DNA from: Candidatus Iainarchaeum sp.
GTDB lineage: Archaea; Iainarchaeota; Iainarchaeia; Iainarchaeales; JAFGBZ01
NCBI GenBank assembly: GCA_043817715.1
Contig: JBDRGO010000007.1
Location: 15,499-79,498, forward strand
Direction: 5' to 3'
Length of the DNA: 64,000 bases
The position numbers and the translations under genes were made by a program. Each line of letters begins with the position of its first letter. Positions within the stretch are counted from its first letter, which is position 1. This document shows, piece after piece, positions 1 to 64,000 of the stretch. A model generated the notes under the pieces. The model saw only the letters and a list, made by a program, of their open reading frames with translations. It was not told the origin of the DNA and did not search any database.

Positions 1-92
1 TGCATTTACCACAATTCATTTAATCAAAAAATACCAAAACAAATTTTAATGTATGTATTAAAATTAGTTAAATTAAGAAAATTAATAAAAAA

Positions 93-716
93 TCAGTATT
101 CTCTAAATCCTTTAATTCTTTTTTTATTAATACACTGCATTTCAATTTCAAATTTGCCTAATTCATTTCCTTCTAAAAAATAAACACAGTCATTTGACTG
201 CATAATGTTTTGTTTTCTTGGATTTAATCCAATTAAATTTGAAATAATCAATCTATTAACCCCTTCATGCGCAACAACCGCAATTGATTCATTTAAATGC
301 CTTGAAATTAATTTCTTTAATAAAGGAAGAATTTCATTAATATCTTTTTCAACATAACTTTGTCCTTTGAGATGCATAAAATCATATTTATGATAAACTC
401 TTTCATAAATTGATTCACCAAATTCAGCAATTACTTCTTCCATGCTTTTTCCTTCAAACACGCCAAAATTAAGTTCATTTAATTCACTTAATTTATGCAT
501 TGGAACTGAATGATTTTCATTAATTATTTCCGCGGTTTTAATTGCACGAATTAATTTACTTGAATAAATTTCAGAAAACTTTTCATTTAAAAGTAATTCG
601 CTTACTTTTTCCGCCTGTTCCAAACCAGTTTCATTTAAAGGAATGTCAGTTAAACCCTGAAATTTATGGATTTTATTCCATTCAGTCTGCCCATGACGAC
701 ATAAAATTAATTTCAA
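93..716 (-). CDS. Histidine phosphatase family protein (phosphoglycerate mutase-like)
   Basis: N-terminal LCRHGQTEWN catalytic-His motif typical of the PGAM/histidine phosphatase superfamily; 207 aa. Confidence 0.7.
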   Translation of the reverse strand: MKLILCRHGQTEWNKIHKFQGLTDIPLNETGLEQAEKVSELLLNEKFSEIYSSKLIRAIKTAEIINENHSVPMHKLSELNELNFGVFEGKSMEEVIAEFGESIYERVYHKYDFMHLKGQSYVEKDINEILPLLKKLISRHLNESIAVVAHEGVNRLIISNLIGLNPRKQNIMQSNDCVYFLEGNELGKFEIEMQCINKKRIKGFREY

Positions 717-761
717 CTCAATACACTTTTCTTTTATTTCCTTTATTTTGAATTCTTTAAA

Positions 762-1703
762 TTATTTTTTTTCCTTTAAATTCAATTCAATTGTTTTTTG
801 TATTGCTTCCGAATTTAATCCATATTTCTGCCATAATTCCATTGGCTTTCCACTTTCACCAAATATATCAGGAACACCGATTCTGATTACTTTTGAAGGA
901 TAAGCCTCGCTTAAATACTCGGTTATTGCACTTCCCAATCCGCCAATGATTGAATGGTCCTCCAAAGAAAAAATCAACCCTGTTTTTTTTACGCTTTTCA
1001 AAACCTGCATTTCATCCAATGGCTTAATTGAACTCATGTTAATTACTTCACAAGAAATCTTTTTTTTCTTCAATTCCTGTGCAGCAATTAATGCCTCATT
1101 CAATACAGGCCCGCATCCAATAATTGAAACATCTTTGCCTTCCATTAAAGAAACTGATTTACCTAATTTGAATTCATAATTTTCAGCAAAAAAAGAATTT
1201 GCTTTTTCCCGGCATAAACGCAGATAAACAGGCCCTTTGATTTTTGCAGATTCAAAAACACTTGAATAAGCTTCCCAGTAATCCATTGGCTGAATTACTT
1301 TCATTGTAGGAATTCCTCGCATTAAAGAAATGTCCTCAATTGCCTGATGGGTTGCACCGTCTTCCCCTGTCATTAAGCCTGAATGGCTTCCCGCAAGCTT
1401 TACATTAAATGAAGAATAAGCTACCGCGTTTCTTATGGGTTCGAATGCGCGCCCGCATAAAAACATTGCAAAACTTGAGGCAAAAGGAATTTTTCCCGCA
1501 ATAGCCAAGCCAACCGCGGTTCCAATCATATCCTGTTCTGAAATTCCCATGTCGAAAAATCTTTCAGGAAATTTTTTTCCAAACAAAATTGATTTCGTTG
1601 ACTTTGCTAAATCAGCATCCAATGCAACAATATCCTTATTCTGTTCCCCTAAAGCAAGAAGCCCTGCTCCATAGCCTTCGCGGGTTGCTTTTTTTTCACT
1701 CAC
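762..1703 (-). CDS. Transketolase, C-terminal (pyrimidine-binding) subunit of split transketolase
   Basis: 313 aa; transketolase Pyr and C-terminal domain sequence; overlaps upstream N-terminal subunit gene by 4 nt. Confidence 0.8.
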   Translation of the reverse strand: MSEKKATREGYGAGLLALGEQNKDIVALDADLAKSTKSILFGKKFPERFFDMGISEQDMIGTAVGLAIAGKIPFASSFAMFLCGRAFEPIRNAVAYSSFNVKLAGSHSGLMTGEDGATHQAIEDISLMRGIPTMKVIQPMDYWEAYSSVFESAKIKGPVYLRLCREKANSFFAENYEFKLGKSVSLMEGKDVSIIGCGPVLNEALIAAQELKKKKISCEVINMSSIKPLDEMQVLKSVKKTGLIFSLEDHSIIGGLGSAITEYLSEAYPSKVIRIGVPDIFGESGKPMELWQKYGLNSEAIQKTIELNLKEKK

Positions 1704-2539
1704 AAAGAATCACTTTCTTTTTTTAATTCTTCAAGTGCTTGTTTTGCTTCCTCATCATTCGGCGCAACACCATGCCATTCGCATTTGTTTTCCATAAAAG
1801 AAACTCCTTTTCCTTTAATTGATTTTAAAACAATTACTGTAGGCTTTTCCTTTGATTTTTTTGCTTCAGTAATTGCATTTAATAATTCATTGAAATCAGG
1901 TGCATTGCATTTCAAAGTATTCCAGCCAAATGCCTCAAATTTTTTTTCAATTGGAGCAACTTCCTTTATTTCTGAAACTTTTCCGTCAATCTGCAAATCA
2001 TTCCAATCCACAAAAGCAATTAATTTATTTAATTTTCTAAAACCAGAAGTCATTGCCGCTTCCCAAATCATTCCTTCCTGCAATTCGCCGTCACCCATTA
2101 AAACAAAAGTAAATGAATCAATTTTATCAATTCTTTTGCCTAAAGCAATTCCATTAGCAATACTTAAACCAGTTCCAAGCGGACCAGTGGATGCCTCAAT
2201 TCCTTTGGTTTTATGCGCTGCAGGATGCCCCTGCAAATGAGAATTGATTTTTCTAAAAGTCATTAATTCTTCAACAGAAAAATAATTTGATTCAGCCAGG
2301 CAGGCATATTGGGTTGGGCAGGCATGGCCTTTGCTTAAAATAAAATGATCTCTTTCACTCCAATTAGGTTTTTTGAAATCATGCTTTAATTCATGAAAAT
2401 ACAGCAATACAAGCAATTCAACACAGCTTAAAGAGCTTCCAGGATGCCCTGACTGCGCGGAATGAATCATTTTAATTATGTGCTGGCGGATTTTATTAGC
2501 CATTAATTTTAATTTTTTTTCTTCTTCTATTGAAAGCAA
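1700..2539 (-). CDS. Transketolase, N-terminal (TPP-binding) subunit
   Basis: GHPGSSLSCVELL and GDGELQEGMIWEA motifs typical of the transketolase TPP-binding domain; 279 aa. Confidence 0.8.
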   Translation of the reverse strand: MLSIEEEKKLKLMANKIRQHIIKMIHSAQSGHPGSSLSCVELLVLLYFHELKHDFKKPNWSERDHFILSKGHACPTQYACLAESNYFSVEELMTFRKINSHLQGHPAAHKTKGIEASTGPLGTGLSIANGIALGKRIDKIDSFTFVLMGDGELQEGMIWEAAMTSGFRKLNKLIAFVDWNDLQIDGKVSEIKEVAPIEKKFEAFGWNTLKCNAPDFNELLNAITEAKKSKEKPTVIVLKSIKGKGVSFMENKCEWHGVAPNDEEAKQALEELKKESDSL

Positions 2540-2578
2540 ATGAATTCACTTAAAATTATTTTTTCTTTTCCAGTTAAT

Positions 2579-3238
2579 TTACCTAATTTCTTTACTTTTT
2601 TCTAATTTTTTCCAGTCATCCAAAAATTTCTGTATTCCTGAATCAGTTAATTCATGTAAATACATTTCTTCCAGCACAGGGAATGGAATTGTTGCAATAT
2701 CCGCGCCAATCAATGCCGCACGCTTCACGTGCTCTGTGCTTCTCACTGAAGCAACAATTACTTTTGTTTTGAATTCATAATTATAAAGCATTGTAACTAT
2801 TTCATCAACTAATTCCATTCCGATTTCTCCTTTGTCATCCAAGCGCCCGACAAAAGGAGAAACATAAGTAGCACCAGCTTTTGCTGCCAACAATGCCTGA
2901 TTTGCTGTAAAAACAAGAGTAACATTTGTTTTAATTTTTTTCTTAGATAAAACCTGCACTGCTTTCATTCCTTCTTTTGTCATCGGAATTTTAATTACAA
3001 CATTTGAAGCGATTTTTGCCAGTTCAATTCCTTCTTTAACCATTCCTTCTGCATCCAAAGCAATTACTTCAGCACTAACTGGTCCCTTAATTAATTTGCA
3101 TATTTCTTTCAGGCGCGGAATGAATGGAACGCCTTCTTTTGCCGCAAGGGATGGATTAGTTGTAACGCCGTCAGCAATGCCCAGTTCCTTTGCTTTTTTT
3201 ATTTGCTCTAAGTTTGCGGTATCAACAAAAAACTTCAT
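2579..3238 (-). CDS. tal: Transaldolase (short Fsa/TalC type)
   Basis: [32 protein letters not shown]-terminus typical of short transaldolases; 219 aa; adjacent to transketolase, forming a non-oxidative PPP module. Confidence 0.8.
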
Positions 3239-3402
3239 TTAAATCCCTCCTTGGGATTTAAAGCATTAAAATCTCTGATTTTAATTTTTAAATTTGCTTT
3301 TTGCAAATTTAAAGCTTTAAATTTTTCTAAAAAATTTAAATTCATAAAATTCACCAATAAAAATAAAGAAGCAAAGAGTTTTAAAAGAAAATTAAAAATG
3401 AA

Positions 3403-3915
3403 TCAATGCCTTGATTTAAATCTTTTAAAAAAAGGTTTTTCCTTAAGTATTGGCTTCCCTATATGTTGAAACAATTCAACAGCTAATTCATGAAACATTT
3501 GGTTAATCGCTGACTTTATTTCAACAGCATGTTCTTTAGAAAAGTGTTCAAGCGCCCCGTATGTTGCCTCACCAGCGCTTTTTGGATTCATTAACAATGC
3601 TTTTTTTACAGCAAAAAATGCGTTTTCTTTGTTACCCTCATGAGATTCAAAATGCTGATGTATTCTTTCAATTATTTCATTTTTTGCATTCTCAAAAATT
3701 AAGTTTTCAAGATAATCCATTAACATTGATCTTGCTTCTTCACTAGCCAGTTTTGGACGATTTAGCAATTCACGATACAACCTTACAACTACTTCTTTCT
3801 CAGTAATGCTATGCAGATTAGCTAATTCAAATATCTTTTCATTTGTTTCATGTTTAACTGTTTCAAGAGTTAATTTTTCTTCTGAGATTTTCCCGCCAAC
3901 CAATTTCATCACCAT
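3403..3915 (-). CDS. Hypothetical protein
   Basis: 170-aa ORF, helical, His-rich segments; no family recognised. Confidence 0.3.
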   Translation of the reverse strand: MVMKLVGGKISEEKLTLETVKHETNEKIFELANLHSITEKEVVVRLYRELLNRPKLASEEARSMLMDYLENLIFENAKNEIIERIHQHFESHEGNKENAFFAVKKALLMNPKSAGEATYGALEHFSKEHAVEIKSAINQMFHELAVELFQHIGKPILKEKPFFKRFKSRH

Positions 3916-3948
3916 TAATTTATTGCATTAATTAAATTTAAATCCTAA

Positions 3949-4842
3949 TCAAACAAATTCCAGCCATTTCAAATAATCCTGGTTTTTTCCGTGGATAATT
4001 AATTCAAATTCATGAATTAATTTTTCTGTAACTGAATTCTTTTTTAATTTAAATTTTTTTTTATTGATTTGCTTTACAGAAACAATCCCTGCCGCGGTTC
4101 CGGTAACAAATACTTCTTCTGCATTCAATAATTCCTTTAATTTCACATTTTTTTCTTTAATTTTTAATTTCATTCCTTTTGCAATCTCAATAACTGAATT
4201 GCGAGTAATTCCTTCTAAAATTCCATTGATTTTCGGAATGAATAAAATCCTTTTTTTTACATAAAAAATGTTTTCCGCACTTGCTTCAGCCACTTGGTTT
4301 TTTTCATTCAGCATTAACGCGTCATCAAATCCTTTTTTGTTTGCATTGATTTTTGCCAAAAAAGAAACCGAGTAATTTCCTGAAACCTTTACTTCAAATA
4401 ATTCTTTATTAACCGCAGTTCTTCTGAAAGAAGAAACCATTAATTTGATTCCTTTTTTTCCTTCAAAGAATTTTTTTTGTTTTGAAGCCATTACTGCAAC
4501 AGAAACAGGAAAATCAATTTTATTTAAAAGCAAATAATTTCCTTCAAAAAAAATTATGGGACGGATGTATGCATCAGTTAATTTGTTTTTTTTCAAAAGC
4601 AGGGAAATAACTGAAATTAATTTCTTCTCAGTAATTTTTGGTTTTAAGTACATGAATTTTGCGGATTTGAATAACCGTTTAATGTGTTCTTTTAATTTAA
4701 AAACAGCAATTCTTTTTCCAATTTTATAACTTCTGATTCCTTCAAATACTGCTGTTCCATAATGCAATGAATTGCTTGAAACAGGAATTAATGCATTTTT
4801 TTTAGAAATGAATTTTCCATTTAAATAAATGAATTCTTTCAT
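3949..4842 (-). CDS. ilvE: Branched-chain amino acid aminotransferase (class IV)
   Basis: HYGTAVFEGIRSY motif and 297-aa size fit IlvE/class IV aminotransferases. Confidence 0.8.
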   Translation of the reverse strand: MKEFIYLNGKFISKKNALIPVSSNSLHYGTAVFEGIRSYKIGKRIAVFKLKEHIKRLFKSAKFMYLKPKITEKKLISVISLLLKKNKLTDAYIRPIIFFEGNYLLLNKIDFPVSVAVMASKQKKFFEGKKGIKLMVSSFRRTAVNKELFEVKVSGNYSVSFLAKINANKKGFDDALMLNEKNQVAEASAENIFYVKKRILFIPKINGILEGITRNSVIEIAKGMKLKIKEKNVKLKELLNAEEVFVTGTAAGIVSVKQINKKKFKLKKNSVTEKLIHEFELIIHGKNQDYLKWLEFV

Positions 4843-4948
4843 GCAAGTATAAGAATTAAAGAAAATATTTAAATAAAAGAAGCTTTAAACCAAAAGAAAA
4901 CATAAATTATATTAATCTTAATAAGTTATTTATACCATAAGCAATTAA

Positions 4949-5740
4949 GTGAAGTTAATGCCTAAAACAAAATTAATCAATAAAATCCGATCCATGAAAG
5001 GAAAGGAATTGATTTCCATGGTTACTGCCTATGATGCAATTTTTTCAGAACTTGCATGCATTGCAGGAATTGACTTGATTCTTGTCGGAGACAGCGTGGC
5101 AAATGTAATGCTTGGATACAGGAACACGAAATCAATTTCAATGGATGAAATGCTTCATCATGTAAAAGCAGTTACAAGAGCAAAACCAAGTGTTCCTGTT
5201 GTTGCTGATATGCCTAAAGGAAGTTACAGTAATTCATTAAAAGCATTAAAAAATGCAAAAAAGTTTTTGAAAGAAAAAGCAGATGCAGTTAAAGTAGAAG
5301 GAGTAAATAAAAAAGCAATTTCAGCATTAAGAAATGAAGGAATTGAAGTAATGGGACATATTGGTTTATTGCCTCAAACTGCTTTAAAATATAAAGTGAA
5401 AGGAAAAAAACCAAGAGAAGCAAAAAAATTAATTAATGAAGCATTATTATTGGATTCAATGAATTGTTTTTCAATTGTAATGGAATGCGTTCCAAGTTCA
5501 CTCGCAGAAGAAATTACTTCACTTGTTTCTTGTCCAACAATTGGAATAGGAGCAGGAATAAAATGCGACGGGCAGGTGCTTGTAGTGAATGATTTAATTG
5601 GATTGCATGCTCAATCATTTAAACCAAAATTTGTTAAGCAATACTGTGATGTTTCAACTGAAATAATTCATGCATTAAATCAATTCAATTTAGAAGTAAA
5701 AGAAAGAAAGTTTCCAGGAAAAGAAAATTCATATGAATGA
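4949..5740 (+). CDS. panB: 3-methyl-2-oxobutanoate hydroxymethyltransferase (ketopantoate hydroxymethyltransferase)
   Basis: TAYDxxFxxxxxxAGIDLILVGDS, MGHIGLLPQ and IGIGAG motifs align along the whole length with PanB. Confidence 0.85.
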   Translation: MKLMPKTKLINKIRSMKGKELISMVTAYDAIFSELACIAGIDLILVGDSVANVMLGYRNTKSISMDEMLHHVKAVTRAKPSVPVVADMPKGSYSNSLKALKNAKKFLKEKADAVKVEGVNKKAISALRNEGIEVMGHIGLLPQTALKYKVKGKKPREAKKLINEALLLDSMNCFSIVMECVPSSLAEEITSLVSCPTIGIGAGIKCDGQVLVVNDLIGLHAQSFKPKFVKQYCDVSTEIIHALNQFNLEVKERKFPGKENSYE

Positions 5741-5774
5741 AAAAAAATTCGGGAAAAAACCAGGAGTGAATTAA

Positions 5775-6917
5775 ATGCAAAGAAAACATTCAAATTCACC
5801 TAAAAATTTATATCACCCTGAAATAAAAAGATTTGTTCGTAAAGCACTGAAAACTAAACGATTCTTAACAATGAAAGAAATAGCAAAACGGGCAAGTGAT
5901 TTAGCTAAACAAAAAAAAATAACTTGCCCCAGCAAAGCATCAATGTATGACAGAATAAAAGAATACAATAATAAAAATAGAATTAGGTCTCCAGAAGAAC
6001 TCCAAGAGCTTAGGGCAAGAATTAAAAAAGACAAAGCTAAATTGCCTGAAAAAACAAAAAATAAAATAATTGAATTAGGTTCAATTTATGAAATTGAAAC
6101 TAAAGAACCAAAATATACTCATGAAAAAATAAGAAAAATGACAGGAACATCAATACGTACAGTTTCATCAATTCTTAGGGGACAGGGATTTACAAGAATA
6201 CACACTCCAAGTAAAATAGAAAATGCCAAGAAACAAATAAGATTAATACAAAGGCCGATTATAAGACCAGATTTGGAAAAAATAAGTGCTACAACAGGTC
6301 CGTCAATAACTACTCTGCTTGAATTTATTAGACGAAACAACATTCCTTATCAAAGCACCCGCCAGCCAAGAACACCTGAAAGAAGAATTCCCTGGGGGCC
6401 TGAAAGAGAAAAAATATGGAATTCAATTATTAATGCAGTCAAGAACTATGGAAGAAGATGGACCAGCTTGTATTCTTCATCAACTGAAGCTGAAAAAATC
6501 GCATTCCAACAAGGATTTGAAATCTTTCAGTATTGGAATCCAGAGGTTCATAAAAGCCATGCTTTAAATTATGTCAGAGGAGGCATTCAAAGATACTTTA
6601 AAAAACAAGCCAAACAACAACGCGCCATTCGGCTTGACAGTCAAAGAAACCAATTTGATACTAAAGACAGATTAATGCATGAATCAATTCCTTCCACTCA
6701 AAAAGATCCGCTATTAGGAATTGAATTAAATGAAATATTTAGAAAAATTGATTCAGCAAAAGGAAAGTTTCCTAAAACAAAAGAAAATATGAAAAACGTT
6801 CTGAAACTAAAAATGCAAGGCTATAACAACGCGGAAATTGGAAAAAGCCTGCAGTTAAGCAGAGAAAGAATAAGGCAATTACTCAAATTAATACAAGATT
6901 TAATCAAACCGCAATAA
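5775..6917 (+). CDS. Hypothetical basic DNA-binding protein with C-terminal sigma-70 region-4-like HTH
   Basis: 380 aa, K/R-rich. C-terminal NAEIGKSLQLSRERIRQLL resembles the sigma-70 region 4 / LuxR-type HTH. Several other HTH-like segments. Confidence 0.4.
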   Translation: MQRKHSNSPKNLYHPEIKRFVRKALKTKRFLTMKEIAKRASDLAKQKKITCPSKASMYDRIKEYNNKNRIRSPEELQELRARIKKDKAKLPEKTKNKIIELGSIYEIETKEPKYTHEKIRKMTGTSIRTVSSILRGQGFTRIHTPSKIENAKKQIRLIQRPIIRPDLEKISATTGPSITTLLEFIRRNNIPYQSTRQPRTPERRIPWGPEREKIWNSIINAVKNYGRRWTSLYSSSTEAEKIAFQQGFEIFQYWNPEVHKSHALNYVRGGIQRYFKKQAKQQRAIRLDSQRNQFDTKDRLMHESIPSTQKDPLLGIELNEIFRKIDSAKGKFPKTKENMKNVLKLKMQGYNNAEIGKSLQLSRERIRQLLKLIQDLIKPQ

Positions 6918-6985
6918 ATTCATTATTTGTTTTTTCCATAAATTAATTCTTTTTAAACATTTCTTACTTTCAGTTTAGTGATTTT

Positions 6986-7579
6986 ATGATTTTAATTGTT
7001 TCCGGTTTTGCTGGTTCAGGAAAAAGCTCTTTAGCTGATTCATTAGGAAAGCATTTCAGTTTACGTGTAATTCATGCATCTGATGTAATGAAGCAATTAA
7101 TGGAAGGAAAACTTGATTTAAATAATACTAAAGGACACGAAGGTTTTTGGGAATCAAAGGAATCAGAGCACATAATGAAGCACAGAGAAGAAAACGATGA
7201 ATTAGATAAGAAATTAGATGAACTGCTGTTAAAAGAAGTAGAAAAAGACAATCTTGTATTGGATTCCTGGACAATGCCTTGGCTTTCAAAAAAAGGCATT
7301 AAAATTTGGTTAAATGCTTCTCCTGAAATAAGAGCTAAAAGAGTGAGTTTAAGGGACAAAATGAGTTTTGAAAAGATTTTAAGCAAAATAAAGGAAAGAG
7401 ATGAAAAAACAAAAGGTATTTATAAAAGAATTTACAACTTTAGTTTAGGCAATGATTTTGAACCATTTGATTTAATTATTGAAACAAATGAAATTAATCA
7501 AAAAGAAGTGTTTGAAAAAACATTAAAAGAATTAAAAAATTTAAATTTAAAGAAAAATAAAAAATTTAAGGAAAATTAA
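6986..7579 (+). CDS. cmk: Cytidylate kinase, archaeal type
   Basis: P-loop GFAGSGKSS at the N-terminus; central DSWTMPWL and IWLNASPEIRAKRV lid and the C-terminal ERDEKTKGIYKRIY motif match archaeal CMP kinases; 197 aa. Confidence 0.65.
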   Translation: MILIVSGFAGSGKSSLADSLGKHFSLRVIHASDVMKQLMEGKLDLNNTKGHEGFWESKESEHIMKHREENDELDKKLDELLLKEVEKDNLVLDSWTMPWLSKKGIKIWLNASPEIRAKRVSLRDKMSFEKILSKIKERDEKTKGIYKRIYNFSLGNDFEPFDLIIETNEINQKEVFEKTLKELKNLNLKKNKKFKEN

Positions 7580-7613
7580 AAAAAAAATTAAAGGATTTAA
7601 GGACGTGGTTTAA

Positions 7614-8315
7614 ATGGAAAGAATTAGCACTGGAATACCAGGATTGGATGATTTAACCCAGGGAGGAGTGCCAAAAGGAAGCACTATATTGATTTCAGGA
7701 GGGCCTGGAACAGGAAAAACAATTTTATGCCTGAATTACATTTATCAGGGAGCATTAAACGGAGAAGCAGGAATATACATTACGTTAGAGGAAGGGGCGG
7801 AAAATATTTCTTGGAACATGGAATCCTTTGGATGGGATATTGGTTCACTGCAGGAAAAAGGATTAATTAATATTCACAGGGTAAGGTTTGATGCTCACCA
7901 GAATATTGAATCACAGGTTGAAGAGGAACTGAAAATTATTGCTGAACTGGTTCAGGAAACAGGCGCGAAAAGGCTTGTTGTTGATTCCACCACTGCATTC
8001 GGAATATGGATTGAAGGCAAGGGAATGCTAAGGCACCAGTTATTTGAATTCACTTCCAAATTAAAGGAACTGGACTGCACTACTTTTTTGATTTCTGAAA
8101 CAAAATCAGAAAGAAATGTTTTTTCTGCAATGGGAGTGGAAGAATTTGTTGCAGACGGAGTGATTGCATTGTATTTTACCCCGCCTCACAGGAATATTTT
8201 TGTAAGAAAAATGCGCGGAACAAACCACTCAAAATCAGTTCATCCATTTGACATAACTGAAAGGGGAATAGTGGTCCATTCAAGGGACGAAGTATTATGG
8301 GATGCAATCAAATAA
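7614..8315 (+). CDS. KaiC-like RecA-superfamily ATPase (single domain)
   Basis: ISTGIPGLDDLTQGGVPKGSTILISGGPGTGKT Walker A context and the C-terminal RKMRGTNHSKSVHPFDITERGIVV are typical of archaeal KaiC-family proteins. Confidence 0.75.
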   Translation: MERISTGIPGLDDLTQGGVPKGSTILISGGPGTGKTILCLNYIYQGALNGEAGIYITLEEGAENISWNMESFGWDIGSLQEKGLINIHRVRFDAHQNIESQVEEELKIIAELVQETGAKRLVVDSTTAFGIWIEGKGMLRHQLFEFTSKLKELDCTTFLISETKSERNVFSAMGVEEFVADGVIALYFTPPHRNIFVRKMRGTNHSKSVHPFDITERGIVVHSRDEVLWDAIK

Positions 8316-8402
8316 AAGAATTCCCGTTCAATTAAATAAAAAAACAATAAGTAATAAGTAAAAAAAATTCCTTTCAATTATAACTGAGCAAGGGAAAAAG
8401 AA

Positions 8403-9137
8403 ATGCATTCAAACCATTCCAGCAAGAAAAACAGAAAACCAAGAGACAGAAAGCCAAATAGTAATGGAAAGAATATTTCTTCAAAGCTGGAAAGGTATTT
8501 AACTAGGCGCGATTTTTATCGTGCATTGATTGAAAAAGAAACCAGAAAACCAAACCCTGAACTTAATTTTTTCACGCCGAATGCATTAATGATACAAGCA
8601 TTTCATGCAAAAGACGGCGGAATTACTTTAAGGCATAGCAGGTTTGTTGACTCAATTGCTTCAATTATATACAATCATTTGACTAAAGCAGAAAAAGAAA
8701 AAATTCATGCAGAAAATGTATCCCTTGCTGCAAGACTGCACGATATCGGAAAATTAATGGTTAGGTCAGAACTTTTAAGCAATACAGGAGAACTTAACCA
8801 AAAAGAAAAGGAAGAAATAAGGAAACATCCGCAGCATGCAAGAAAAATACTTGAAATGGAAGGGCTGCCTGAAGAAATAATTGAAGTTGCCGAAAAACAT
8901 CATTCGCCGCTTGCAGAACAAAGCCAGTTAACAAGGCTAATTGCAATATCCGATGCAATTGCAACAATGCATGGCGAAAGATATTATGAAAAAAAAACAA
9001 TTACCGAAATAATTGAGGAATTAAGAAAACAGAGCGGAAAAATGTTTGACCCAATATATGTTAAGACAGCAATTAAAGCATTGAATAACAGAAAAATACT
9101 GCAAAAATGGGAAGAAATATTCAGGAAACGCGAATGA
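8403..9137 (+). CDS. HD-domain phosphohydrolase
   Basis: RLHDIGK and EKHHSPL motifs (HD metal-binding residues); 244 aa. Confidence 0.65.
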   Translation: MHSNHSSKKNRKPRDRKPNSNGKNISSKLERYLTRRDFYRALIEKETRKPNPELNFFTPNALMIQAFHAKDGGITLRHSRFVDSIASIIYNHLTKAEKEKIHAENVSLAARLHDIGKLMVRSELLSNTGELNQKEKEEIRKHPQHARKILEMEGLPEEIIEVAEKHHSPLAEQSQLTRLIAISDAIATMHGERYYEKKTITEIIEELRKQSGKMFDPIYVKTAIKALNNRKILQKWEEIFRKRE

Positions 9138-9192
9138 AAAATTAATTTTCCAGAATTCTTTATTTTAATCAATTCCTATTTTAATCAATTCT

Positions 9193-12051
9193 TTATTTTG
9201 ATTTTAATTTAATGAAAAATTCCCTTTCAATTAATTTTTCTTTTTCCCCGTTTCCGTGAATTATTTTTGTATTTGTTTCTGATTCAATTTTTTCCTTAAA
9301 TGATGCAATGAAAGCTGAATCACTGCAGTTTAATTCCAATTCAGCTTTCTGGTCAGGGGTTAAATTTGCTTTTTTTCTTAAATCCTGAATCCTGCGCTTT
9401 AATTCCATAAATTCCCATTCATTTCTGAGTTCATCATCTGCCTCATTATTTAATGCAACAGAAATTTTTTCATCAACCTGCCTTGAAGGGAATTTCACTG
9501 CTTTCTTTGATTCAACTGCTTTTTTTACATTAACCATTTTCTGCATTAACAAAAGCGTTTTCGGAAATTCCTTTCCTGTTTTGGTTACAATAATTAATTC
9601 ATTCAACGGCCATCTCAATCGAAGCTTTAATTCTTCACGCAAACTTAATGCTGACTGAACAGCATCTTTTGCCTTAATGAATTCCTTTTCCAGTTCTTCA
9701 TCAATTAATGCATCATTTACTTTATTGAACTGAACCAAATGCACTGATTCCTCAAAATCAGATGCCTTTGCCTTTGAATAAATATATTCACTGAAATGAG
9801 GCGCAATCGGAGCCATTAATTTAACCAAGGAATAAATCACATAAGAAAAAACCCTGGATAATTCCTCCTGCGATACAGAAGAAGTTCTTTCCCTGATTAA
9901 TTTAATGTAATTCCTTGACAAATCCTCTAAAACAAATTCCTCAATTAACTGGGAAACTTTATTGTAATTGAATTTATTATAGCATTCAATGCATTCTTTT
10001 CCCAAAGAATTAATTCTGGACAAAATCCATTTGTCTTCAACAGGAAGCTTTTCCAGATTAACAGTGGGATTTTCCTCAAATTTCAAATCCAGATACATTG
10101 CACCGAAACTAATTGAATTCCATAAAATATTGAAGAAACGGTTAATGTCATCAAATGAATTCCATGAAAAAGAAATATCCTCCCCTTTCACTTCCCTTGC
10201 AATAAACCATCTCAAATAATCCCTGTTATACTTGTCAATGACTTCCTTTGGAGTAATAATGTTTCCCAAAGACTTGGACATCTTTTTTTTGCCTAAATCC
10301 AATACCATGCCATGCATGAAAATTGACTTGAACGGCTTTTTATCAAAACAAATAACTGAAGTAATTAACTGTGAATTCCACCATCCCCTGATTTGGTCTT
10401 TTCCCTCTAAATTAAAATCCGAGGGCCAGTATTTATTGAATAAATCAGCTTTGGCAGGATAACCTAATGAACCCCAAGAGCTTGCGCCTGAATCAAACCA
10501 TACATCCAGTACTTCCGGCACCCTGTTCATCTGCCCCTGGCATTTCTTGCATTTAATTTTTACTTCATCAATCCAGGGCTTATGCAAATCCAAATCACTT
10601 GAAGCAGAAGAAAATGACTGAAGTTCAGCAAGCGAACCAACAACCAATTGCTCCTTGCATCCTTCACAAACCCAAATCGGCAAAGGAGTTCCCCAATAAC
10701 GTTGCCTTGAAACAGGCCAGTCCCCTAACTGCTCTAACCAATTATTGAACCTGTCAAAGCCCCATGAAGGAACCCAATTAACTTCCTTATTTAATTCTTT
10801 AAGTCTTTCCCTTATCTCAGTTATGCGGAAAAACCACTGGTCTGAAGAAATCATTAATAAAGGGGATTTGCATCTCCAGCACACAGGATAATCATGCGTA
10901 AAAGGATGCTTAAACACCAAAGCATTATGTTTTTTTAAGTCCTCAATTATTTCCGCATCAACTGCACGGGCTTTTTTTCCCTTATATTTTCCTGCCTCTT
11001 CAAGCATTGTTCCGCTTAAATCAACAGGAGAAATTACAGGCAAACCAGCCTTTGTTCCTGCATCAAAATCCTCTTTTCCATGCCCGGGAGCAGTATGAAC
11101 CAAACCGGTTCCGGCAGTCAAATCAACATATCTTTCATTTAAAATAACTGTATGCAGATTAGGAAGCTTCGGCTTATTGAATTCTTTTTCCAATGAATCC
11201 AAATATTTTTTTCCTTCCAGTTCCGCACCCAAAAATTCTGATTCAATTGAATAACCTGCCTCAACTGCATCCATTAATTCCTGAATTCTTTCCTTTGCAA
11301 TAATCCATTTCTCTCCATTGGATAATTTTAATTTCACATAAGTGAATTTCGGATGAACCATTACCCCAGTGTTTCCAGGCAAAGTCCAAGGAGTAGTAGT
11401 CCACACAATTAAGTAAGTTTTCGGCTCATCAATTAATTCATATTTAAAATAAATTGATTCATCTGTCTGCTTTACATATTCAATTTCATTATATGCAACA
11501 GCGGTTTCACATGAAGGACAGGCATGAATCGGGTATTTTCCCAAATAAAGCAGGTTCTTTTCCTGCGCTTTCTTAAAAGTCCACCATAAAGCCTCAATAT
11601 ACTGATTATTGCAAGTAATGTAAGGATTATTCCAATCCATCCATACCCCTAAATTATCAAATTCATCATTCATTACATCAATGAATTCAGTTGCAAATTT
11701 CCTGCATTCCTTAATGAAATTCCCTACCCCGAATTTTTCAATGTCTTCCTTTGTTTTCAAGCCAAGCTTGCCTTGAACCTTATGCTCTATCGGCAAACCA
11801 TGAGTGTCATAACCAGGCTGGTCCAAGCAGTCAAAGCCCTGCATTCTTTTCATTCGAATTGAAAGGTCCTTTAAAATTTTATTCAATGCAGTGCCCATAT
11901 GAATATGCCCTGAAGCATAAGGCGGGCCGTCCATTAAGTAAAACGTTTTATTTCCTTCATGGATTTTCCTTGCTTTTCCAACAATATCCTTGCTTTTCCA
12001 GAAAGCACGGACTTCCTCTTCTTTTTCCCTTGAATAATTATCTATTTTCAT
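9193..12051 (-). CDS. ileS: Isoleucyl-tRNA synthetase
   Basis: 952 aa; NKILKD...GYD..GLPIE block shared with IleRS; KMSKS motif (KMSKSLGN); class I aaRS architecture. Confidence 0.9.
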   Translation of the reverse strand: MKIDNYSREKEEEVRAFWKSKDIVGKARKIHEGNKTFYLMDGPPYASGHIHMGTALNKILKDLSIRMKRMQGFDCLDQPGYDTHGLPIEHKVQGKLGLKTKEDIEKFGVGNFIKECRKFATEFIDVMNDEFDNLGVWMDWNNPYITCNNQYIEALWWTFKKAQEKNLLYLGKYPIHACPSCETAVAYNEIEYVKQTDESIYFKYELIDEPKTYLIVWTTTPWTLPGNTGVMVHPKFTYVKLKLSNGEKWIIAKERIQELMDAVEAGYSIESEFLGAELEGKKYLDSLEKEFNKPKLPNLHTVILNERYVDLTAGTGLVHTAPGHGKEDFDAGTKAGLPVISPVDLSGTMLEEAGKYKGKKARAVDAEIIEDLKKHNALVFKHPFTHDYPVCWRCKSPLLMISSDQWFFRITEIRERLKELNKEVNWVPSWGFDRFNNWLEQLGDWPVSRQRYWGTPLPIWVCEGCKEQLVVGSLAELQSFSSASSDLDLHKPWIDEVKIKCKKCQGQMNRVPEVLDVWFDSGASSWGSLGYPAKADLFNKYWPSDFNLEGKDQIRGWWNSQLITSVICFDKKPFKSIFMHGMVLDLGKKKMSKSLGNIITPKEVIDKYNRDYLRWFIAREVKGEDISFSWNSFDDINRFFNILWNSISFGAMYLDLKFEENPTVNLEKLPVEDKWILSRINSLGKECIECYNKFNYNKVSQLIEEFVLEDLSRNYIKLIRERTSSVSQEELSRVFSYVIYSLVKLMAPIAPHFSEYIYSKAKASDFEESVHLVQFNKVNDALIDEELEKEFIKAKDAVQSALSLREELKLRLRWPLNELIIVTKTGKEFPKTLLLMQKMVNVKKAVESKKAVKFPSRQVDEKISVALNNEADDELRNEWEFMELKRRIQDLRKKANLTPDQKAELELNCSDSAFIASFKEKIESETNTKIIHGNGEKEKLIEREFFIKLKSK

Positions 12052-12179
12052 TCTAAGCCCTTTTATAATTCATATAATATAATTAAACTCTTATAATTCA
12101 CCTTGAAAAGGAATAAAAAGGTTACAACAAAACAAAAAACAATAACTAACAAGCCACAGCAAAACAAAGAAATACAGGA

Positions 12180-13094
12180 ATGGACAATATTTCAATTACT
12201 ATGATTCTTCGCATAACTAAAGCAGTCCAAAACTTGTGGAACAGAACATTTAACAAGCCAATTAATTGGGTTGAATTTCATGCAAAAAGAACAGATGGCT
12301 GGTTTCAGACAGCAAAAAACATGTCAGAAAACCATGAAAAATTCATTCAGGCATTTAAGCCAAAAAAAGCATCTGAATCATTCAGCATTGAAATGATTAA
12401 CACAAAACATGAATCTGATTATGCTTTGGCATTAATTCCTGCACAAGCAATTGATTTCACTGAATCAATGCTTCCGCAATTAAAACTTGGAATGGATAAA
12501 AAAAGCAGAAGCATTATTGTTGAAGCAATCCAGTGCTCTGAAAAGGAACTGGCAAAAAAAATCAATGAAGAATTAGGTCAAAAAGGGCCGTGGGCTAATT
12601 TTCTTTTAAGGGAACTGGAAGATTATTCCAAAAAAAATAGATATGCACAAATTAAAATCCGCAAGCCTGAAACGCTTCACAATTACCATAAACCAATTAT
12701 TGCCCTGCCAGAAAAAGAAAGAAGAAAAGTTTACAGAAGACCCAAAGGAATAATTTCCAGATTAAAAAAAGCAGAAGAAAGTTCAGGAAAAAAAAATAAA
12801 AAAGTTGGTTTATCTCAAGAAGAAGCAGAAGCATTAAATGGAAATGAGACTATTAAAAAATTCATTACCGCAAGAAAGGAAGAAAACCAAACACATTTTG
12901 AATTAGACCCAAAAGTGATGAATGAATACAAATCAGAAAATAAACTGGAGAATGCATTGCTAGTCCTGATTTATTCGCATGCTGAAGAAAAAAGAAGAAA
13001 AGCAGTTCAGGAATCCATGCGCAAGCTTTATTATGGCACAGCAAGAGGATGCAATTATACGGAAGAAAGGGACTATTTTGTAAAAGAATTATAA
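12180..13094 (+). CDS. Hypothetical lysine-rich protein
   Basis: 304-aa ORF with normal codon usage; no recognisable domain. Confidence 0.3.
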   Translation: MDNISITMILRITKAVQNLWNRTFNKPINWVEFHAKRTDGWFQTAKNMSENHEKFIQAFKPKKASESFSIEMINTKHESDYALALIPAQAIDFTESMLPQLKLGMDKKSRSIIVEAIQCSEKELAKKINEELGQKGPWANFLLRELEDYSKKNRYAQIKIRKPETLHNYHKPIIALPEKERRKVYRRPKGIISRLKKAEESSGKKNKKVGLSQEEAEALNGNETIKKFITARKEENQTHFELDPKVMNEYKSENKLENALLVLIYSHAEEKRRKAVQESMRKLYYGTARGCNYTEERDYFVKEL

Positions 13095-13135
13095 TTGACC
13101 GAAAAGATTTAATAAAAAATAAGGAATAGTTTAAT

Positions 13136-14173
13136 ATGATTAAATTAATCAGCATTAAAACGATTCATGAAAGAATTCACAGAAACGAGGGCAATGTTCT
13201 CCTGACAGCCGCCCAAATCCAAAAACGCTATCCAAATGAAATACAACTACAAAAAGGAAACAGCTATGCCATAAGCAGGCATGTGCCCGAAGACATAGCA
13301 AATAAATTCATTGAAGAACAAATAGCGCTTAAAGAAGGAATCACGCATAATGATTTATGCAAAGAACTCGGCATTACTCCAAATTCAAAAAAAATGCCTC
13401 TCTTTAAAAACCAGCGGAGAAAAGCAGGAAGAATTATTTATTATAGCCAAGAAGATGCAGAAAAAATAAGAAAATATTATACAAGAAGATATGGCTGGCG
13501 CACCACTGATGAATTAGCAAAATTTTTAGGCGTGGATAAAACCGCAATCCTTATATTTTTTGAAAACCCTGAAAATGCCCAAAAATATTCCCATTTTATT
13601 AGAAGATATCCTAAAAAAAATGTTTTCAACCCTGAATTTTTTGAAGCTTATACCGGGGGAAACCGAAAAGAAGCATCTCAATTAGAAGAAGAAATAACTG
13701 AATATTACAATAATTTCGTAACAACAAGAACAAGAAATACACGCAAAAAAGGAATTGATAAAATTACAGCCCAGGATATTGAAGAAGAAATTAAACTGCT
13801 GAAAAAAAAATATTCCGCAAAAACAAGGGATGTTTCTTTCCTTGACAAGCTTGAAGAAGAAGACGAAAGCATAGACTCATTAGATGAAAGACTGCAAAAA
13901 GGCAACAAAAGAAAGCCGAAAACAAGGCCAGAAAGATTAAGACTCTATGCATTAATTCATTTTTGCAAAAGAAAAAGGCTTTTTGCAACTGAAGAAAAAT
14001 TAATTCAGATAGCAGTAACCTTTGGAATATTAAAAAACGACAGAGAATTCAAAACCATTATAACTGAATTAATTGATTTAGGCGCAATAAGCAAATCAAG
14101 AAAAGTAAATAAAAAAGCAACACGTGAACCGGCAAACAGACCATGGAAAGTATCCGAAAGATTTTTAGAATAA
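13136..14173 (+). CDS. Hypothetical protein with multiple HTH-like segments
   Basis: 345 aa; segments such as DELAKFLGVDKTAIL resemble HTH; K/R-rich. Confidence 0.3.
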   Translation: MIKLISIKTIHERIHRNEGNVLLTAAQIQKRYPNEIQLQKGNSYAISRHVPEDIANKFIEEQIALKEGITHNDLCKELGITPNSKKMPLFKNQRRKAGRIIYYSQEDAEKIRKYYTRRYGWRTTDELAKFLGVDKTAILIFFENPENAQKYSHFIRRYPKKNVFNPEFFEAYTGGNRKEASQLEEEITEYYNNFVTTRTRNTRKKGIDKITAQDIEEEIKLLKKKYSAKTRDVSFLDKLEEEDESIDSLDERLQKGNKRKPKTRPERLRLYALIHFCKRKRLFATEEKLIQIAVTFGILKNDREFKTIITELIDLGAISKSRKVNKKATREPANRPWKVSERFLE

Positions 14174-14236
14174 AAAAAAATTGATAAATCAAGCTACATC
14201 CGGCAAATTCTCTGATGCAAAATGGCAAGGAAAATT

Positions 14237-14311
14237 TGGAGATAGGCGGATTTGAACCGCCGACCCTTGGTGTATAAGACCAATGCTCTAGCCAGGCTGA
14301 GCTATACCTCC
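14237..14311 (-). tRNA. tRNA-Ile (anticodon UAU)
   Basis: The reverse complement folds as a canonical cloverleaf: 7-bp acceptor stem, GGCGG-TTCAAAT-CCGCC T-arm, anticodon stem UUGGU/ACCAA with loop CUUAUAC. No encoded CCA. Confidence 0.8.
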
Positions 14312-14367
14312 TTAAACTTTAATATTAAAAATCAACAAAAGTTTAAAAACAAAACAATTGCAGGGAA

Positions 14368-14748
14368 TTACTGTATGCCAGATTTTTCTGAAGGTTTTTC
14401 TTCCCTTGGAATTATTTCTTTGCTCAACATATTTTCAGTGTTTGCTTCAATGCTTTCCTGTATTTCAGTAATTTTTCCAAACCTTCCAATGTTTATCCTT
14501 AAAGAGTTTTTGAACAAAGAAGAAAAGCCGTTTTCCAGAGAATAATTTTTTCCTGCCAAAACCTGGCTTATTGTGTCATCCCATAAAGTCAGCAAAACCA
14601 TTCCAGAATCATCAGCGATTTTTGCTTCGCATACTTTATGATTTTTACTGTCAAGCTTTGACTGAACATCCCTTGATTCAGTTACTTCAATTGCTTTAAA
14701 TTTTAATTCAATTTTTTTCATATAAGGCCTTAATTCATTTATTTTCAT
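14368..14748 (-). CDS. OB-fold ssDNA-binding protein (SSB/RPA-like)
   Basis: 126 aa. LRPYMKKIELKFKAIEVTESRDVQSK...AKIADDSGMVLLTLWDD pattern matches crenarchaeal-type SSB OB-folds. Confidence 0.6.
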   Translation of the reverse strand: MKINELRPYMKKIELKFKAIEVTESRDVQSKLDSKNHKVCEAKIADDSGMVLLTLWDDTISQVLAGKNYSLENGFSSLFKNSLRINIGRFGKITEIQESIEANTENMLSKEIIPREEKPSEKSGIQ

Positions 14749-14902
14749 AATAAAATCACCAAATAAAAATAAAGCAAAAAGAATAAAAGAACCTTTTTTC
14801 AGGGAAAAAAAAGTTTGCGAAAAAAAACAAGAAAAAAAAGGAGAAAAAATAAAAAAAAGAGAAAAAAAATAAAAAAAATGAAAAGCCTGAAAAATGGCTT
14901 TT

Positions 14903-15571
14903 TTATTTCAAATCTTTTTTCATATCATCAACCAATTGCCTTGCTTCGTCCTTGAATGACAATCCAAAGCTTATTCCGACAATTATTGCAGCCATGAACA
15001 TGAATGTGCCGATTGCAATAAGGAACGCTGTTTCAAGCAATGCAACATCAAAGCCTGCATTTTTTAAACCAAGAACTGTTGCCAAAAACACAGTGATGAT
15101 ATAAACTGCTTTTGAAAGCACTTTCTTTTTCTTAAATGAAGTCTGGTTAATTTTGTTTTCAATTATTTTTGCTACAATCAAGCCCAAAACAACAAGAACA
15201 AGCGCCCCAAGAAGCTTTAACATCATGCTGTAAAGAGTTAATGAAAACACTTCAATTGTTTTGAATGGAATGAAACCTAAAGCCAGTGCAAATACAAAGA
15301 AAAATGTATACCACTTGACAAAGCTTCCAACAACGCTTGATAAAGGCAGCCCTCCGACAGCGCCAACCAAATTATGGTCTTTTGCCCAGTCATCAAGCTT
15401 CAATATATTAAGCACTTTGCTGACAATGCTTTTTAGAATTACACCCAAAAACCAGCCGACAATTATTACAATTATTGCCGCAACAAACCAGAAGCTCAAT
15501 CCTAAAAACTTCGGAACTTCAGCTGCAATAAACTCATTCAGTCCAATCTCAAACGGATTTGATATACCCAT
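14903..15571 (-). CDS. Integral membrane protein
   Basis: 222 aa with about 5 hydrophobic helices; an oligo-T run plus hairpin follows the stop. Confidence 0.4.
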   Translation of the reverse strand: MGISNPFEIGLNEFIAAEVPKFLGLSFWFVAAIIVIIVGWFLGVILKSIVSKVLNILKLDDWAKDHNLVGAVGGLPLSSVVGSFVKWYTFFFVFALALGFIPFKTIEVFSLTLYSMMLKLLGALVLVVLGLIVAKIIENKINQTSFKKKKVLSKAVYIITVFLATVLGLKNAGFDVALLETAFLIAIGTFMFMAAIIVGISFGLSFKDEARQLVDDMKKDLK

Positions 15572-15710
15572 AAATAAATCACCTGATAAACAAAATATTT
15601 TCTCATATATAAAGGTTATGTTTAATTGAAGAGTAGAAAAAAACTCAAAAAAATTAAAATAAATTTAAAAACTCAAAAAAATTAAAATAAATTTAACTTT
15701 TTTTAATTAA

Positions 15711-16256
15711 TTACGTTTTAATTAATTCATTTATTTTTTCAGACAAATCTTTTTTTGTTCCGCTATTCAGTAATTCATAATCAGCTAAAGAAATTAATTC
15801 AGTTAATCCTTTTTTTTGTGAGTCAATTTTGTCTCTTGAAAAAAATTCTTCTTTATTTTGAGGGTCAATATTGCTTTTTCTTTCAAATCTTTCATTTTGC
15901 TTAGCAGTGACTGCGACTAATTTTGCTTCAGGAAAAACCTCTTTAACTGAATAAAATTCTTCTTTGCTTCTTGCACCAACCAAAACCAAATTTGTTTCTT
16001 TTTCTTTATTTTCAGCTCTAAATGCTTTAACTTCCTTCAGTAATTCAATTGCAACTGCATTCATTCCTTTTAGTGCACGAAGTTCATCGCCTAATTTAAC
16101 TAAATTCATTTTAGTTGGCTCCAGATTTTTTTCTTTTGCCATTTTTACAAGAACATCAGAAAAAACAAATTTTTTGAAATTAAATTCTTTAATCAAATAA
16201 TCTGCTGCAGTGTCTTTTCCTGAACGAGCAAATCCAACTAATACAATGCATTGCAT
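15711..16256 (-). CDS. P-loop nucleotide kinase, UPF0200-like (predicted dephospho-CoA/adenylate-type kinase)
   Basis: Start moved to the internal Met MQCIVLVGFARSGKDT (P-loop); C-terminal LADYELLNSG resembles the UPF0200 archaeal kinase family. Confidence 0.5.
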   Translation of the reverse strand: MQCIVLVGFARSGKDTAADYLIKEFNFKKFVFSDVLVKMAKEKNLEPTKMNLVKLGDELRALKGMNAVAIELLKEVKAFRAENKEKETNLVLVGARSKEEFYSVKEVFPEAKLVAVTAKQNERFERKSNIDPQNKEEFFSRDKIDSQKKGLTELISLADYELLNSGTKKDLSEKINELIKT

Positions 16257-16392
16257 GAAGAAAATAAAGGAAGAAGAAATTAATAAATGTAATTCATAAG
16301 GCAATTGTTCAATACAAAAAACACATGTTCAATTAAATGAACAATAAAAAATAAAAAAAAGAAGCAGATAAAAAAAAGTAAAGGAATGATTA

Positions 16393-18048
16393 CTACATCA
16401 TTCCATCCATTCCGCCCATTCCTGGAGGCATTCCTCCAGGTGGTCCTGAGCTTCTGCTTGTTCCTGCAACAATATCGTCAATGCGCAACAGCATTTCAGC
16501 CACTTCTGTTGCTGAAGTTACTGCCTGTTTTTTGATTGCAAGCGGTTCAATTACTTTCAATGCTTTCATGTCAGCAACTTTTCCTTTGTATACATCAATC
16601 CCCATGTATTTGCCTGTTTTTCCTTGGTGCTTTGAACGCAAATCAACTAATGCATCAATTGCATCCATTCCAGCTGATTCAGCCAGGGTTCTGGGAATTA
16701 TTTCAAGTGTTTCAGAAAACAATTCAATTGCCAGCTGCTCTCTTCCGCCGACTGTTTTTGCATAATCCTTTAATTTCAGTGAAACTTCCATTTCGCTTGA
16801 GCCTCCTCCTGAAACAACTTTGCCTGATTTAATTGAAGAAGTAACTGCTCCGATTGCATCAACCATTGCCCTTTCTGCTTCATCAATTACATGCTCTGTT
16901 CCTCCACGGATTAAAATTGTGACTGCTTTAGGATTTTTGCACCCTTCAACGAAAACCATTTGGTCTCCTGAAATTTTTTTCTCTGAAACCATTCCGGCTG
17001 TCCCTAAATGCTCTTTGCTTAATCCTTCCAAACGAGAAACAACTTTTCCGCCTGTTGCTTTAGCCAATGCATCCATGTCAGATTTTTTTACTCTTCTTAC
17101 TGCCATTATTCCTTCCTGTGCCAAAAAATGCTGTGCCATGTCATCAATTCCTTTCTGGCAAAAAATAACATTTGCGCCTGAATCCTTAACACGTGAAACC
17201 ATTTTCTGAAGCATTTTTTCTTCCTGATCCAAAAAAGCCTCTAACTGCATCGGGTCAGAAATCTGGATTTTTGTATCTGTTTCAGGGGATTTGATTTCCA
17301 AAGCAGAATCAATTAAGGCAATTTTTGCTTTCTCTAATTTTTTAGGCATTCCAGTATGGACAATTTCTTTGTCAATAACCAATCCTGAAATCATTTCTGA
17401 TTCAGCTAATGAAGCGCCCTGCTTTTTTTCCAGTTTAATCATGTCCTTGTCAATCACAGTTGCATTGTTTTCTGTTTCTGCAACCTGCATTACTGCTTTC
17501 ACAACCAAGTCAGCCAGTTCTTCTGCTGATTCAGCTGCTTTTCCAGTCATTGAAGTCAAGGCAATTTCCTTTAATGCCTTTTTGTCTTTTGCATCAATTT
17601 CATCACTTATTTCTTCAAAAAATTCAGCTGCTTTTTTTGCAGCCATTCTATATCCTTTAATTATTAATGAAGGATGTATTCCGTCATCCAATAATTTTTC
17701 TGCTTTTCCAAGCAATCCGCCTGCCAAAACAACTGCTGTTGTTGTTCCGTCCCCTACTTCATTGTCCTGTGTTTTAGCCAAATCAACCATCATTTTTCCC
17801 GCAGGATGGTCAATGCTCATTTCACTTAAAATTGTTGCACCGTCATTGGAAATTGTTACATCGCCTAATTCGTCAACAATCATTTTATCCATTCCCTTTG
17901 GACCCAAAGTGGATTTAACTGCATTAGCCACTGCCTTAGCAATTAAAATATTTATTCTTTGGGCATCCCTTCCCAAAACTCTTTTTGAGCCATCGCTCAA
18001 AAACATTACTTGCTGGTTCATTTGATCATTTTGTGCCATAAAAATCAC
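16393..18048 (-). CDS. ths: Thermosome subunit (group II chaperonin)
   Basis: 551 aa; GPKGMDKM, VTISNDGATIL and GGGSSEMEVS blocks; C-terminal GGMPPGMGGMDGMM tail. Confidence 0.95.
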   Translation of the reverse strand: MIFMAQNDQMNQQVMFLSDGSKRVLGRDAQRINILIAKAVANAVKSTLGPKGMDKMIVDELGDVTISNDGATILSEMSIDHPAGKMMVDLAKTQDNEVGDGTTTAVVLAGGLLGKAEKLLDDGIHPSLIIKGYRMAAKKAAEFFEEISDEIDAKDKKALKEIALTSMTGKAAESAEELADLVVKAVMQVAETENNATVIDKDMIKLEKKQGASLAESEMISGLVIDKEIVHTGMPKKLEKAKIALIDSALEIKSPETDTKIQISDPMQLEAFLDQEEKMLQKMVSRVKDSGANVIFCQKGIDDMAQHFLAQEGIMAVRRVKKSDMDALAKATGGKVVSRLEGLSKEHLGTAGMVSEKKISGDQMVFVEGCKNPKAVTILIRGGTEHVIDEAERAMVDAIGAVTSSIKSGKVVSGGGSSEMEVSLKLKDYAKTVGGREQLAIELFSETLEIIPRTLAESAGMDAIDALVDLRSKHQGKTGKYMGIDVYKGKVADMKALKVIEPLAIKKQAVTSATEVAEMLLRIDDIVAGTSRSSGPPGGMPPGMGGMDGMM

Positions 18049-18086
18049 TCCTTTTAAAACAAAAAAATTAGTTAATTTCTTGTGAA

Positions 18087-18103
18087 ATAATTGCTGGATA
18101 TAA
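18087..18103 (-). promoter_or_regulatory. Putative TATA box (TTTATAT) for the thermosome gene
   Basis: Minus-strand TTTAAACATTTATATCC about 55 nt upstream of the thermosome ATG; AGGAGTGA RBS follows. Confidence 0.3.
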
Positions 18104-18179
18104 ATGTTTAAAAACCTGTACTTGCTGATGGATATAGGTGTTGGGTTTTATGAGAGTTAATTTTAATTTAAAAAAAATT

Positions 18180-21143
18180 TTAATTTAAATAAATATAGAA
18201 TGCTTCTGAATCCACTTTAAAGAATTCCCCTTGTGAATTGGTTGTTTCCTGAATGAATGAAGGGTGTGAACCTGTTTTTAATTGCTGATAACTTGTTCCT
18301 TGAGTATTAATTAATGCATCATATGCATAATAACTTAAGTTTGAATTAGTGAATGAACCAATTGGCTGACCGTCCTGAGTATCAATATAGTATTTGTTGT
18401 TTTCTTGAATGAAATGCGCTACAAGATAATGTGCAGGATCAGTAAATGAATTTGTAATATCAAAATCTGAATCCTTTGGAGTATAATAAAGCGCGTCAAT
18501 TACTCCGTCTTCAATTCCTGAAGCATTTGGCAGAGAAGTTCCTGAAAAATTAATTGAAGAATTTTTAATGCTTAATGACTGCACTGCAAGCATTAACCAT
18601 AGCCTGTTCAGCATTTTTGCAGGCTTCACTGCATAATATATTGGGTAATCATTTTGCCCCTGCAATCTCAAGCCATACAATGACGGGGTTGCATCAGAAA
18701 TCATGTCCTCTGAAAAAATCATTTTTCCATATGAATTATCAGATGAATCTCCTTTGGTGTTGTAACTCAGTGTTCCTGTTGAATTATTTTTTCTGAATTC
18801 AATTACTCCGTCAACTGAAACCTGCAGTGAATTGCCTGGCTGAATTGAATTCAAAATAAACGGCATTCCATCAGCCAGAAAAGTATTTCCAGCCAAAACT
18901 ATTTGTGTTCCGATTCCTTCAATATTAATTTCTGCTGAATTGAAATCAACTGAATTAATTGTCCATTTTCTTTCATTAATGTAATCCTGATTATTGACTG
19001 TTAAATTATAATCTCTCATGAATGAACTGCTTGAGCCATAATTCACTTTAAACCAGATTGTTTTTGAATCAAATTCAAATGTTGAGCCTTCTTCTGAATC
19101 ATCCAGTTCCAATGCAAAAGGAATTCTGTGAACAATATTCTGGCTGTCTTTGAATTCAATTCCTGAAGAAGTTGAATTGCTTGAATCATAATCTCCTAAT
19201 TTCATTGTAACAGGAATTACCTGAATTGAAACTGTTCCAGTGTTGCTTCCCTGCACGCCGTCCAATGAATGATAAGTGAATGAATCTGTTCCGGCAAATC
19301 CGGCGAAAGGAGTGTATGTTGCAGTGCATGCAGTTAAACCAACATTTCCATGTGCAGGAGGCGATAAAATCAGGCAATTTAAAGCAGTGCCGTCAGGGTC
19401 AAATGTATTCAGGTCAAAAACAAGGTAATTGTTTTCACTTACAGATAAATTCATGTCATATGCAATCGGCACTGCATTTGCCAGAACAGTTAAATCAACC
19501 CTTACTGAATCACTGATATATTGCCCGTCTGAAACTTTGTAAGTGAAATAATCTGTTCCTGAATAATTGTATACAGGATGATAATTTGCAGTGCAGTTAT
19601 TTATTGATAAAGTCCCATGCGAAACAGAAGAATTAACCGAACAGGTTAATGCATCCCCGTCAGCATCAAATACATTCAATGCAAAAGCAATCGGAGTGGC
19701 TTTATTCACTGTAACTGACTGAGGATAACCAACAGGGGAACTGCTGCCCTGACTAACAAGTATTGTTACCTGAACAGGCCCAACAGAATACTGATTGTCA
19801 GATACAGAATAAGTAAAATAATCTGTTCCTGAAAAATTTGCATCAGGAGAATAAGTTGCCCCGCATCCAGTGGCCCAAGTATATGAATCAATGATTAGTG
19901 TTCCATGCTGAGGAGAAGAATTTACTGAACAGTTAACCAAATCATTTTCTGAATCATGCACATCCAAATCAAAAACCAATGCCATGTTTTTGTTTGCCTG
20001 CTTTGATTGAACAGAAGCAGTCGGCGGATTGTTTGCATTCAAAGTAGTGACAGTAATTGTTATTTCTGCTGTATCGCTGTCTGCTTTTCCGTCGCTTGCA
20101 TAATATTCGATTAAATCAGTTCCTGAAAAATTTGCATCAGGAACATAAGTTAAAACACAATTCTGAATTGCTGATGTTCCATGCAATGAATTTCTTTTAA
20201 TAAAACAAGTTAATGCATCATTGTCCGAATCAGATGCATTAAGCGTTAAAGTTCTTGAATTATTAATTGCTGTCGATAAATTCATTGAATTAGCAATTGG
20301 CTTATGGTTCGGAGAAACAACAGCAATTGTTATTGTAGCTAATCCGCTGTTGTTTTTTCCGTCAAATGCATAATAGTTAACGAAGTCAGCCCCAAGATAA
20401 CTTATATTCGGAGTGTAGAAAATTACGCAATTCTGAATTACTGCGGTTCCATGCTCAGGCCCTGAATCAATAAAGCAGTTTAAATCATTGTTTTCAGGAT
20501 CTGAAACAATTAAAGCAATTGTTCTAGTTTGAGCTTTATAAGTAACTGGATCGAAACCTGCGCCATAAATTATTCTGCTGTTTTCAGCAGTAATTGCCTG
20601 ATTTTGGGCTTCAGGCGGGAAATTTATTTCTTCCTGCACTGGCGAAACCAAATTGTTTCCTATTGCATCTGTTCCAAGCAGTCCTGAAAAATTTGTTTTA
20701 ATGAAATCAGTTACTGCAAAATTGTTTCCCATAGGGTTGGAAAGAATAAAGTAAAGCGAAGCCGAGCCAAGAATAAACATAAATCCTAAAAGCAATACTG
20801 AAGCAGATAAAATCAATACAACCTGAATCGGGATTTTCTGGGTGTTTAAAAGCTTTTTTCCTTTTTCAGTCAATTCATAGTATTTCCATTTTCTTCCTTC
20901 ATCAATCTGATGGATTAACTGGCTTTCCTCCAAAAGCTCTAAATGCCTTTTCATGCTTGCAAGAGAAATATTCCTTTTGGCAGCAAGTTCAGTCAAAGTA
21001 TGCCTTCGTTCATATAATGACTTAAGTATTTCAGTTCTTGCCTCTGAAGAAAGCGCCTTGAATTCATCTGAAGAAATAGTTAATTGCTCTTGTTCCATCA
21101 AATCAAATACCCAGTTAGTAATAAATATAAGCATTCCCTTCAA
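18180..21143 (-). CDS. Membrane-anchored winged-helix (ArsR-like) protein with large extracellular Ig-like/cadherin-like repeat domain
   Basis: The N-terminal 100 aa carry a wHTH (RTEILKSLYERRHTLTELAAKRNISLASMKRHLELLEESQLIHQ). A single TM helix follows (VVLILSASVLLLGFMFILGSASL). Downstream, ~95-aa modules recur, each with a conserved DxDxD...C...HGT...YTP...FxGTDxFTY signature typical of Ig-like adhesin repeats. Confidence 0.6.
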   Translation of the reverse strand: MKGMLIFITNWVFDLMEQEQLTISSDEFKALSSEARTEILKSLYERRHTLTELAAKRNISLASMKRHLELLEESQLIHQIDEGRKWKYYELTEKGKKLLNTQKIPIQVVLILSASVLLLGFMFILGSASLYFILSNPMGNNFAVTDFIKTNFSGLLGTDAIGNNLVSPVQEEINFPPEAQNQAITAENSRIIYGAGFDPVTYKAQTRTIALIVSDPENNDLNCFIDSGPEHGTAVIQNCVIFYTPNISYLGADFVNYYAFDGKNNSGLATITIAVVSPNHKPIANSMNLSTAINNSRTLTLNASDSDNDALTCFIKRNSLHGTSAIQNCVLTYVPDANFSGTDLIEYYASDGKADSDTAEITITVTTLNANNPPTASVQSKQANKNMALVFDLDVHDSENDLVNCSVNSSPQHGTLIIDSYTWATGCGATYSPDANFSGTDYFTYSVSDNQYSVGPVQVTILVSQGSSSPVGYPQSVTVNKATPIAFALNVFDADGDALTCSVNSSVSHGTLSINNCTANYHPVYNYSGTDYFTYKVSDGQYISDSVRVDLTVLANAVPIAYDMNLSVSENNYLVFDLNTFDPDGTALNCLILSPPAHGNVGLTACTATYTPFAGFAGTDSFTYHSLDGVQGSNTGTVSIQVIPVTMKLGDYDSSNSTSSGIEFKDSQNIVHRIPFALELDDSEEGSTFEFDSKTIWFKVNYGSSSSFMRDYNLTVNNQDYINERKWTINSVDFNSAEINIEGIGTQIVLAGNTFLADGMPFILNSIQPGNSLQVSVDGVIEFRKNNSTGTLSYNTKGDSSDNSYGKMIFSEDMISDATPSLYGLRLQGQNDYPIYYAVKPAKMLNRLWLMLAVQSLSIKNSSINFSGTSLPNASGIEDGVIDALYYTPKDSDFDITNSFTDPAHYLVAHFIQENNKYYIDTQDGQPIGSFTNSNLSYYAYDALINTQGTSYQQLKTGSHPSFIQETTNSQGEFFKVDSEAFYIYLN

Positions 21144-21152
21144 TTAAAAAAG

Positions 21153-21440
21153 ATTTTTTTAACAAAAACCAGGCTAACAAAAAACAAAGGTTTAAAAAGG
21201 AAGAGAAAAAACAGGGTTTTTTAAGAAATTTAAGTAAAAAAATAATAATTATAAATGCATTTAATTGAAAGGGCAAGAAATATAAACAGTTTCCTGTAAA
21301 ATAATCATTCAACAGTAGTAAAAAATACTTGCTAAGGGGGAAAATTTATGAAAAGTAAATTAATGTATGCATCTTTTTTAATTATTTTAATGGTATTGCT
21401 TGTTTCGGTTTTTGCAGTAAAGGAAATCACTGCAAAGGAA
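21153..21440 (+). repeat. Duplicated 5' region (copy A): upstream sequence plus signal-peptide coding region
   Basis: Near-identical to 22829-23096 (AGATTTTTTTAACAAAAACCAGGCTAACAAAAAACAAAGGTTTAAAAA plus identical signal peptide codons). Confidence 0.8.
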
Positions 21441-22643
21441 GCAATCAGTCCAAAATCAATTGTGGTTTGTGGAGACACAATAACAGAGGACACGAATTTA
21501 ACAAACGACTTAATTGATTGTGGTGGAAGAGGATTAATTATTGAAGGAAATAATATTACTTTGGATTGCCAGGACCATTTAATTGATGGAACTGAAATCA
21601 GCAACTCAAAAGGAATTTATTTGAACACCGTAACAGGAACCACTGTTGAAAATTGTAGAATAAGTGAATTCGATTTTGGAATTTATTTAGAGAATTCAAA
21701 TTATAATACAATAATTAATAACAATTCATATAACAACGGATATTTTGGAATTTTTTTATGGCAATCACACGGCAACGCTTTAATAGACAATAATACATCC
21801 AATAACGACTCGGACGGAATTTATTTTGATTCATCAAACAGTAACTTAATAGCAAACCATAATACAAACAACAACGAAAATTGCGGAATATATTTAGGAA
21901 ATTCAAGAAACAACTCAGTGACAAACTCTGTTGCTAATGAAAACGATTGGGCTGGGATTCTTTTAAATTATACCTCAAACAACAACGAGATAACAAACAA
22001 TGTGTTTCAGAATAACAACGAAGGAGTTCGCACAATGAATTCCATGCAAAACATTTTTTATGAAAACATCTTTTCAAACAATACAGAATATAATGCTTAT
22101 GAATCAATGGGCACAAATGACTGGAACAACACAACAACCGGAAATTATTGGGGTGATTTTAATTCAAACCCAGGATATCCAACACACTACGAAATTCCAG
22201 GAAACGGAAACGGAGTTGATTACTTTCCTGACTGGGAATTTGGCCGCAAGGCTGATTTAAATATAACTTTTTTAAAGGCTTCAGTCAGTTCAGTACCATC
22301 AACCCAACAAATAAAAGTGACTTATTTCTTTACAATAAAAAACATTGGAATTATTGATTCAGGAGATTTTTATACAGGAATATTAATTGAAGAAGAAAAT
22401 CTTTCTCCAAGCCATATTTCAAACACTACACCAAAAGAAGCTTATGCTCCAAATAATTCAAATCATGTAGCAAAAGAAGCTTATACTTCAAATCTTGCAC
22501 CGACAGAATCAATAACCATTATGCGGGAAGCAATTCTTGACAACGGAAGTTATACAATAACTGCAACCGCTGACAACAGAATGCAGGTTGATGAATTAAA
22601 TGAATCAAATAACACTGCAACAATCCATATAGAAGAAAATTAA
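21348..22643 (+). CDS. Secreted parallel beta-helix (NosD-like) protein with C-terminal CARDB-like domain
   Basis: Signal peptide MKSKLMYASFLIILMVLLVSVFA; CGDTITEDTNL...GLIIEGNNITLDCQ cap followed by repeated N-rich PbH1-type coils; GNYWGDFNSNPGYPTHYEIPGNGNGVDYFP block; C-terminal ELNESNNTATI CARDB-like signature. Confidence 0.7.
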   Translation: MKSKLMYASFLIILMVLLVSVFAVKEITAKEAISPKSIVVCGDTITEDTNLTNDLIDCGGRGLIIEGNNITLDCQDHLIDGTEISNSKGIYLNTVTGTTVENCRISEFDFGIYLENSNYNTIINNNSYNNGYFGIFLWQSHGNALIDNNTSNNDSDGIYFDSSNSNLIANHNTNNNENCGIYLGNSRNNSVTNSVANENDWAGILLNYTSNNNEITNNVFQNNNEGVRTMNSMQNIFYENIFSNNTEYNAYESMGTNDWNNTTTGNYWGDFNSNPGYPTHYEIPGNGNGVDYFPDWEFGRKADLNITFLKASVSSVPSTQQIKVTYFFTIKNIGIIDSGDFYTGILIEEENLSPSHISNTTPKEAYAPNNSNHVAKEAYTSNLAPTESITIMREAILDNGSYTITATADNRMQVDELNESNNTATIHIEEN

Positions 22644-22659
22644 TTGATTGTAAAAAAAG

Positions 22660-22740
22660 AGGATTGAAAGCAGGCTTGCCAAAAAATATGTTTGGAGCCA
22701 TGCTTTCAATTCATTTATTCTTCGTTTTTTATTTTTTGTA
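22660..22740 (+). terminator. Putative terminator hairpin plus T-tract downstream of the beta-helix gene
   Basis: Inverted repeat TTGAAAGCA...TGCTTTCAA followed by TTATTCTTCGTTTTTTATTTTTT. Confidence 0.35.
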
Positions 22741-22828
22741 TGCAACATAAATGTCTTGTTCAATCATTTTATTGTTTTTGTGAAAAATAAATATATTTAA
22801 TTTGATAGTGAAAATTAGTTGCTTAAAA

Positions 22829-23096
22829 AAGATTTTTTTAACAAAAACCAGGCTAACAAAAAACAAAGGTTTAAAAATAAGGAAAAAAAGCCAGATTTTT
22901 TAAGAAATTTAATTGAAAAGATACTACTTATAAATTGTTTTACGGAAAATAATCCTTTAACAGTAGTAAAAAAATCACTTATTAATTGGGGGAAGGGACT
23001 TTTATGAAAAATAAATTAATGTATGCATCTTTTTTAATTATTTTAATGGTATTGCTTGTTTCGGTTTTTGCAGTAAAAGGAATGGAATCAATTCCT
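22829..23096 (+). repeat. Duplicated 5' region (copy B)
   Basis: See copy A at 21153-21440. Confidence 0.8.
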
Positions 23097-26000
23097 AAAA
23101 TGAAAACTGAAAGCAGGGAGTCATTTGAACAAAGCACTGTAAAAGAATCAAGTGAAAGTAGTGCTTCAACAAAATCAGGAACTTCAAATATTTCTTCTTC
23201 TACCAGTACTAAAACTGAAAAACCTTTAACCCCAAAAAAACCAATTAAAGAACCTGAAGTTAAACCAAAAAATATTACTGAATATCCTTTTGTTTCAAAT
23301 GTAAATATTGAACCTTATTATGCTAACTCCGGACCAACACTTAATGCTACTTGTACTGATTATGATGGAACAATTGCAAATGCTGAATTTAACTTAAATA
23401 ATTTATCATTTAATTATTCAATGAATGCAGTTGATGGTTTATTTGATGAATCAATTGAAGAAGTAATTGCTTCAGTTCCTACTTTTAATGTAAGCCAAGG
23501 AATAAATGATGGAAATGTTTTTTGCATTGACAATGAAGGAAATGAATCACTTCCTAATACAAACTCTGTTTTTGAATTCTTTTATGATACATTTATACCA
23601 TCCAGCATGAGACAATCAATGCCTCCAAATGGATTGAATGAATGGTTTATTTCTGAAGTTGATGTCGAATTGTTATTTGTAGATGTGGCTCCAAGTTCAG
23701 GACGTAAAGGACTTTATTACTGTCTGGACCAAACAAATTCCTGTTCTCCAAATATTGATGAAAACGGAATGGTTTCAATCACTGATGAAGGAATAAATTA
23801 TTTAAGAGTTTATTCTGAAGACAATGCAGGAAACCAATCCAATACTTATCCTGCCATATATAAAATTGATTTAACTAATCCTTATGGACAAGAAATTTAT
23901 TTTACTAGTGCAAACAATTACGGAGATGTAACTGTTTCATTAAATCCAGGAACAGATGATGTTTCTGATGTGAATTACTGTCAATTAAGATGGGAAGAAG
24001 AAATTCCTTGGTTACCTGTTGGATTAGAAACCAGTGCTTCATATAATTATTCTCCTGGAACACATACAGCTTTTTATAAATGCTTTGATGAAGCAGGAAG
24101 AGAAAGCGAAACAGTTTCAGATACAATAATTATTACTGATAATAATCAATTTGATTTATTCATTGATAATGGTTACATTCCTAATCCTCCTCTTTTTGAT
24201 GATGAAAATGTTTTCATTGTAGTCACTCTCCATAATACAGGGGACATAGCTAGATTAGTGCCTAGTGAAACATATCTTGATAATGAACTTCAAGGCACAC
24301 CACATTATCAATGGTATTTTCCATCAGGAACATCAGATCTTTGGATTGGATTTGAACCCCTAGAAGCCGGAGACCATAATTTAACAATAATTACAGACAG
24401 CACTAATGATTATAATGAATCAAATGAAGAAAACAATGTATTCGAATTTATTTTCAATGTAATGGCTCACACACAACCAGAAATTCAATGCGGAGACACA
24501 ATAACAGAAGACACGAATTTGAATAATGATTTATTGAATTGTAATGAACATGGATTAATTATTGGAGCGAATAATATTACTTTAGACTGCCGGGGGCATG
24601 TAATTGACGGAAACAACAGATATATTCAGCATGGAATTTACTTAAACTACAAGAACGGAAACACTGTCAAAAACTGCAATATACAACAATTTAGCTCCGG
24701 AATTTCATTAATCCGAAGTTCAAATAATACTCTTACAAATAACAACCTAAACAATAACGAGTATGGAATCCAAATTCAGAACGCGAGCAATAATACATTA
24801 ACGAATAACAATGCAAACAATAATTATTCTGGAATTCAATTAAGTGACTCAAACAGAAATACATTAACAGACAATAATGCAAACAACAATTATTCCGGAA
24901 TCAGGCTTCAATTTACAAGCAATAACACATTAACGAATAATACCGCAAATGATAATAACAGCATTGGAATTTATTTAAGCTTTTCAGGCAATAATACTTT
25001 AACAAACAATAATGCAAACAACAATTATTCCGGAATTCAACTAAGTGACTCTAACTATAATACCTTCACAAGCAATATTATAAAAAATAACTCTAATTAC
25101 GGAGTGGAATTTTTTGAGTATTATTTCTCCATTTTACCACACAACATTTTTTCAGGCAATTTTTTCATAGACAATTATATTAATGCCCGTGAAGACGTAA
25201 ATCACCTCTTCAACGACTGGAATTCCGGTTTAACCGGAAACTACTGGAGCGACTTCAATAACGATAACCCAGGATATCCAAATTACTATGAAATCCCTGG
25301 ACCAGGAAACGGAATTGATTATCATCCAACAGGACCAACACAAGAAATCCAATGCGGAGATACAATAACAGAAGACACGAATTTGAATAATGAGTTACTG
25401 AATTGTACTGGAAATGGATTAATTATTGATGCAAATAATATTACATTGGATTGTCAAGGACATTTAATTGATGGAGAAGGAAGCAATTACGGAATCACTA
25501 TTAGTAACAAACATGGAATTACCATTCAAAACTGTAACATAAGGGCATTTGATGACGGAATAAGATTATATTCCAGCAACAACAATTTCATTCATAATAA
25601 CAATATTATAAACACAAACATAGCAATAGATGTTTACTCATCCAGTACAAACACAATTTCCAACAATACCATTCCAAACAACCTTGACGGAATATACCTT
25701 CGCTACTCCAGCAACAACAATCTTGTATCAAACAATACAATTGTAAACAACCAGCAAGGATTATATTTGCTTGAAAACTCAAAATATAATACTTTTTGGA
25801 ATAACACATTGCTTAACAATATTATAAATGCATCTGAAGCCCATAGTTCAGCAAGCCCTAACGACTGGAATTCAGGAACTGTTGGAAACTACTGGAGTGA
25901 TTTTAACACAAACCCAGGATATCCTAATTACTATGAAATCACTGGACCAGGACAAGGAATTGATTGGCATCCAACAGGACCAACACAAGAAATCCAATGC

Positions 26001-28295
26001 GGAACAACAATAATGCAGGACACAAATTTAACAAACGATTTACTGGATTGCAATGGAAACGGATTAATTATTGGCGCAAATAATATTACGCTGGATTGCC
26101 AAGGGCATTTAATCGATGGAAATTGGAATGATTATGGAAAGTTCGGAATTTATCTTGAAGGAAAGCAAAATATTAATATAAAGAACTGCAATATACAAAA
26201 ATTTTATCGTGGAATTTATTTATTCCTATCCAACAATAATGTTTTGAATGGCAATAATATCAGTAACACCACTGAGGGAATTAAACTATTTTCAAGCTTT
26301 TACAATATTATAACCAAAAATGTTATAAGCAATAATAATTCTGACGGCGTTAGCTTAGATTATAGCTCAGATAATGAGATAATTAGCAATACCATCAGTA
26401 ACAACGATAATGAAGGCATTAGATTATTTTCCAGTTCCGGAACGGAAATTGTTAGCAACAACATAAATTATAATGACAACGGAATCGGGTTATATCACGG
26501 GTCAACTAATAGATTAATAGACAATAGTATAAGCAATAATAACAATGATGGACTTGGGTTGCATTTTGATTCTATTCATAATAATCTAAGTGGCAATGTA
26601 ATAAACGGTAATGGATATGGCGCGTCCTTAACTTTTGATTCTCGATACAACACTTTCTGGGACAACAACTTCTTGAATAACGGAACCAATGCCTATGAAG
26701 ATTCAAATTCCAATTTCAACGACTGGAATTTAGGAACAACCGGAAATTACTGGAGTGATTTCAACTCAAATCCAGGATATCCAAATTATTACGAAATTTC
26801 CGGACCAGGAAACGGAATAGACTGGCATCCGTTAAATGAAATACCTCCTGAATGCGTTGCTCCAACAGACGGAATGAGCATAACTGAAGACACTGTTTTT
26901 TGTTCGGGAACATATGTTTTGCCTAACGGGATTTCAATTGATGCGGACAATGTTACTTTGGATTGCGACGGGGCGGAATTGGATGGAAACACACTAGTGC
27001 CTCCTCCTAACGAACCTGGATTTGGGATAGAAATACGCGATAAAAGCAATATTGTTATAAATAATTGTAAAATTAAACACTATCCTATTGGACTATTTGC
27101 AAAATTTTCGCAGTCTATACTAAAGAATAGCGAGATAGAAAACAATTCAACAGGGGCATTACTCGGAGGTAACGAAAACGAAGTAATATCCAACTATTTT
27201 AATGAGAATAAAAAAAGTATAGTCATCAAGGACTCTCTAAGAACTAGATTGCAATACAATGAGATAATACCAACTAATTCAAATTATCTTCCTGAAGCAT
27301 TAGAAGTGTGGGGAAGCAATAAGGAAGAATACCAACAAGTTATAGATGAAACAAATTTTATTAATGGAAAACCAATTTTATATTATGATGATATAAACAA
27401 ATTGTGTCCAAATAATCAAACGTTTTCAGATTTAAATAATTATAGCCATATCTCCTTTGTGGGGTGTAATAATATCACAATTGAAGACAACAATTTATAT
27501 GAAAATGATGGAATTTTCCTTTATTACTCAGACGATTTCAATATCTTAAATAATTCAATGGACAAAATACAAATTCTAGTTGAGAAATCAAATAATATTA
27601 ATATATCCAATAATGAAGGGAATAAAACAATCATTGAATTTTTTAAATCAAATAACAACAACATTACCCAAAATTATTTAAATGAAGGGCGTCTCGAGTT
27701 AATGGAGTCTAATAGTAATTACATTTACCTAAACAGCCTAAATGGTGCTAATCAAATAGTGCCAGAAATAGGGTTTTTCATCAATGATTCGAATGACAAC
27801 CAGATCGAAGAAAATAATATTTTCAATTACTACAGAGGAATGTATATTGGCGCTCCTGGAAATAATAACTTTCTTCAGCACAACAATTTTTTCAACAACA
27901 GTTTGTTCAATATCTATTATCAGGGGGAATTTGAAGACATCAACACAGCAAACAACTACTGGGGCACCACCAGCATGCTGGGAATTGCCCAGAAAATTTA
28001 TGATTACTGGGATGATCCATTCAGTGGAATAGGTGAAGTGAATTACTGTCCTTATTTGAATGCACCTGACGGCACTCCAATTGAATGCATTCCATGTGAA
28101 AATGCAGATATTGATGAATCAAATTATGTTAATTCAATGGATTTCGCTTTATGGAGAATTAATAACGGAAGCAGTGACTGTAATGCATCAAATAATTACT
28201 GCAACAGGGCAGACATTGACAGGGACTCTTATGTGAATACAACTGATTTCACTTATTGGAGATTTTATAATGGAAGAACCTGTACAGATGAATAA
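23004..28295 (+). CDS. Giant secreted multi-module beta-helix protein with C-terminal dockerin-like domain
   Basis: Start placed at MKNKLMYASFLIILMVLLVSVFA (paralogous signal peptide, RBS GGGGGAAGGG). At least three NosD-like beta-helix modules follow. Each opens with EIQCGDTITEDTNLNNDLLNC...NITLDCQGH.IDG and ends with NDWNSGTxGNYWSDFNxNPGYPNYYEIxGPGxGIDWHP. The C-terminus carries two ADIDxxxYVNxxDFxxWR repeats. Confidence 0.7.
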   Translation: MKNKLMYASFLIILMVLLVSVFAVKGMESIPKMKTESRESFEQSTVKESSESSASTKSGTSNISSSTSTKTEKPLTPKKPIKEPEVKPKNITEYPFVSNVNIEPYYANSGPTLNATCTDYDGTIANAEFNLNNLSFNYSMNAVDGLFDESIEEVIASVPTFNVSQGINDGNVFCIDNEGNESLPNTNSVFEFFYDTFIPSSMRQSMPPNGLNEWFISEVDVELLFVDVAPSSGRKGLYYCLDQTNSCSPNIDENGMVSITDEGINYLRVYSEDNAGNQSNTYPAIYKIDLTNPYGQEIYFTSANNYGDVTVSLNPGTDDVSDVNYCQLRWEEEIPWLPVGLETSASYNYSPGTHTAFYKCFDEAGRESETVSDTIIITDNNQFDLFIDNGYIPNPPLFDDENVFIVVTLHNTGDIARLVPSETYLDNELQGTPHYQWYFPSGTSDLWIGFEPLEAGDHNLTIITDSTNDYNESNEENNVFEFIFNVMAHTQPEIQCGDTITEDTNLNNDLLNCNEHGLIIGANNITLDCRGHVIDGNNRYIQHGIYLNYKNGNTVKNCNIQQFSSGISLIRSSNNTLTNNNLNNNEYGIQIQNASNNTLTNNNANNNYSGIQLSDSNRNTLTDNNANNNYSGIRLQFTSNNTLTNNTANDNNSIGIYLSFSGNNTLTNNNANNNYSGIQLSDSNYNTFTSNIIKNNSNYGVEFFEYYFSILPHNIFSGNFFIDNYINAREDVNHLFNDWNSGLTGNYWSDFNNDNPGYPNYYEIPGPGNGIDYHPTGPTQEIQCGDTITEDTNLNNELLNCTGNGLIIDANNITLDCQGHLIDGEGSNYGITISNKHGITIQNCNIRAFDDGIRLYSSNNNFIHNNNIINTNIAIDVYSSSTNTISNNTIPNNLDGIYLRYSSNNNLVSNNTIVNNQQGLYLLENSKYNTFWNNTLLNNIINASEAHSSASPNDWNSGTVGNYWSDFNTNPGYPNYYEITGPGQGIDWHPTGPTQEIQCGTTIMQDTNLTNDLLDCNGNGLIIGANNITLDCQGHLIDGNWNDYGKFGIYLEGKQNINIKNCNIQKFYRGIYLFLSNNNVLNGNNISNTTEGIKLFSSFYNIITKNVISNNNSDGVSLDYSSDNEIISNTISNNDNEGIRLFSSSGTEIVSNNINYNDNGIGLYHGSTNRLIDNSISNNNNDGLGLHFDSIHNNLSGNVINGNGYGASLTFDSRYNTFWDNNFLNNGTNAYEDSNSNFNDWNLGTTGNYWSDFNSNPGYPNYYEISGPGNGIDWHPLNEIPPECVAPTDGMSITEDTVFCSGTYVLPNGISIDADNVTLDCDGAELDGNTLVPPPNEPGFGIEIRDKSNIVINNCKIKHYPIGLFAKFSQSILKNSEIENNSTGALLGGNENEVISNYFNENKKSIVIKDSLRTRLQYNEIIPTNSNYLPEALEVWGSNKEEYQQVIDETNFINGKPILYYDDINKLCPNNQTFSDLNNYSHISFVGCNNITIEDNNLYENDGIFLYYSDDFNILNNSMDKIQILVEKSNNINISNNEGNKTIIEFFKSNNNNITQNYLNEGRLELMESNSNYIYLNSLNGANQIVPEIGFFINDSNDNQIEENNIFNYYRGMYIGAPGNNNFLQHNNFFNNSLFNIYYQGEFEDINTANNYWGTTSMLGIAQKIYDYWDDPFSGIGEVNYCPYLNAPDGTPIECIPCENADIDESNYVNSMDFALWRINNGSSDCNASNNYCNRADIDRDSYVNTTDFTYWRFYNGRTCTDE
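24475..26110 (+). repeat. Intragenic tandem module repeats (three copies, periods about 870 and 640 bp)
   Basis: Module starts at about 24475, 25348 and 25988 share a 130-bp stretch at more than 80% identity (CAATGCGGAGACACAATAACAGAAGACACGAATTTGAATAATGA...). A fourth copy in the paralog at about 21470. Confidence 0.6.
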
Positions 28296-28457
28296 AGCAC
28301 AAAAGAACAGGCAGTAAAACACAACAAAAGGAACATGCAGTTAAAACACAACAAAAGAGAATGCAATTAATTGCAGTCCTTTGCTTTTGAATTAACTAAA
28401 AGCAATTCCTTTTTATTTTTCTTGTTTATATTCTTTTTAATTAACTAAAGTGGTTTT

Positions 28458-29921
28458 ATGGCTTTAAAGGATTTATTGGAAAGCAGGAATGCTAATTTAA
28501 AGAAAATTGAGGAACTTGGATTTAACCCTTATCCATACAAATTCAAGGCAGAAAATTATGCCAAAGACATTAATGAAAAATATGGAAAAATAAAAGAAGG
28601 GGAAATGACTGGAAAAAAAGTTTCTGTTTTTGGAAGAATAATGAGCAACCGCGGAATGGGAAAAATGGCTTTCATGGATTTAATGGATTCAACTGACAGA
28701 ATCCAGATTGTGTTCAGGGAAGATTTATTGAATAAAAATAAATTTGAATTAATGCAGGCAGTTGATTTAGGGGATTTTCTTGGAGTCAAAGGAGAAGTAT
28801 TCAAAACCAAAAGAGGCCAGTTAAGCATTTTATGCAATGATTTTGAATTTATGTCAAAAGCAGTAAGACCTTTGCCGGAAAAATGGCATGGGCTGCAGGA
28901 TTTGGAAATCCGTTACAGAAAGCGTTCGCTTGACTTAATCATGAACCCTGAAACAAGAAAAGCATTTGAAATGCGTTCAAAAATAATTGATGCAGTAAGG
29001 GAATTCTTTAAATCAAAAGGATTTTTGGAAGTTGAAATTCCTTTAATTCAGCCTGTTTACGGCGGAGCAAACGCAAAGCCATTCATAACCAAATCAAATG
29101 CCTTGGACCAAAACATGTATCTAAGCATTTCGCCTGAATTATATTTAAAAAAATTAATTGTCGGAGGATATGAAAAGGTTTTCACCATCTGCAAGAATTT
29201 CCGAAATGAAGACATTGATAAAACCCATAATCCAGAATTCACAATGCTTGAATCATATGAAATCAATGCAGATTACAATGATGTAATGGATTTGGTTGAG
29301 GAATTATTTGAATTCACTGCATTAAAAGTTTTAGGCAAAACAAAAATCAATTATCAGGGAACAGAAATTGAATTAAAGCGCCCGTGGAAAAGGATTCCAA
29401 TGAAACAGGCAATAAAGGAATTTGCAGGAATTGATGTTGACAAAAAAACCGACAAGGAACTCTTTGAAAAAATCCTTGCGCATGGAGAGCCATATGACGG
29501 CGCAAAAGAAAGAGGCTGGCTAATTCAGGAACTGTTTGAAAGATACTGCGAAAAGCATTTAATCCAGCCAACCCATGTAATTGACCATCCAAAAGAAACA
29601 ACTCCTTTATGCAAAAAGCACAGGAAAGAAAAAGGATTAATTGAACGAGCTGAATCATTCATTAATTCATGGGAAATGACCAATCTTTACTCTGAATTAA
29701 ATGACCCAATAGTGCAAAAGGAAATGTTTGAACTGCAGGAAAAAATGACTGGTTTGAAGGAAAAACACCCCAAAGACACAGATTTCATTGAAGCAATGGA
29801 ATACGGCATGCCTCCAACAGGCGGATTAGGAATCGGAATTGACAGAATGGCAATGCTGCTGCTGGACCAACCGACAATAAGGGATGTAATTTTCTTCCCG
29901 CAAATGAGAACAATGAAATAA
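28458..29921 (+). CDS. lysS: Lysyl-tRNA synthetase, class II
   Basis: 487 aa; N-terminal OB anticodon-binding domain; class II motifs; C-terminal GMPPTGGLGIGIDRMAMLLLDQPTIRDVIFFPQMR is diagnostic of LysRS-II. Confidence 0.85.
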   Translation: MALKDLLESRNANLKKIEELGFNPYPYKFKAENYAKDINEKYGKIKEGEMTGKKVSVFGRIMSNRGMGKMAFMDLMDSTDRIQIVFREDLLNKNKFELMQAVDLGDFLGVKGEVFKTKRGQLSILCNDFEFMSKAVRPLPEKWHGLQDLEIRYRKRSLDLIMNPETRKAFEMRSKIIDAVREFFKSKGFLEVEIPLIQPVYGGANAKPFITKSNALDQNMYLSISPELYLKKLIVGGYEKVFTICKNFRNEDIDKTHNPEFTMLESYEINADYNDVMDLVEELFEFTALKVLGKTKINYQGTEIELKRPWKRIPMKQAIKEFAGIDVDKKTDKELFEKILAHGEPYDGAKERGWLIQELFERYCEKHLIQPTHVIDHPKETTPLCKKHRKEKGLIERAESFINSWEMTNLYSELNDPIVQKEMFELQEKMTGLKEKHPKDTDFIEAMEYGMPPTGGLGIGIDRMAMLLLDQPTIRDVIFFPQMRTMK

Positions 29922-29994
29922 ATGAGCCCAAATAGAATTCTGATTCAAAAGAAAACAATATAAATAGTTATACAGTATAATTATTTGTGGTTTT

Positions 29995-30231
29995 ATGTTT
30001 GAATGTGAGGCAAAATTAAAAACATGGGGCAACAGCATTGGCGTTGTGCTTCCTAAAAAAGAGCTTGAAAAGGAAAATCTTTCTGCTGACAGCAAAGTCA
30101 GAGTGGTTGTTTTTCCTGCAAAAAAGCTTACTGTAGGGGATATTTTTGGAAAGCTTGAAAACTGGAAAAAGCCAGCCAGCAGAATAATGAAAGAAATTGA
30201 CGAGGAATTGGACAGCAAATTCTTTAAGTGA
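29995..30231 (+). CDS. AbrB/MazE-family antitoxin (SpoVT_AbrB fold)
   Basis: 78 aa; KTWGNSIGVVLPKK swapped-hairpin motif. Confidence 0.7.
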   Translation: MFECEAKLKTWGNSIGVVLPKKELEKENLSADSKVRVVVFPAKKLTVGDIFGKLENWKKPASRIMKEIDEELDSKFFK

Positions 30232-30235
30232 TAAA

Positions 30236-30598
30236 ATGAAATATTTTTTCGATACTTATGCGTTAGTCGAAATTGTTGAAAAAAACCCGAATTATGTAAA
30301 ATTCATAAAAGAAGAAATTGTTACAGGCATTCTTAACATTGGAGAATTTTATTATTCGCTCCTGAAAGATTACGATGAAAGCACTGCGCAAAACTGGCTG
30401 AAGATTTTTGGGCAGACAATAATTCCTTTAAGCACAGACACAGCCATCAATGCAATGAAATTCAAATTCCTAAACAGGAAAAAAAACTTTTCTTTTGTTG
30501 ACTGCTGCAGTTACATGCAAGCAAAAGAAAACAACTTGATTTTCTTAACCGGCGACAAGGAATTCAAAGGAATGCCTAATGTGGAATTCGTGAAATGA
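30236..30598 (+). CDS. vapC: PIN-domain toxin (VapC-like)
   Basis: Start at MKYFFDTYALVEIV 4 nt after the antitoxin stop. The leading D of the PIN acidic set is in that motif; the conserved C-terminal acidic residue lies in LTGDKEF. Confidence 0.75.
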   Translation: MKYFFDTYALVEIVEKNPNYVKFIKEEIVTGILNIGEFYYSLLKDYDESTAQNWLKIFGQTIIPLSTDTAINAMKFKFLNRKKNFSFVDCCSYMQAKENNLIFLTGDKEFKGMPNVEFVK

Positions 30599-30657
30599 GA
30601 AAAAGAATTCAGATATGCCTATGCAAAGAAATTTAAATATAATTATATCTAATTATA

Positions 30658-30927
30658 TTGGTGATTTTTTTGGAAGCTGAAGTTGTTGTAAGAAAATGGG
30701 GCAATTCTCTTGGGTTGACTTTGCCTAAAAATCTTGTTGAAACCCAGAAAATAAGGGAAAATGACCGCATATCCATTCAGGTGGAGAAAAATAAGCTGTT
30801 AAGAGTAGGTGACATTTTCGGGCTTGCGAAAGGCTGGAAATTTGACACTCAAAAATTCAAAGACCAGGCAAGGAGGGAGGAACTTGAACGGGAAAGAAAA
30901 ATTTCTGGATTCTTACGCAATCATTGA
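30658..30927 (+). CDS. AbrB/MazE-family antitoxin, second copy
   Basis: 89 aa; RKWGNSLGLTLPKN; paralog of 29995-30231. Confidence 0.7.
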   Translation: MVIFLEAEVVVRKWGNSLGLTLPKNLVETQKIRENDRISIQVEKNKLLRVGDIFGLAKGWKFDTQKFKDQARREELERERKISGFLRNH

Positions 30928-31255
30928 AATAATCAAGGAAAACCAGAATTACAAACCATTTAAGGAAGCAGTTGCAGTAACAGGCAAAGCCAACTTGATT
31001 GAAGTCGCGTACAGTCTGCTTCAGGATTTCCAAAAAGAAACCGCATTAATTATATTGGGTTCCCTGAAAATCAAAACCCTTGAAATAGAGGACAACCAGA
31101 TAACAAAAATCGCTGTTTTCAAAAAAGAACACGCCAAAAAAAAATTCTCTTACATTGACTGCATAGGTTATATCCTGGCAAAAGAAAACGGAATAGCTTT
31201 CGTCACAGGCGACAAGGAATTTGAAGGAATGCCTAATGTGGAATTCGTGAAATGA
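30884..31255 (+). CDS. vapC: PIN-domain toxin (VapC-like), second copy
   Basis: Paralog of 30236-30598; the last 45 nt are identical. No in-frame ATG at the homologous position. Proposed TTG start at 30884 sits 5 nt after a GGAGGGAGG RBS and overlaps the antitoxin. Confidence 0.6.
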   Translation: MNGKEKFLDSYAIIEIIKENQNYKPFKEAVAVTGKANLIEVAYSLLQDFQKETALIILGSLKIKTLEIEDNQITKIAVFKKEHAKKKFSYIDCIGYILAKENGIAFVTGDKEFEGMPNVEFVK

Positions 31256-31349
31256 GAAAAGATATTTTTGTATAAATGAGAAAAATAAAAAAAGGAATTT
31301 ATAACAGATTGCATGAATGAAAATTTGAAAAACCTTAAAGGAAACTCAA

Positions 31350-32078
31350 ATGAAAACTGAAACGCTTGAAGTAAACGGCTTGAAATATGCTGTTAAAATT
31401 CATTATGAAAAAAGAAATAATTCCACCGGAAGCATTGGAAAAAACACAGTCAATATCCGCATTCCTTCAGGATTAAGCCGGGAAGAATGCTTCAGGGAAT
31501 TAATTAAAATGAAAGCGTGGGCAAGAAACAAAATCCAGGAAAACCCGTCAAAGTTTAAGCCGGAAATTCAAAAAGAATACAATGACGGAGATAACTTAAA
31601 AGTTGGAAATGAAGAATACAAACTCAGAATTGAATTAAAGGAAAAGCAAAGCAGTTCCGGCCGAATCAAAGAAGGCATTATTCATCTGACAATTTCCTCT
31701 AATTTATCAAAACAAATGCAAAACAGGCATATTTCAACCCTTTTAAGCAGGTGCATTGCGGAAAAAAGGCTTCCTCATCTTAAAGAAAAAATCAGTGAAT
31801 TAAACAAAAAGCATTTCAATCAAAAAATAAACAAAATTTTCTTCAAACACAATAAATCAAACTGGGGCAGCTGCTCAAAAGCAGGCAATATCAATATTTC
31901 AACAAAATTATTGTTTGCTCCGGAAGAGATACTGGAATATGTGTGCGTTCATGAATTGGCTCATCTCATTGAACAAAACCATTCCTCCCAATTCTGGGAA
32001 TTAATTGAAAAAGCAATGCCTGATTACCGGGAAAAAATAAACTGGTTTAAAGAAAACAAGGAAATATGTGGTTTCTAA
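31350..32078 (+). CDS. YgjP-like zinc metallohydrolase (COG1451/DUF45 family)
   Basis: C-terminal VCVHELAHLIEQNHSSQFWELIEKAMPDYREKINWFKENK matches the HExxH...FW signature of the YgjP/UPF0758 family. Confidence 0.6.
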   Translation: MKTETLEVNGLKYAVKIHYEKRNNSTGSIGKNTVNIRIPSGLSREECFRELIKMKAWARNKIQENPSKFKPEIQKEYNDGDNLKVGNEEYKLRIELKEKQSSSGRIKEGIIHLTISSNLSKQMQNRHISTLLSRCIAEKRLPHLKEKISELNKKHFNQKINKIFFKHNKSNWGSCSKAGNINISTKLLFAPEEILEYVCVHELAHLIEQNHSSQFWELIEKAMPDYREKINWFKENKEICGF

Positions 32079-32689
32079 TGAATTCAACTGAAGAAAACAA
32101 ATTAACTAAATCAACAATCCTAAAATTAAACAACAAAAAATTCTCTTTAATTGAAGAATTCTCACACGGGCACGCATCACAGATTTTTCTTGTAAAGGAT
32201 TCAAAAGGAAAAATTTTCAAATTAAAGAAAGAAAAAGCGAAATCAACTCGAATTAATATGGTACAAAAAGAAGCTTCAAATTTAAAAAAAGCAAATTCAA
32301 TCGGAGTTGGACCAAAATTAATTGATTTCAATGAATCAGAACACTGGGTTTTAATGGAATTCATTAAAGGAAAATTATTTTGTGATTTTATTTCAAATGA
32401 GCCGTCAAAAAAAGAATTATTAAAAGTATTAAACGCACTTTTTCAACAAGCAAAAAAATTAGATGAAATTGATTTAGATCACGGACAATTAGCAGGACGC
32501 GGAGCCAACATATTGGTTACTCCGCAATTGAAACCCGTAATAATTGATTTTGAAAAAGCTTCTCAAAAAAGAAAACCGCATAATCTGAATGTGTTAAAAT
32601 CAATGCTTTTTATCAGGAACTCTGAAATGGGAATAACTGTTAGAAGTATTTTAGGGGAAAAGGAATTAGAGAAATTATCTAAATTTTGA
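32066..32689 (+). CDS. Small atypical protein kinase (Bud32/RIO-like)
   Basis: 207 aa; Gly-rich loop plus Lys (HGHASQIFLVKD...KLKK), catalytic-loop-like DLDHGQLAGRGANILV and IIDFEKAS (DFG-equivalent); overlaps upstream gene by 13 nt. Confidence 0.5.
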   Translation: MWFLMNSTEENKLTKSTILKLNNKKFSLIEEFSHGHASQIFLVKDSKGKIFKLKKEKAKSTRINMVQKEASNLKKANSIGVGPKLIDFNESEHWVLMEFIKGKLFCDFISNEPSKKELLKVLNALFQQAKKLDEIDLDHGQLAGRGANILVTPQLKPVIIDFEKASQKRKPHNLNVLKSMLFIRNSEMGITVRSILGEKELEKLSKF

Positions 32690-32723
32690 ATTAATAAAAA
32701 CAAATTTAGTAAAAAAATTAATT

Positions 32724-32951
32724 TTATTTTTCTTTTAATTCATTTAATCTGTTCATAATTTTTAAAAATCTTTTTCTCTTTTCTCTTCTGACTTCAGACA
32801 CAACTACAGGGTGATTAAGCTCACGCATTAACAGCAACCTTTCGGAATTTAAATTCTCAATTTCTTCCTTTTGTTTAATCTTTTTTCCTATTACTGGCAA
32901 TAGTTTTCCAATTCTTAAAAAAAATCTTTTAATCCGCATATGCATTTTCAC
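32724..32951 (-). CDS. Hypothetical small basic protein
   Basis: 75-aa K/R-rich ORF. Confidence 0.25.
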   Translation of the reverse strand: MKMHMRIKRFFLRIGKLLPVIGKKIKQKEEIENLNSERLLLMRELNHPVVVSEVRREKRKRFLKIMNRLNELKEK

Positions 32952-32969
32952 TAATAAGAAAAATTTATT

Positions 32970-34004
32970 TTATGTTTTGAATACTTTTTTATACGCCGGC
33001 TCAAACTGCCATTCCTTGTATTTAATGTAAACAAATTTAATTATTGGAAGAGCCAATGCATAAAGCAATGCCCATAAAACAACTGAAACAAATAATGCCA
33101 GAACCAGGTTTGTCAGGAACAAAGAAAAAATTGAATCAGAGGAATGGGAAGCAACTGCCTTAAGCGATTCATTCTGCTGAAAACTAAATAAAAGAAATGA
33201 AGTAATTAATCCAAAAATTAAAAACAAAATCTGCAATGGCTTCATAATCCAGTGCTTGTTAATGTTTCTGAACGGGCATATTTCTTCAATTAACCTGAAT
33301 TCCTTCCGGGAAATTTCCTTTTGTTTCCTGATTAATTCAATTGAAGTTATCTGGTACTGCAAACAGGCTTTCACAACATCCTCAGAATAATCCCATTTTT
33401 TCAGAATTACCCCCAGTGTTTCTTCATTAACTGAATTAGGGTATTCCTCTAAAACCCTAAGCAAATCCTTTTTATTCAAATCAATTGATAAAAATTCATT
33501 TACTGCATATTCATCCAAATGCTGCTGTGTTAAAATTGTGTCAAGCATTCTTACTGAAAGCCATTTCTTGCCCTTAAGGAATTTCAATAAATCAAGCAAG
33601 TCATTTCCGACAACATTGAACCTGCTTAATGTATGAATAATGCTTAATGAAGTGGATTTATCCATTTCACTGAAAGTTTTTTCCCTTCGGAATGCCCTGA
33701 AAATTTTTCCCCAATTGTCAATAAAAATATCAATGAAAACAAGAACGCTTAAAACAGAAATTATTGCAATGAAAACAAATTTCTGGATATCCCCGCTAAG
33801 CCATAAAACAAGGACAAATAAAATCATTAGAAACCCGCTCCAGGCATTATCTGAAATTCTAATGTAACGCGTTGCAAGTGATTTCAGCAAAGAAGCGGTT
33901 GTTTCAAGAAAAGCAAAAAACTGCGTGATTGGCTTTTTATCAACCGGCTTGCAGGACAAATCACAATCAGGCCCAAAAATCCCTTTGTTTTCTTCTGAAA
34001 CCAT
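32970..34004 (-). CDS. Integral membrane protein
   Basis: 344 aa, multiple TM helices; no family recognised. Confidence 0.4.
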   Translation of the reverse strand: MVSEENKGIFGPDCDLSCKPVDKKPITQFFAFLETTASLLKSLATRYIRISDNAWSGFLMILFVLVLWLSGDIQKFVFIAIISVLSVLVFIDIFIDNWGKIFRAFRREKTFSEMDKSTSLSIIHTLSRFNVVGNDLLDLLKFLKGKKWLSVRMLDTILTQQHLDEYAVNEFLSIDLNKKDLLRVLEEYPNSVNEETLGVILKKWDYSEDVVKACLQYQITSIELIRKQKEISRKEFRLIEEICPFRNINKHWIMKPLQILFLIFGLITSFLLFSFQQNESLKAVASHSSDSIFSLFLTNLVLALFVSVVLWALLYALALPIIKFVYIKYKEWQFEPAYKKVFKT

Positions 34005-34285
34005 GCAAAAATAAGGGAAAACTAATTAAAAAAACTTTTTATTTTAGGAAAAGAAACGCGATTCAAGCAAAAGCTTGAATGCGCCCTTCAAAGCTCTGCT
34101 TTGAATAGGAAGCTTGCAAAAAATACCTAAAAAAAGCGTAATTGGAGAAAAAAAGAAAATTCATTTATGCTTTGCCCTTGTTTTTTTCTGTGCAATAGCC
34201 CTGTTTCCTGAATTGATTTTTTCCTTTAATACTTCTGCCTTTGAATCCATTGGATTCTGTTTTTTTCCAGCCAAATAAATCACTT

Positions 34286-34552
34286 TTAATTCAATTTGTT
34301 CTGAACCGCGTCAATTTTTTCCCGCAGTTTTGCTTTTTTGTCCCATAAAGAACTTTTGGTTTTTTCACACAGGTCAATTCCTTCATGGGTTTCAGGAGTC
34401 ACTAAATTAAGATAAGTTATCTTTCTGCCTGCTGCCTCGTTTTTCTTTCTTAATGAAGCCAATTTTTTCTCCAATAATTTCCGTCTTATTCTGCTTTGCT
34501 TCCATCTGCTTTTTAAGTTCCTGAAAAAACCCATAACCAGCACTAAATTCAT
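34286..34552 (-). CDS. Hypothetical basic protein
   Basis: 88 aa; 4-nt overlap with upstream gene (operon). Confidence 0.3.
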   Translation of the reverse strand: MNLVLVMGFFRNLKSRWKQSRIRRKLLEKKLASLRKKNEAAGRKITYLNLVTPETHEGIDLCEKTKSSLWDKKAKLREKIDAVQNKLN

Positions 34553-34941
34553 TTCACGAATTTTCTGTCAACTTCAAGGATTAATACATCACATGCTGCT
34601 TTAATTGATTCCAATTGCTTGATGATTCTTTCTTTTTCTTTTTCAATATCCTGAATGTTTTCATATGGTTCAATTGCTTCCCTTAGCATTGATGAATCAA
34701 CATAAGAGTATGGATGCGAATCCATTTTTTTTGAAATTCTTTCAACCATTTTTCCCAGCCATAAATTCATCTGGTTCTTAACTGTTCCTTTAATTTGTTT
34801 TCCTTTAGTTAAATGGCTTCTCAGCATATTAACAACAGTTGCTTTAGGGAAAGGCAATTTATCTTCTGGTAAATCCTCTTCATCCTCTTCAATCATTTCC
34901 TGTGTTTCTACCTTTTCTTCCTCTAATTTTCCTTTAACCAT
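34549..34941 (-). CDS. Hypothetical protein, possible histone-fold (NF-YB/Dr1-like) domain
   Basis: Acidic N-terminus; LPFPKATVVNMLRSHL...VKNQMNLWLGKMVERISKKM...VDSSMLREAIE pattern resembles a histone-fold helix1-loop-helix2-loop-helix3. Confidence 0.3.
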   Translation of the reverse strand: MVKGKLEEEKVETQEMIEEDEEDLPEDKLPFPKATVVNMLRSHLTKGKQIKGTVKNQMNLWLGKMVERISKKMDSHPYSYVDSSMLREAIEPYENIQDIEKEKERIIKQLESIKAACDVLILEVDRKFVK

Positions 34942-35022
34942 AAATTCACCTCAAAAATAAACGCATTACAGTAATACAAATTAGTATACAAATATTTAAA
35001 AATGAAAGAATTAAAAGGCTAA

Positions 35023-35718
35023 GTGACAAAAATATGTCAGATGAATTCAAATAATTTAAGGTTTTTAGCCCCCATAACAGGGCTGTTTGTAGCAGTATTA
35101 ATTATTTCAAACATTGTTTCAACCAAAATCGTTGATTTGGGTTTGCTGGTTTTTGACGGGGGAACACTGTTATTTCCTTTAAGTTATATTTTTGGAGATA
35201 TTTTAACTGAAGTTTATGGTTACAAAAAATCAAGGCAGGTAATCTGGACAGGATTTATTGCATTAATTATGATGAGTGTTACTTTCTGGTTAATTGGACT
35301 GCTTCCAGCAGCAAGTGATTGGTTAAATCAGGAAGCATATGATTTGATTTTAGGAATAATGCCAAGAATTGTGTTAGGTTCAATTATTGCTTATTTTGCA
35401 GGAGAATTTTCCAACAGCTTTGTTTTGGCTAAAATGAAAATTTGGAGCAAAGGAAAACATTTATGGCAAAGAACAATCGGCTCAACTTTAATAGGAGAAG
35501 GAATTGATTCTGTTTTATTTGTTTTAATTGCTTTCCTTGGAGTACTGCCGAATGAATTGCTAATAATGGTTATGGTTTCAAATTATGTTTTCAAGGTTGG
35601 AATTGAAGTAATGTTAACCCCAATAACTTATTTGGTTGTTGGTTTCTTAAAGAAAAAAGAACAAGTAGATGTCTACGATTATAAAACTGATTTTAATCCA
35701 TTTAAAGCAGAATTTTAA
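35023..35718 (+). CDS. yhhQ: Queuosine-precursor transporter YhhQ (COG1738/DUF165)
   Basis: ISNIVSTKIV...FDGGTLLFPLSYIFGDILTEVYGYKKSRQVIWTGF is a strong match to the YhhQ family signature. Confidence 0.8.
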   Translation: MTKICQMNSNNLRFLAPITGLFVAVLIISNIVSTKIVDLGLLVFDGGTLLFPLSYIFGDILTEVYGYKKSRQVIWTGFIALIMMSVTFWLIGLLPAASDWLNQEAYDLILGIMPRIVLGSIIAYFAGEFSNSFVLAKMKIWSKGKHLWQRTIGSTLIGEGIDSVLFVLIAFLGVLPNELLIMVMVSNYVFKVGIEVMLTPITYLVVGFLKKKEQVDVYDYKTDFNPFKAEF

Positions 35719-35814
35719 TAATTTTCATAAAAAGCAGGGGTTTAATTCTTTTCCTTTCATTAATTTTTCTGCGGTTAATGAAGAAACTGACGATGACGCC
35801 GAGGTTATTCAACC

Positions 35815-36130
35815 AATGATGAGTGATGGGCAGGCTGAAACCGCAATTGATAATTAATTAAGCACTGTTGAGCGAAGTGAAACAGTGCAACGCCCGCCAG
35901 CCGGCGTGACGGCTGTGATGGGCAGGCTGAAACCGCATAACTGCCACTGTTAGTTGGCACCAGCGTACTTTTCGCTCTTGGGCTCAAGAGTGCCTTAATG
36001 TACGCTTGCGTACTCCGCCCGCTAGCCAACATGATGGCTGTAATGGGCAGGCTAAAACCACAAGCTAATTAAGCACTGCTGAAAGCAGTGCACACGTGCC
36101 AACGGAGTGAGCCGTTGAACTGAAACCACT
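35815..36130. ncRNA. GC-rich structured non-coding island with internal 48-nt repeats and perfect hairpins (candidate novel sRNA(s); strand unknown)
   Basis: About 58% GC against a roughly 30% background. Three copies of GTGATGGGCAGGCTGAAACC(G/A)CA at 35822, 35915 and 36040. Two perfect 8-bp hairpins (35861-35887 and 36073-36091). Nested helices GGCAC...GTGCC. Copy 1 has a C-box AUGAUGA with CUGA exactly 12 nt downstream. Confidence 0.35.
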
Positions 36131-36171
36131 ATATTTAAATATGTGTTATCACATAATAATTATGTGATTTT

Positions 36172-36414
36172 ATGCCTAATATTACTTTATCAGCAACTGA
36201 TGAAATGAAGGAAAGAATGGGTCGGCATCCTGAAGTGCGTTGGTCTAATGCAGTTCGCATAATTATTGAAAAGAAATTAAATGATTTTGAAAAGGCCGAA
36301 CGTTTAGCTAATAAAATCAATCTTTCAGAGAAAGATGTTGAATTTATTTCAGATAAAGTTGAGAAGGACATGGCTAAACATGCAAAGGAGCTTTTGAATG
36401 AGGGTTACAGTTGA
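36172..36414 (+). CDS. Ribbon-helix-helix (CopG-like) putative antitoxin
   Basis: 80 aa; N-terminal ITLSATDEMKERMGRHPEVRWSNAVRIII beta-strand-helix pattern of RHH; 17-nt overlap with downstream PIN gene. Confidence 0.55.
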   Translation: MPNITLSATDEMKERMGRHPEVRWSNAVRIIIEKKLNDFEKAERLANKINLSEKDVEFISDKVEKDMAKHAKELLNEGYS

Positions 36415-36808
36415 TGCAAATATTCTTTTTTCTGCTTTGATTAAAAAAGGACAAACAAGAAAAGTTTGGTTTAATCCGGAAATTGAATTATGTGCTCCAG
36501 AATTTCTTTTAAAAGAATTCTTAAAATACAGGGAATATCTTCAGAAAAAAGCCTCTGGAACTCCTAAAGAATTCCAGGATATTTCAGAAACTCTTTTTTC
36601 ACAGGTTTTTTTTATTCCCGATTCAGAACTAAAACCATTTTTGCCTGCCGCCGCTTTTCTTTCAAATGATGCAAAAGACTGGCTTTATCTGGCTTGTGCT
36701 TTAAAAGAAGACACAATTATTTGGAGCAATGACAAAGAATTCAAGAAACAGAAAAGAATTAAAATAAAATCGACTAAGGAAATGATTGAAGAAACAGGGA
36801 TGCTGTGA
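36398..36808 (+). CDS. PIN-family putative toxin (TIGR00305-like)
   Basis: MRVTVDANILFSALIKKGQTRKVW N-terminus matches the TIGR00305 PIN toxin signature (vvlDtNvlisall). Confidence 0.6.
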   Translation: MRVTVDANILFSALIKKGQTRKVWFNPEIELCAPEFLLKEFLKYREYLQKKASGTPKEFQDISETLFSQVFFIPDSELKPFLPAAAFLSNDAKDWLYLACALKEDTIIWSNDKEFKKQKRIKIKSTKEMIEETGML

Positions 36809-36974
36809 TTAGTTTACTGGCAGGCTGAAACCTGCTTGATTTTCCCTTAAATTCCGTCAAAAACCAGAAAATTCAAGGTTTTAATGGGTTTTTAGCCTGT
36901 TTTGTTTAAAAACCTTTTTCTTGCTTCATTTAAACTATATTGTGTTTATTTGACCAATAAAGGAGGAATTTAAT

Positions 36975-37151
36975 ATGGCAGATATGTTAGTAGTAAAATC
37001 AAAAGTAGCAGAATATATTAAAGGAAAAGGAATGATGATGGCATCAGATTCACCGGAAGCATTAAGCGGAATGGTTGCAATGTTTTTAGATAAATCAATC
37101 GCAAGATGCAAAGAAAACGGAAGAAAAACCGTTAAACCATACGACTTCTAA
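36975..37151 (+). CDS. Small conserved protein (58 aa), DUF1931/histone-fold-like
   Basis: Below the ORF-track cutoff. Strong RBS AAAGGAGG 8 nt upstream. The stop is followed by a perfect hairpin ACGACTTCTAATTAGAAGTCGT plus T8. Sequence MADMLVVKSKVAEYIKGKG...NGRKTVKPYDF resembles the small archaeal DUF1931 family. Confidence 0.4.
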   Translation: MADMLVVKSKVAEYIKGKGMMMASDSPEALSGMVAMFLDKSIARCKENGRKTVKPYDF

Positions 37152-37162
37152 TTAGAAGTCGT

Positions 37163-37369
37163 TCACTTCTTTTTTTTAATTTCATCTAAAAGCCCTAATT
37201 TTTCAATAGACAAACGCTCTAATTCCTTAGTTTCCTCAAAAGTAAGTCCATTATCTCTTTTAAAAACCGCTTTTCTTATCTTGATTCTTTTCCTATCAAT
37301 TAATTTTATTTTAATTTTATTTACAACGCGTTTAATAAAATGAAATTTTAAAGGCATTTTTCTCATCAA
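37163..37369 (-). CDS. Hypothetical small basic protein
   Basis: 68 aa, K/R-rich. Confidence 0.25.
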   Translation of the reverse strand: MMRKMPLKFHFIKRVVNKIKIKLIDRKRIKIRKAVFKRDNGLTFEETKELERLSIEKLGLLDEIKKKK

Positions 37370-37776
37370 ACAATATTTAACTGTATTTTTTTGCTTACAT
37401 CAAACCCCATTGGAATATCCAATGAGGCTTCAATGAACCATTTAACTGTTGAAGTTTTTCCGCCTAAATTTAATGACAACAGGCCCAAATCAATCTTTGC
37501 CCCGGTATTAATCGGAGTGTATTGCGGAATTCCGATTTCAAATTCATATTCTTTTGTCCGGTAATCTTTTTCTCCTTCTTCAAGCATTATTTTTATTTCA
37601 TTAACCCTTCTAATTGAAGTTTTTCCGCCTTTACTTGAATAAGAAGTTGTTTCTTCTTCTCCGTAAAAAACAGCCCTTACTCCGCGTGCCTTGGTTGCTT
37701 CCTTTAAATCCAGAAAAGCCTTTCCCTTAATTGTTTCCCCGAACTTAAAATTCGTTTTATCAAGGATTAATTTCAT
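37366..37776 (-). CDS. Hypothetical protein
   Basis: 136 aa, beta-rich; 4-nt overlap with downstream gene. Confidence 0.3.
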   Translation of the reverse strand: MKLILDKTNFKFGETIKGKAFLDLKEATKARGVRAVFYGEEETTSYSSKGGKTSIRRVNEIKIMLEEGEKDYRTKEYEFEIGIPQYTPINTGAKIDLGLLSLNLGGKTSTVKWFIEASLDIPMGFDVSKKIQLNIV

Positions 37777-37819
37777 TTCCCCTTTTGCCTAAATCAAACA
37801 TTTCAATCACTCCAAAAAT

Positions 37820-38338
37820 TCAAACAGTTACTCTTTTTATTTCAAATAAATTAACATCATTTTCCCTGTCAACCACTGCAATTAATGCATTTGCTTTAAT
37901 GTTTTGAGTTAAGCGGATTAATCTTGATAATTCAGGAAAATTCATTTTCATGTCTTCTGAATACACATTTAAGGTCCACTGTGTATGGGCTTCCCCTGCT
38001 TTTTTTCCTTTAGGGTAAACCCTGAAATCTGAACCGAATTTCAGGCCTGATTTTAAAACATATCCTGCCTGCTTTAATGATTCAAAAACAATTAATTTTG
38101 AATAAAATTTTTTATCAATTGAAAGACCTTTTTTAAGCAAATCATTTTCAGTTAATTCCCTGTCCCTTAAATCAGTTACCGCAATTTTTTCTTTTCTCAT
38201 TAAGTAAACCGCTTCAAACAAATCCAGAATCAACTGGTTTCCTTTCCTTTCACCAAAGCCCTTGCTTTGCAATTGGTCCGCGGTTTTCTTTTCTTCAACA
38301 ATGACCTTGTTTTCAGCTAAATAAATTCTTGAATCCAT
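37820..38338 (-). CDS. endA: tRNA-splicing endonuclease subunit
   Basis: 172 aa; C-terminal catalytic block KFGSDFRVYPKGKKAGEAHTQWTLNV (Tyr/His/Lys triad spacing of EndA). Confidence 0.75.
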   Translation of the reverse strand: MDSRIYLAENKVIVEEKKTADQLQSKGFGERKGNQLILDLFEAVYLMRKEKIAVTDLRDRELTENDLLKKGLSIDKKFYSKLIVFESLKQAGYVLKSGLKFGSDFRVYPKGKKAGEAHTQWTLNVYSEDMKMNFPELSRLIRLTQNIKANALIAVVDRENDVNLFEIKRVTV

Positions 38339-38404
38339 GTGTAAAGATTAATGGAAAAAGAAGTATTTAAAACAAAAGGTTAATCAAATCTAAAAGAATA
38401 AAGA

Positions 38405-38893
38405 TTAATCAAACCTGCTGAGTAACCGCACAGGATTCAAATCAACATATTTTGAAGAATAACGAGCAGTAAAAACGAGGATTGAATAACTTTGCCTGAT
38501 GCTTTTAACTAAATTCGCAGGCGTTTCAGCTTCAATTGGATTAAATCTTTTCATTATCTGCTTTGCAATTGCAGTATTAGGCGTGTCAATATAAAAACCA
38601 GTGAATTCTTTTTTTAATTCAGGAATTTTTGCAGCAAACGCTTCAAGCAATGAAATTATGTGCCTGGAATTAACTGAATCAATATGCAAATCCAGAACCC
38701 GCTCTCCGCTTCTAAAAATTCCCTTAAATTCTTCAGGCTTTTGAACAACAGCAATATTTCCTTCTAATCTGGATTCAGTTTTGTCCCTGATTGAAAAAGA
38801 AATCATTTTTCTATGCTGAAAAAAATAAGGAATTCCTTCCATTGAATGGCGTTCATGCGCCTCTCTTCTAAAAAATTTAGGCTTTTCAGGCAT
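38405..38893 (-). CDS. Hypothetical protein
   Basis: 162-aa ORF; no family recognised. Confidence 0.3.
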   Translation of the reverse strand: MPEKPKFFRREAHERHSMEGIPYFFQHRKMISFSIRDKTESRLEGNIAVVQKPEEFKGIFRSGERVLDLHIDSVNSRHIISLLEAFAAKIPELKKEFTGFYIDTPNTAIAKQIMKRFNPIEAETPANLVKSIRQSYSILVFTARYSSKYVDLNPVRLLSRFD

Positions 38894-38945
38894 AAATTAA
38901 TTGAATTCAACAAAGTATTTTAAACACCTATAACTAACATAATTT

Positions 38946-38994
38946 AAGAACCTTAAAGGTTCTTAAAGCTTTAAATTTGCTGAAAAGCAAATTT
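38946..38994. promoter_or_regulatory. Two adjacent perfect palindromes in a divergent promoter region
   Basis: AAGAACC-TTAAA-GGTTCTT (38946-38964) and AAATTTGC-TGAAAA-GCAAATTT (38973-38994) between the divergent genes 38405-38893 (minus strand) and trpS. Confidence 0.3.
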
Positions 38995-39014
38995 AACTTA
39001 ATTCAGGTGATTTA

Positions 39015-40124
39015 ATGGCTGAATTCATTGTTAATCCATGGGAAGTAAAAGGAAATATTGATTATGATAAATTAATCAAGGAATTCGGATTACAGCGAAT
39101 AAAAGAGCTTCCAAAGGAATTCAAGGAATTCTTATTGTTCAGAAGAGGAATCATTTATGCCCACAGGGATTTTGAACGCATTACAAACGCATTCAAAAAC
39201 AAAAAGCCTTTTGCAATGATGACAGGATTAATGCCTTCAGGAAAATTCCATTTCGGGCATAAAATGGTTGCAGACCAAATTATTTTTTACCAGAATTTAG
39301 GCGCAAAAATTTATGTTGCTGTTGCAGACATTGAAGCATATAATACAAGAAATCCTGACATGAAGGAATTAAAGGAAATTGCATTAAAAGAATATTTAAC
39401 AAATTATGTAGCATTAGGGCTTGATTTGAATAAATGCGATTTTTATTTTCAGTCAGAAAGGTCAAAAGATGCGAAAAAAAACAAGGCATATTACCGCTTG
39501 GAAAACATGCTTGCAAGGCATGCAACATTCAATGAATTCAAGGCAGTTTATGGAGAAATCACGCCAGGCAAAATGATTTCTTCCTTATTGCAGGCATCTG
39601 ATATGCTTCATCCCCAGCTTAAAGAATTCGAGGGCGCAATTCCCACAGTGGTTCCTGTTGGCATTGACCAGGACCCGCATATTAGATTGGCAAGGGACAT
39701 CAGCCAAAAAATTCAGGAATTTAAATTCATTCAGTTAAGTTCAACTTACCATAAATTCATGCCTGCATTAAAGGGCGAAAAAATGAGTTCATCTGATTCA
39801 ACTTCATTTATTGCTTTAACTGATTTGCCTGAAGAGGCGGCAAATAAAATCAAAAAATATGCTTTTTCCGGCGGACAGCCGACAATTGAAGAGCACAAGA
39901 AAAAAGGCGGCAACCCTGATATTGATGTAAGTTATCAACTGCTTTTGTTTGGAATGGAGCCGAATGACAAAAAACTTCAGGAAATTTATGATGAATATAA
40001 ATCAGGAAAAATGCTTTCAGGAGAGCTGAAATTAATTGCGATTGAAAAAATGGCGCAGTTCCTGAAAAAACACCAGAAAGAAAGAATTAAGGCAAAACAG
40101 AAAGTAGAAAAATTTATTCATTAA
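39015..40124 (+). CDS. trpS: Tryptophanyl-tRNA synthetase (archaeal/eukaryotic type)
   Basis: MMTGLMPSGKFHFGH (HIGH region), VPVGIDQDPHIRLARD and KMSSSD (KMSKS variant); 369 aa. Confidence 0.85.
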   Translation: MAEFIVNPWEVKGNIDYDKLIKEFGLQRIKELPKEFKEFLLFRRGIIYAHRDFERITNAFKNKKPFAMMTGLMPSGKFHFGHKMVADQIIFYQNLGAKIYVAVADIEAYNTRNPDMKELKEIALKEYLTNYVALGLDLNKCDFYFQSERSKDAKKNKAYYRLENMLARHATFNEFKAVYGEITPGKMISSLLQASDMLHPQLKEFEGAIPTVVPVGIDQDPHIRLARDISQKIQEFKFIQLSSTYHKFMPALKGEKMSSSDSTSFIALTDLPEEAANKIKKYAFSGGQPTIEEHKKKGGNPDIDVSYQLLLFGMEPNDKKLQEIYDEYKSGKMLSGELKLIAIEKMAQFLKKHQKERIKAKQKVEKFIH

Positions 40125-40135
40125 CAAGTTATAAA

Positions 40136-41041
40136 GTGAAAGTTATGGATTATGGATTGATTTTAAAGAATGCATATACTTTATGGTTAAAGGATAAAAA
40201 AAGCCTTTTTTATACTTTAATTTATTTTTTAGCAGGACTTTTTTTTGTAGCAATAAGTTTTGGAATTGTGTGGCTTTTCTTTCAAGATGCATGGATTCAA
40301 ATGATGGCTGCATCAACTTATTCAACTACAGTAACTCCTGATCCAAGTATGCTTACAAGTCTTTTAACTTCAATGCTTGTTCTTATTCCAGTTTCATTAC
40401 TTCAAATACTTGTACTTTATTTCATAGGCATTTTAATGAGATTAAGAGCGCTTGAAGTTTTAGGATTTAAAACAGTGCCAATTACTTTAAGCAAATTTTT
40501 TAAACTGATTTTACTTTGGGTTTGGACAACAATTGCAGCAGTTATTTCATGGCATAAGAAAACTTTTTTGTATTTATTTATTGGGTTAATGGTTTTAGCA
40601 ATTATAACCTTAGCATTATTTGTTTTAGGTCAATGGCTTCCGGGAATTATTCTAACAGTTATATTGCTTCCGCTTACAATAATTTATTCTGTAATAATAA
40701 TTTACAATTCAATGAGATTAAGTCTTAGCAGTGCAATAATTCTTCAAAAAGACCAAGGAGTATTTGATACTGCAAAAGAAGCATGGGATTTAGCTGAAGG
40801 CAAGGTTCTTGAAATATTAATTGCAGTTATGGTAATACTTATTCCAATACTTATTGTTGGAATGATTGTAGGACTTATTGCAGGAGTTTTAAGTGCATTA
40901 ATGAATACTGCCTTTCTTTCAACTGCAATACAGCAAATAGTTCAAATTATTATTAGTCCATTGACAGCAATAATTTTTGCTTTTGGTTTTATTACAGTTT
41001 ATTCAGAAGTACTGAAATCAAAAGCATTAAAACCAGTTTAA
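40136..41041 (+). CDS. Integral membrane protein
   Basis: 301 aa, about 7 TM helices. Confidence 0.4.
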   Translation: MKVMDYGLILKNAYTLWLKDKKSLFYTLIYFLAGLFFVAISFGIVWLFFQDAWIQMMAASTYSTTVTPDPSMLTSLLTSMLVLIPVSLLQILVLYFIGILMRLRALEVLGFKTVPITLSKFFKLILLWVWTTIAAVISWHKKTFLYLFIGLMVLAIITLALFVLGQWLPGIILTVILLPLTIIYSVIIIYNSMRLSLSSAIILQKDQGVFDTAKEAWDLAEGKVLEILIAVMVILIPILIVGMIVGLIAGVLSALMNTAFLSTAIQQIVQIIISPLTAIIFAFGFITVYSEVLKSKALKPV

Positions 41042-41060
41042 TCAAATTAAGCAAAAATTA

Positions 41061-41516
41061 TTAATTCAATTTAGGCAAGAATCCAAAGAATCCCTTGCTG
41101 TTTTCTTTTTTTTCCTCTTCTTTTTCTTCCTGCAGTTCAATTAATTCAATTAACTGCAGTTCAATTCCTTCTTTTTTTAATTCTTTTATCAGGCCTTTCT
41201 GCTCCTCTGAATCGGTTTTAATTAAAAAAACTTTTTTTACATTTGAAAGCTTTACTGTGTTGACAAGCTTGTGGTGCAGTTCGCCCCATTCAAGTATGTC
41301 TTCCGCCTTTGCCTTGTTTTCTTTTGCTGAAACAAGTATTTGAGAGATTATTTCATTTGCCTGCGCAATATCAGAAGCAGTCAATCCAAAATCAGTTTTT
41401 TTTTCAGATGCATCAATTACTGCAAGAACAACAAGTTCCCTGCATTGCGGAAAAACTTTTGAAAGGAATTCACGGGAAGATTCTTTTTTTGTCAGAATAG
41501 GAATTAATCCCTTCAT
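41061..41516 (-). CDS. Hypothetical protein (possibly universal-stress-protein-like)
   Basis: 151 aa; ELVVLAVIDASE resembles the USP N-terminal strand; weak. Confidence 0.3.
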   Translation of the reverse strand: MKGLIPILTKKESSREFLSKVFPQCRELVVLAVIDASEKKTDFGLTASDIAQANEIISQILVSAKENKAKAEDILEWGELHHKLVNTVKLSNVKKVFLIKTDSEEQKGLIKELKKEGIELQLIELIELQEEKEEEKKENSKGFFGFLPKLN

Positions 41517-41539
41517 CTCAATTCACTTAATAATTCAAT

Positions 41540-42349
41540 TCACTTAATTAACCTGAATAAATCCTTTTTTTTCTCCAAAATTGTTCCTTCTTCTTTAAGG
41601 AATTCCATCGCCACCCTAATTAGGTTTTTATCAGTATTTAATCCTTTTGAAATTTCATCAAGAGTGGCTTTATCTATTGAATCAAGGAAATCAGTTATTT
41701 TCACTGAAACAGGCCTAAACAATTCATTTGCAATAAAGCAGGAACTTCCGTCAAAGCATTTCATTCCTTTAAGAGAGCCGTCCTTTAAATCTTTTTCATT
41801 TAACTGGGAAAATTTTTTTGCAGACATATCATCTGAAAAAATAACAAACTTGCTGTTTAATTCATTTGAAAAAGAACTGCATTCATCCTGCCCTTTTTTT
41901 GCTTCAGTTCTTTTTATTCCTGATTTTTCCTCTTTTTGCCTTTCTTTTTCTTTTGGCTCGGTTTTCCTTATTTCTTTTCCGCGAACTTCATTTCTTAATT
42001 TATAAATTGATTTTTTGTATTTGTCGCTTAACTTGAATTCAAGGACTTTTTCTTCCGCAATTAATTTCTTTAATGCAATTAATTCATTTTCATTTAATTT
42101 TGATTCAAATACCCCAAAAACACGTTCCTTCAAGGGAAGAAATTCAATTAATTCAAGGACCTTTTCTTCCGCAACCTGTTCAGGGGACTGCTTTTCTTTT
42201 CCTTTTTCCTCTTTTGCCTTCAGAACCCATATGCCTTGGGTTGCATTGAATAATTCAAATTCAGTTCCTTCAATCAATTCATTATCCACTGCCTCTTTTT
42301 CTGAAAAAACCAATGAATAAAACGCACCCTGTTTCTTTAATCTAGGCAT
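41540..42349 (-). CDS. Hypothetical protein with C-terminal winged-helix-like segment
   Basis: 269 aa; KE-rich linker; C-terminal LDEISKGLNTDKNLIRVAMEFLKEEGTI. Confidence 0.3.
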   Translation of the reverse strand: MPRLKKQGAFYSLVFSEKEAVDNELIEGTEFELFNATQGIWVLKAKEEKGKEKQSPEQVAEEKVLELIEFLPLKERVFGVFESKLNENELIALKKLIAEEKVLEFKLSDKYKKSIYKLRNEVRGKEIRKTEPKEKERQKEEKSGIKRTEAKKGQDECSSFSNELNSKFVIFSDDMSAKKFSQLNEKDLKDGSLKGMKCFDGSSCFIANELFRPVSVKITDFLDSIDKATLDEISKGLNTDKNLIRVAMEFLKEEGTILEKKKDLFRLIK

Positions 42350-42514
42350 AATTCAATTAAACCCCCAAATAATGAAAATAAAGAAAAGAAATGAATTTAA
42401 GTTAACTGTTTGGGTTAAATCAGGTTAAATCAGCAAAAACAATTAAAAAAATTAATTCAAAAAATAATTCAGCAATGAAATTCCAGCAAAAAACAATTTC
42501 ATCAATAATTCAAA

Positions 42515-42961
42515 TTAAGTTATTTCAGCAAAAACAATTTCATCAATTAATTCAGGCAATTCCTTTAATTCAAGCACTAAAACCATTGTTTGTTTTTCTG
42601 TAATAGTGCATATTTTATCAAAATCCTTCAAAGAACTATCAATTAATAATCTTGCATCATAAACACTGATTGGAGGAACTAATCTATCAGCATAACCAGT
42701 TATTTCTTCTACTTCTTGTCCTTCAATAAAATCAGAAAAAATAGGAACCGCCTGCCTGACTTTTTCTTCATTTAATTTTTTTTTCCAAGGAAAAACACAA
42801 ATCCAAACATTCTCTGATTCATCCAAAAAAACAGTAGTTTTAAAGCATTGATCTAAACTTAAACCAGTTAATTTACTCAATACAGAAACTTTCCTTATTT
42901 CTTCCCCGGAAACAATTACTTTTGAATTCAGTTCATGGACTTTAATGAAATCCTCTAACAT
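42515..42961 (-). CDS. Hypothetical protein
   Basis: 148-aa ORF. Confidence 0.3.
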   Translation of the reverse strand: MLEDFIKVHELNSKVIVSGEEIRKVSVLSKLTGLSLDQCFKTTVFLDESENVWICVFPWKKKLNEEKVRQAVPIFSDFIEGQEVEEITGYADRLVPPISVYDARLLIDSSLKDFDKICTITEKQTMVLVLELKELPELIDEIVFAEIT

Positions 42962-43080
42962 GAAATCACTTCAATTAAAATAAAAACAAAAAAGAATAAA
43001 AAGAAATCAATTGAAGGGAAAAAGAAAAAAAAGGAAAAAGGAAAGGAAAAACTAACTAATGAAAAAAAAGAAACTTTTTT

Positions 43081-46000
43081 CTAATTAGGATAAATTATTG
43101 GTCTTTTTTTAAAGTATTCAGTAATAGCAGTTTGCAACTCTCTTTCAGTTAACTGAATTGGCACATATTTGGTTCGCATAGAAGCCAAAATCAACTCAGC
43201 AAACTCTTTCATAATTTTTTCGTCCTGTATAAAAAGACCTTTACTATAAGCTTTTTTTACAAATTCTGAAGAAAAAGAAGAAACCCTTACATTCCCATAA
43301 ACCCAAAATGAAATTATTTCAGTCATTAATGTATCTGCATCAATCATTTTTCCGTTTATTTCAACAATTTTGCCTTCACTCATTAAAGGCGGCATAAACT
43401 TTGATGGATTAGCTTGGTATAAATCTAGCTTTGTGAAAGAATAAGTAAAATAATCCTTTTCATAACCTGTTTGAAATTTTTTAAGATATTTAATTAAACT
43501 TCTGTTTTTTGAAAACAAATTAATTAATTCAGCCCTTTCAGAAGTGCTTAAAGCAAACCAACGAATATGGCTTAATTCATGTGCTGAAATATTAATGCTA
43601 TTTGACACTAAATCTTTTCCAGATCTAAACAAAGATAGCTTATTCCAAGAAAAAGCTGAATCCAAAGAAATTGCAATGCTATCAAAACGACCTCCTTTAA
43701 TGCTTTGGAAAGTAAAACCGCCAATAGAAGGTTTAGATCTGCAAACATAAAAATAAATCTTGCCTGCAAAAGGATCATTTAACTCTGAAGTCAAAACAGG
43801 CACTAATCCTTCACTACTTAGTCCTCTGAAAACATTTTGTTTGCCACTCCTAGCCATACTCTGTTTCCAAAAAGAACCCAGTCTTTGCAGTTGATCAGGA
43901 AGAATTGCCGGCAAAGTTCTACGTAAACTCAAAGAGCCAGGAAATTTCAAATACAATTTCTTTGAACCAAACACAACCCCTTCTTCTTTCAGGATTTGAA
44001 TGCTTTCTGACAAAAATAAAGTTTCAACTTCATCAATTGAACAGGCTTCTAAAGTACTTCCTTTACAAACCACTCCCTTTGTTTCATTAATTACTGCTTT
44101 CTGGAATTGCAGTTCTTTAATCAGGATTGCTGCTTCTTCTGGTGATTCTTTTGAAACAAATTCAATCAAATCCTCCAATGAATCAAGTGTTTTACTTATT
44201 TTTGAAAGTTGTTTTGGAGTAACTGAATTCAAATTAATCAAAAAAGCGTCATCTAATTCATTAAATGAATAAATCAAATATTTTTCAGAACCGGCAACCA
44301 CTGCATCTTTTTCAACTCCTCCGACAACAATTTTTTTTGCTGTAGATTCAGCAAAATCAGTTAAAATTTCTTTTGGTACACGAGAATAAGTTTTGCTTAA
44401 ATTCCTTAAAGCAGATATTTCATACCTGAACCAGTTTGTTAAAAGATCTTTTCTTGCTTCAGACAAAGCAACCCTAAAATTAAAAACTGAAGAAGGAGTA
44501 ATTTTTGTATAAATAACTGTGGCAGTATTAGGAAAACGCTTGAATAACACTGCCTTAAATGCATTTTTTTTATCAATTGAAAGCTTAATTAATCTTCCAG
44601 TTCCCCTTAAACTAAATTCAATAAAAGGATGTTTTTCAAGAAATCTTCCAATATTTGAAAGAGCTCTTACTGAAGCTTGCGCGTATTTGCCTGAAACAAA
44701 TTCAGCTAACCTGGTTCCCAAAGAAGTTTTAATAGCACTTTTTCCGACAACTCCTACAAGAGAAAACACTCCTCTAAAAGCAAATTCTCCAATAAACCAA
44801 TACCTTACATCAAAAAATGCTTCCCATCTATGAGAACTTAATTCAACAAATTCAAGAACATGAAGCTCTGATTTAACCTTAAGAGATAAACTTGAAACTT
44901 CAGGTAAAATAATTTCATTTTCTTCATTAAATAATTCAATTTTTTTCTCTAACTCTAAAAGCTTTGCTTTTGCAACCGGGTAAACCGATTCAGAAATATA
45001 ATCCTTGGCTTCAGCGAAATCCAATTCAATTAATTCCAATTCATTTGGAGCTCGATTATGTTCATTAATTATTTCCTGAATAGAATTAAATTTCTTTAAA
45101 GTAGAATTATCAGCAGTTTTATTATTTTGAACAATAGAAGAACTTTGCAAAAAATACCTTGCTGAACCAATATAACCTTTTTCTTCAATATCTTCTTCAG
45201 TTATATCTCCTTGATTCAACAAATTTTCTAAATCATCATCCAATAAATGAACCAATATATTAAATTGCCTTTGCTGTTCATGAATAATTTCTTCTCTATT
45301 CAAAATTTCAGTTACTTCTTCCTGGTTTTCCTCTTCACGAATAATCCATTTAAGCCCATAATAGCCATTATAAAAAAGCTTTGCAAAACTAGTTCTGTCA
45401 TCCAACTGCTCATCCAATTCACCTAAAGCTCCTTTAAATAATTCATTTTCTGTTTGAATTTCTTTTTTCGCAACCTCTAACAAAATCTGATTCAAATGCA
45501 TCCTCTTATTAATTTCATTGAATTGATTAATTTCTTCTTCAGAATCAAATAAATTTGAAATTAAAAAAAGTTTTTCATTAAAAGCATACTCTGCCTCAAT
45601 AAAAGAATCAATATTCTTCCAAGAATATCGGTTCTCTAAATAATCATATCTTGTTTTCAAAAAATTGTATTTCAATTCAAATAAATCATTCATTTCACCT
45701 TCTTCACCAAAAATATTTTCCAAATCCATGAATTCACTTAAATGCATTTCCTTTAATTTCTCTGATTCCAATAATTCTTCTTCCTGAAATCTCTCGGCAA
45801 TCTTTTTATTTTCCTCTAATTTTTTCGGCAAAGTTTCCCTTGGAGAAACAAACGCCAAAGAAATTAATCCACTTGCTTCAAACAAATCAATATGCTTAAG
45901 CCTTGAATCAAAAACCAAATCAAACTTATTTAAAAAATCAAGAACAACAAATTCATCTAATTCATTTAATTCAGTAATCAAATCCAAAGTTCTTTTCTTT

Positions 46001-47034
46001 TCCCTGTGCAATTCAGAGTATACCATGTTTGCTTCACAAGAATCAAAATAAAACGAATCAAGAAAATGAATTCTATTAAAAGAAGGCATTAAATTCTTAG
46101 AACGCAATTCACCAAAATTAGAATTAAAATAATTCAAATACTGCCTGCAATTCCCTTTTGAATTAATCTGAATTTCATCGCTTAAAAGCAGCCAAACATA
46201 AGAATCAACACCAGAATTATGCTCAATAAAAGCATTTTTGTTCTCCAAAGATTTTTCAAGCAAATCCAAATACTTTTCATTCAAATCCTCTAATCTATCC
46301 AACCTGCAGTAAAGCAATGCATTGCTGAATTCCTTTTCAGTTAAGTCCTCTCTTCCATAACTTAACTCAATTTCTTTTAAACAAAAATCATTATGAATTA
46401 CAACCTCAATTCCGTCAGAAATCAAATCATCAATCATTTTCCCCTCTTCATTAATCAACCGAATATCAGCCAAACGCAGGTTAAGGGAATACTCTTCATT
46501 CAATAATTCATCAGAATAATCAGAAATATCAACACTAAAAGTAATTGTCGGCTGAACAAAAGAACTATTTGGATTAAATTCAGGATTATTAGGGTCATTA
46601 AAACCACCACTAAAATCCTCAACACTAAAAGAAACAAAATTCTTTCCAACACCATCCAAAACAAGTCGTTCATGAATTGAATAAGAAGGCAACCACTTAC
46701 TCAAAGGCAAAGTGAAAATAACTTCATCTTCAACGCTTTCATTTGAAACAAATAAATCAATCCTTTCAGGCAAATCAGGATACAAATTAATTGAAGCAAA
46801 ATCAGATTCAGTAATAGGGTCATCTTCAGCCAACCCAACTAAATCAAAAACCCCTCCAACAATGCCTTCAATAAATTCAGCTCCTTCCTTTAAAGGCAAA
46901 CCAAAAGGATCCTCAGGAGCTGCAAAAACAGAAATAAACAAAAAACAAAAGAAAAAAAACAAAAAAAACTTTTTATACATGAAAAATAAAAGAAAAAGGA
47001 AAATAAATACTTTACTAAAAGCATTTATTTCCAA
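43081..47034 (-). CDS. Giant (1317 aa) secreted or membrane-associated hypothetical protein
   Basis: N-terminal, strongly hydrophobic F/L-rich signal or anchor (FIFLFLLFFMYKKFFLFFFFCFLFISVFAAP); remainder acidic and helical with no recognised domain. Confidence 0.5.
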   Translation of the reverse strand: MEINAFSKVFIFLFLLFFMYKKFFLFFFFCFLFISVFAAPEDPFGLPLKEGAEFIEGIVGGVFDLVGLAEDDPITESDFASINLYPDLPERIDLFVSNESVEDEVIFTLPLSKWLPSYSIHERLVLDGVGKNFVSFSVEDFSGGFNDPNNPEFNPNSSFVQPTITFSVDISDYSDELLNEEYSLNLRLADIRLINEEGKMIDDLISDGIEVVIHNDFCLKEIELSYGREDLTEKEFSNALLYCRLDRLEDLNEKYLDLLEKSLENKNAFIEHNSGVDSYVWLLLSDEIQINSKGNCRQYLNYFNSNFGELRSKNLMPSFNRIHFLDSFYFDSCEANMVYSELHREKKRTLDLITELNELDEFVVLDFLNKFDLVFDSRLKHIDLFEASGLISLAFVSPRETLPKKLEENKKIAERFQEEELLESEKLKEMHLSEFMDLENIFGEEGEMNDLFELKYNFLKTRYDYLENRYSWKNIDSFIEAEYAFNEKLFLISNLFDSEEEINQFNEINKRMHLNQILLEVAKKEIQTENELFKGALGELDEQLDDRTSFAKLFYNGYYGLKWIIREEENQEEVTEILNREEIIHEQQRQFNILVHLLDDDLENLLNQGDITEEDIEEKGYIGSARYFLQSSSIVQNNKTADNSTLKKFNSIQEIINEHNRAPNELELIELDFAEAKDYISESVYPVAKAKLLELEKKIELFNEENEIILPEVSSLSLKVKSELHVLEFVELSSHRWEAFFDVRYWFIGEFAFRGVFSLVGVVGKSAIKTSLGTRLAEFVSGKYAQASVRALSNIGRFLEKHPFIEFSLRGTGRLIKLSIDKKNAFKAVLFKRFPNTATVIYTKITPSSVFNFRVALSEARKDLLTNWFRYEISALRNLSKTYSRVPKEILTDFAESTAKKIVVGGVEKDAVVAGSEKYLIYSFNELDDAFLINLNSVTPKQLSKISKTLDSLEDLIEFVSKESPEEAAILIKELQFQKAVINETKGVVCKGSTLEACSIDEVETLFLSESIQILKEEGVVFGSKKLYLKFPGSLSLRRTLPAILPDQLQRLGSFWKQSMARSGKQNVFRGLSSEGLVPVLTSELNDPFAGKIYFYVCRSKPSIGGFTFQSIKGGRFDSIAISLDSAFSWNKLSLFRSGKDLVSNSINISAHELSHIRWFALSTSERAELINLFSKNRSLIKYLKKFQTGYEKDYFTYSFTKLDLYQANPSKFMPPLMSEGKIVEINGKMIDADTLMTEIISFWVYGNVRVSSFSSEFVKKAYSKGLFIQDEKIMKEFAELILASMRTKYVPIQLTERELQTAITEYFKKRPIIYPN

Positions 47035-47039
47035 TGAAA

Positions 47040-48269
47040 TTACTTTCCGTCTAAAGGTACTTCTTCTCCAGTTGATTCTGGTTCTTTTAATTTACCTGCA
47101 TCTGCTTTTAATGCATCAGCTTTATCGGTTTTTTCCCAGGTAAAATCAGGATCATTCCTTCCAAAGTGGCCATATGCAGCGGTTTTTTGATAAATTGGTC
47201 TCAATAAATCCAAATGCTTAACTATTTCAGCTGGTTTTAAACCAAAGTGTTTTCTTACAAGTTCCTCAATTTTTTCTTCTGCAACTCTGTTTGTTCCAAA
47301 AGAATGAACCATTACACTTACTGGATCAGCAACACCAATTGCATAAGCTAATTGCACTTCACATTTATCCGCTAAACCCGCAGCAACAACATTCTTCGCA
47401 ATATATCTTGCCATATAAGTTGCACTTCTATCAACCTTTGAAGGGTCTTTTCCTGAAAAGCATCCTCCTCCATGAGAACCATGCCCTCCATAAGTATCAA
47501 CAATTATTTTCCTTCCAGTTAAACCTGAATCAGCTACTGGCCCGCCAACAACAAATCTTCCAGTTGGATTAACAAAGAATTTTGTTTTATCATCAATCCA
47601 ATCACCACAAACTGGTTTAATTACTTTTTCAATTACATCTTTTCGTAATTCCTCTAAAGAAATTTTATCTGAATGATGCGCTGAAACAACAATTGCATCT
47701 GCTCTAACTGGTTTTCCTCCTTGATACTCAATTGTTACCTGTGATTTTCCATCAGGACGCAAATAATCCAATTCTTTTTTCTTTCGAACATCAGTTAATT
47801 TCATTGTTAATTTATGCGCTAACATAATTGGCAAAGGCATTAATTCAGGAGTTTCATTTGAAGCATAACCAAACATCATTCCCTGATCTCCTGCCCCCTG
47901 TTCTTCTCCTGCTTTTCCTTCAGCACCTAAAGCATTAACTCCTTGAGCAATATCAGGGCTTTGTTCTGACAAAGCAACAATAACACCGCAGCCATCAGCA
48001 TCAAAACCAAATTCAGGGTCATCATAACCAATTCCACGAATTGTTTCACGAACAACTTTCTGAATATCAATATATGTTGAAGTAGTTACTTCACCAGTAA
48101 CAAAAATAATTCCTGTTTTAGTAACACATTCAATTCCAGACCTTGCTTTAGGATCATCCTTAAGCATTGCATCTAAAAGAGCGTCACTTACTTGGTCGCA
48201 AACTTTGTCTGGGTGACCAGGGGTTACACTCTCACTAGTAAAATAATATTTTCCATTTTTTTTAACCAT
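47040..48269 (-). CDS. metK: S-adenosylmethionine synthetase (bacterial/eukaryotic MetK type)
   Basis: [28 protein letters not shown]-terminus and whole-length collinearity with MetK; extra C-terminal tail of about 30 aa. Confidence 0.9.
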
Positions 48270-48360
48270 TCAATCAACTCCTAAAAAAGAAAATAAAAGA
48301 ACATAAGGTTTAAGAATATTTCTTTAATTAAAATATTCAAATAAGAATAATGGTTTTTGT

Positions 48361-48921
48361 ATGCTTCCAGAATTAAGTGAAATTAAAAGCAAAAGAAAAG
48401 AATTAGATTTAACTCAAAATGATTTAAGTGAATTAAGCAAAGTTTCACAATCGCTTATTGCTAAAATTGAAAACAAACAAGTAATTCCTTCTTATGATAA
48501 TGCAAAAAAATTATTTGATGTATTATTCGGAAATGAAAAAGAATTAACTGCAAAAGAATTAATGAGCAAAAAAATTGTTTCAATTGATTCAGAAAAAACT
48601 TTATTGAATGTAATTGAATTAATGGAAAAAAAATCTGTTTCTCAATTGCCTGTGATTGAGTCAGGAAAAAGCATTGGTTCAATTACTGAAAGAAATGCAT
48701 TTGATTTAATTCAAGAAAGCATTAAACCAGAAAAAATTCTTGAAAAAAAAGTTAAAACAGTAATGGATAAACCTTTTCCTGAACTTTCAATAAATTCAGG
48801 AATTGAAAGAATTTCAAATGCATTAAGAAACAGCCCAGCAGTATTAATTATAAATGAGAATAAAGTAACAGGAATAATAAGCAAAAGCGATTTAATGAAA
48901 AGGATTACTGGAAGGAAATGA
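48361..48921 (+). CDS. HTH (XRE-type) transcriptional regulator with tandem CBS domains
   Basis: N-terminal LDLTQNDLSELSKVSQSLIAKIENKQ HTH; two CBS-like segments (ELMSKKIVSID... and VMDKPFPELSIN...). Confidence 0.7.
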   Translation: MLPELSEIKSKRKELDLTQNDLSELSKVSQSLIAKIENKQVIPSYDNAKKLFDVLFGNEKELTAKELMSKKIVSIDSEKTLLNVIELMEKKSVSQLPVIESGKSIGSITERNAFDLIQESIKPEKILEKKVKTVMDKPFPELSINSGIERISNALRNSPAVLIINENKVTGIISKSDLMKRITGRK

Positions 48922-49018
48922 AAAAAAACAAAAAAATAAGATTAAAAGAAGAGCCAAAATTAATCTGAAAACAATTAAAGTAAAAAAAGGATTAAAATAA
49001 TTAAAGCAGAGGGAAAAA

Positions 49019-49615
49019 ATGGGCGGGCGGCATAAACCTGGCAACAGAAAACGGCCTGAAAAAAGCGGCAATACATACAAACTAGGCTGCAGACGAGATA
49101 GAAAAAAAAGACAAGAAAATTACAGAAACGGAAATTACACTGGCAGTATAACAGGTTTTGCCGAAAAGATTTCTCGCGTTGAGTTTGATAGAATCCAAGA
49201 GACAAGGGGAAGAATAAAAAAAAGAAGGAATTCTCTAATTCCGGCTTATATTAAAGAACCAAAGTATAACAACCTGATAGATTTGATTTCAGCCGAAAGA
49301 GAAAGGCTGAAAATTGAAATCAGGTATCTGAAAAGAAGGGGCGATGTAAAAAAGCATGTCGGACTGTTTAGCAAGGGTCCAACCCCTAATGCCTACGGAT
49401 CGGTTCTGAACAGCATGAAAACAAGAAAAAGAGAAATAAATGAAATATGTAAACCGCTTGAAGCGATTGAAAAAGAATTTACTCAACTCCAAAAACAACA
49501 AACTGCAGTAACTGAGAATAAAAAAAATGAGTGGGTAGAAAAAATAGTGTTTGCAATAAGGGAATTGGACAGCTATCTAAATAAATATTTTCCAAGCATA
49601 AAAATAGAGAGATAA
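49019..49615 (+). CDS. Hypothetical basic protein
   Basis: 198 aa, very K/R-rich. Confidence 0.3.
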   Translation: MGGRHKPGNRKRPEKSGNTYKLGCRRDRKKRQENYRNGNYTGSITGFAEKISRVEFDRIQETRGRIKKRRNSLIPAYIKEPKYNNLIDLISAERERLKIEIRYLKRRGDVKKHVGLFSKGPTPNAYGSVLNSMKTRKREINEICKPLEAIEKEFTQLQKQQTAVTENKKNEWVEKIVFAIRELDSYLNKYFPSIKIER

Positions 49616-49703
49616 ACAAGAGAAACCTAACCAATCCAACACATTTATAAACTTTCAGTGAGCAATACATTACTATCAAGTAGTAACTTTTACACGGGGG
49701 TTA

Positions 49704-52154
49704 ATGAACATGAATAATTGGTTAAAGTCAGGAATTTTTTTATTTTTATTAATTTTATTCAGCGCAGGCGTTTTTTCTGACCCTATTATTTATGCATTCA
49801 GTCCGGAAAACGGCTCTTATTATGAGGTAGGAGAATTGGTTAATTTTAAGGCATATGTTGCCGACCAAAAGTATGGTAATGGACAGGCCGCTTTTGCAAA
49901 AAACTGCGGTTATCCAAATAATCCGACAAATGAATGCTTTACCTGGTTTTCAAGCCTGGATGGCTTTTTAGGTTATGGAGTTGGCATTAACAAAGATTTA
50001 ACCGAAGGAACCCATACAATTACTTTTACTGCAACAAATCCAGATAATGAATCAACCAGCATGCAGATTCTTATTTTCGTAGGAATTAACCCCTATAATT
50101 ATCCTCCTTCAATTAATCTCCCAACAACATGGGAAATTGATGAAAGCAAGGAATTTGAAACACTTGATTTATGGCAGTATGCAAATGATGCAGATGATGA
50201 CGATGATGATTTGGATTTCTGGATTGTAAGCGAAAGCAATACCAATACAGTGAACTGCCATATTCAATCAGGCAGATATCTTAAATGCTATCCTTACAAT
50301 GAAGGATTTAGTTATGTCAAAGTAAGGGTTGAAGACCCTGAAGGATTTTATGCTGAAGACACAGTTAAAATTGTTGTCAGTGATTCATTTTCAGGAACTA
50401 ATCTGGAATTAGTGCTTCCTGCAGAATGGGAAATGGACAAAGATGATTCAATCCAGTCAATTGATTTATGGGATTACACTGATTTTGACGGAGATTATGA
50501 TGATTTAGATTATGAAATTGACAGCGAAACAAATACAGCAGTTGCTGACTGCTATATTTCAGGAAAATACCTGAAATGCAATCCAAAGAAAAAAGGAACA
50601 AGCACAGTTTATGTTGATGTATCAGGAGACGGAGAAACTGATTCAGATTACGTGAAAATAACAGTTATAGACCAGGGAACTGGTTCAGGGAATTTGGAAT
50701 TAATCCTTCCAGAAGAATGGGAAATTTATGAAAATGAGCAGACTGATTCAATTGATTTATTGGATTACACTTATTATGACGGAGACGAAGCTGACTTGGA
50801 TTATGAAATCACAAGCGAATCAGGCACCTCAATAGTGGACTGCTATATTTCAGGAACTTACCTTAAATGCAATCCAAAGAAAAAAGGAACAAGCAAAGTT
50901 TATGTAAAAGTTGATGATGGATATGAAACAGATTCAGATTATGTGAATGTAACTGTGATTGACGGCGGAACAAGCACCACAGGATGCAGTAACCTTGAAA
51001 TCAATACTTTTACAGTTTCATTAAATGAAGGGACTTATAAAATTTCTGAATTTGAACTGAAAAACAATTCAGGCAAAAAATTCTTTATTGATTCCATGGA
51101 AGCATATGATAGTTCAAGCTATTTTGATACAGCCAAATACAGCGCTCCGGATTATGTCAATGGAAACAATAAAGCCAAATTCAAAGTTAAAATTGAATCA
51201 AACGAAGTTTCAGGAAACAAAACAGGAACAGCTTATGTAAAGGTAAAAGGCCATTTTTCAGGGCAAAACTCATGCACTAAAACAGAAAGCTTTACAGTAA
51301 AAATAAATGATTTAGGCAGTTCAAATGGAAACAATGACTTTGATAATAACTTTAATTATAATTATGAATGGGACAGTTCATCAGTTGTTTTAGTAAGCCC
51401 GAAATCACTTGTATTAAATAAAGGGGAATCAGAAGGAGTTTCAATGCTTGTAAGGAATTTGACTGATTCAACCCAATGCTATGAAATAAGCTTTAATTCA
51501 GGCACAAAATACATTAAAACAGAAATTCAGGATATTGATGAATTCTGTTTGGATGAAGCAGAATACACTGAATTAAAATTAAGGGTTTTGGCTGAAACAG
51601 ATGCAGTGCCAGGATATTATTCCCCTACAATTGAGACAAAGTATCACGGAAAAACCGACAGGCAGTCAATCAGTGTTAAGGTTACAGCAGACAAGGCTCC
51701 CGCAGCAAAAGAAGAAGTTCTTTCATTAAGCGGGTTTACTTCAGAAATTGAATCATTTGAAGATGAAACAGAACTGGAATTCACTGTTGAAAACAAATCA
51801 GACGAAACAATTAATGATGTATTGATTTCAATTGAAGGCCTGCCTGAAAATGCAAGATTTGAACCAGTATTGATTTCATTCATCGGCGCAAAAAACGCAA
51901 GAACAGTTAAAGGAAAACTTTTACTGAAAGATGTTGCAGCAGGGGAATACAAAACAGTAATTAAAGTCCAGTCAGGAAATGAAATGACTGCAAAAGAAAT
52001 GGCATTAAAAGTGACAGAAAAAGCACAAGAAGAAAATGGCTTTATTTCAGGATTAATTGGATTAGGCTCAACAGCAGGAATAATCATTGGATTCATTATT
52101 CTGCTGGTTTTGGCAGTGGCAATAATTTATTATGCAATAAAACCACATAACTAG
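49704..52154 (+). CDS. Secreted surface protein with three ~100-aa acidic repeats and a C-terminal GL-x-GL-S + TM anchor
   Basis: Signal peptide; repeats LEL(V/I)LP(A/E)EWE...DLWDYTD...DLDYEI.SE...CYISG.YLKCNPKKKGTS.VYV; C-terminus GFISGLIGLGSTAGIIIGFIILLVLAVAIIYYAIKPHN. Confidence 0.55.
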   Translation: MNMNNWLKSGIFLFLLILFSAGVFSDPIIYAFSPENGSYYEVGELVNFKAYVADQKYGNGQAAFAKNCGYPNNPTNECFTWFSSLDGFLGYGVGINKDLTEGTHTITFTATNPDNESTSMQILIFVGINPYNYPPSINLPTTWEIDESKEFETLDLWQYANDADDDDDDLDFWIVSESNTNTVNCHIQSGRYLKCYPYNEGFSYVKVRVEDPEGFYAEDTVKIVVSDSFSGTNLELVLPAEWEMDKDDSIQSIDLWDYTDFDGDYDDLDYEIDSETNTAVADCYISGKYLKCNPKKKGTSTVYVDVSGDGETDSDYVKITVIDQGTGSGNLELILPEEWEIYENEQTDSIDLLDYTYYDGDEADLDYEITSESGTSIVDCYISGTYLKCNPKKKGTSKVYVKVDDGYETDSDYVNVTVIDGGTSTTGCSNLEINTFTVSLNEGTYKISEFELKNNSGKKFFIDSMEAYDSSSYFDTAKYSAPDYVNGNNKAKFKVKIESNEVSGNKTGTAYVKVKGHFSGQNSCTKTESFTVKINDLGSSNGNNDFDNNFNYNYEWDSSSVVLVSPKSLVLNKGESEGVSMLVRNLTDSTQCYEISFNSGTKYIKTEIQDIDEFCLDEAEYTELKLRVLAETDAVPGYYSPTIETKYHGKTDRQSISVKVTADKAPAAKEEVLSLSGFTSEIESFEDETELEFTVENKSDETINDVLISIEGLPENARFEPVLISFIGAKNARTVKGKLLLKDVAAGEYKTVIKVQSGNEMTAKEMALKVTEKAQEENGFISGLIGLGSTAGIIIGFIILLVLAVAIIYYAIKPHN

Positions 52155-52218
52155 GAAATTAAACAATCAAATAAATTTAAATATTCCAAAACAGTGTATA
52201 TCACTAAAGGGATGAAAA

Positions 52219-52908
52219 ATGGGCTATATTAAAGATAGAAGGTTAAGTCCGAATATAACAAAAAAACTAAGGGAAACCCATCAGGATTTTTCTAAACCAC
52301 ACCAAATAAACGGAAAATACCATTTAACACTCAGAGACAATCTCTCATTTACTCCAAGATTCGAGATAACTGATAGAACAGGAGTAAAACACATGGGAAG
52401 GGATATCGGGCATTTTACAAGAGGGCATGGAATGATTCCAGACCATTTAGTGGAGAAACTGTTTTTGCCTTCCTTAATGCATGTCGAAGAATATGAAAGA
52501 AGAATATTTAAAGGCGGATTGTTTGAGGAATACAAAAAACACCAAATAGATAAGTTTGAAAGCATTATTGGAAAAGAAGAAAAAGCAGAAATAGGCGGGC
52601 TAAAAAATCCAGCACACATTGAGGTCATTGCAAGCCCGGAAGTTGCAAGAAAAATGATTGAGGCAGGCTATGTTTTAAGCAGGACAACATACAACAGAAT
52701 AATGCCGGAAGCAAGAAGAATGACCAGAGGAAAAACACCTTCAATAAAGCAGTCACGTAAAGCATTAAAAAAACTTTTACAAATCCCAAAAAAGCCAACA
52801 AAAAAAGGAAAACCAATAAAGCGCTTAATTGAAGGAATAAAAAGAAGCCTAGGTCCAGACAGGGAAACCCCTGAACTGGTTTTACTCAAACCAGTAAGCC
52901 CTAAATAA
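52219..52908 (+). CDS. Hypothetical basic protein
   Basis: 229-aa ORF embedded in the surface-protein cluster. Confidence 0.3.
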   Translation: MGYIKDRRLSPNITKKLRETHQDFSKPHQINGKYHLTLRDNLSFTPRFEITDRTGVKHMGRDIGHFTRGHGMIPDHLVEKLFLPSLMHVEEYERRIFKGGLFEEYKKHQIDKFESIIGKEEKAEIGGLKNPAHIEVIASPEVARKMIEAGYVLSRTTYNRIMPEARRMTRGKTPSIKQSRKALKKLLQIPKKPTKKGKPIKRLIEGIKRSLGPDRETPELVLLKPVSPK

Positions 52909-53012
52909 ATGGCTGATTTACGCCAAGAAGCCTAAATTCTGCCCTCCAAGGCAAAACAATAGCTTTAAATACTTAAACGCATACTATTAATTAGTAGTAA
53001 CACTTTATTATC

Positions 53013-53888
53013 GTGAATAAGTTAACTTTGGGGGATTGGATGCATAAGAATGGATTTTTGTTTGGAATAATTTTTCTTGTTTTGTTTAGCTTAAGCATTT
53101 TTGCATTTAATGTTTCAGGAATTCCTTCTGAAATAGAGTTCAATGAAAAGCCCGAAGTGCTGAGCTTTTATGTTGAAAATAATTCAGGATATGAAAATAA
53201 TTTAAGCATTGAAATTGCTTTTCCCGGAATGATTACTGCTTTAAACGCCCCGAGAAAAATCGGTTCAGGAGAAACAGAAAAAATTGTCTTCAGGCTAAAC
53301 CCTTCGAAGAATTTAATCAGATCGGTTTATTTGGGAAAAATAAAAATCAAGCTCGGAGATTTGGAAACAGAAAGGACAATTAAATTCAGGTTCAATGAAT
53401 TCAAAGGAAAGGCAATTAAGATTTCATTTGAAAAAAATGAAATTAATTTAAATGAATCAAATGAACTGAATGTTATTTTGGAAAACCAATATTTATTGGA
53501 TTCACAGGAAATTGAATTAGTGAAAGTTGAAAATCCGCCTTTCGGATGGAAGTTCAGTTTTGAAAAAACATCATTGGATTCACTGGAACAAAAAACAGTT
53601 CCATTAACAGTCAATGCAACCGGCGCATATTCAGGAACCATTATTCTGGTTTTTGAATCAAACGGAATTCAGGAAAAAAAAGAGCTGAATGTTATTTATG
53701 AACAGAAAGGAAATAATTCAGGAATTTTCGGATTGTTTGTTTTGCCTGAATTGGGCGAAATAAGCATGGGCGATTTATTGATTGATTTTATTTTAATTTT
53801 AATTGTTGCAGTTTTATTGATTTCGTTTATTTCAAAATTAACCCAGTTTCTTTATAGTAGAGATAAAAAAAATGGAGTGAAAAAATGA
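53013..53888 (+). CDS. Secreted/membrane-anchored protein
   Basis: N-terminal signal/TM, beta-rich ectodomain, C-terminal TM; stop overlaps the next start (ATGA). Confidence 0.4.
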   Translation: MNKLTLGDWMHKNGFLFGIIFLVLFSLSIFAFNVSGIPSEIEFNEKPEVLSFYVENNSGYENNLSIEIAFPGMITALNAPRKIGSGETEKIVFRLNPSKNLIRSVYLGKIKIKLGDLETERTIKFRFNEFKGKAIKISFEKNEINLNESNELNVILENQYLLDSQEIELVKVENPPFGWKFSFEKTSLDSLEQKTVPLTVNATGAYSGTIILVFESNGIQEKKELNVIYEQKGNNSGIFGLFVLPELGEISMGDLLIDFILILIVAVLLISFISKLTQFLYSRDKKNGVKK

Positions 53889-55843
53889 ATAAACTAAAAT
53901 TAAAAATGAATAAATTAAGCTTAATTCTGGTTATTGCAGGAGTGCTTTTAATTGTTCTTTCAGCAGGAGCCAATGCAGAATGCAATGGAACATGCGATTT
54001 AGTTAATTACATTTATGATTCAGACATAATCATTTCAGCCGAAGAAACAAGTTTGGGCTTAATGCCTGAAGGCGTAATTTCAACATTAATTTCAGTTAAA
54101 AATTCAGGAAATGAAATCAAATGCATGAAATTGTTTGCCGACCCGAATTATGTTGGATTGAAGGCAGTTTTGGCTGAAACAGATATTTGCGTTGCACCGA
54201 ACCAGGCAAGAACTTTCTCGCTTACAGTTACCGCACCAAAAGAAATTCCTTCCTATCCTGTAATTCATACAGTAAAGATTTTCGCAATGCAGGAAAGCAA
54301 GGTAATTGCAGAAAAAAAAGTATTAGTTGACATTGACGGAGACAAATGCTTTTCATTAAAACAAAGCTATTATAAGCCAGTTTTTGAATTAAACGGATAT
54401 TCTAAAGAAATTCCTTTTACAATCAAAAATTTATGCGAAAAAACACTTCGCCTGGAATTAAGCGCAGACAATGAAATGTTCATGCCTGAATTTGAAGAAA
54501 ATGAAATGATTCTGAACAGAAGCGAAACAAGAAGGACAAATTTAGTTATTCATATCAACGGCACAACTCCAGCAGGGGATTATGAAGCAATGGTTTACGG
54601 AAAAAGCAAGGACAGAAAAGTGCAGAGATATGCAAATTTTTCATTAACTGAAAACTTTCATAAAAAACAATTGAAAATTGAAGTATTGGATGAATTCACT
54701 GAAATGAAAAGAGGGGAAGAAAAATTAATCCGCTTTAAGGCAACAAATTTAATGAATGAAAAGCAGAAGATTTTCTTTATGGCAAATTTAACATTAGGAT
54801 ATGAATTTTTGCAGGAAAGCCATGAATTTGAAGCAAATGAATCACAGGTGTTTTACTTAAAAGTAAAGGCAAAGGAATTCAATGAAAACAAGCAGTACAA
54901 GGGAATATTATACGCTTACAACAGAAACGGGGAACAGGACGAAGATGATTTCTTTGTTGAAATAAATGCAGAGCATGATGTAACTGCAGAATTGCTTGAA
55001 GGAAATGCAAAGGCATTGATTTGTGCAATAAATGAAAAGGCAATTGCGGAACTGCTTGTTTCAAATTACGGGGACTTCAATGAAAAAATCGAGATAAAAA
55101 TAAATAATCCTGATTATAAAACAATTGAAGTCAAAGCAGCAGAAAACAAATTCACACTGGATGAAGACGAAAGCAGAAAAGTATTCATTGCAATTGCGCC
55201 AGGAACCGAAGCAGAATTAGGCGAGCATGAATTCACAGCAACAGTTTATGCATCAGGAAAATTTATAAAAAAATTCACCATTAACTATATTGTTGTTGAA
55301 GAAGAAAACACAGAATTGGAACAAGGAGTAATCCAGATAACCGGATTTCCGACAGAAGTTTCACTGGCGCAAGGCGAAGAAAAAGAAATGGTTTTCACCA
55401 TAACCAATACATCAAAAGAAAAAATAAAAGGAATAACTGCAGCAATGAAAGGACTGGGTTATGGAACCACTGCATCAGAAGAAAAAATTTCACTTGCAGC
55501 AGGGGAAACAAAGACAGTTAAACTGAATTTAAAGGCGGAAAAAAACGCCAAAATAATTTCATTCAATGCAGTAATTGAAATCAAATCAGATGAATTCATT
55601 GATTCAAAACCGGTTAAAGTAATTGTCCTTTCAAAAAAAGAAACCAAAGAAGAAGGCAATGAAGGCGCATTGGAAACAGCAATAGCCGGATTAATCGGGT
55701 TAGGAAGCTCCCTAGGCGGAGGGCTAATGATTTTAATATTAATCATAGCAATAATACTTATTATTTCACTACTTAAAAGTGATGAAACAAAATCAAACAA
55801 CAGGTGGATTGCCTATAAAAAAAGGAGAGGAATGTATGCATAA
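53885..55843 (+). CDS. Secreted surface protein with C-terminal GL-x-GL-S + TM anchor
   Basis: Signal peptide; Ig-like beta-rich modules; C-terminus AIAGLIGLGSSLGGGLMILILIIAIILIISLLKSDETKSNNRWIAYKKRRG. Confidence 0.5.
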   Translation: MNKLKLKMNKLSLILVIAGVLLIVLSAGANAECNGTCDLVNYIYDSDIIISAEETSLGLMPEGVISTLISVKNSGNEIKCMKLFADPNYVGLKAVLAETDICVAPNQARTFSLTVTAPKEIPSYPVIHTVKIFAMQESKVIAEKKVLVDIDGDKCFSLKQSYYKPVFELNGYSKEIPFTIKNLCEKTLRLELSADNEMFMPEFEENEMILNRSETRRTNLVIHINGTTPAGDYEAMVYGKSKDRKVQRYANFSLTENFHKKQLKIEVLDEFTEMKRGEEKLIRFKATNLMNEKQKIFFMANLTLGYEFLQESHEFEANESQVFYLKVKAKEFNENKQYKGILYAYNRNGEQDEDDFFVEINAEHDVTAELLEGNAKALICAINEKAIAELLVSNYGDFNEKIEIKINNPDYKTIEVKAAENKFTLDEDESRKVFIAIAPGTEAELGEHEFTATVYASGKFIKKFTINYIVVEEENTELEQGVIQITGFPTEVSLAQGEEKEMVFTITNTSKEKIKGITAAMKGLGYGTTASEEKISLAAGETKTVKLNLKAEKNAKIISFNAVIEIKSDEFIDSKPVKVIVLSKKETKEEGNEGALETAIAGLIGLGSSLGGGLMILILIIAIILIISLLKSDETKSNNRWIAYKKRRGMYA

Positions 55844-58800
55844 AATAATTGGAATGCTTTTGGTGCTGGCTTTAATTTTTCCGGCAGCATATGCACTGGA
55901 AATAAACGGAAACTGCGATAACAGCATAACTCAATGTGAATTGGGAATAAATGACCTGGAGGTATGCAATAACAGCACCCAAAGGGATTTTTTTAATGTG
56001 ACTCTTTCAGGAGAAGCAGCAAAATGGGTTACTGTCCTGCCCTCAACACTTGAACTTGGACCAGGAGAATGCAGGCAAATACAGACATTCACTGTTTCAG
56101 CATGTTACACTGAGCCAGGAACTTATGGATACACTATAACAGTTTCTGATGGATTCAATGCATCAATTAATTGTGAATTAGAAATTATTCAAGGACATAT
56201 TGTTCCAATTAAAATAATGCCATCTTATCATGAAGCAGCTCAATGTGAAGAAAAAATTTATTCAGTTGAATTAAATAATACTTCAATAATTGATAAACAG
56301 CAAACAGAAGATGTATTTCTTTCATTGCATGGAGAACTTCCAGAAGAATGGGCTCAGTTTTCTGAAACTGAATTAAAAGTAAAAAAAGGAAGTCCTAAAA
56401 CAGTTGAATTAAAAGTTAAATCTCCTTGTAATGCTGAATTCAAAGAATATGATTTCATAGTAAGAGCAGCATTATTTAATCCAAATTTCTTTGATGAAGA
56501 TAATGCAGTATTTGAAGTAAAGCAAGCACAGAACTTAGTAATTTCTTCTGAAAGCAATGCAGCATTAATTGCATGCAAAGAAGAAAAAAGAGAATATTTT
56601 TTGAATTTCAGAAACAATGGAAAATACAATGACGAATATGAATTAAATTTAGATGGACCTGAATGGGTTCAATTAGAAAGAGACACTGTTTCAATTCAAG
56701 CAGGAACATCAAAAGACGTTAAATTGATTTTAAATAAAGCACCAAAAGAAAAAGAAATTTCATTGAAAGTAAAAGCTGTTTCAGAAAAATACAATTATGA
56801 AACAACTAAATTAATTGATGTTAAAGCAATGGATTGCTATAGTTTGAAAGCTGAATTAATTCAAGGAGCAAACACTGCTTGTGCTGAAGTACAAGAAACA
56901 TATGAATTTGAAGTAACTAATACTTCAATTGAAAAAAGAAACATTGAATTAGAAGTAAAAGGTTTAAACGGGGATCTTGAAAAAAATGCTCTTGCATTAG
57001 AAGCAGGAGAAACACAAAAAGTAACCTTCAGACCTGATTTAGAAAATTTACCTGAAGAAGGATATGCAGAAGAATCTGATATAACTTCAATTGAATTCAT
57101 TATGGATACTTCAGGTTCAATGATTGAAAAATTAGGCGGAGAAAAGAAAATAGATATAGCAAAAAGAGAATTAAGAAAATTAATTGAAGACACTGCAAGC
57201 ATTAATGCAGGATTAAGGGTTTTCGGACAGGGAATTTCAGATGACTGCGCTGAAAGCCAGTTAACTTACCCTATTGAAAAATTAAATACTGGAAAAATGA
57301 TACAAAAAATAAATTCACTTTCCCCGCAGGGAAAAACCCCTCTTGCACAGGCATTAAACGCAGGGGCAAATGACTTCACAGAAAAAGGAAACAATGCAAT
57401 AATCCTTGTAAGCGACGGAAAAGAAACATGCAATGGAAACATTGACGAAGCAATCAAAACAGCAAAAGAAAAAGGAGTACGTGTTTACACTGTGGGATTT
57501 GACATTGATGAAGCAGGACAGAAAGAACTGAAAAAAATCGCTTCTGAAACAGGCGGAAAATACTTTGATGCAGTAAATGCAGAAGAACTCGCAGGCTCAT
57601 TAAATGAAATTGCAAGAGAACTGAAAATAGTCAAATCAAAATCATCTGCAGAATCATTCACATTCAAGGCAAAAACAGAATTTGCCGAAGCAAGCAAAAA
57701 AATAAATTTAACAGTAAATGACTGCTTCAATGCAGCACTGTCAATTCCGGAACTTGCATTATGCAAAGGAATTGAAAAAAAGGAATTCTTCAAAATAGCA
57801 AACCTTGGAACAGAAAAACTTGAATTTGAAGTAAGCTCAGTTCCTGAATGGATTAAAGTGGATGAAAAATTCATTAAAACAACTGTTCTGCCTGAAGAAG
57901 AAAAAGAAATTCCTTTCACAGCACTTGCACCAATAAATGCAATTGAATCAGAATATACCATAACAGTGAACTCAGAAAACCAGAAATTAAAGGACACAAA
58001 AGAAATGGTTTACTTAAGCGACGCAAGCTGCATCGGAGTGGATTTAATCACATTAATAGAGGAAATTGATGCAAAAGTATGCGAAGGAAAAGACTACACA
58101 ATTTACATTGAAAATACAGGGCAAACAAATGCAGAAGTAACAGTTTCAAGCAATAAAAGCTGGGTATATGTAATAAATGACAAAATTACATTAACACCAG
58201 GAGAAAGAAAAGAAGTCACTTTCTTTGTAAGCCCCCCATTTGACGTAGGCCCTTACACTGAACTCGTATTCAATGCAAAAACAGACAAAGGATTTGAATC
58301 AAGCGTTTCAATCGGATTAATCAAAACAGGCCAGGACTTTGAAGAAGAAATTGATTTGCAGATAAAAGCAGATAAAAAAATAATCGAAATCACAGACCCA
58401 AAAGAAGGGGCAACAGTTGAATTCGAACTTGAAAACAATTCAAACAGAGTATTGAAAATCAATTCAATCACTTCATTGAAATATGATGCAAAATTCAACC
58501 TGGAAAAAACAAGAATCGCGGCAAAAGAAAGAACAAAAGTATCAATGCAGGTAATAATCCCTGAAGGCGAAGAAGGAACAATTGTTGTTCCATTCAAAAT
58601 TACAACAAACCAAGGAACCTATGTAAGAGACATACCTGTTGAATTCAAAATAACTGAAGCCCCACAAACAGAAGAACAGCCGATTTCAATCGGAAGCGGA
58701 TTGTTTTCACTTGTAGGATTAAGCGGAGTAATCATCGGATTAATACTGTTAATCCTTCTGGCAGTTGGTTCATACTATTATATCAAACAGAAAAAAGAAG

Positions 58801-58919
58801 AAACAAAAAAAGAGCAAGAGGAAACCAAAACAGAAGAACCAAAAGAACCTGCTGAAGCAAAGGCAAAAAAGAAAACAGCAAAAAAAGAAACAAAAAAAAC
58901 AGGCAAAAAAAAGAATTAA
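55836..58919 (+). CDS. Surface protein with von Willebrand factor A (vWA/MIDAS) domain, C-terminal TM anchor and poly-Lys tail
   Basis: Start set at MHKIIGMLLVLALIFPAAYA (signal peptide; RBS AAAGGAGAGG), overlapping the upstream stop by 8 nt. The vWA domain has the MIDAS motif DTSGSM, then LSPQGKTPLAQAL, then ILVSDGKET. C-terminus GSGLFSLVGLSGVIIGLILLILLAVGSYYYIKQKKEE... with a K-rich tail. Confidence 0.7.
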   Translation: MHKIIGMLLVLALIFPAAYALEINGNCDNSITQCELGINDLEVCNNSTQRDFFNVTLSGEAAKWVTVLPSTLELGPGECRQIQTFTVSACYTEPGTYGYTITVSDGFNASINCELEIIQGHIVPIKIMPSYHEAAQCEEKIYSVELNNTSIIDKQQTEDVFLSLHGELPEEWAQFSETELKVKKGSPKTVELKVKSPCNAEFKEYDFIVRAALFNPNFFDEDNAVFEVKQAQNLVISSESNAALIACKEEKREYFLNFRNNGKYNDEYELNLDGPEWVQLERDTVSIQAGTSKDVKLILNKAPKEKEISLKVKAVSEKYNYETTKLIDVKAMDCYSLKAELIQGANTACAEVQETYEFEVTNTSIEKRNIELEVKGLNGDLEKNALALEAGETQKVTFRPDLENLPEEGYAEESDITSIEFIMDTSGSMIEKLGGEKKIDIAKRELRKLIEDTASINAGLRVFGQGISDDCAESQLTYPIEKLNTGKMIQKINSLSPQGKTPLAQALNAGANDFTEKGNNAIILVSDGKETCNGNIDEAIKTAKEKGVRVYTVGFDIDEAGQKELKKIASETGGKYFDAVNAEELAGSLNEIARELKIVKSKSSAESFTFKAKTEFAEASKKINLTVNDCFNAALSIPELALCKGIEKKEFFKIANLGTEKLEFEVSSVPEWIKVDEKFIKTTVLPEEEKEIPFTALAPINAIESEYTITVNSENQKLKDTKEMVYLSDASCIGVDLITLIEEIDAKVCEGKDYTIYIENTGQTNAEVTVSSNKSWVYVINDKITLTPGERKEVTFFVSPPFDVGPYTELVFNAKTDKGFESSVSIGLIKTGQDFEEEIDLQIKADKKIIEITDPKEGATVEFELENNSNRVLKINSITSLKYDAKFNLEKTRIAAKERTKVSMQVIIPEGEEGTIVVPFKITTNQGTYVRDIPVEFKITEAPQTEEQPISIGSGLFSLVGLSGVIIGLILLILLAVGSYYYIKQKKEETKKEQEETKTEEPKEPAEAKAKKKTAKKETKKTGKKKN

Positions 58920-59110
58920 TTCAAACAAAACAAGTAAAAGCAAAAACAAACAACACAAAAAGAAAAAAACAAGAAATTCAAACAAAAAAGAATTAATTCA
59001 AAAACAAAAAGAAATAATTCCAACAAAAGAACAATGCAAAAAAAACAAACAAAAAATTAACCAAAAAAAAAAAATATTAAAAAGAAGAATTGTTTCTTCT
59101 TTTCTTTTTC
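58790..59110. repeat. Poly-purine (A-rich) low-complexity tract
   Basis: About 320 nt that is over 80% A/G; it encodes the K-rich tail of the vWA protein and continues beyond the stop. Confidence 0.6.
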
Positions 59111-59159
59111 TTATTTTTTATTTTTATTGCTTTTATTATCTTCAATCAGCAAAGGAAAA

Positions 59160-59813
59160 TTATTTTTTCTTCAAAAAAGAATTAAAATGCCCTGCAACCA
59201 AAGAACTGTTAATCAGCAGTGCTTTTTCCTCTTTTTCATCAAATGAATGATTCAGATAAAGCAGTACAGAATCCTTGTCAAGCAGGACAAATTTTGATTC
59301 AGAGGATTCAACAGAGGAAAAAGAAAATTTTTTTCTTGAAGCATGCTCTTTAAATGAATCAATTGATTCTTTTGAACCTACAAAAACAGGCTTTGAAGAA
59401 GAGTCAAAAATAATGGAATTGATGTTTTTCTTTCCTGCAATCAGAACCGCGGATTCATTGAAAGCATTTTCAGGATGCTCCTGCAACTGGGACTGAAGGG
59501 AAGAAACAATTGAATCCAGTTCAGAAAAATGAGTTTTCATATCATGCTCTTTCCTTGATTTAACAAAAACAAGGACTTTCTTTAAAGGAAAGGCAGAATA
59601 CTTAACCGGCTTAACCGGCTTATGCGAAATAAATCCCTTATTCTGCAAGGAAACCAATACATCATAAACCCTTGCCCTAGGAATTCCTGCTTTTTCCGAA
59701 ACAACGCCTGCAGTTGAAGTTCCTGAATTAAGCAAAGCAACATATGCCTTTGACTCATATTCATTCAAGCCCAATTGCTTGATTAAATCAATTAATTTCT
59801 TCAACCACTTCAC
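59160..59813 (-). CDS. TrmB-family transcriptional regulator
   Basis: N-terminus LGLNEYESKAYVALLNSGTSTAGVVSEKAGIPRARVYDVLVSLQNKGFI is the TrmB HTH signature. Confidence 0.7.
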   Translation of the reverse strand: MKWLKKLIDLIKQLGLNEYESKAYVALLNSGTSTAGVVSEKAGIPRARVYDVLVSLQNKGFISHKPVKPVKYSAFPLKKVLVFVKSRKEHDMKTHFSELDSIVSSLQSQLQEHPENAFNESAVLIAGKKNINSIIFDSSSKPVFVGSKESIDSFKEHASRKKFSFSSVESSESKFVLLDKDSVLLYLNHSFDEKEEKALLINSSLVAGHFNSFLKKK

Positions 59814-60049
59814 ACCCTAAAAAATAAATGAATCACTAAAGGAAAGAAGAAAGGAATATAAATAGTTTTGCTTGAACAAAAAAAGCCCGCTGAATAAAGC
59901 CAAAAGAACTGAATTTAAAAGCATTCGGCATCAAAAAAGCAAAAAAAATTTCTCTGCTTTTGTTGGCAAAGGAAAGAAATTTTTTCCAAAAAAAAAGTTA
60001 TGTGTAAAATCTGAATAAAAGTATTTAAAGAAGTTCTGCACCAATATAA

Positions 60050-60150
60050 GAGTTGGGAGTTAAGGAGACAAGATACACTGCTTTCCCGCTGAATCGGCGG
60101 CGGTCTTCGTGGGGGAGGCTGAAGGCAGATCCCTGCTTGTCTCCCAATAC
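60050..60150. ncRNA. GC-rich ~100-nt element closed by a long terminal helix (candidate structured ncRNA)
   Basis: TTGGGAG..GGAGACAAG (60053-60072) pairs with CTTGTCTCCCAA (60136-60147). Interior is about 65% GC (CCCGCTGAATCGGCGGCGGTCTTCGTGGGGGAGGCTGAAGGCAGATCCCTG). Intergenic. Confidence 0.3.
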
Positions 60151-60207
60151 TCAATTAACCAAATTCTAAAAACAAATAATTATTAATTAAAAAAATAATA
60201 ATTTTGC

Positions 60208-60600
60208 ATGAACTCAAAAGCAAAAAAATACATTTTTCTTTTAGGAATTCCTTTAGGGCTTCTTTTACTATCACAAATTGTTTTCCAAATTGAAAAAGAG
60301 CCCCTTATTAGAAGTGCATTAATTATTGCTGGATTTATTTCCTTACCAATTCTTGCAAATTATATTAATGCAGATAAAAAAGAATTTATTATTGCATTTG
60401 TTGTTTTTGATTTAATAAATGAATTTCTTTTTTTTGCTGAAGATGTTCTTTTACCTAATGCAGTTTACTCTCTTGAAGAATGGCTAAGCACTTATAAAAC
60501 AATTGAATGGATTTCGGGAAGAATATTTTTTACAGCGATTTATTTTTTAATTCTGTTCCTTGTTTTTGTTTTCTTAAAAAAGAAAAAATCAGTTTCTTAA
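60208..60600 (+). CDS. Small integral membrane protein
   Basis: 130 aa, 4 predicted TM helices. Confidence 0.35.
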   Translation: MNSKAKKYIFLLGIPLGLLLLSQIVFQIEKEPLIRSALIIAGFISLPILANYINADKKEFIIAFVVFDLINEFLFFAEDVLLPNAVYSLEEWLSTYKTIEWISGRIFFTAIYFLILFLVFVFLKKKKSVS

Positions 60601-63228
60601 TTTCTCAATTAACCTGACAGCATAAGGCACAAACAAGGCAGTCATTGAAATCAATATCAACACAATCAATTCCCATGCACTTAATGCAACTGTTTTGAAT
60701 ATTTCCTGCGCAAAAGGATGATAGATTATTAATAACTGCAAACCAAAAGAAATCAATACAGCTAAAATCAAAAACTTGTTTTTTAATGGATTCAGTTCAA
60801 AAACAGTTTTATTTTCCCTCCTGCAATTGAATACCAGAAACATTTCAAAAAAAACCATTCCGCTGAAAACCAGCGTTCTTGCATGAGATGGCTGGGTTAA
60901 ATCAAAAGGATTTATTCCAAAAGAAAAATCCTTTTCAAAACCATACCAAAAAAAAGCTAAACTGCATATAACATAAACAAAAGTTGAAACAAAAATAAAA
61001 AACAAAAATTTAGAGAAAAGTGATTCATTTCTTTTTCTTGGCTTTTCATTCATTAAATTCTCGGGCCTTTCATTTGCCAACGCCAATGCAGGCAAGGCAT
61101 CCGTTGCAATATTAATCCATAAAATCTGCAAAGGAAGCAAAGGCAAAGGCAAGCCGACAATAGAAATGATTCCAACAACAGCAATTGCGGCAAAATTTGC
61201 CGAAAGCAAAAATTTAATGAATGCCTGAATGTTTTTGTAAATTCTTCTTCCTTCCTCAATTGCCGAAACAATTGAAGAAAAATTATCATCACTTAAAACA
61301 ATATCCGATGCCTCCTTGGATACCTCTGTCCCCTTAATTCCCATTGCAATTCCGATATCTGCATTCTTTAATGCAGGGGCATCATTTACTCCATCACCAG
61401 TAACCGCAACAACATGGCCCTGCCTTTGAAGCGCCTGAACAATCATTAATTTATGCTTCGGGTCGGTGCGCGCAAAAATCACATTTGATTTAACGCATTC
61501 GCTGAATTCGTTTTCATTCATTGAATCCAGTTCGCTTCCTTCAACAACAGTTAACTGCTTTAAGCCCAATTCCTTTGCCACTGCCTTTGCAGTCAATGCA
61601 TTGTCTCCGGTAATTATTTTCACTTCAATTCCGGCGCTTAAAGCAGTCTGGATTGATTCCCTTGCTTCAGGACGAGGAGGATCCATTAAACCAATTAAAC
61701 CCAAAAAAACCATTTCATCCTCAGCATATTCAATTTCATCAGTTTCCTTGAAAGCAAACCCTAAAACCCTTAATGCTTTTCCGGCCCATTTTTCCTGAAC
61801 CGAAATTAATTCATTTCTTTTTTCTTCAGTTAAATTAATTTTTTTTCCATTAATCAATAAATGCGTGCTTCTTTCAATTACTTCTTCTAAAGCCCCTTTC
61901 ATTAAAACAATTTTTTTTCCGTTGATTTCATGCAATGAACTCATTTTTTTTCTTTCAGAAGAAAAAGGAATTTCTGAAATTTTTTTAAATTGTGTTATCA
62001 TGTTTGCTTTTTTTGTTAATACCTTTAATGAAACCTCTGTTGAATCACCAACAAAACTTAATGCTTTTTTATTTTCATCAAATTCAATAAATGAATTATT
62101 GCAGTTCTCGCAGGCCCATAACATTTTTTCAAATGATTCTCCTTCATAATTCAATTCTTCAACTGCATCATAACCAACGCCTTTAACATCAATTTCTTTT
62201 CCGTCAACAAAAATTTTTCTTGCAGTCATTTCATTCAAAGTTAAAGTGCCTGTTTTGTCCGAACAAATAACTGTTGCCGCACCCAATGATTCAATAACTG
62301 AAATTTTTCTAACAATTGCCTTTCTTTTCGCCATCTGCTGGACTCCCAAAGCCAAAGTAATTGTGACAATTATTGGAAGCCCTTCAGGAATTGCTGAAAC
62401 CCCTAATGAAACTGAAATCATGAACATTTCAAACAAATTAATTCCGCGGAAAAGCCCGATTAAAAACAAAACAAAAAGAATTCCGATAATTGCAATTCCA
62501 AGATTTTTCGCCAGCCAATCCAATTCAGTGTTTAAAATTGTTTTTTTTTCTTTTGAATCAGAAATCATTTCAGCAATTTTTCCGAATTCAGTATTCATTC
62601 CGGTGCTTGTTACAATTGCCAATGCATGCCCTTCAGTTATAATTGTATTTGAATAAACCAGATTAATTCTTTTAGCCAAAGGCAAGTCTTCAGTTAATTC
62701 TTCAGAATTTTTTAAAACTGAATTACTTTCACCAGTTAAAATTGATTCATCCACTTTTAAGGAAAAGGATTCAATTAACCTTGCATCTGCAGGTGCCTTG
62801 TCCCCTGCATCCAGAAAAATCAAATCCCCTGGAACCAAGTTTTCTGCAGGAATTTTCTGCTTTTTTCCATTGCGTAAAACCACTGCATCCAAGGAAACCA
62901 TTTTCTTTAACGCGCTTAATGCATTTTCTGCCTTGAATTCCTGAATAAAACCAATTACTGCATTTAAAACAATTATTGCAAAAATAGCAAAAGCATCCAA
63001 TTGCTCCCCTAAAAGAAATGAAATTCCGCCTGCAACAAATAAAATCAATACAAGAACCGAAGTGAACTGATTCAAAAAAATCTTTAAAACACTAAAATCC
63101 TTTTTTTCCTTTAACTTGTTTTTACCAAATTCAATCAATCTTTTTTCCGCTTCTTCCTGCACCAAGCCGTTCCTTGAAGAATTAAGCTGCTGAAACAGCT
63201 CTTCCTCTGAAAGCAAAAAATAATCCAA
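60589..63228 (-). CDS. P-type cation-transporting ATPase (type II, Ca2+/cation pump-like)
   Basis: 879 aa; ICSDKTGTLT phosphorylation site, TGDGVNDAPAL hinge; 10-TM architecture. Confidence 0.9.
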   Translation of the reverse strand: MDYFLLSEEELFQQLNSSRNGLVQEEAEKRLIEFGKNKLKEKKDFSVLKIFLNQFTSVLVLILFVAGGISFLLGEQLDAFAIFAIIVLNAVIGFIQEFKAENALSALKKMVSLDAVVLRNGKKQKIPAENLVPGDLIFLDAGDKAPADARLIESFSLKVDESILTGESNSVLKNSEELTEDLPLAKRINLVYSNTIITEGHALAIVTSTGMNTEFGKIAEMISDSKEKKTILNTELDWLAKNLGIAIIGILFVLFLIGLFRGINLFEMFMISVSLGVSAIPEGLPIIVTITLALGVQQMAKRKAIVRKISVIESLGAATVICSDKTGTLTLNEMTARKIFVDGKEIDVKGVGYDAVEELNYEGESFEKMLWACENCNNSFIEFDENKKALSFVGDSTEVSLKVLTKKANMITQFKKISEIPFSSERKKMSSLHEINGKKIVLMKGALEEVIERSTHLLINGKKINLTEEKRNELISVQEKWAGKALRVLGFAFKETDEIEYAEDEMVFLGLIGLMDPPRPEARESIQTALSAGIEVKIITGDNALTAKAVAKELGLKQLTVVEGSELDSMNENEFSECVKSNVIFARTDPKHKLMIVQALQRQGHVVAVTGDGVNDAPALKNADIGIAMGIKGTEVSKEASDIVLSDDNFSSIVSAIEEGRRIYKNIQAFIKFLLSANFAAIAVVGIISIVGLPLPLLPLQILWINIATDALPALALANERPENLMNEKPRKRNESLFSKFLFFIFVSTFVYVICSLAFFWYGFEKDFSFGINPFDLTQPSHARTLVFSGMVFFEMFLVFNCRRENKTVFELNPLKNKFLILAVLISFGLQLLIIYHPFAQEIFKTVALSAWELIVLILISMTALFVPYAVRLIEKLRN

Positions 63229-63273
63229 AAAAAATCCCTTTAAAGCAATAATAAATAAAGAAGAATATAAAGG

Positions 63274-63996
63274 TTATTCAAGGATTGAATAATAATTTTT
63301 TGTGAAATTAGTGTATTTCACTTCTTTTAATACTTGAATTGATTCATAATCAACAAGTATATCCTTAAATTCATTAAAAAAATCAGATAAAATCAAACTA
63401 AAATGCCCATCACTTTTTGAATTAACATCAAAAATAATATCATATTTTCCTAAAGCACGCGCACTCCAAATCATAAAAGGATGGTTCTTAAAAAAAATCT
63501 TTAATTTTTTATCTGCTTTTTTATCAATTCCTTTTGTTTCAACCAAAACCCTATGCCAATTAAAGCCAAGTTTACTGAATGAAAGATTAGCCCAAAATCC
63601 ACCTATAATTTCTTTCTTAATCAACTGCAAAACCCTGTAACGCACAGTTTCAGGAGGAATTTTAACTGCCAAAGAAACTTCATGAAATGATTTCCTTGCA
63701 TCCTTGCTTAATTCTTCTACAATCTGCAAATCAAGCAAATCAACATCAAACACTTTTCTATCAGGAGAAATTTCAATTCTTTGGTTTTTCAGAATTTTTT
63801 CAAAAGAAGAATCCAGTTTTTTAGGAGAAATTTCCTTAACTTTTGCTCCCTCCAAAAAGCCCTTGCAAAAAGAAGAATACAAATACTCATAAAGAATTAT
63901 TTGAAAATCCAATTCCTTCAAAAAACCAGAAAAAGAAGTTTTTAATTCATACATGAAATCATGAAACTGAAACAAGTCCTTACAAAAAAACAACAA
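63274..63996 (-). CDS. Lrp/AsnC-family-like transcriptional regulator with N-terminal extension
   Basis: C-terminal half LQIVEELSKDARKSFHEVSLAVKIPPETVRYRVLQLIKKEIIGG... fits the AsnC HTH plus RAM domain; 240 aa. Confidence 0.45.
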   Translation of the reverse strand: MLFFCKDLFQFHDFMYELKTSFSGFLKELDFQIILYEYLYSSFCKGFLEGAKVKEISPKKLDSSFEKILKNQRIEISPDRKVFDVDLLDLQIVEELSKDARKSFHEVSLAVKIPPETVRYRVLQLIKKEIIGGFWANLSFSKLGFNWHRVLVETKGIDKKADKKLKIFFKNHPFMIWSARALGKYDIIFDVNSKSDGHFSLILSDFFNEFKDILVDYESIQVLKEVKYTNFTKNYYSILE

Positions 63997-64000
63997 AAGA

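Follow-up and report, generated by a model that had tools for sequence, protein, structure and literature searches.

A genome-encoded tRNA-Ile(UAU) upstream of ileS as the probable AUA decoder of a Candidatus Iainarchaeota archaeon

Introduction

A tRNA-Ile gene with a UAU anticodon, found in a 64-kb stretch of archaeal DNA (referred to below as the window), raises the question of how its host separates AUA (isoleucine) from AUG (methionine), a long-recognised weakness of the genetic code. The canonical archaeal system uses a tRNA-Ile2(CAU) with an encoded C34, which needs TiaS and agmatine and which acts as a tRNA-Met in its unmodified form. A review from 2024 presents lysidine and agmatidine as the bacterial and archaeal solutions and treats tRNAs with a UAU anticodon as rare curiosities (PMC11938285).

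Genome surveys agree with this view. Among 217 archaeal genomes, the tRNAscan-SE 2.0 survey reported tRNA-Ile(UAU) in two, those of Nanoarchaeum equitans and Korarchaeum cryptofilum (PMC8450103), and a survey of 167 genomes again found only these two (PMC6000648). Taniguchi et al. linked UAU tRNAs to the loss of tiaS or tilS (PMC3575796), and in archaea without tiaS a tRNA-Ile with a TAT anticodon replaces the CAT one (PMC3575796; PMC8450103). The UAU tRNA takes the place of tRNA-Ile2(CAU) and tiaS or tilS in all published archaeal cases and in 17 bacterial genomes (PMC3575796, PMC8450103). Our literature search found no paper joining DPANN archaea to TiaS, agmatidine, tRNAIle or the AUA codon.

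Results

The tRNA gene and its fold

ARAGORN identified a single tRNA in the 64-kb window, a tRNA-Ile with anticodon tat. Rfam RF00005 matched the same interval with 68.9 bits (gathering score 29, E = 6e-13) over model positions 1-71 of 71, so that the family threshold for tRNA is passed over the full model, and Rfam found no second RNA family within the window.

14237-14311, minus strand: tRNA-Ile gene, anticodon UAU (ARAGORN, Rfam RF00005, MFE fold, covariation)

The RNA, GGAGGUAUAGCUCAGCCUGGCUAGAGCAUUGGUCUUAUACACCAAGGGUCGGCGGUUCAAAUCCGCCUAUCUCCA (reverse complement of the window strand), has a cloverleaf as its minimum free energy fold, and CUUAUAC forms its 7-nt anticodon loop. From the sequence, this loop carries U33, U34-A35-U36 and A37, and the molecule further has U8, A14, G15/C48, G18G19, G53-C61, the T-loop UUCAAAU, discriminator A73 and one wobble pair, G5-U68. 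A UAU anticodon flanked by U33 and A37 in a loop of 7 nt is as expected for a decoder of the N. equitans and K. cryptofilum type. The gene is continuous over 75 nt, with neither an intron nor an encoded CCA. A sequence-only reading of this DNA had already described a canonical tRNA-Ile(UAU) with the loop CUUAUAC at this position and had called it the sole tRNA of the window; ARAGORN and Rfam bear out both statements, and the MFE cloverleaf the first. The strand was absent from that reading; the gene is on the minus strand.

Constraint on the gene was assessed in an alignment of 28 distinct Iainarchaeota-type tRNA-Ile(UAU) sequences. In this alignment 98.8% of the stem cells are paired, and 13 of 21 pairs have changes on both sides. 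The covariation score was 0.58 versus 0.19 in shuffles, none of 500 shuffles attaining 0.58, and it was at most 0.13 when pairing partners were slid. The pattern used to retrieve the sequences was fixed in the D stem and the loops and free in the acceptor, anticodon and T stems, and it is in these three stems that the covariation is located. The UAU anticodon is constant across the 28 relatives while the stems covary. Likewise, the tRNA of the nearest contig (L241, see below) departs from that of the window through compensatory changes, which affect the acceptor and T stems. In the anticodon loops of the relatives C32 is invariant, and position 38 varies together with the 31-39 pair, with C38 accompanying U31-A39 and A38 accompanying U31-G39. 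The gene thus evolves under tRNA-type selection, and it is a real, functional-looking tRNA-Ile(UAU) of an Iainarchaeota genome.

In the related locus L117, the UAU tRNA has its acceptor stem and T arm in common with a co-resident tRNA-Ile(GAU). The isoleucine identity suggested for the window tRNA is based on the anticodon, A73 and the analogy with L117.

Host lineage and AUA usage

The window has a G+C content of about 32% and contains archaeal genes for a thermosome subunit, an RPA-type SSB and a tRNA-splicing endonuclease, in agreement with the earlier reading of the genome as archaeal.

37820-38338: tRNA-splicing endonuclease, archaeal marker gene

The best homologues of the isoleucyl-tRNA synthetase encoded next to the tRNA are 55-68% identical to it, and all those with a named source are from Candidatus Diapherotrites or Iainarchaeum, which NCBI places in Archaea; Nanobdellati (DPANN); Candidatus Iainarchaeota. 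These matches assign the window to Candidatus Iainarchaeota (Diapherotrites, DPANN) rather than to Nanoarchaeota or Korarchaeota, the lineages named in the sequence-only reading. The nearest contig, L241 (GCA_054474055.1), has the gene order beyond ileS in common with the window: a KaiC-like ATPase, a CMP-kinase-like protein, panB, aminotransferase IV, a transaldolase, a split transketolase and a histidine phosphatase.

AUA accounts for 349 of the 19,011 codons in the window ORFs (18.4 per 1000) and for 21.7% of the Ile codons, and its frequency is about that of AUG. With AUA so commonly used, a dedicated reader is needed.

Distribution of tRNA-Ile(UAU)

A degenerate tRNA-Ile(TAT) pattern, run against one genome per GTDB species, gave at least 120 matches. 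They include at least 17 archaeal MAGs (Micrarchaeota, Iainarchaeum/Diapherotrites and unclassified archaea) and at least about 100 bacterial MAGs, for the most part from Patescibacteria/CPR. Metagenome contigs were scanned with another pattern, which has an archaeal-type D-loop; this gave at least 120 further loci, at least 41 of which carry Iainarchaeota-type markers, that is, a thermosome, SSB or IleRS related to that of the window. Among the matches listed, the tRNAs nearest to the window tRNA (67-69 of 75 positions identical) belong to Iainarchaeum/Diapherotrites MAGs and to metagenome contigs that match them. Both patterns fix the D stem, the anticodon loop and the T loop; the prevalence figures are lower bounds from biased samples, and the matches show presence, not frequency. 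The scans miss intron-bearing genes such as that of L242, whose tRNA-Ile(UAU) is interrupted at 37/38 by ~90 nt of intron and was seen by Rfam alone, and L241, with GCTTAG in its D stem, departs from the metagenome pattern and was hence missed as well. The archaeal-type D-loop pattern is not strictly archaeal, since it also captured a few CCA-encoding bacterial tRNAs or tRNA arrays (L142, L233, L168, L226).

On these matches, UAU tRNA-Ile is ordinary in Iainarchaeota and widespread in DPANN archaea and CPR bacteria. Spread in this way, it is a mark of a decoding strategy and only a weak mark of lineage, contrary to the usefulness as a lineage marker that had been claimed for it. The accompanying remark that such tRNAs have been reported only in a few lineages holds for the literature, with N. 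equitans and K. cryptofilum, and fails for the databases; the argument from rarity mirrors the former and not the latter. A broader and doubtful proposal is that directly encoded UAU is the norm for AUA decoding across DPANN archaea and CPR bacteria, as a convergent simplification in ultra-small cells. If so, the textbook rule that prokaryotes read AUA with a modified cytidine would be contradicted.

The neighbouring isoleucyl-tRNA synthetase

The IleRS gene, identified by TIGR00392, shares the strand of the tRNA and lies downstream of it, 2185 nt from the tRNA 3' end, in accord with the earlier statement that ileS is 2 kb away.

9193-12051, minus strand: ileS, isoleucyl-tRNA synthetase, 952 aa (TIGR00392, 869 bits)

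Against PDB sequences, the enzyme scored 530 bits with IleRS2 1ILE, 528.5 bits with 8C9D (Priestia megaterium IleRS2, 527-528.5) and 465 bits with IleRS1 1FFY (Staphylococcus aureus). For comparison, a true IleRS2 from locus L170 scored 754 versus 305. The C-terminus matches DUF5915 and is of type 2, with neither a zinc-binding domain nor an INS subdomain. A profile of the C-terminal 170 residues aligned to residues 920-999 of P. megaterium IleRS2 (ARD3), skipping INS, and placed Q889, R892, K893 and L897 of the window enzyme opposite Q961, R964, K965 and L969. Of 120 homologues, 116 contain the Q-x-x-R-K motif. The HIGH signature of the window enzyme reads HMGT.

A preprint from 2026 proposes an "IleRS-A" with a catalytic core nearer to IleRS1, in which HxGH is conserved, and a type-2 (ARD3) C-terminus (bioRxiv 10.64898/2026.02.03.703510). 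On these scores, the window enzyme may fit this description, with IleRS2 and IleRS1 scores that are close and a type-2 C-terminus; its HMGT differs from HxGH. The Gln, Arg, Lys and Leu residues form a pocket for base 34 (bioRxiv 10.64898/2026.02.03.703510), the Arg of which has a role in reading both U34 and pseudoU34 (PMC11685878; bioRxiv 10.64898/2026.02.03.703510). In yeast IleRS, Arg999 makes a hydrogen bond to the carbonyl or imine acceptor of G, I, U, pseudoU or agmatidine and cannot bind C34 (PMC11685878).

The conserved pocket suggests that the archaeal-type IleRS was pre-adapted to a U34 tRNA-Ile. As the type-2 Arg pocket already takes U34, no change of the bacterial kind would be needed in IleRS, and this suggests that a switch to UAU is easy in archaea and harder in bacteria with IleRS1. 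An adaptation like the W905R change of Mycoplasma mobile IleRS was considered and ruled out, since the window enzyme has a different type of C-terminus by its DUF5915 match and ARD3 alignment.

The tRNA can also stay constant next to a changing enzyme. Loci L235 and L215 have thermosomes with 89% identity and tRNAs identical at 73 of 75 positions, but their IleRS sequences are only about 33% identical. In these close relatives, ileS appears to have been replaced by a different IleRS type beside a constant tRNA.

Reading of AUA by U34

Haloarchaeal tRNA-Ile with U34 is charged poorly by its own IleRS and, with cnm5U, binds AUG as well as AUA (PMC3895270), so some extra adaptation is to be expected in Iainarchaeota. 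Our guess, held with low confidence, is that AUG is avoided because U34, left unmodified or only lightly modified, sits in a specialised loop (C32, C38 with U31-A39, and presumably t6A37). With equally low confidence, we would add competition from Met-tRNA and possibly features of the ribosome, by analogy with M. mobile. A bulky xm5U modification at U34 seems less likely.

For this decoding step only, a possible alternative is that U34 is converted to a restrictive base (pseudouridine, a 2-thio derivative or another) that separates AUA from AUG. The yeast tRNA-Ile with a pseudoU-A-pseudoU anticodon is charged 40-fold better than its unmodified transcript (PMC11685878), and the cnm5U of the haloarchaeal mutants shows that leaving the chemistry of U34 to chance can be costly. 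L242 and K. cryptofilum also carry the 37/38 intron which in eukaryotes directs formation of pseudoU34 and pseudoU36; the window gene and most of its relatives are intron-less, so that an intron-dependent modification route would not be general. No candidate modification enzyme was found among the window ORFs. Moreover, M. mobile and a suppressor strain of Bacillus subtilis use an unmodified U34 with no significant misreading of AUG (PMC3575796, PMC3895270).

TiaS and tRNA-Ile2(CAU)

If tRNA-Ile(UAU) replaces the agmatidine route, neither TiaS nor its substrate should be encoded by the same genome. TiaS Pfam families had no match among the 51 window ORFs of at least 120 aa, and the N-terminal motif of TiaS (GIDDTDS-type), which was confirmed on PDB 3AMT, 4RVZ and 3U02, did not occur in any of the six frames of the 64-kb window. 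The search for TiaS was equally negative in 1.68 Mb of related loci, the motif regex giving 0 hits in 243 loci, and no TiaS, COG1571 or K06932 entries were found in the supplements of DPANN comparative-genomics papers. The window likewise contains no tRNA-Ile2(CAU), its one tRNA being the UAU species. A protein search with a short concatenated N-terminus of TiaS returned five fragments only.

The whole genome is presumably about 1 Mb in size, and the 64-kb window is thus a small sample of it that reveals almost nothing of the remainder. From precedent and the search of the window, TiaS and tRNA-Ile2(CAU) are probably absent from the whole genome. On the same precedent, and with a search that spanned 64 kb, it is likely that tRNA-Ile(UAU) is the sole decoder of AUA.

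An alternative that we consider unlikely is a redundant decoder: the UAU tRNA would coexist with tRNA-Ile2(CAU) and TiaS encoded elsewhere, much like the IAU and pseudoU-A-pseudoU pair of eukaryotes. The sequence in view is the 64-kb window, AUA is frequent enough that two decoders would not be absurd, and the metagenomic tRNA arrays L168 and L226 hold tRNA-Ile(UAU) beside several CAU tRNAs. These arrays resemble bacterial or phage arrays and not Iainarchaeota, however, and the negative TiaS searches in the window and the related loci speak against redundancy, as do the published genomes that have UAU instead of the modified-cytidine system. The small genomes of DPANN archaea tend to lose functions that are redundant, which also counts against a second decoder. 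We therefore regard tRNA-Ile(UAU) as probably the functional AUA-decoding tRNA of this Candidatus Iainarchaeota archaeon, in replacement of the TiaS route.

The conserved block around the tRNA

The four genes of the block upstream of the tRNA are on its strand.

14368-14748, minus strand: RPA/SSB-type OB-fold protein, conserved upstream neighbour of the tRNA (PF21473, NF005049)
14903-15571, minus strand: mechanosensitive-channel-like protein (Pfam/NCBIfam)
15711-16304, minus strand: P-loop kinase-like protein (Pfam/NCBIfam)
16393-18048, minus strand: thermosome subunit (Pfam/NCBIfam)

The SSB gene occupies the same position in L066, L108, L091, L031, L117 and many metagenome loci, and the order that recurs in related loci is thermosome, P-loop kinase-like protein, (mechanosensitive channel), SSB, tRNA-Ile(UAU) and ileS; the genes past ileS vary from locus to locus. 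Among the matches listed, 29 metagenome loci bear a marker and extend for at least 500 nt past the tRNA; ileS lies downstream on the same strand in 28 of these, and on the opposite strand in none. Queries with the window proteins by tblastn showed the tRNA just upstream of ileS, on the same strand, in nine GTDB MAGs among the matches listed. The gap measures 950 nt in L091, 2.8 kb in L086 and about 43-360 nt in the other seven. Gaps mostly span 30-400 nt, and in one subclade a membrane-protein gene lies between tRNA and ileS, giving a gap of about 1.5 kb. The intron-bearing tRNA of L242 is likewise upstream of ileS on the same strand. As a control, among the matches listed, ileS was near the tRNA in 2 of the roughly 103 loci with a bacterial tRNA-Ile(UAU) and in 0 of 6 Micrarchaeota loci. 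The placement between SSB and ileS is kept in relatives with IleRS only 46-68% identical. This conservation indicates that tRNA-Ile(UAU) is a stable chromosomal gene of a conserved Iainarchaeota block and not a stray.

In the window, the space between tRNA and ileS holds two ORFs that are antisense to both.

13136-14173, plus strand: orphan ORF, 345 aa, basic, antisense to tRNA and ileS
12180-13094, plus strand: orphan ORF, 304 aa, second gene of the insertion between tRNA and ileS

Neither ORF has a Pfam, NCBIfam or PHROGs family, and neither has a tblastn match in any related locus fetched. A PDB search with both gave nothing significant (for 13136-14173, weak HTH-like matches with E of 0.035 or higher). 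The insertion holds no integrase, and within 11900-14700 no att-like repeat or duplicated tRNA 3' end was found, with low-complexity A-rich matches only. In L241, the tRNA and the same-strand ileS downstream of it are separated by 306 nt that hold no ORF. Because tRNA-ileS adjacency is conserved and the gap of L241 is free of ORFs, we read the two orphan ORFs as a lineage-specific insertion that widened the gap, which would make the window arrangement derived.

Since tRNA genes are frequent integration sites, two orphan ORFs lie directly 3' of this one, and tRNA-Ile(UAU) is also found in tRNA arrays that probably stem from phages or bacteria, the gene might be a recent horizontal acquisition, cargo of a mobile element marked by the insertion, or a decaying tRNA outside core decoding, but we reject this highly improbable reading on the SSB-ileS position kept in diverged relatives, the compensatory evolution of the stems, the insertion's lack of an integrase or a tRNA 3'-end repeat, and the closest relative, L241, which has the tRNA but no insertion.

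Candidate signals flank the tRNA on both sides.

14312-14350, minus strand: A/T-rich upstream region with TATA-like tracts (sequence read)
14231-14234 and 14219-14222 (region 14219-14234), minus strand: two TTTT runs just past the tRNA 3' end (sequence read)

The TATA-like tracts, TTTTTAAA at about -39 to -32 and TTTTTAATATTAAA at about -21 to -8, are a possible archaeal promoter of the tRNA, in a host DNA with 32% G+C. The TTTT runs are a likely oligo-T termination signal, and T-run or hairpin elements likewise follow the tRNA in several relatives. From the two TTTT runs and the antisense insertion, the window tRNA is probably its own transcription unit. In some other members of the phylum the spacers are both too short and too GC-rich for a separate promoter, that of L240 being about 23 nt long, so that co-transcription of tRNA and ileS is plausible in part of the phylum.

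Discussion

The findings can be arranged into a decoding route. The tRNA would be transcribed alone, processed by RNase P and RNase Z, and completed by CCA addition. It would then be charged with isoleucine by the IleRS encoded 2.2 kb downstream. In the Gln-x-x-Arg-Lys-x-x-x-Leu pocket, the Arg would make a hydrogen bond to the acceptor on base 34 (O6 of G or I, O4 of U or pseudoU, the N4-imine of agmatidine) and reject C34. On the ribosome, U34 would pair with the A of AUA, in place of a TiaS-made agmatidine tRNA-Ile2(CAU). The block of thermosome, SSB, tRNA-Ile(UAU) and ileS is conserved in the phylum, and the window version would have been split by the two-ORF insertion.

Decoders of the UAU type are already known from tiaS-less archaea, and the window gene is a further case. 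With the tRNA-Ile(UAU) of N. equitans and K. cryptofilum ("tRNA-Ile3" in tRNAscan-SE 2.0) it has in common that an archaeal genome encodes UAU for AUA. Those two species have published genomes without tiaS and tRNA-Ile2(CAU), whereas the window organism is known from 64 kb. N. equitans also belongs to DPANN, but the window comes from a different phylum, Iainarchaeota. The tRNA of K. cryptofilum has an intron, that of the window does not, and linkage to ileS is a feature of the window gene. The present analysis adds that the trait is broadly distributed in DPANN and CPR, that the gene keeps its place upstream of ileS in Iainarchaeota, and that the base-34 pocket of IleRS is conserved.

The likeness to M. 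mobile tRNA-Ile2(UAU) is that a reduced genome has a UAU tRNA in place of a modified-C system (PMC3575796). M. mobile is also the model for an unmodified U34 that reads AUA, with AUG rejected through properties of the ribosome and the tRNA (PMC3575796). Its enzyme, a bacterial IleRS1, recognises base 34 with a C-terminal zinc-binding domain, and a Trp had to give way to Arg (PMC3575796); in systems of this type either Arg or Lys stands in for that Trp. The window IleRS differs in having a type-2 C-terminal domain with a conserved Arg, and an M. mobile-type enzyme is not what was found.

The eukaryotic cytoplasmic tRNA-Ile with pseudoU-A-pseudoU shares with the window system both the anticodon and the C-terminal class of IleRS with its Arg/Gln pocket. 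The eukaryote-type intron at 37/38 is absent from the window gene, and the relative L242 has one. We know of no Pus1 route to pseudoU34, as used by eukaryotes, in archaea. Unlike in the scheme proposed for the window, eukaryotes also read AUA with an IAU tRNA. The canonical archaeal tRNA-Ile2(CAU) with agmatidine performs the same task, reading AUA as isoleucine, and the same Arg pocket of IleRS would also read its N4-imine (PMC11685878). The window system encodes U34 directly, with no TiaS seen within the window.

A phylum that uses UAU routinely is a natural system in which to study what co-evolves with it: loop context, U34 chemistry, IleRS and the ribosome. The linkage to ileS offers a concrete gene pair for joint cloning and testing. 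For annotation, tRNA-Ile(UAU) in DPANN genomes should not be flagged as anomalous, nor should a missing tRNA-Ile2(CAU) be counted as genome incompleteness.

The linkage itself also calls for an explanation. In pylT-pylS, a tRNA-Pyl gene adjoins the gene of its cognate synthetase and the decoding function is inherited as a unit; pylTS is a transferable cassette that expands the code. The pair of tRNA-Ile(UAU) and ileS differs in that it may be vertically inherited synteny within one phylum, with replacement of ileS as the only exchange seen. That it is a selectively maintained decoding module and not leftover synteny is therefore a doubtful proposal, advanced because the pairing outlived the replacement of ileS between L235 and L215. 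In many Iainarchaeota the tRNA lies 23-100 nt upstream of ileS, and in those that leave no space for a promoter of its own, such as L240, it would be excised from the ileS leader, coupling the supply of decoder and synthetase. IleRS could also bind its own precursor transcript and thereby exert feedback control.

Replacement of ileS beside a constant tRNA

Comparison of related metagenome loci showed that the isoleucyl-tRNA synthetase gene has been exchanged in place, at L235:9022-10399 versus L215:2515-5482 (and also in L170, L210 and L165). L235 and L215 have a common gene order, their thermosome proteins are 89% identical, and their tRNA-Ile(UAU) genes agree at 73 of 75 positions, whereas the IleRS proteins share only about 30-37% identity. 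The enzymes of L235, L170, L210 and L165 are clearly IleRS2 (754 bits against PDB 8C8U; HYGH motif), those of L215 and the window of an IleRS-A-like type.

The class I signature of the window enzyme is itself altered:

11890-11901, minus strand: class I HIGH signature of IleRS, residues ~50-53, reading HMGT

Here, the second histidine of HIGH is replaced by threonine. The form H-[MLI]-G-T was found in 116 of 120 homologues. For a related catalytic-core type, conservation of HIGH has been described as near-absolute (2026 preprint, bioRxiv 10.64898/2026.02.03.703510).

An intron-bearing tRNA-Ile(UAU)

In a further relative locus of the Iainarchaeota type, L242, the tRNA gene is interrupted:

L242:9751-9915: Iainarchaeota tRNA-Ile(UAU) with intron (Rfam, 48.6 bits)

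The intron of about 90 nt occupies the canonical 37/38 site, and ileS starts 86 nt downstream of the tRNA gene. Rfam was the sole detector of this gene, which was missed by ARAGORN and by both search patterns. With its 37/38 intron, the gene parallels the tRNA-Ile(UAU) of K. cryptofilum and of eukaryotes.

Anticodon-loop positions

Across the metagenome-scan loci (L121-L240), position 32 of the tRNA was invariably C, although the pattern also permitted U. Position 38 covaried with the loop-closing pair 31-39: C38 accompanied a U31-A39 pair in 37 sequences, and A38 a U31-G39 pair in 50. This coupling might reflect tuning of wobble-reading strength.

Bacterial tRNA-Ile(UAU) and tRNA arrays

The scans of GTDB-species genomes and metagenomes (L001-L120 and L121-L240) showed that tRNA-Ile(UAU) turns up very frequently among MAGs of Patescibacteria/CPR, including Saccharibacteria, Paceibacterota, Nomurabacteria and others. 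Some MAGs of Chloroflexota and uncultured Gammaproteobacteria carry it likewise. About 100 of the 120 matches listed for the genome scan were bacterial, a lower bound that is far above the 17 bacterial genomes listed previously (PMC8450103).

Two of the metagenome matches were dense arrays of 19-23 tRNA genes:

L168:144-9248: dense tRNA array
L226:4850-12231: dense tRNA array

In both arrays a tRNA-Ile(UAU) is accompanied by several CAU tRNAs; that of L168 also has a tRNA with CUA anticodon, called as Pyl by ARAGORN. The arrays seem to stem from bacteria or phages and not from Iainarchaeota, and their presence among the matches shows that the "archaeal-type" pattern is not domain-specific.

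Other genes of the window

Two genes may have been transferred:

47040-48269, minus strand: S-adenosylmethionine synthetase (Pfam S-AdoMet_synt_N/M/C)
35023-35718, plus strand: transporter of the Vut_1/YhhQ family, putative importer of a queuosine precursor or a vitamin

The synthetase belongs to the MetK type of bacteria and eukaryotes. Since archaea usually have an S-adenosylmethionine synthetase of a different family, inter-domain transfer is possible. A gene on contig L109, from the CPR (Doudnabacteria), encodes a protein that shares 53% identity with the transporter across 210 aa; DPANN and CPR may have exchanged this gene.

The remaining features were as follows:

43081-47034, minus strand: long ORF, 1317 aa, no Pfam family
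49704-52154, plus strand: long ORF, 816 aa, no Pfam family
30197-30598, 30809-31255 and 36398-36808, plus strand: PIN-domain proteins, likely toxins
18180-21143, minus strand: predicted surface protein, 987 aa; N-terminal winged-helix domain, then Big_9 and cadherin-like repeats
21348-22643, plus strand: predicted surface protein, 431 aa; NosD/beta-helix/CARDB
22986-28295, plus strand: predicted surface protein, 1769 aa; six NosD/beta-helix units

Several shorter ORFs near the two long ones likewise matched no family in the Pfam search. The three PIN-domain genes all lie inside 7 kb, and the cluster of three large predicted surface proteins (18180-28295) is typical DPANN cell-surface equipment.

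Follow-up and report, generated by a model that had tools for sequence, protein, structure and literature searches.

The origin of a shared 5' end

Within the window analyzed here, a 64-kb stretch of DNA, two tandem genes begin with closely similar sequence and then differ greatly, which raises the question of whether their common 5' ends are as old as the genes themselves or were copied from one to the other at a later time. The genes, referred to here as A and B, are in a MAG of Candidatus Diapherotrites, a DPANN archaeon. Gene A (21348..22643, + strand; NCBI MFH1587847.1) encodes a 431-residue protein with a signal peptide, one NosD/beta-helix module and a CARDB domain, and gene B (23004..28295, + strand; NCBI MFH1587848.1) encodes a 1763-residue protein with, in order, a signal peptide, a Ser/Thr/Lys/Pro linker, an N-terminal region, three close NosD/beta-helix modules and further beta-helix repeats. 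Both had been called beta-helix genes in a preliminary description of this DNA, and both have Pfam matches above the gathering score to the NosD and right-handed parallel beta-helix families (PF05048 and PF13229; NosD 92.8 bits, Beta_helix 103 bits and CARDB 38 bits in gene A, NosD 329 bits and Beta_helix 238 bits in gene B). The same description proposed that the ORF-track start of gene B, a TTG at 22986, is incorrect, and we agree; because this TTG is inside the G-rich RBS, an ATG at 23004 aligns with that of gene A, and the NCBI protein is 1763 aa long, the start is at the ATG at 23004.

Alignment and blastn place cassette copy A at 21144..21427 (+ strand, 284 nt), where it contains an upstream block, promoter candidates, a leader, an RBS and the first 25 signal-peptide codons (+2) of gene A, and copy B at 22823..23083 (+ strand, 261 nt), where the same elements are at the head of gene B. 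The copies are direct repeats with starts 1,679 bp apart, and their edges are sharp. A total of 223 of 253 aligned bases match (88%, as against about 60% nucleotide identity for the beta-helix modules), with 30 substitutions and three indels. When copy A is compared with the window by blastn it finds copy B at E 2e-66, and each of two perfect blocks occurs exactly twice in the window (0 expected). The shared repeat of about 270 bp, with its promoter, leader and signal-peptide parts, is thereby confirmed as real and far beyond chance. Its existence had been noted before, with coordinates that need correction, in that the starts had been placed 6-9 nt and the ends 13 nt late. The earlier wording 'nearly identical' is apt for the flanks (97-100%, namely 55/55 for the upstream block and 73/75 for codons 1-25) but not for the middle, which is 56-88% identical and contains the indels (31, 2 and 6 nt). 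Past codon 25 the identity of A and B drops to 41%, about the random level, and the genes diverge downstream just as described; the similarity stops two codons beyond the probable signal-peptidase site.

The differences between the copies are strongly clustered, with perfect runs of 66 and 55 nt arising in 0 of 200,000 permutations. The mismatches (19 transitions and 11 transversions) are symmetric between the copies and have an ordinary spectrum. A diversity-generating retroelement was considered and rejected, as the mismatches are symmetric, transition-biased and not adenine-specific, and there is no reverse transcriptase domain among 33 window proteins scanned with Pfam (the three locus genes and 30 neighbours, at 12-16, 18-28, 30-47 and 48-61 kb). 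A false duplication or a chimeric join at the repeat might be suspected in a MAG contig (81,410 bp), where perfect blocks of 55-66 nt, shorter than a read, could confuse the assembly graph. Collapse or false duplication would, however, give identical copies, not ones with 30 substitutions and three indels between them, and each copy runs on into unique, intact, in-frame sequence for a complete protein; we regard an artefact of this kind as highly improbable.

Organization of the cassette

At its left end the cassette contains 55 identical nucleotides, Block 1 (21144..21198 in copy A and 22823..22877 in copy B, both + strand), which are conserved above the cassette's own background (Fisher p = 3e-4). 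Block 1 starts with a palindrome with 8-nt arms (TTAAAAAA-GAT-TTTTTTAA, 21144-21162), contains two TAACAAAAA(A)C direct repeats, and ends in AAGGTTTAAAAA (21187-21198), which is similar to the BRE/TATA-like box of this genome. None of these sub-motifs is enriched elsewhere in the window. Six of the seven occurrences of the motif AAG[GC]TTTAAA are intergenic, although intergenic DNA makes up only 13% of the window. As a TATA-like box AAGGTTTAAAAA would be distal, being 138-161 nt from the ATG versus 49-79 nt at other genes. Immediately to its right is the most diverged stretch of the cassette (21199..21216, + strand; 22878-22895 in copy B), in which 10 of 18 positions are identical (p = 0.027 against the cassette background), and which would correspond to the spacer between TATA box and transcription start site if AAGGTTTAAAAA acts as a distal promoter.

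Block 2, TTTTTTAAGAAATTTAA (21217..21233, + strand; 22896-22912 in copy B), is identical at 17 of 17 positions, and is followed in both copies by the TATA-box candidate TTATAAAT (21249..21256, + strand; 22928-22935 in copy B), to which a promoter function is assigned on the basis of the archaeal TATA consensus. Copy A alone has a 31-nt insert (21257..21287, + strand) containing a second TATA-like box, ATATAAAC, at 21280-21287; ATATAAAC in copy A and TTATAAAT in copy B are at an equal distance (34 nt) from AGTAGTAA, and the 31-nt indel could be placed at either of the two TATAAA repeats. AGTAGTAA is the core of AACAGTAGTAAAAAA (21311..21325, + strand; 22959-22973 in copy B; 15/15 identical), where transcription from the proximal promoter is predicted to start, and is also found before two other secreted-protein genes. 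TTATAAAT, ATATAAAC and AAGGTTTAAAAA are candidates only for archaeal BRE/TATA promoters. A sigma-70 promoter and terminator scan performs at shuffle level, and the sigma-70 model does not apply to an archaeon.

The RBS candidate of copy A is GGGGG at 21336..21340 (+ strand), 7 nt 5' of the ATG, and that of copy B is GGGGG at 22988-22992 (+ strand), 11 nt 5' of the ATG, together with GGG at 22995-22997; many other ATGs of the window likewise follow a G-rich or GGTGA box. The inclusion of the TATA candidate and a G-rich RBS in the cassette was recognized previously, and it is clear that both copies carry TTATAAAT and a GGGGG 7-11 nt before the ATG. Two T6 runs past the stop codon of gene A (22725..22737, + strand) form a putative terminator of archaeal type, and gene B would therefore need its own promoter. 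Apart from one tRNA, no Rfam family is found, and the leader and signal-peptide region is without stable or covarying RNA structure (z +0.7 and +1.6, with no compensatory pairs).

In the signal peptide, codons 1-25 of gene A (21348..21422, + strand; MKSKLMYASFLIILMVLLVSVFAVK) and of gene B (23004-23078, + strand; MKNK...) differ by one synonymous and one non-synonymous change among 75 nt. By eye, the n, h and c regions can be assigned as MKSK, an 18-residue hydrophobic core, and V-F-A before VK, with cleavage likely after VFA; a signal-anchor is also conceivable. The shared sequence, MK(S/N)KLMYASFLIILMVLLVSVFAVK, has no cysteine and so no lipobox. The assignments of promoter, transcription start, RBS and cleavage site are all predictions from the DNA sequence.

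The cassette is probably younger than the gene bodies

The bodies of genes A and B are old paralogues, as their synonymous sites are saturated (pS 0.61-0.76). In the beta-helix modules pS is 0.61-0.69 overall and still 0.38-0.65 in the most conserved heads, and the full span of gene-body values is 0.38-0.97. In contrast, pS is 0.065 in the signal-peptide codons and divergence is 18% in the non-coding middle of the cassette; the signal-peptide synonymous sites, with some 100 nt of leader and spacer, differ by only 6-18%. At gene-body rates the probability of no more than one synonymous change in the signal peptide is 0.008 to 4e-6, whereas the divergence of these synonymous sites matches that of the non-coding cassette (p = 0.46), which is compatible with a single, more recent age for both. 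The signal-peptide non-synonymous sites are constrained relative to the cassette background (p = 0.0017). Because synonymous and non-coding divergence is low here and the gene bodies are saturated, the cassette appears to be a much younger copy, made at the DNA level. The similarity is not limited to the signal peptide, as the upstream non-coding region is conserved too, and the suggestion that recombination or gene conversion gave rise to the cassette is supported by synonymous and non-coding sites far less diverged than the gene bodies.

We therefore favor, as a probable explanation, re-homogenization of the 5' ends of the old tandem paralogues A and B at the DNA level, much later than the divergence of the gene bodies. 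The starting point would have been a pair of old tandem paralogues for secreted beta-helix surface proteins, and the tract made alike would begin about 200 nt 5' of the ATG and run through the end of the signal peptide. This could have been achieved by gene conversion, limited to whatever part had kept its homology, or by a partial duplication placing the promoter and signal peptide of one gene on the other; two copies in a single genome are compatible both with conversion and with a one-off partial duplication. Unconstrained cassette positions would then have drifted by about 18% (K about 0.2), with the signal peptide retained by selection at the protein level and the 55-nt Block 1 by selection at the nucleotide level. 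Because 55 nt is long for archaeal operator sites, Block 1 may owe its identity to a second, short and more recent conversion tract rather than to selection.

A different explanation is that cassette and genes are of the same age, and that purifying selection following an ancient duplication preserved the cassette with no later exchange of DNA. The pattern of conservation is indeed footprint-like, with the perfect blocks falling on candidate elements, namely TATA-like boxes, the start region and the signal peptide, and with the most diverged stretch at the expected position of a spacer. However, pure selection would have to account for the low divergence of signal-peptide synonymous sites and leader beside saturated gene-body synonymous sites, and there is no RNA structure to explain nucleotide constraint on the leader or the coding part; we consider this explanation unlikely.

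With re-homogenization as the preferred reading, common promoter elements, leader, RBS and a putative Sec-type signal peptide would give the two genes co-expression and the same route of export, and co-regulation through the promoter elements, as proposed earlier, is plausible. If it is correct, the A/B pair constitutes a natural footprinting experiment in a lineage without a mapped promoter, with the 55-nt block, TTTTTTAAGAAATTTAA, the TATA boxes, AACAGTAGTAAAAAA and the G-rich RBS – all of them identical while their neighbours drifted – as candidate cis-elements. The conserved N-terminus would likewise mark a working secretion signal for Diapherotrites surface proteins. As a by-product, direct repeats 1.7 kb apart could recombine, with gene A being deleted or amplified.

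Searches for further copies and relatives

Self-comparison of the window, as the preliminary description had recommended, displays the repeat and only two copies of it, and neither blastn nor a search allowing up to three mismatches finds any in the window beyond A and B. Exact 30-mer and 37-mer scans of the genome_contigs and metagenome_contigs collections and a 24-mer scan of viral contigs give no matches; two metagenome 20-mer matches are attributed to chance, as neither extends. Outside the searched window, more copies may be present elsewhere in the MAG. An exhaustive HMMER search of 1.84 billion protein representatives for the signal peptide, with a 30-aa query, recovers nothing beyond the self protein and P0067, a tandem-repeat junk protein, and this negative is weak because gene B itself is missed, its cluster being represented by an unrelated 38-aa fragment. 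Another candidate (P0063), taken at first for a signal-peptide-only match, actually aligns to the GNYWSDF...GNGVDY module tail. The best non-self match to gene A is 40% identical, and a LysRS synteny probe gives nearest loci that are 41-50% identical and from unrelated phyla. No independent instance of such a pair is found at the P0002 and P0003 loci, neither of which has a paralogue pair.

The sharp left boundary of the cassette and the short palindrome at the start of Block 1 could be taken as signs of a mobile promoter-bearing element, either MITE-like or derived from a phage or plasmid, that inserted 5' of the two genes. Yet the repeat continues in frame into coding sequence and stops at the signal-peptide boundary, there are neither unit-spanning terminal inverted repeats nor a target-site duplication, the window has no other copy, and plasmid, phage and viral collections contain nothing similar to the cassette. 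We consider a mobile element very unlikely.

Relationship to known systems of surface variation

The vpma cluster of Mycoplasma agalactiae and the vsp cluster of M. bovis contain paralogues with a common 5'UTR and signal-peptide region and differing mature parts (PMC2268961). Genes A and B resemble them in having a conserved 5'UTR and signal peptide on otherwise divergent surface-protein genes. The vpma and vsp clusters comprise at least six genes and are adjacent to a site-specific recombinase of the Xer type; recombination takes place at sites in the 5'UTR, only one promoter is active, inversions occur, and the signal peptides are those of lipoproteins. The locus described here has two genes in direct orientation, promoter candidates in both, no lipobox cysteine and no recombinase among the window proteins scanned. 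In the tandem lipoprotein paralogues (lpl) of Staphylococcus aureus, intergenic DNA evolves as one unit with the 5' portion of the ORF that follows it (Tsuru and Kobayashi 2008, PMC2568036), and the genes are reshuffled through homologous recombination at conserved stretches (PMC2568036). Genes A and B are likewise tandem paralogues for host-interaction surface proteins with an evolving unit other than the ORF. However, lpl has many copies with a recombination site central in each ORF and events documented across strains, and the conserved tract of A and B is a promoter-to-signal-peptide segment of two genes in one genome.

The S-layer and surface-protein paralogues of Campylobacter fetus (sap) and Lactobacillus acidophilus (slpA/slpB) have a conserved 5' segment running from non-coding into N-terminal coding sequence, and DNA inversion involving copies of opposite orientation moves one promoter from gene to gene. 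The A and B copies differ from these in that they are direct repeats and each has promoter candidates of its own. Generic ectopic gene conversion of tandem paralogues is the same in kind as what we propose, with a sharp-edged tract of high identity that includes synonymous and non-coding sites; particular to A and B among such cases are the DPANN host and the exact coincidence of the tract with an expression-plus-export module. Concerted 5'-end evolution in tandem surface-protein paralogues is an ordinary case with a familiar route and no new mechanism, and re-homogenization here would extend a process well known in bacterial pathogens to DPANN archaea.

DPANN archaea rely on cell-surface contact with their hosts, and it could be argued that the cassette is a substrate for programmed surface variation, by which secreted modules are swapped, deleted or switched as in Mycoplasma vsp/vpma or Campylobacter fetus sap. 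The vpma/vsp-like layout and the potential of the direct repeats to mediate loss of gene A are both in keeping with this. On the other side, there are only two copies, in the same orientation, and every promoter candidate is kept in both so that neither looks silent; no recombinase, integrase or transposase Pfam domain is present in the 33 window proteins scanned; neither the window nor two public DNA collections nor the protein representatives yield another copy; and the 18% divergence of the cassette middle argues against frequent exchange. Programmed variation consequently seems quite improbable, and the earlier suggestion that the cassette allows swapping of secreted modules is not borne out by two direct copies that each have promoter candidates.

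The divergent neighbouring gene

To the left of the cassette is a divergently transcribed gene (18180..21098, - strand) encoding an ArsR-type winged-helix domain, a transmembrane helix and five Big_9/cadherin-like repeats, and its product is a candidate only for a regulator of the cassette. A regulatory link by synteny was considered and discarded, as homologues of the winged-helix and transmembrane N-terminus adjoin small pilin-like genes and not beta-helix genes. An extended model can be imagined in which a host-dependent DPANN archaeon uses the cassette as a portable module for expression and export. Block 1 would serve as operator for the membrane-anchored product of the neighbouring gene, the cadherin/Ig-like ectodomain of this product would sense host contact and directly switch on both adhesin-like beta-helix genes, and recombination between copies, here and possibly on unseen contigs, would vary the surface repertoire in the population; taken as a whole, we view this model as very doubtful. 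The neighbouring gene's own TATA-like box, at 21123-21130 (+ strand numbering), abuts the left edge of cassette copy A.

Duplicated 5' segments of two beta-helix genes

The tandem rightwards-transcribed genes A (21348-22643) and B (23004-28295) are each headed by a copy of a cassette comprising an upstream block, promoter candidates, a leader, a ribosome-binding site and signal-peptide codons. They lie in an AT-rich window (~32% GC) whose archaeal housekeeping genes include one for a thermosome. The gene A product matches at 100% identity an NCBI protein from a Candidatus Diapherotrites MAG contig of 81,410 bp, and the source organism is therefore a DPANN archaeon known only from a metagenome. 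In the 431 aa gene A product the signal peptide is followed by one NosD/right-handed beta-helix module and a CARDB domain (Pfam); the 1763 aa gene B product has the same signal peptide, then a Ser/Thr/Lys/Pro-rich linker and N-terminal region, three modules close to that of gene A, and additional beta-helix repeats. The ORF-track start of gene B (TTG 22986) had already been doubted, and it falls within the G-rich ribosome-binding site; the start is ATG 23004, which aligns with the gene A ATG and gives the 1763 residues of the NCBI protein record.

Alignment of 21144-21427 with 22823-23083 (MAFFT and blastn; E 2e-66) bears out the duplication reported in the preliminary description, which had placed the cassette correctly but with limits off by 6-13 nt. 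Within the 64 kb, exactly two occurrences (0 expected) were counted both for a 49-nt core of the upstream block and for a 65-nt core of the signal-peptide block, and the suggested self-comparison of the whole window ranks the pair as the second strongest repeat, behind a junction between beta-helix modules within gene B. The edges are sharp. On the left, a divergent gene has its promoter region next to copy A, and copy B abuts 180 nt of unrelated spacer 3' of the gene A stop codon and two T6 runs; on the right, identity falls from 97% to 41% two codons past the probable signal-peptidase site between VFA and VK. The copies had been called nearly identical, which holds for the flanks but not for the middle. 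Block 1, the 55-nt upstream block (21144-21198 in copy A and 22823-22877 in copy B), matches at 55/55 positions and signal-peptide codons 1-25 at 73/75; between them (copy A coordinates) are segments with 10 of 18 (21199-21216), 35 of 40 (21217-21257, including a 17/17 run and TTATAAAT at 8/8) and 46 of 59 matches (21289-21347, with indels of 2 nt and 6 nt), as well as a 31-nt indel present in copy A only.

Relative age and origin of the cassette

The gene bodies are anciently diverged. The gene A module shares ~50% aa identity and 57-60% nt identity with the three gene B modules, with saturated synonymous sites (pS 0.61-0.69, Nei-Gojobori), and pS is still 0.38-0.67 in the most conserved heads and tails of the modules. 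Among the 25 signal-peptide codons, in contrast, a single synonymous difference is seen over 15.3 synonymous sites (pS 0.065), along with a single non-synonymous one; so few synonymous changes (one or none) would have a probability of 0.008 at the lowest rate of the gene bodies and 4e-6 at their typical rate. Between the outer parts of the cassette, ~100 nt of alignable non-coding sequence are 18% diverged (K ~0.21), statistically indistinguishable from the signal-peptide synonymous sites (p = 0.46). The cassette as a whole thus dates from one time, much later than the divergence of the gene bodies, and its similarity therefore arose by copying at the DNA level, as the proposal of recombination or gene conversion had it, rather than by selection on the signal-peptide sequence. 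The mismatches (19 transitions and 11 transversions) are symmetric between the copies and not adenine-specific, and this ordinary spectrum excludes a diversity-generating retroelement.

The relative dating shows a homogenisation of 5' ends that would have spread a predicted expression-and-export segment between the two paralogues; the event may have been either gene conversion that did not reach beyond the 5' end, where the genes were still homologous, or a partial duplication grafting the promoter and signal peptide of one gene onto the other. Unconstrained bases would then have drifted while the signal peptide and block 1 were kept. This retention is statistically evident: mismatches between the copies show strong clustering (none of 200,000 permutations reproduced the 66-nt and 55-nt perfect runs), and both the non-synonymous sites of the signal peptide (p = 0.0017) and block 1 (Fisher p = 3e-4; P = 1.6e-5 for 55 matches at background divergence) are conserved above the cassette background. 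The former we attribute to protein-level selection; block 1 is non-coding, and its excess conservation therefore reflects either constraint on the nucleotides themselves or a further short conversion tract of more recent date. The shared promoter candidates suggest that genes A and B may be co-expressed, and a common Sec-type export signal is predicted; the direct repeats could also delete or amplify gene A via homologous recombination.

In the beta-helix modules, the heads and tails, and hence the module junctions (24476-26830 inside gene B; 21468-21682), have 77-85% nt identity and the lower pS given above (0.38-0.67), against 0.72-0.97 in the interiors; biased codon use at conserved residues could account for this, as could conversion within the genes at an earlier time.

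Candidate promoter and leader elements

The duplication is of most value as a natural footprint, which marks candidate elements for promoter function and secretion in a Diapherotrites genome. Within block 1 there are two TAACAAAAA(A)C direct repeats and a palindrome whose arms are 8 nt long, and its 3' end is AAGGTTTAAAAA. Of seven occurrences of the motif AAG[GC]TTTAAA, six are intergenic, with intergenic DNA making up only 13% of the window, and at other genes the motif lies 49-79 nt upstream of the start codon; the 3' end of block 1 is therefore a candidate distal BRE/TATA. Directly 3' of block 1 lies the most diverged stretch of the cassette, which would be the TATA-to-start spacer, where conservation is not expected. 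Both copies also carry TTATAAAT, a candidate for a proximal promoter. The 31-nt insertion of copy A holds a second box, ATATAAAC, whose distance to AACAGTAGTAAAAAA exactly equals that between TTATAAAT and AACAGTAGTAAAAAA in copy B, and the indel is therefore best explained by two TATAAA repeats between which sequence was duplicated or deleted. The G-run upstream of the ATG is consistent with ribosome-binding-site usage in this genome. No stable or covarying RNA structure was found in the leader/signal-peptide region, and both leaders fold worse than shuffled versions of themselves (z +0.7 and +1.6), in keeping with a translation-initiation region that stays open.

We also note that AGTAGTAA occurs five times (0.65 expected; 0/100 shuffles reach 5). 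The four non-coding sites (21314, 22962, 49679 and 52993, +) lie ~35-45 nt upstream of an ATG and ~26-34 nt downstream of a TATA-like box, at genes for secreted proteins (gene A, gene B, an 816-aa gene at 49704 and a 282-aa gene at 53040) that all have a GGGGG ribosome-binding site. It may be a start-site or leader element common to surface-protein genes.

The divergent gene to the left of cassette A (18180-21098, −) has an unusual architecture, with an ArsR-type winged helix, one transmembrane helix and ~850 aa containing five Big_9/cadherin-like repeats; homologues of its N-terminus in other DPANN MAGs are only ~175-235 aa. The protein may act as a one-component regulator that is anchored in the membrane and has a large ectodomain. 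It is an attractive candidate regulator of the cassette genes, but a speculative one: its homologues elsewhere, of ~200 aa, lie beside small pilin-like genes, not beta-helix genes, and the rest of the window shows no enrichment of block 1 sub-motifs.

Comparison with known systems

Analogues of this locus include the C. fetus sap and L. acidophilus slp systems. Its layout is further like that of the Mycoplasma vpma/vsp loci, where the 5'UTR and signal peptide are conserved and the mature proteins divergent (PMC2268961), and it has a parallel in the lpl cluster of S. aureus, in which intergenic DNA and the adjoining ORF end form one evolving unit (PMC2568036). The proposed swapping of secreted modules finds no support: the window has just two copies, which share the + strand and each keep every promoter candidate intact, and a Pfam scan of 33 window proteins (three from the locus and 30 others from 12-16 kb, 30-47 kb and 48-61 kb) identified no recombinase, transposase or reverse transcriptase. 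None of the features that define switching systems (a recombinase, inverted members, a single expression site and many copies) was found in the sequence covered, and what remains is concerted evolution of paralogue 5' ends, a known phenomenon of which this is a fresh example in a poorly studied archaeal lineage.

No additional cassette copies were found in the window, in collections of genome, metagenome and viral sequences, or among plasmid and phage records; two metagenome 20-mer matches do not extend and are ascribed to chance. An exhaustive HMMER search of 1.84 billion representatives with the 30-residue N-terminus gave no hits other than the self protein and a tandem-repeat protein regarded as junk, a weak negative because gene B itself was missed, hidden behind an unrelated representative. 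The latter, heading the 90% cluster of gene B (P0086/P0087), is a 38-aa ENA fragment from a bacterial-looking sugar-biosynthesis contig, a clustering artefact that conceals gene B from representative-based searches. A weak reverse-orientation match to the left part of block 1 (82%/34 nt, E 0.08) at 36889-36919, upstream of a small gene at 36976, is probably due to chance in AT-rich DNA.

Other features of the region

The lysyl-tRNA synthetase gene adjoining gene B (28458-29921, +) appears to encode a class II, bacterial-type enzyme, and its best genome matches (41-50% identity) are in Promethearchaeati, Dehalococcoidia, Chlamydiota and Caldisericota MAGs, not DPANN relatives. The sole tRNA in the window is a tRNA-Ile with anticodon TAT (UAU) at 14237-14311 (−) (ARAGORN, Rfam); in most archaea AUA is read instead by a modified CAU anticodon. 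A 125-nt repeat (80% identity) is shared by a PIN-domain gene, at its 3' end (30479-30603; gene 30236-30598), and intergenic DNA upstream of a YgjP-like metallopeptidase gene (31136-31260), and may be a toxin-gene fragment. Internal tandem repeats are present in the secreted 816-aa gene (~290 nt, 76% identity; 50400-50971) and at the 3' end of a VWA-domain gene (58785-59089, ~90-nt offset). Finally, and unusually for an archaeon, a 136-aa protein (37366-37776, −) has Pfam matches to both Arrestin_N (E 1.4e-6) and Arrestin_C (E 4e-4).

Follow-up and report, generated by a model that had tools for sequence, protein, structure and literature searches.

Dockerins are small calcium-binding modules through which a protein usually attaches to a partner cohesin domain. 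Archaeal examples of both domains have been on record since 1999, and ANME archaea have them in abundance (PMC9012536 and references therein); the rarity in archaea claimed in a preliminary description of the locus studied here was overstated. According to PMC9012536, these domains are widespread among organisms that are not regarded as cellulose degraders, finding one does not by itself tell its function, and the archaea that carried them in a 2009 survey were without scaffoldins. Dockerin-cohesin binding has been demonstrated in archaea (PMC9012536, citing Haimovitz 2008), including Archaeoglobus fulgidus (PMC9012536), and the dockerin modules of A. fulgidus and ANME archaea have been proposed to serve in assembling the surface or in interactions between cells (PMC9012536, citing Bayer 1999, Peer 2009, and Haimovitz 2008). 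Giant 'Dockerin-type' proteins of Omnitrophota carry dockerin repeats (bioRxiv 10.1101/2023.11.21.568195), SEML1_0315 is an essential dockerin-domain protein of a Saccharibacterium (PMC10633639), and attachment to the host or to host glycans has been proposed for these proteins (bioRxiv 10.1101/2023.11.21.568195; PMC10633639). In the ScaA dockerin of Ruminococcus flavefaciens, according to PMC3821032, contact between the N and C termini, termed an intramolecular clasp, stabilizes the fold. Little is known of the means by which DPANN archaea attach to surfaces or hosts, and most of their large surface proteins bear only generic fold annotations; recognizing a docking module at the end of such a protein provides a concrete, testable handle.

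The stretch of DNA analyzed here, called the window, comprises 64,000 nucleotides from Candidatus Iainarchaeum sp. (GCA_043817715.1, JBDRGO010000007.1:15499-79498); positions are counted from its first nucleotide, and all features described lie on the + strand. One gene (23004..28295, stop codon included), within an enclosing ORF at 22986..28295, encodes a 1,763-aa multi-beta-helix protein with a C-terminal dockerin, whose residues we number from the ATG at 23004. Its product is identical, including the start, to NCBI MFH1587848.1, which is named 'MAG: NosD domain-containing protein [Candidatus Diapherotrites archaeon]'. Residues 1694 to 1763 form a dockerin-fold module with two tandem F-hand calcium sites and a short helix between them. 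The module sits at the extreme C terminus of an exported Diapherotrites (DPANN) protein whose body consists of four NosD/CASH-type right-handed beta-helices.

The giant protein matches the Pfam families NosD (1.2e-98) and Beta_helix (3.8e-71). A hydrophobic N-terminal segment read off the translation (MKNKLMYASFLIILMVLLVSVFAVKG, 23004..23081) is a putative signal peptide or signal anchor, followed by a Ser/Thr/Lys/Pro-rich linker to about 23290, and from these features the protein is predicted to be secreted or N-terminally anchored. Three paralogous right-handed beta-helix units, delimited by motif positions, identities, and NosD, Beta_helix, and para_beta_helix repeats, span 24480..26837 (unit 1, 24480-25343; unit 2, 25344-25988; unit 3, 25989-26837). 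They share 44-51% pairwise identity, and each begins with EIQCG...ITLDC and ends with GNYWSDFN...YPNYYEI...HP. A fourth, divergent unit together with a Cys-containing linker (26838..28085) has 28-31% identity to units 1-3 and is closed by the cap motif NNYWGTTSMLGIAQKIYDYWDD (27951-28016). The cap motif and the linker after it (27951-28085; query residues 1-45) match dozens of giant beta-helix proteins. The C-terminal tail contains no hydrophobic segment, and a C-terminal sorting signal was rejected for the module on that ground. Neighboring surface genes in the window encode Ig/cadherin-like, CARDB, and VWA proteins, which are adhesin-like.

Both peptides quoted in the preliminary description exist and are read in frame in the last part of the ORF: repeat 1 (ADIDESNYVNSMDFALWR) covers residues 1701-1718 (28104-28157) and repeat 2 (ADIDRDSYVNTTDFTYWR) residues 1736-1753 (28209-28262). 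The quoted strings are 18 aa long rather than 22, and the gap between them is 17 residues rather than about 20, with the repeat starts 35 residues apart. The feature had also been started too far upstream, at 28020; 28020-28085 holds the cap that closes the last beta-helix, followed by the linker, and the module begins at about 28083-28095. From first to last conserved cysteine (C1698 to C1760) it occupies 28095..28283, and the span that was modeled (E1694-E1763) 28083-28292. The ungapped self-alignment of the repeats extends over 25 residues, 14 of them identical, with a BLOSUM62 score of 84, which none of 2000 shuffles attained (mean 21.4, sd 4.5, z = 13.8). Because of this z score and the empty tail of the shuffles, the duplication is far beyond chance despite the Asn/Asp-rich composition. 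The pattern D-x-[DN]-x-[DNS]...[VIL]-x-x-x-D has no other occurrence in the six frames of the window, and the family HMM found one copy there and no further dockerin module.

Each repeat contains a predicted 12-residue calcium loop, assigned from the sequence and the family columns. Loop 1 (D-I-D-E-S-N-Y-V-N-S-M-D, D1702-D1713, 28107..28142) presents D, D, S, N, and D at ligand positions 1, 3, 5, 9, and 12, and loop 2 (D-I-D-R-D-S-Y-V-N-T-T-D, D1737-D1748, 28212..28247) presents D, D, D, N, and D. Every ligand position in both loops is D, N, or S, giving the tandem loop-plus-helix arrangement of a dockerin, with oxygen ligands at 1, 3, 5, 9, and 12 and Asp at 12. The Asp/Asn calcium-binding positions, whose conservation had been proposed as a check, are all kept. 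Across 160 modules, the loop 1 columns are D1 (157/160), N/D3 (140/160), D/N/S5 (159/160), G6 (133/160), V/I8 (156/160), and D12 (157/160), and those of loop 2 include D44 in all 160 and D55 in 154. The window copy deviates at position 6, usually G (loop 2, 112/160), where loop 1 has N and loop 2 has S. The loop 2 ligand N1745 lies within an N-T-T sequon and could be glycosylated.

Taken as a single sequence, the module stays under the Dockerin_1 (PF00404) gathering score of 22.9 bits: a 131-aa C-terminal query scored 18.9 bits (E = 0.0017) and a 70-aa module query 20.8 bits (E = 4.6e-4), and a Pfam scan of the full-length protein reported no Dockerin_1 match. Dockerin_1 was the sole Pfam family matched by the module (profile positions 2-50 of 57), no EF-hand Pfam model being among its matches. 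With phmmer against the PDB, the top matches were dockerins (8x39, 1.4e-4; 5nrm, 0.01), and their alignments cover both repeats at the same spacing. Word-indexed homologue searches gave no match for the C-terminal 131 aa and one weak match, P0001, for the last 433 aa; against GTDB species-representative contigs, the latter query found nothing beyond a weak match to a beta-helix cap in a WOR-3 bacterium. An exhaustive phmmer search over 1.84 billion representatives returned 160 matches at E<=1e-3. Among the 150 matches listed, plus P0001, which was added from a separate homologue search, at least 76 metagenomic proteins carry 1-8 copies of the module.

At the family level the HMM support that was missing at the single-sequence threshold is clear. 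A family HMM built with the window sequence left out scored the window module at 65-74 bits, compared with at most 12.4 bits among 5000 shuffles. With the family profile, solved dockerins come up at 5e-9 to 1e-5, over both repeats at 5e-9, and calmodulins only at about 1e-3; two non-dockerin calcium-binding proteins fall inside the dockerin range (6kth, 5.7e-6; 2jnx, 3.7e-5). Dockerin_1 is matched by 52/54 modules at E<=0.01 and by 37/54 at E<=1e-4 (best 7.7e-14), as well as by 60 of the 74 full-length family proteins (best 5.8e-70), and EF-hand_1 is also matched by 17 of the 54 modules. Homology to bona fide dockerins is reached at the profile level through these intermediate sequences. A TSP3 repeat (TSP_3, TSP3_bac) was rejected, being absent from all 12 families matched by the 54 modules at E<=0.01; neither model is among the 25 most frequent families in the 74 full proteins.

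The AF2 model made with the family alignment (54 sequences) reached a pLDDT of 96.5 and a pTM of 0.84, compared with a pLDDT of 38 for the single sequence. It superimposes on 2y3n_B at 1.1 Å over 60 columns (TM 0.70/0.81), and the best 15 Foldseek matches in the PDB are all dockerins, so a three-helix dockerin fold is predicted. DSSP on the model places helix 1 at model residues 18-27 (28134..28163) and its pseudo-symmetric counterpart, helix 3, at model residues 53-62 (28239..28268). Between them lies the linker D-C-x3-N-x-Y-C (C1726...C1733) with the short helix 2 (model residues 35-41) at 28179..28205, and the bridge residues of the model fall at positions 15, 31, 50, and 66. Helix 1 is the predicted first partner-contacting helix, the contact role of the helices being taken from solved cohesin-dockerin complexes. 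The Dockerin_1 match, the PDB dockerins, the family profile, and the modeled fold together uphold the original reading of a dockerin-type duplicated calcium-binding (F-hand) pair; judged by its sequence and predicted structure, the module is a real but divergent dockerin. It adds a previously unannotated member to a known domain family and falls within a subgroup of that family that carries cysteines.

Members of this subgroup have four conserved cysteines, with C-x3 ahead of each loop and G-x2-3-C behind each helix, and a linker signature D-C-x3-N-x-[WY]-C (C33 in 133/160, N37 in 88/160, W/Y/F39 in 131/160, C40 in 112/160). The commonest cysteine pattern is CCCC (80/160 modules), and the central pair occurs alone in 15 modules from at least seven proteins. 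Another 25 modules, mostly from three proteins, show the pattern 'CC--', which fits an alternative, intra-repeat pairing. From cysteine co-occurrence and symmetry, rather than from model coordinates, we infer that the four cysteines probably form two disulfide staples. Solved dockerins aligned to the module or to the family profile have no cysteine at the aligned positions, and the searchable literature on dockerins with DPANN lineages or with disulfides yielded no description of a four-cysteine subgroup.

The relatives vary in architecture. The order of beta-helix, NYWG...DYxDD cap, and dockerin recurs in P0001, P0012, and P0137, and a metagenome scan with a 7-sequence family alignment, which gave five loci, included a subtilase with the module at its C terminus (L006). 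Some relatives are secreted proteins of about 90 aa that consist of a signal peptide and one module, and others are arrays of 5-8 modules with a transmembrane anchor at the end, whose copy number differs between near-identical loci (seven modules in L002 and L003, five in L004). Since many relatives are thus dockerin-only, whether single or in arrays, they do not fit the classical scheme of cargo dockerin and scaffoldin. That the partner is not encoded in the window agrees with our scan, which found no Cohesin (PF00963) match in any of its 52 ORFs of at least 90 aa. Ten ORFs from two related loci likewise contained no cohesin, and PDB sequence searches with a Pfam-less 816-aa surface protein and with the first 406 aa of the giant protein returned no cohesin-like match. 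Among the 74 family proteins, no more than one can match Cohesin, because the 25 most frequent families do not include it and, of these, those from rank 14 downward have one member each. The window gave no CAZyme or CBM family match and no scaffoldin, and it has a single dockerin.

The reading that we favor, by a modest degree of confidence, is a disulfide-locked dockerin module with a cohesin-type partner encoded elsewhere, serving to tether the beta-helix protein to a surface. The docking role is suggested because exported cargo with a C-terminal dockerin recurs in P0001, P0012, P0137, and L006. Binding of two Ca2+ ions through positions 1, 3, 5, 9, and 12 of each 12-residue loop would fold the module, a C1726-C1733 disulfide would close the C-x6-C linker beside site 2, and a C1698-C1760 disulfide would clasp the N and C termini beside site 1. 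The two near-symmetric helices could then insert into the cohesin-type beta-sandwich of the partner, and a large, glycan-binding, adhesin-like protein would be tethered or cross-linked at a cell surface, which may be the envelope of the archaeon itself or the surface of a neighboring (host) cell. The role would be protein docking and not a sign of cellulose degradation. A serious though lesser candidate is an orphan dockerin-fold module that has no cohesin and acts as a calcium- and disulfide-stabilized envelope spacer or as a binder of the S-layer, of glycans, or of itself. The cohesin searches of the window, the family proteins, and the related loci agree with it, as do the anchored arrays of variable copy number, the small relatives with a signal peptide and a single module, and the statements in PMC9012536 that a dockerin by itself leaves function undefined and that scaffoldins were missing from the archaea of the 2009 survey. 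The fold and exposed helix pair, however, are those of cohesin-binding dockerins, a terminal place on enzyme or adhesin-like cargo is the classical docking arrangement, the cohesin search covered 64 kb of one 81-kb contig, and divergent cohesins may evade PF00963.

We regard the remaining readings as unlikely to differing degrees. Under one that we consider speculative, DPANN and other microbes that are small-celled or uncultivated would possess, in their four-cysteine dockerins, a separate adhesion system locked by disulfides. Module arrays would be membrane-anchored while single copies cap long beta-helix stalks such as the 1,763-aa protein, the partner would be a cohesin-like or other receptor of the host cell and not a self-encoded scaffoldin, and the module would be the physical contact point of archaeal episymbiosis; we doubt that all of these parts hold jointly. 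The cohesin partner and "cellulosome-like" assembly that the preliminary description took a dockerin to imply would follow by inference from the domain, and we think it quite improbable that the protein belongs to a polysaccharide-degrading multi-enzyme complex. Its dockerin is C-terminal, as in cellulosomal enzymes, and its cargo is four NosD/Beta_helix (CASH-type) domains, whose fold is also found in pectate lyases and other enzymes that act on glycans. Neither the protein nor the window matched a glycoside hydrolase, lyase, or CBM, however, no scaffoldin or cohesin lies in the window, the neighboring genes are adhesin-like, and non-cellulosomal dockerins are widespread (PMC9012536). The calmodulin matches of the family profile and the EF-hand_1 matches of some modules might point to a generic EF-hand calcium sensor or buffer pair, which we judge very improbable: most dockerin matches are much better, the setting is extracellular and C-terminal, and both loops have Asp and not Glu at position 12. 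That position is Asp in dockerins and typically Glu in EF-hands. A chance resemblance can draw on a protein with 17.4% Asn and 6.4% Asp and on an AT-rich genome (32.8% G+C in the window), and we give it almost no credence, as the repeat score, the leave-one-out HMM score, and the uniqueness of the motif in six frames all stand against it; a composition artefact was rejected by the shuffle controls.

Current understanding is not overturned by these results, as non-cellulosomal dockerins are already documented in archaea and ultrasmall bacteria. What the analysis delimits is a cysteine-bearing dockerin subgroup that single-sequence Pfam thresholds partly miss. If they are real, the disulfide staples may interest engineers of cohesin-dockerin pairs as stable protein connectors.

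The bacterial cellulosomal dockerins compared were Cel48 of Bacteroides cellulosolvens (2y3n_B), CelS (2mte/1daq) and Xyn10B (1ohz) of Clostridium thermocellum, and 2vn5 of C. cellulolyticum. Like them, the window module has about 60-70 residues, two 12-residue D-x-[DN]-x-[DNS]-x-x-[VI]-[ND]-x-x-D loops with a helix after each, equivalent repeat spacing, Asp at loop position 12, and a C-terminal place on an exported cargo protein. Unlike them, its family has four conserved cysteines, the window copy has N/S and not G at loop position 6 and lies below the Pfam gathering cut-off, and it occurs in a DPANN host, on cargo without a recognizable CAZyme and in a window where no cohesin was found. Like the dockerins of A. 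fulgidus and ANME-1/-2, it is carried by an archaeal extracellular protein that has no connection with cellulose degradation; the cohesins of those archaea, in contrast, share the genome or even the protein, whereas none was found in the window, the lineage here is Diapherotrites, and the passages of PMC9012536 on archaeal dockerins do not mention a four-cysteine signature. The known clasp of the ScaA dockerin is non-covalent, whereas the bond predicted between C1698 and C1760 would provide its covalent counterpart. The Omnitrophota and Saccharibacterium proteins, compared by architecture only, differ in being bacterial and in their thrombospondin type 3 and discoidin repeats and SecA-like domains. 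What they have in common with the protein described here is dockerin repeats on proteins that are very large or associated with the envelope, in host-associated organisms with small cells.

Residues of the giant protein encoded at 23004..28295 (+) are numbered here from the ATG at 23004, because the resulting 1,763-aa product is identical to MFH1587848.1, a protein deposited on an 81,410-bp contig whose NCBI annotation includes no dockerin. Its hydrophobic N-terminus, a signal peptide or signal anchor, is followed by a Ser/Thr/Lys/Pro-rich linker and then by about 400 residues that gave no confident family match. The protein contains three paralogous right-handed beta-helix units with 44-51% mutual identity and a fourth, divergent unit (NosD, 1.2e-98; Beta_helix, 3.8e-71). 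A beta-helix cap, NNYWGTTSMLGIAQKIYDYWDD (27951-28022, +; motif NNYWGT..I..KI.DYWDD), lies just upstream of the dockerin-like region, and behind it come a short Cys-containing linker and the 70-residue C-terminal module, with no C-terminal membrane anchor. The cap motif is a widespread repeat (also in P0004, P0006, P0008 and others), with up to 13 matches per giant metagenomic protein of 3,000-4,600 aa, and a cap followed by a dockerin is also found in P0001, P0012, and P0137.

The preliminary description had placed two dockerin-like segments of 22 residues at this C-terminus. Both peptides are encoded in the reading frame of ORF 22986..28295 (+), at its end, but translation shows that each is 18 residues long: ADIDESNYVNSMDFALWR at residues 1701-1718 (28104-28157, +) and ADIDRDSYVNTTDFTYWR at residues 1736-1753 (28209-28262, +), with starts 35 residues apart and 17 residues intervening. 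The two halves give an ungapped 25-residue alignment with a BLOSUM62 score of 84, a value reached by none of 2000 shuffles (mean 21.4, sd 4.5; z = 13.8), so the duplication is not a by-product of the 17% Asn content of the protein. Across the six frames of the window, the loop-type pattern and, separately, the family HMM each found a single module copy. The oxygen ligands at loop positions 1, 3, 5, 9, and 12 are D, D, S, N, and D in loop 1 and D, D, D, N, and D in loop 2, both with the Asp at position 12 that is seen in dockerins. Loops 1 and 2 have N and S, respectively, at position 6; relatives have G there in 133 of 160 first loops and 112 of 160 second loops, and S or N is found in other family members too, such as P0120. 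In loop 2, the position-9 residue N1745 lies inside an N-T-T sequon.

Taken alone, the C-terminus has Dockerin_1 (PF00404) as its sole Pfam match, covering profile positions 2-50 of 57 and scoring 18.9 bits with a 131-aa query and 20.8 bits with a 70-aa query, where the curated cut-off is 22.9 bits. Dockerins also rank first when the sequence is compared by phmmer with all PDB sequences (the Clostridium thermocellum double dockerin 8x39, 1.4e-4; Acetivibrio cellulolyticus DocCel5 5nrm, 0.01), and both repeats align with equal spacing. By itself, this single-sequence evidence is suggestive, not conclusive. A word-indexed homologue search with the C-terminal 131 aa returned no match. An exhaustive phmmer search with the translation of 27951-28292 against 1.84 billion cluster representatives matched 160 proteins at E<=1e-3, which fell into two classes: many giant beta-helix proteins aligned with query residues 1-45 (the cap), and others with residues 44-113 (the module). 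Iterated HMM searches of the best 150 of these 160 matches plus P0001 identified at least 76 proteins with one to eight module copies, and the family consensus is C-x-G-A-D-I-N-x-D-G-x-V-D-x-x-D...G-x-x-D-C-x3-N-x-W-C-x-x-A-D-I-N-x-D-G-x-V-x3-D...G-x3-C.

The window module scored 65-74 bits against a family HMM built without the window sequence, compared with 12.4 for the best of 5000 shuffles. Dockerin_1, the profile first proposed as a check, fails for the single sequence at its cut-off and succeeds for the family, with 52 of 54 representative modules matching at E<=0.01, 37 at E<=1e-4 (approximately the gathering score, by interpolation), and the best at 7.7e-14; among full-length family proteins, 60 of 74 match (best 5.8e-70). 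The family profile aligns across both repeats with solved dockerins (2y3n_B, 2mte, 4fl4_A, 8x39, 1daq, 3ul4_B, and others) at 5e-9 to 1e-5 and reaches calmodulins at only about 1e-3; two non-dockerin calcium-binding proteins, 6kth and 2jnx, score inside the dockerin range. A generic EF-hand and a chance resemblance are both effectively excluded. This chain of leave-one-out HMM, Dockerin_1 matches, and profile comparison settles the matter in favor of the dockerin originally suggested, and we hold the assignment with high confidence; among the testable features that define dockerins, the module lacks only a score above the single-sequence Pfam threshold.

Structure prediction points to the same fold. 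AlphaFold2 gave a pLDDT of 38 from the single sequence and, with the 54-sequence family alignment, 96.5 (pTM 0.84). The second model has three helices (model residues 18-27, 35-41, and 53-62). The best 15 Foldseek matches of this model in the PDB are all dockerins, and it superimposes on 2y3n_B at 1.1 Å across 60 columns (TM 0.70/0.81). The predicted dockerin fold is not circular, since the alignment consisted of relatives found from the window sequence and contained no canonical dockerins.

Compared with the solved dockerins in the PDB alignments, the family is distinguished by four conserved cysteines, which in the window module are C1698, C1726, C1733, and C1760. All four occur in 80 of 160 modules; the central pair alone (D-C-x3-N-x-W-C) is kept in 15 modules from at least seven proteins, and the first two alone in 25, most of which come from three proteins with additional cysteines elsewhere. 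Dockerins are pseudo-two-fold symmetric, each loop adjoining the tail of the opposite repeat, and the isolated bridge residues of the AlphaFold2 model are positions 15, 31, 50, and 66. This symmetry and the bridge positions suggest, with moderate strength, that one disulfide (C1726-C1733) lies next to site 2 and that a second (C1698-C1760) clasps the termini next to site 1.

Consistent with the earlier statement that a partner is not encoded in the window, Pfam found no Cohesin in any of its 52 non-overlapping ORFs of at least 90 aa. PDB sequence relatives were found neither for the first 406 residues of the giant protein nor for the 816-aa surface protein without Pfam match at 49704-52154 (+); the latter carries three acidic repeats, each about 95 aa long, ends in a transmembrane anchor, and is the first member of a 49-59 kb cluster with VWA and Ig/CARDB-like proteins. 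In the 74 module-bearing proteins, the module stands beside Beta_helix/NosD (three proteins), BspA-type LRR, MopE, PEGA, subtilase/I9, and other families, and at most one of the 74 matched Cohesin. A seven-sequence family alignment retrieved five related metagenomic loci, three of which encode membrane-anchored proteins made almost wholly of tandem four-cysteine dockerins: a 690-aa form with seven modules (L002:8774-10846; L003:994-3066) and a 540-aa form with five (L004:9224-10846). The ORFs flanking these arrays agree in order and size, which indicates copy-number variation and suggests that module number varies between close strains; P0005, from an 'archaeon' MAG, clusters with the 540-aa form at 90%. 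In L006 the module sits at the C-terminus of a subtilase, and no cohesin was found among 10 ORFs scanned from L002 and L006, including eight that flank the L002 array.

We lean, with modest confidence, toward a dockerin that folds with Ca2+ and is probably locked by disulfides, and through whose two similar helices the giant beta-helix protein would plug into a cohesin-type receptor encoded elsewhere. Cleavage of the signal peptide would place this receptor on the envelope of the archaeon itself; a protein that keeps its N-terminal anchor and carries the dockerin at the far end would meet the receptor on another cell. The dockerin-only arrays, the stand-alone forms of about 90 aa, and the complete lack of cohesin matches in the sequences scanned all favor the main rival, an orphan module without a cohesin partner, serving as a Ca2+-stabilized structural unit or binding something else, which we regard as possible though doubtful. 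That four-cysteine modules are a host-contact device of DPANN episymbionts is unlikely, and a true cellulosome-like degradative complex, to which just the CASH-type fold of the cargo points, is more improbable yet.

The host is a DPANN archaeon, and archaeal markers in the window (tRNA-splicing endonuclease, Cpn60/TCP-1 chaperonin, and TrmB) fit this. Near the giant gene are a 431-aa beta-helix and CARDB protein and a 987-aa surface-type ORF (18180-21143, -), with VWA and Ig-like surface-protein genes farther away. By Pfam, the 987-aa ORF joins an N-terminal winged helix-turn-helix (HTH_45/HVO_A0261_N) to five Big_9 and several cadherin-like domains, an odd union of DNA-binding and extracellular-type Ig domains; the ORF may encode a regulator that spans the membrane, or may be over-extended from a TTG start. 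Directly past the giant gene's stop, 28299-28370 (+) contains a direct repeat of about 20 nt (ACAAAAGAACAGGCAGTAAA-like) in three copies with 26-nt spacing; within it the exact 16-mer TAAAACACAACAAAAG recurs at 27 nt, and a 10-nt palindrome lies downstream. Within 7 kb downstream are three PIN-domain ORFs (two PIN, one PIN_2; 30197-31255, +, and 36398-36808, +), probably toxin-antitoxin remnants.

Elsewhere in the window, the sole tRNA is a tRNA-Ile with anticodon TAT (UAU; 14237-14311, -), which would decode AUA directly; in most archaea a CAU tRNA with an agmatidine modification serves instead, and tRNA-Ile of the UAU kind is characteristic of a few reduced genomes. The S-adenosylmethionine synthetase at 47040-48269 (-) is of the bacterial/eukaryotic three-domain type (S-AdoMet_synt N/M/C, E to 3e-68) and may be horizontally acquired, since archaea usually have a distinct archaeal type. 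A 1,317-aa protein without Pfam match (43081-47034, -) has a hydrophobic N-terminus and a Glu/Leu-rich, coiled-coil-like middle. Two matches are unexpected in an archaeon: a 380-aa protein (5775-6917, +) matches Sigma70_r4 at its C-terminus (3.9e-7), and a 136-aa arrestin-like ORF (37366-37776, -) matches Arrestin_N (1.4e-6).

Some papers that name both dockerins and DPANN discuss dockerins of CPR bacteria rather than of DPANN archaea, and others are, by title, bacterial or community surveys. No cysteine-bearing bacterial-type dockerin was found described in the searchable literature, an absence that is no proof of novelty, and the four-cysteine subgroup may merit description. A stabilizing N-to-C "clasp" of non-covalent type is known in dockerins (PMC3821032). 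Dockerins are borne by giant envelope proteins of the ultrasmall Omnitrophota (bioRxiv 10.1101/2023.11.21.568195) and by an essential envelope protein of Saccharibacteria (PMC10633639). The window dockerin is thus new and currently unannotated, but the dockerin family is already known, and non-cellulosomal archaeal dockerins and cohesins are established in A. fulgidus and abundant in ANME (PMC9012536).

Follow-up and report, generated by a model that had tools for sequence, protein, structure and literature searches.

In 2002, Klein, Misulovin and Eddy reportedly found the Hgc RNAs of Methanocaldococcus and Pyrococcus by GC-content screens. Bacterial genomes carry REPs by the tens to hundreds, in association with RAYT transposases, and ToxI consists of regular 36-nt repeats co-transcribed with toxN. 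The island described here lies in the window, by which we mean the whole 64-kb stretch of DNA that was analysed, and has traits in common with each of these. Like the Hgc RNAs, it is a GC-enriched, ORF-free and hairpin-rich intergenic segment of an AT-rich archaeon with its own TATA-like box; unlike them, it matches no Rfam family, those of the Hgc RNAs included, is internally repeated, and is found in two MAGs only. With bacterial REP/BIME arrays, whose palindromes are clustered in tandem or inverted order, it shares short GC-rich palindromes, compensated stems, a place just downstream of genes and a position that varies between relatives, but its host is an archaeon and it occurs at one locus per ~64 kb sampled. 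As in CsrB/RsmZ-type titrating sRNAs, a short hairpin recurs along what would be a stand-alone RNA, in a copy number that varies; this likeness is one of architecture only, and the island has neither GGA loops nor a CsrA homolog. Finally, as in ToxI, an RNA repeat array stands just upstream of an RNase toxin gene, but the repeats of the island are irregular, the antitoxin of the toxin-antitoxin (TA) pair is a protein, a candidate promoter belongs to the pair itself, and no toxin accompanies the homolog of the island.

The strongest GC peak of the window (35806-36136) is non-coding and stands in DNA with a mean GC content of 32.8%. Across 35860-36130 GC content is 54.2%, rising in 100-nt windows to 0.61, the maximum of the window; an earlier sequence-only reading of this DNA had put this region at ~58%, a figure that we correct downward, although the region is still the highest peak. 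At a probability of about 0.45, we take the island to be a non-coding RNA locus of several hairpins, internally duplicated and not described before, presumably transcribed from the + strand (Table 1). The sequence-only reading had listed 'another structured RNA' among its options, and it is this option that is supported by compensated hairpins in the window and in a related genome, the absence of an ORF, the absence of a known family, and a plausible promoter.

Table 1. Features of the island and its surroundings, in coordinates of the window.
Feature	Position	Strand	Description
TATA-like box (candidate)	35741-35748	+	TTTAATTC, read from sequence; would place the start near 35770
P1, 5' strand	35770-35776	+	UGCGGUU; can pair with AACCGCA of X1 (35839-35845) or X2 (35931-35937)
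C/D-like boxes	35778-35784; 35790-35796; 35816-35822; 35835-35838	+	AUGAAGA; ACGAUGA; AUGAUGA; CUGA (from sequence)
X1	35823-35845	+	first copy of GTGATGGGCAGGCTGAAACCGCA, 100%
Y1 hairpin	35862-35888	+	GCACUGUU / AACAGUGC, 11-nt loop; pairing probability 0.97
Z1 hairpin	35892-35923	+	core CAGCCG-GCGUGA-CGGCUG (35898-35915), extended by GCCCG/UGGGC; pairing probability 0.99-1.0
X2	35915-35937	+	identical to X1, 100%
Middle segment M	35938-36013	+	Y 5'-half remnant CCACUGUU, UGGCACC, hairpin, palindrome
Unit B	35995-36137	+	hp1-like, Z2, linker X3, Y2, W, AUUUA tail; aligns collinearly with the L062 element from end to end
Z2 hairpin	36017-36048	+	core UAGCCA-ACAUGA-UGGCUG (36023-36040)
X3	36040-36062	+	GTAATGGGCAGGCTAAAACCACA, 87%; three G-to-A changes relative to X1/X2
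Y2 hairpin	36073-36091	+	GCACUGCU-GAA-AGCAGUGC; pairing probability 0.98
W hairpin and x4	36100-36129	+	CAACGG-AGUGAG-CCGUUG (36100-36117), then truncated X, x4, CUGAAACCAC (36120-36129)
TA promoter/operator (candidate)	36134-36168	+	TATA box TTTAAATA (36134-36141), palindrome ATCACATAAT-A-ATTATGTGAT (36148-36168); read from sequence
VapB-like antitoxin ORF	36172-36414	+	80 aa; sub-threshold NCBIfam VapB match
PIN_2 toxin ORF	36398-36808	+	136 aa; PF10130, E 8e-24
X4, inverted partial X and UUUUGUUU	36813-36907	+	X4 core pairs with about 36886-36899 into a predicted long hairpin; UUUUGUUU at 36900-36907

The island is built from repeats of more than one kind. The 23-nt repeat X has four copies, at irregular start-to-start spacings of 92, 125 and 773 nt, and the sequence-only reading had correctly seen three copies and a fourth partial one, which we find at 100%, 100%, 87% and, for X4 (36813-36835), 70% identity. 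Its 14-mer core (GGCAGGCTGAAACC) occurs four times at ≤2 mismatches against 0.19 expected, a count reached by none of 100 shuffles. The suggested search for further copies yielded an inverted partial X at 36888-36899 and nothing else in the rest of the 64-kb window. Longer repeats include a 47-nt Z-X repeat at 35891 and 36016 (83% identity) and a 34-nt repeat spanning the Y hairpins at 35855 and 36066, and the array extends beyond what had been listed from the sequence: the W hairpin is paralogous to Z, a truncated X copy follows it as x4, and X4 is preceded by a degenerate Z. This degenerate Z falls inside the last PIN codons, such that the last codons and stop of the PIN_2 ORF lie within the Z-like sequence ACAG-GGAUG-CUGUGAU. 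The array does not qualify as a CRISPR array, its spacing being irregular and its would-be spacers Y1 and Y2 being homologous to each other, and X, read from sequence, fits neither the R'' nor the R' core of integron attC sites (RYYYAAC ... GTTRRRY) on either strand.

Folding gave the island a z-score of -3.7 on the + strand, about equal to that of the minus strand (-3.6), and pairing probabilities of 0.93-1.0 for helices Y1, Y2, Z1, Z2 and M. The two 8-bp hairpins picked out earlier by inspection are both real, with pairing probabilities of at least 0.97. Every stem difference between internal paralogs keeps pairing: Y1 and Y2 are set apart by a compensated U-A to C-G change, and Z2 departs from Z1 by G-C to A-U and C-G to U-G changes. 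Within M, the hairpin AGCGUAC/GUACGCU encloses CGCUCUUG-GGCU-CAAGAGUG, and the palindrome reads GUACGC-UU-GCGUAC. Z1 belongs to a family of 18-nt hairpins (CARCNG-N6-CNGYUG) with six copies across the window and L062, a locus of a related Diapherotrites MAG; in these six copies 97.2% of cells are paired, three of the six pairs have changed on both sides, and the covariation score was reached by 0 of 500 shuffles. A loose scan for the 18-nt hairpin was uninformative, with a match count about equal to that of shuffled sequence. Judged by their sequences, CARCNG-N6-CNGYUG is the recurring building block, with invariant bases in its outer stem pairs and GNRA-like hexaloops. The loops of the + strand are GNRA-like (AC-GUGA, GC-GUGA, AC-GCGA, A-GUGA-G) or GNA triloops. 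As to strand, G-U pairs give mixed evidence, W pointing to the - strand and M and Z2 to the + strand.

Segment 3699-3858 of L062, noticed via its GC content, is a 160-nt island of 0.63 GC in a locus of 29.5% GC. It consists of five perfect hairpins, whose stems are all Watson-Crick with zero G-U pairs, and it has the same hairpins as the island of the window, but without the X repeat, without TA genes, and without C or D boxes. Between Z1 and L062:3837-3853, 16 of 17 nt are identical. M and L062 have UGGCACC, CGCUCUU and GUACUCCGC in common, the W ortholog (L062:3818-3835) differs from W by one compensated pair, Y2 aligned to the L062 Y hairpin shows four compensated pairs, and an AUUUA tail is common to the unit of the window and L062. 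Collinear local alignment scored 35.5 on the + strand, a value reached by 2 of 300 shuffles, vs 20.75 on the - strand; no long-range helices are conserved between window and L062. Compensatory changes in another genome, the generic test of a structured sRNA, are found, in L062 alone.

Two covariance models were built from L062 alone. Among 189 kb, a model made from the Y-W-Z part of L062 only (R1) matched nowhere but in the island of the window, at 23.7 and 13 bits, and a model made from the whole L062 element only (R2), run on both strands of the 64-kb window, had its best two matches inside the island, at 24.5 and 18.2 bits. The best of these is unit B (rough E 1.1e-5); the best score elsewhere in the window was 11 bits. 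With filters off, R1 also gave a spurious AT-rich match of 21 bits, and R2 scored 28.6 bits against the reverse strand of L062 itself. The clearest oligo-U terminator in L062 is on the - strand. We regard L062:3699-3858 as the probable homolog of the window's island, a relationship for which the sequences of this sole relative give moderate support.

Known families and further relatives were sought widely. At gathering scores, Rfam returned one tRNA and no rRNA gene in the whole window; at E up to 10, searches of the island (as 386 nt and as 1301 nt) returned noise and weak C/D matches only, with no match to ribozymes or Hgc families. H/ACA models likewise had no Rfam match; the Z hairpins have only a 1x3 internal loop, and the tail reads GCA, rather than ACA, in two of three copies. 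A 19-mer from X had 28 single matches in 185,579 species genomes, all bacterial and about the chance number; in viral contigs, an X-derived 17-mer had six single matches, at chance level, and a 17-mer from the Z hairpin had nine, all in high-GC phage contigs. A two-copy X pattern retrieved 23 loci from metagenomes, all of them unrelated tandem repeats (Sel1-repeat genes; 32-, 60- and 91-nt satellites), a six-frame pseudo-protein query for spurious ORF calls on homologous RNAs had zero matches, blastn of X against phage and plasmid records gave nothing meaningful, and a literature search for the motif found PCR primers only. Gene-order comparison around homologs of Vut_1 (L029-L032) and of TrpRS (L063-L073) revealed no common order and no related island, leaving L062 the sole locus with a related island among the neighbourhood comparisons; neither the 64-kb window nor ~200 kb of other DPANN loci held further island copies. 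Other candidates were considered and set aside: a hammerhead ribozyme (core positions C3 and A9 are unmet, by eye), a K-turn or K-loop inside X or Z (by eye, the tandem G.A pairs are not kept in Z2), a split or intron-containing tRNA (ARAGORN was empty), template and variable repeats of a DGR (by eye, the differences include T-to-C changes), and ORB boxes of a replication origin (the region is GC-rich, by eye).

At its 5' end the island has a plausible start. Archaeal TATA boxes are centred ~26 nt upstream of the transcription start, and the distance from the candidate TATA-like box to P1, downstream of it, is 26 nt. The P1 helix is present in the MFE structure, with a pairing probability of 0.65 with X2, and, as read from the sequence, P1, AAUGAAGA (35777-35784) and CUGA form a K-turn-like (C/D-like) geometry.

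It is this end that could make the island a cluster of C/D-box sRNAs, as had been proposed from the sequence, or make at least one C/D sRNA of 35770-35845, with D guide GUGAUGGGCAGG; we consider either improbable. Much as in archaeal C/D-box sRNAs, a terminal stem could close the 5' end and bring a C-like box and a D box (CUGA) into a K-turn-like arrangement: the 7-bp stem UGCGGUU/AACCGCA abuts AAUGAAGA and CUGA, and the arrangement UGCGGUU-A-AUGAAGA ... CUGA-AACCGCA (35770-35845) has one C-box mismatch. The AUGAUGA reported earlier in the first copy is indeed followed, after exactly 12 nt, by CUGA, and several Rfam C/D models agree on their ends (35770-35846 and 35783-35840). However, these models match the 5' end only, at 10-17 bits (best 16.6; E 0.08-8) against gathering scores of 35-50, and the geometry is limited to the 5'-most 76 nt of the island, a segment longer than the 50-60 nt of known C/D-box sRNAs. 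No proper D' box exists, the sequence 12 nt past either C candidate being CGCC or UCAA rather than CUGA, no C box stands at the distance of a guide from X2 or X3, X3 has CUAA in place of CUGA, and the L062 homolog is free of C and D boxes. The candidate guide would pair, with two mismatches, to positions 1398-1409 of 16S rRNA, a universal region; chance alone could give such a match. Inside a repeat, as this case illustrates, C and D boxes at a 12-nt spacing can be misleading. Less probable still is a highly divergent SRP RNA or RNase P RNA of this DPANN lineage. In AT-rich archaea such RNAs typically have a length of ~330-370 nt and are rich in GC, as the island is, and neither RNA was found elsewhere in the window. 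Yet Rfam models of both, run permissively to an E value of 10, match neither the window island nor the L062 island, and the sequence-only reading had also seen no SRP or RNase P signatures; the helix-8 GNAR/AGCA motif and the CR-I motif GGAAAGUCC were not seen, the L062 version is just ~150 nt long, and an essential RNA with a single gene would not be expected to show internal tandem duplication and degenerate copies.

The TA pair invites two more readings, and DNA-level repeats a third. The sequence-only reading had seen an RHH-PIN module by EndA; the PIN_2 and EndA assignments are solid, but 'RHH' comes down to a VapB match of 24 bits against a cutoff of 60. No weight attaches to the BHB precursors that had been suggested from the proximity of EndA, since a loose BHB scan gave 439 trivial matches, none on stable helices. 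That a small mobile cassette with VapB/PIN_2 has X copies as its ends or as its sites of recombination, also put forward earlier, is disfavoured and in our view very improbable. The X-type copies x4 and X4 do flank the TA genes, and they have in common the 8-nt CTGAAACC, the only direct repeat around the pair; but three more X copies stand upstream, just 69-102 nt apart, the L062 element is TA-free, X is confined within the window to a single locus and is absent from the surroundings of its two other PIN modules (30197-30598 and 30809-31255) and, by blastn, from phage and plasmid records, its viral and genome matches are at chance level, none of ~20 nearby ORFs has an integrase or recombinase domain (Pfam), and no attC-type core site is evident by eye. 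A TA pair placed inside a pre-existing repeat array is the better reading. Type III ToxI suggests a further analogy, in which the island would act in cis on the neighbouring TA genes as a leader or an antitoxin-like RNA. This reading is as improbable as a divergent SRP RNA: the array is directly upstream of an RNase-type toxin gene, with one X copy after that gene, but the candidate operator palindrome lies just upstream of the ATG at 36172, and with a candidate TATA box and operator between the island and the leaderless-looking antitoxin start the island is probably not simply a TA leader. The pair includes a VapB-like protein antitoxin (by a sub-threshold match), the repeats are irregular, 92 and 125 nt apart, and the L062 homolog has no TA neighbours. 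The main rival, unlikely in our judgement though well ahead of these, is a DNA-level palindromic repeat cluster (REP/BIME- or MITE-like), whose GC-rich hairpin modules would duplicate, invert and spread through the intergenic DNA that immediately follows genes. As RNA they would at most stabilise the 3' end of the neighbouring mRNA or terminate it. The element is at non-syntenic sites in the two genomes and, in both, begins no more than ~50 nt from the stop codon of a neighbouring gene (Vut_1, 35718; metK, 3856 of L062); its modules are tandemly duplicated in the window, its L062 stems are perfectly Watson-Crick without G-U pairs, and the array encloses a TA module, a usual cargo of the mobilome. 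L062 hp2 is 17/22 identical to Z1 when inverted vs 11/22 when direct, and such an inversion would be more readily expected of a repeat at the DNA level than of one RNA. Against this, the 64-kb window has a single locus and ~200 kb of other DPANN loci have none, no terminal inverted repeats or target-site duplications save CTGAAACC are present in the window, all window modules share one orientation, and GNRA-like loops are kept on one strand. If true, this rival would make the island a rare archaeal REP-type palindrome cluster.

Under the reading that we prefer, a multi-hairpin RNA locus, the island would span ~35770-36137 as a stand-alone locus on the + strand, with a detached last unit at ~36790-36907. 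It would represent a small family whose single-copy form, of ~150 nt, is seen in L062 as hp1, a Z-type hairpin, a single-stranded linker, and Y, W and Z hairpins. In the window, tandem duplication would have produced three to four partial copies (Z0-X1-Y1, Z1-X2-M, hp1'-Z2-X3-Y2-W-x4 and Z3-X4), the linker of the ancestral unit becoming the 23-nt X repeat, and the VapB-like/PIN_2 pair, with its own candidate promoter/operator, would sit between the last two units. The predicted X4 hairpin is weakly supported, with a fold z-score of only -1.5; together with UUUUGUUU it may originally have terminated the array. The transcript would resemble beads on a string, with several copies of one putative protein-binding hairpin, and its 5' end could close on X via the K-turn-like C/D motif. 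As a function, we favour that of a protein-binding RNA, either a scaffold or a titrating one.

More tentatively, the island may belong to a new modular multi-hairpin RNA family of Diapherotrites-like DPANN archaea, based on the 18-nt hairpin and its tandem expansion, which would act as a multivalent platform for a putative RNA-binding protein or be processed to small hairpin RNAs, while the locus would also serve as an insertion site for TA modules. DPANN archaea have tiny genomes and, to our knowledge, hardly any regulatory RNAs have been described in them. A stand-alone RNA that is conserved, rich in GC and outside the 4227 Rfam families would, if true, offer a new entry to their RNA biology, and its repeated hairpin could serve as bait in the search for a protein that binds it.

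The island, a GC-rich, hairpin-rich stretch at ~35770-36137 with a detached last unit at ~36790-36907, lies between a Vut_1/YhhQ-type gene and an 80-aa/136-aa gene pair (a VapB-like antitoxin and a PIN_2 toxin, the TA pair), and contains no credible ORF. Positions 35806-36136 form the top GC peak of the window (0.61 in 100-nt windows; window GC, 32.8%). The sequence-only reading had put 35860-36130 at ~58% GC, correct as to the elevation and not as to the figure, which we compute as 54.2%. Two small ORFs beside the locus, 34549-34941 (-) and 36975-37151 (+), have by eye a histone-fold or DUF1931-type look, with no significant Pfam/NCBIfam match.

Features of the island, its neighbourhood and its relative
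Feature	Coordinates	Strand	Remarks
Vut_1/YhhQ-type transporter gene	35023-35718	+	Pfam E 8e-54; one flank of island
X copies	starts 35823, 35915, 36040, 36813	+	third 87%, fourth 70%
47-nt Z-X repeat	35891/36016		83%
Repeat spanning Y hairpins	35855/36066
Consensus TATA box	36134-41		between island and antitoxin ATG; read from sequence
Perfect 10-1-10 palindrome, ATCACATAAT-A-ATTATGTGAT	36148-68		between TATA box and antitoxin start codon; read from sequence
First TA ORF, 80-aa	36172-36414	+	VapB match, sub-threshold
Second TA ORF, 136-aa, PIN_2	36398-36808	+	E 8e-24
EndA	37820-38338	-
L062 GC island	L062:3699-3858 (GCA_016932875.1)		between 149-aa gene and metK; 0.63 GC in 29.5% GC locus

When its internal copies are aligned, the island resolves into a degenerate tandem array. 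The repeat unit described earlier, including the fourth, partial copy downstream of the TA genes, was recovered as a 23-nt repeat, X (X1-X4 and a truncated x4), whose 14-nt core occurs four times against 0.19 expected; a search of the window for further copies yielded only an inverted partial one (36888-99). With hairpin modules Z, Y, W and hp and a middle segment M (35938-36013), the array runs Z0-X1-Y1; Z1-X2-M; hp1'-Z2-X3-Y2-W-x4; TA pair; degenerate Z + X4. W is a paralog of Z, and the PIN stop codon sits within the degenerate Z-X unit. Only transitions separate Z1-X2 from Z2-X3 or account for the single Y1/Y2 stem difference; changes located in stems keep pairing (CAGCCG/CGGCUG to UAGCCA/UGGCUG), and the Y stem change is likewise pairing-neutral (GCACUGUU/AACAGUGC to GCACUGCU/AGCAGUGC).

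Minimum free energy and partition function calculations predict two multi-branch domains, the first closed by the helix P1, pairing UGCGGUU (35770-76) with AACCGCA of X2, and the second by 35938-60 with 36096-117. Local hairpins, among which the two 8-bp ones are present as described, have pairing probabilities of 0.93-1.0, and both strands fold better than shuffled controls (z -3.7 and -3.6). X4 could pair with the inverted partial X in a long stem-loop (z only -1.5), after which comes UUUUGUUU.

Rfam 15 at gathering scores returned no family for the island, and permissive E-value searches gave no SRP, RNase P, H/ACA, ribozyme or riboswitch match, only scattered matches below 26 bits and several C/D models at 10-17 bits. 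The latter agree on 35770-35846 and 35783-35840, a 5' segment whose geometry resembles that of a C/D K-turn, with a stem of 7 bp, AAUGAAGA facing CUGA, and perfect C'-12 nt-D spacing, the last matching the AUGAUGA-12 nt-CUGA arrangement already remarked on. The segment has no D' box; X2 and X3 have no C box at guide distance, and X3 carries CUAA. Most of the island is thus at odds with the proposed cluster of C/D-box-like sRNAs, and its 5' end is at best a candidate C/D sRNA.

A GC-island screen of fetched loci identified a candidate relative at L062, a locus of a related Diapherotrites MAG. Its island consists of five perfect hairpins (hp1, hp2, Y, W and Z), matches no Rfam family and contains no TA genes. 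Common to both islands are AGCCG(A/G)CGUGACGGCUG (16/17 nt identical), an 8-bp stem capped by a GNA triloop, a hairpin of the form CAAC.G/C.GUUGAA, and the short motifs GUACUCCGC, CCGCCA, UGGCACC, CGCUCUU, UGGGCA and an AUUUA tail. Their collinear local alignment scored 35.5 on the + strand versus 20.75 on the - strand, a score reached by 2 of 300 shuffles. R1, a covariance model of L062 Y-W-Z only, matched the island twice (36072-36137, 23.7 bits; 35861-35920, 13 bits) and nothing else in 189 kb. R2, made from the whole L062 element and run without filters on both strands of the entire window, ranked 35995-36137 (+) first with a full-length alignment (24.5 bits, rough E 1e-5) and 35878-35968 (-) second (18.2 bits), all others scoring at most 11 bits. 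Because an AT-rich region with hairpins (38945-39014) also reached 21 bits with unfiltered R1, and L062's own reverse strand 28.6 bits with R2, these scores partly reflect generic hairpin spacing.

Six copies of an 18-nt hairpin, three from the window (Z1, Z2, W) and three from L062 (W, Z, hp2), were compared directly: 97.2% of cells pair, both sides change in three of six pairs, A2, C4, G15, U17 and G18 are invariant, and the covariation score was reached by none of 500 shuffles. From alignment, model matches and hairpin covariation, we conclude that the two islands are probably homologous. The L062 form (~150 nt, neither X nor TA genes) would approximate the basic unit, and X, which R2 aligns to the unpaired linker joining hp2 to Y, appears to be a window-specific, homogenised elaboration rather than a family hallmark. 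hp2 (L062:3744-3761, CAGCGG-UUUCGU-CCGCUG) looks like an inverted module: with flanks it matches window Z1 at 17/22 positions reversed and 11/22 direct, and on the minus strand its loop is ACGAAA, in keeping with the AC-GNRA pattern. Synteny between window 39015-48269 and L062:72-5082 is partial (TrpRS, some minus-strand genes, metK); at the L062 element's position the window has a 1317-aa ORF (43081-47034), and the window element sits 3 kb upstream of TrpRS.

The evidence on strand is mixed and favours + without being decisive. Read on that strand, the loops take GNRA-like hexaloop or GNA triloop form; alignment and covariance models score higher there; P1 has a TATA-like box 26 nt upstream; and the G-U pairs of M and Z2 agree with it. 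For the - strand speak W's seventh pair, a U-G wobble there only, L062's best oligo-U run, and the closer match of hp2 to Z1 when inverted.

Scans for exact patterns in metagenomes, species genomes and viral contigs turned up no further relative, every match being either at chance level or in a tandem repeat of unrelated kind; a six-frame pseudo-protein search and blastn against phages and plasmids likewise found none. In Vut_1/TrpRS synteny walks, the nearest database genomes were just 75-81% identical in these proteins, with gene order little shared. Five JGI Ga03079xx contigs (L046, L051, L056, L060, L061) carry 91-nt tandem repeats, four to six copies each, by chance containing CAGGCTGAAACC, and two loci (L048, L057) a 60-nt repeat with an inverted copy at its end; both repeats are unrelated to the island. 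In a Logan DPANN contig, an intergenic GC island (L069:6800-7090; same in L070) resembles a pair of tRNA genes, with an apparent long insert in the first between D-arm-like and T-arm-like segments.

Elsewhere in the window, a second GC-rich, ORF-free island (60045-60150, +, 0.56 GC), preceded at ~60022 by TATTTAAA, is predicted to form a long hairpin (z -3.65) whose lower stem has 9 bp, whose internal loop is 5x7 and whose top branches. It has no Rfam match, contains GGGAGGCUGAAGGCAG, similar to the X core, and could represent an sRNA, of H/ACA-like or another type. The sole tRNA is tRNA-Ile with anticodon UAU (14237-14311, -, 68.9 bits), unusual in archaea and reported mainly from nano- and korarchaeal lineages.

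The TATA box and palindrome upstream of the antitoxin ATG suggest that the TA pair has its own promoter and operator, the palindrome probably being autoregulatory. Two more PIN-domain ORFs (30197-30598 and 30809-31255, +) lie ~5 kb upstream with no X-like repeats nearby, so that TA-like modules abound here. Since the L062 element exists without TA genes and these other PIN modules have no X, the earlier idea that the repeats are ends of a mobile TA cassette is unlikely; the pair instead lies within the array. The proximity of EndA had made BHB precursors conceivable; we found no link between it and the element.

Short GC-rich hairpins, strung together, duplicated and conserved, make up the island, and among them recurs an 18-nt motif of constrained sequence. 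The favoured reading is a stand-alone sRNA displaying several copies of one putative protein-binding hairpin as a scaffold or titrating RNA, its 5' end possibly closed where X makes a K-turn-like contact. Its chief competitor, a cluster of DNA palindromes of REP/BIME or MITE type, would account for the non-syntenic positions in the two genomes, the placement beside stop codons, the presence of module copies both in tandem and inverted, and the TA pair embedded in the array, but leaves unexplained why each sampled region has one locus and why the loops are strand-consistent. The island is a real feature of an ordinary kind, a putative ncRNA island rich in GC in an AT-rich archaeon; it is assigned to no known family and has one relative.
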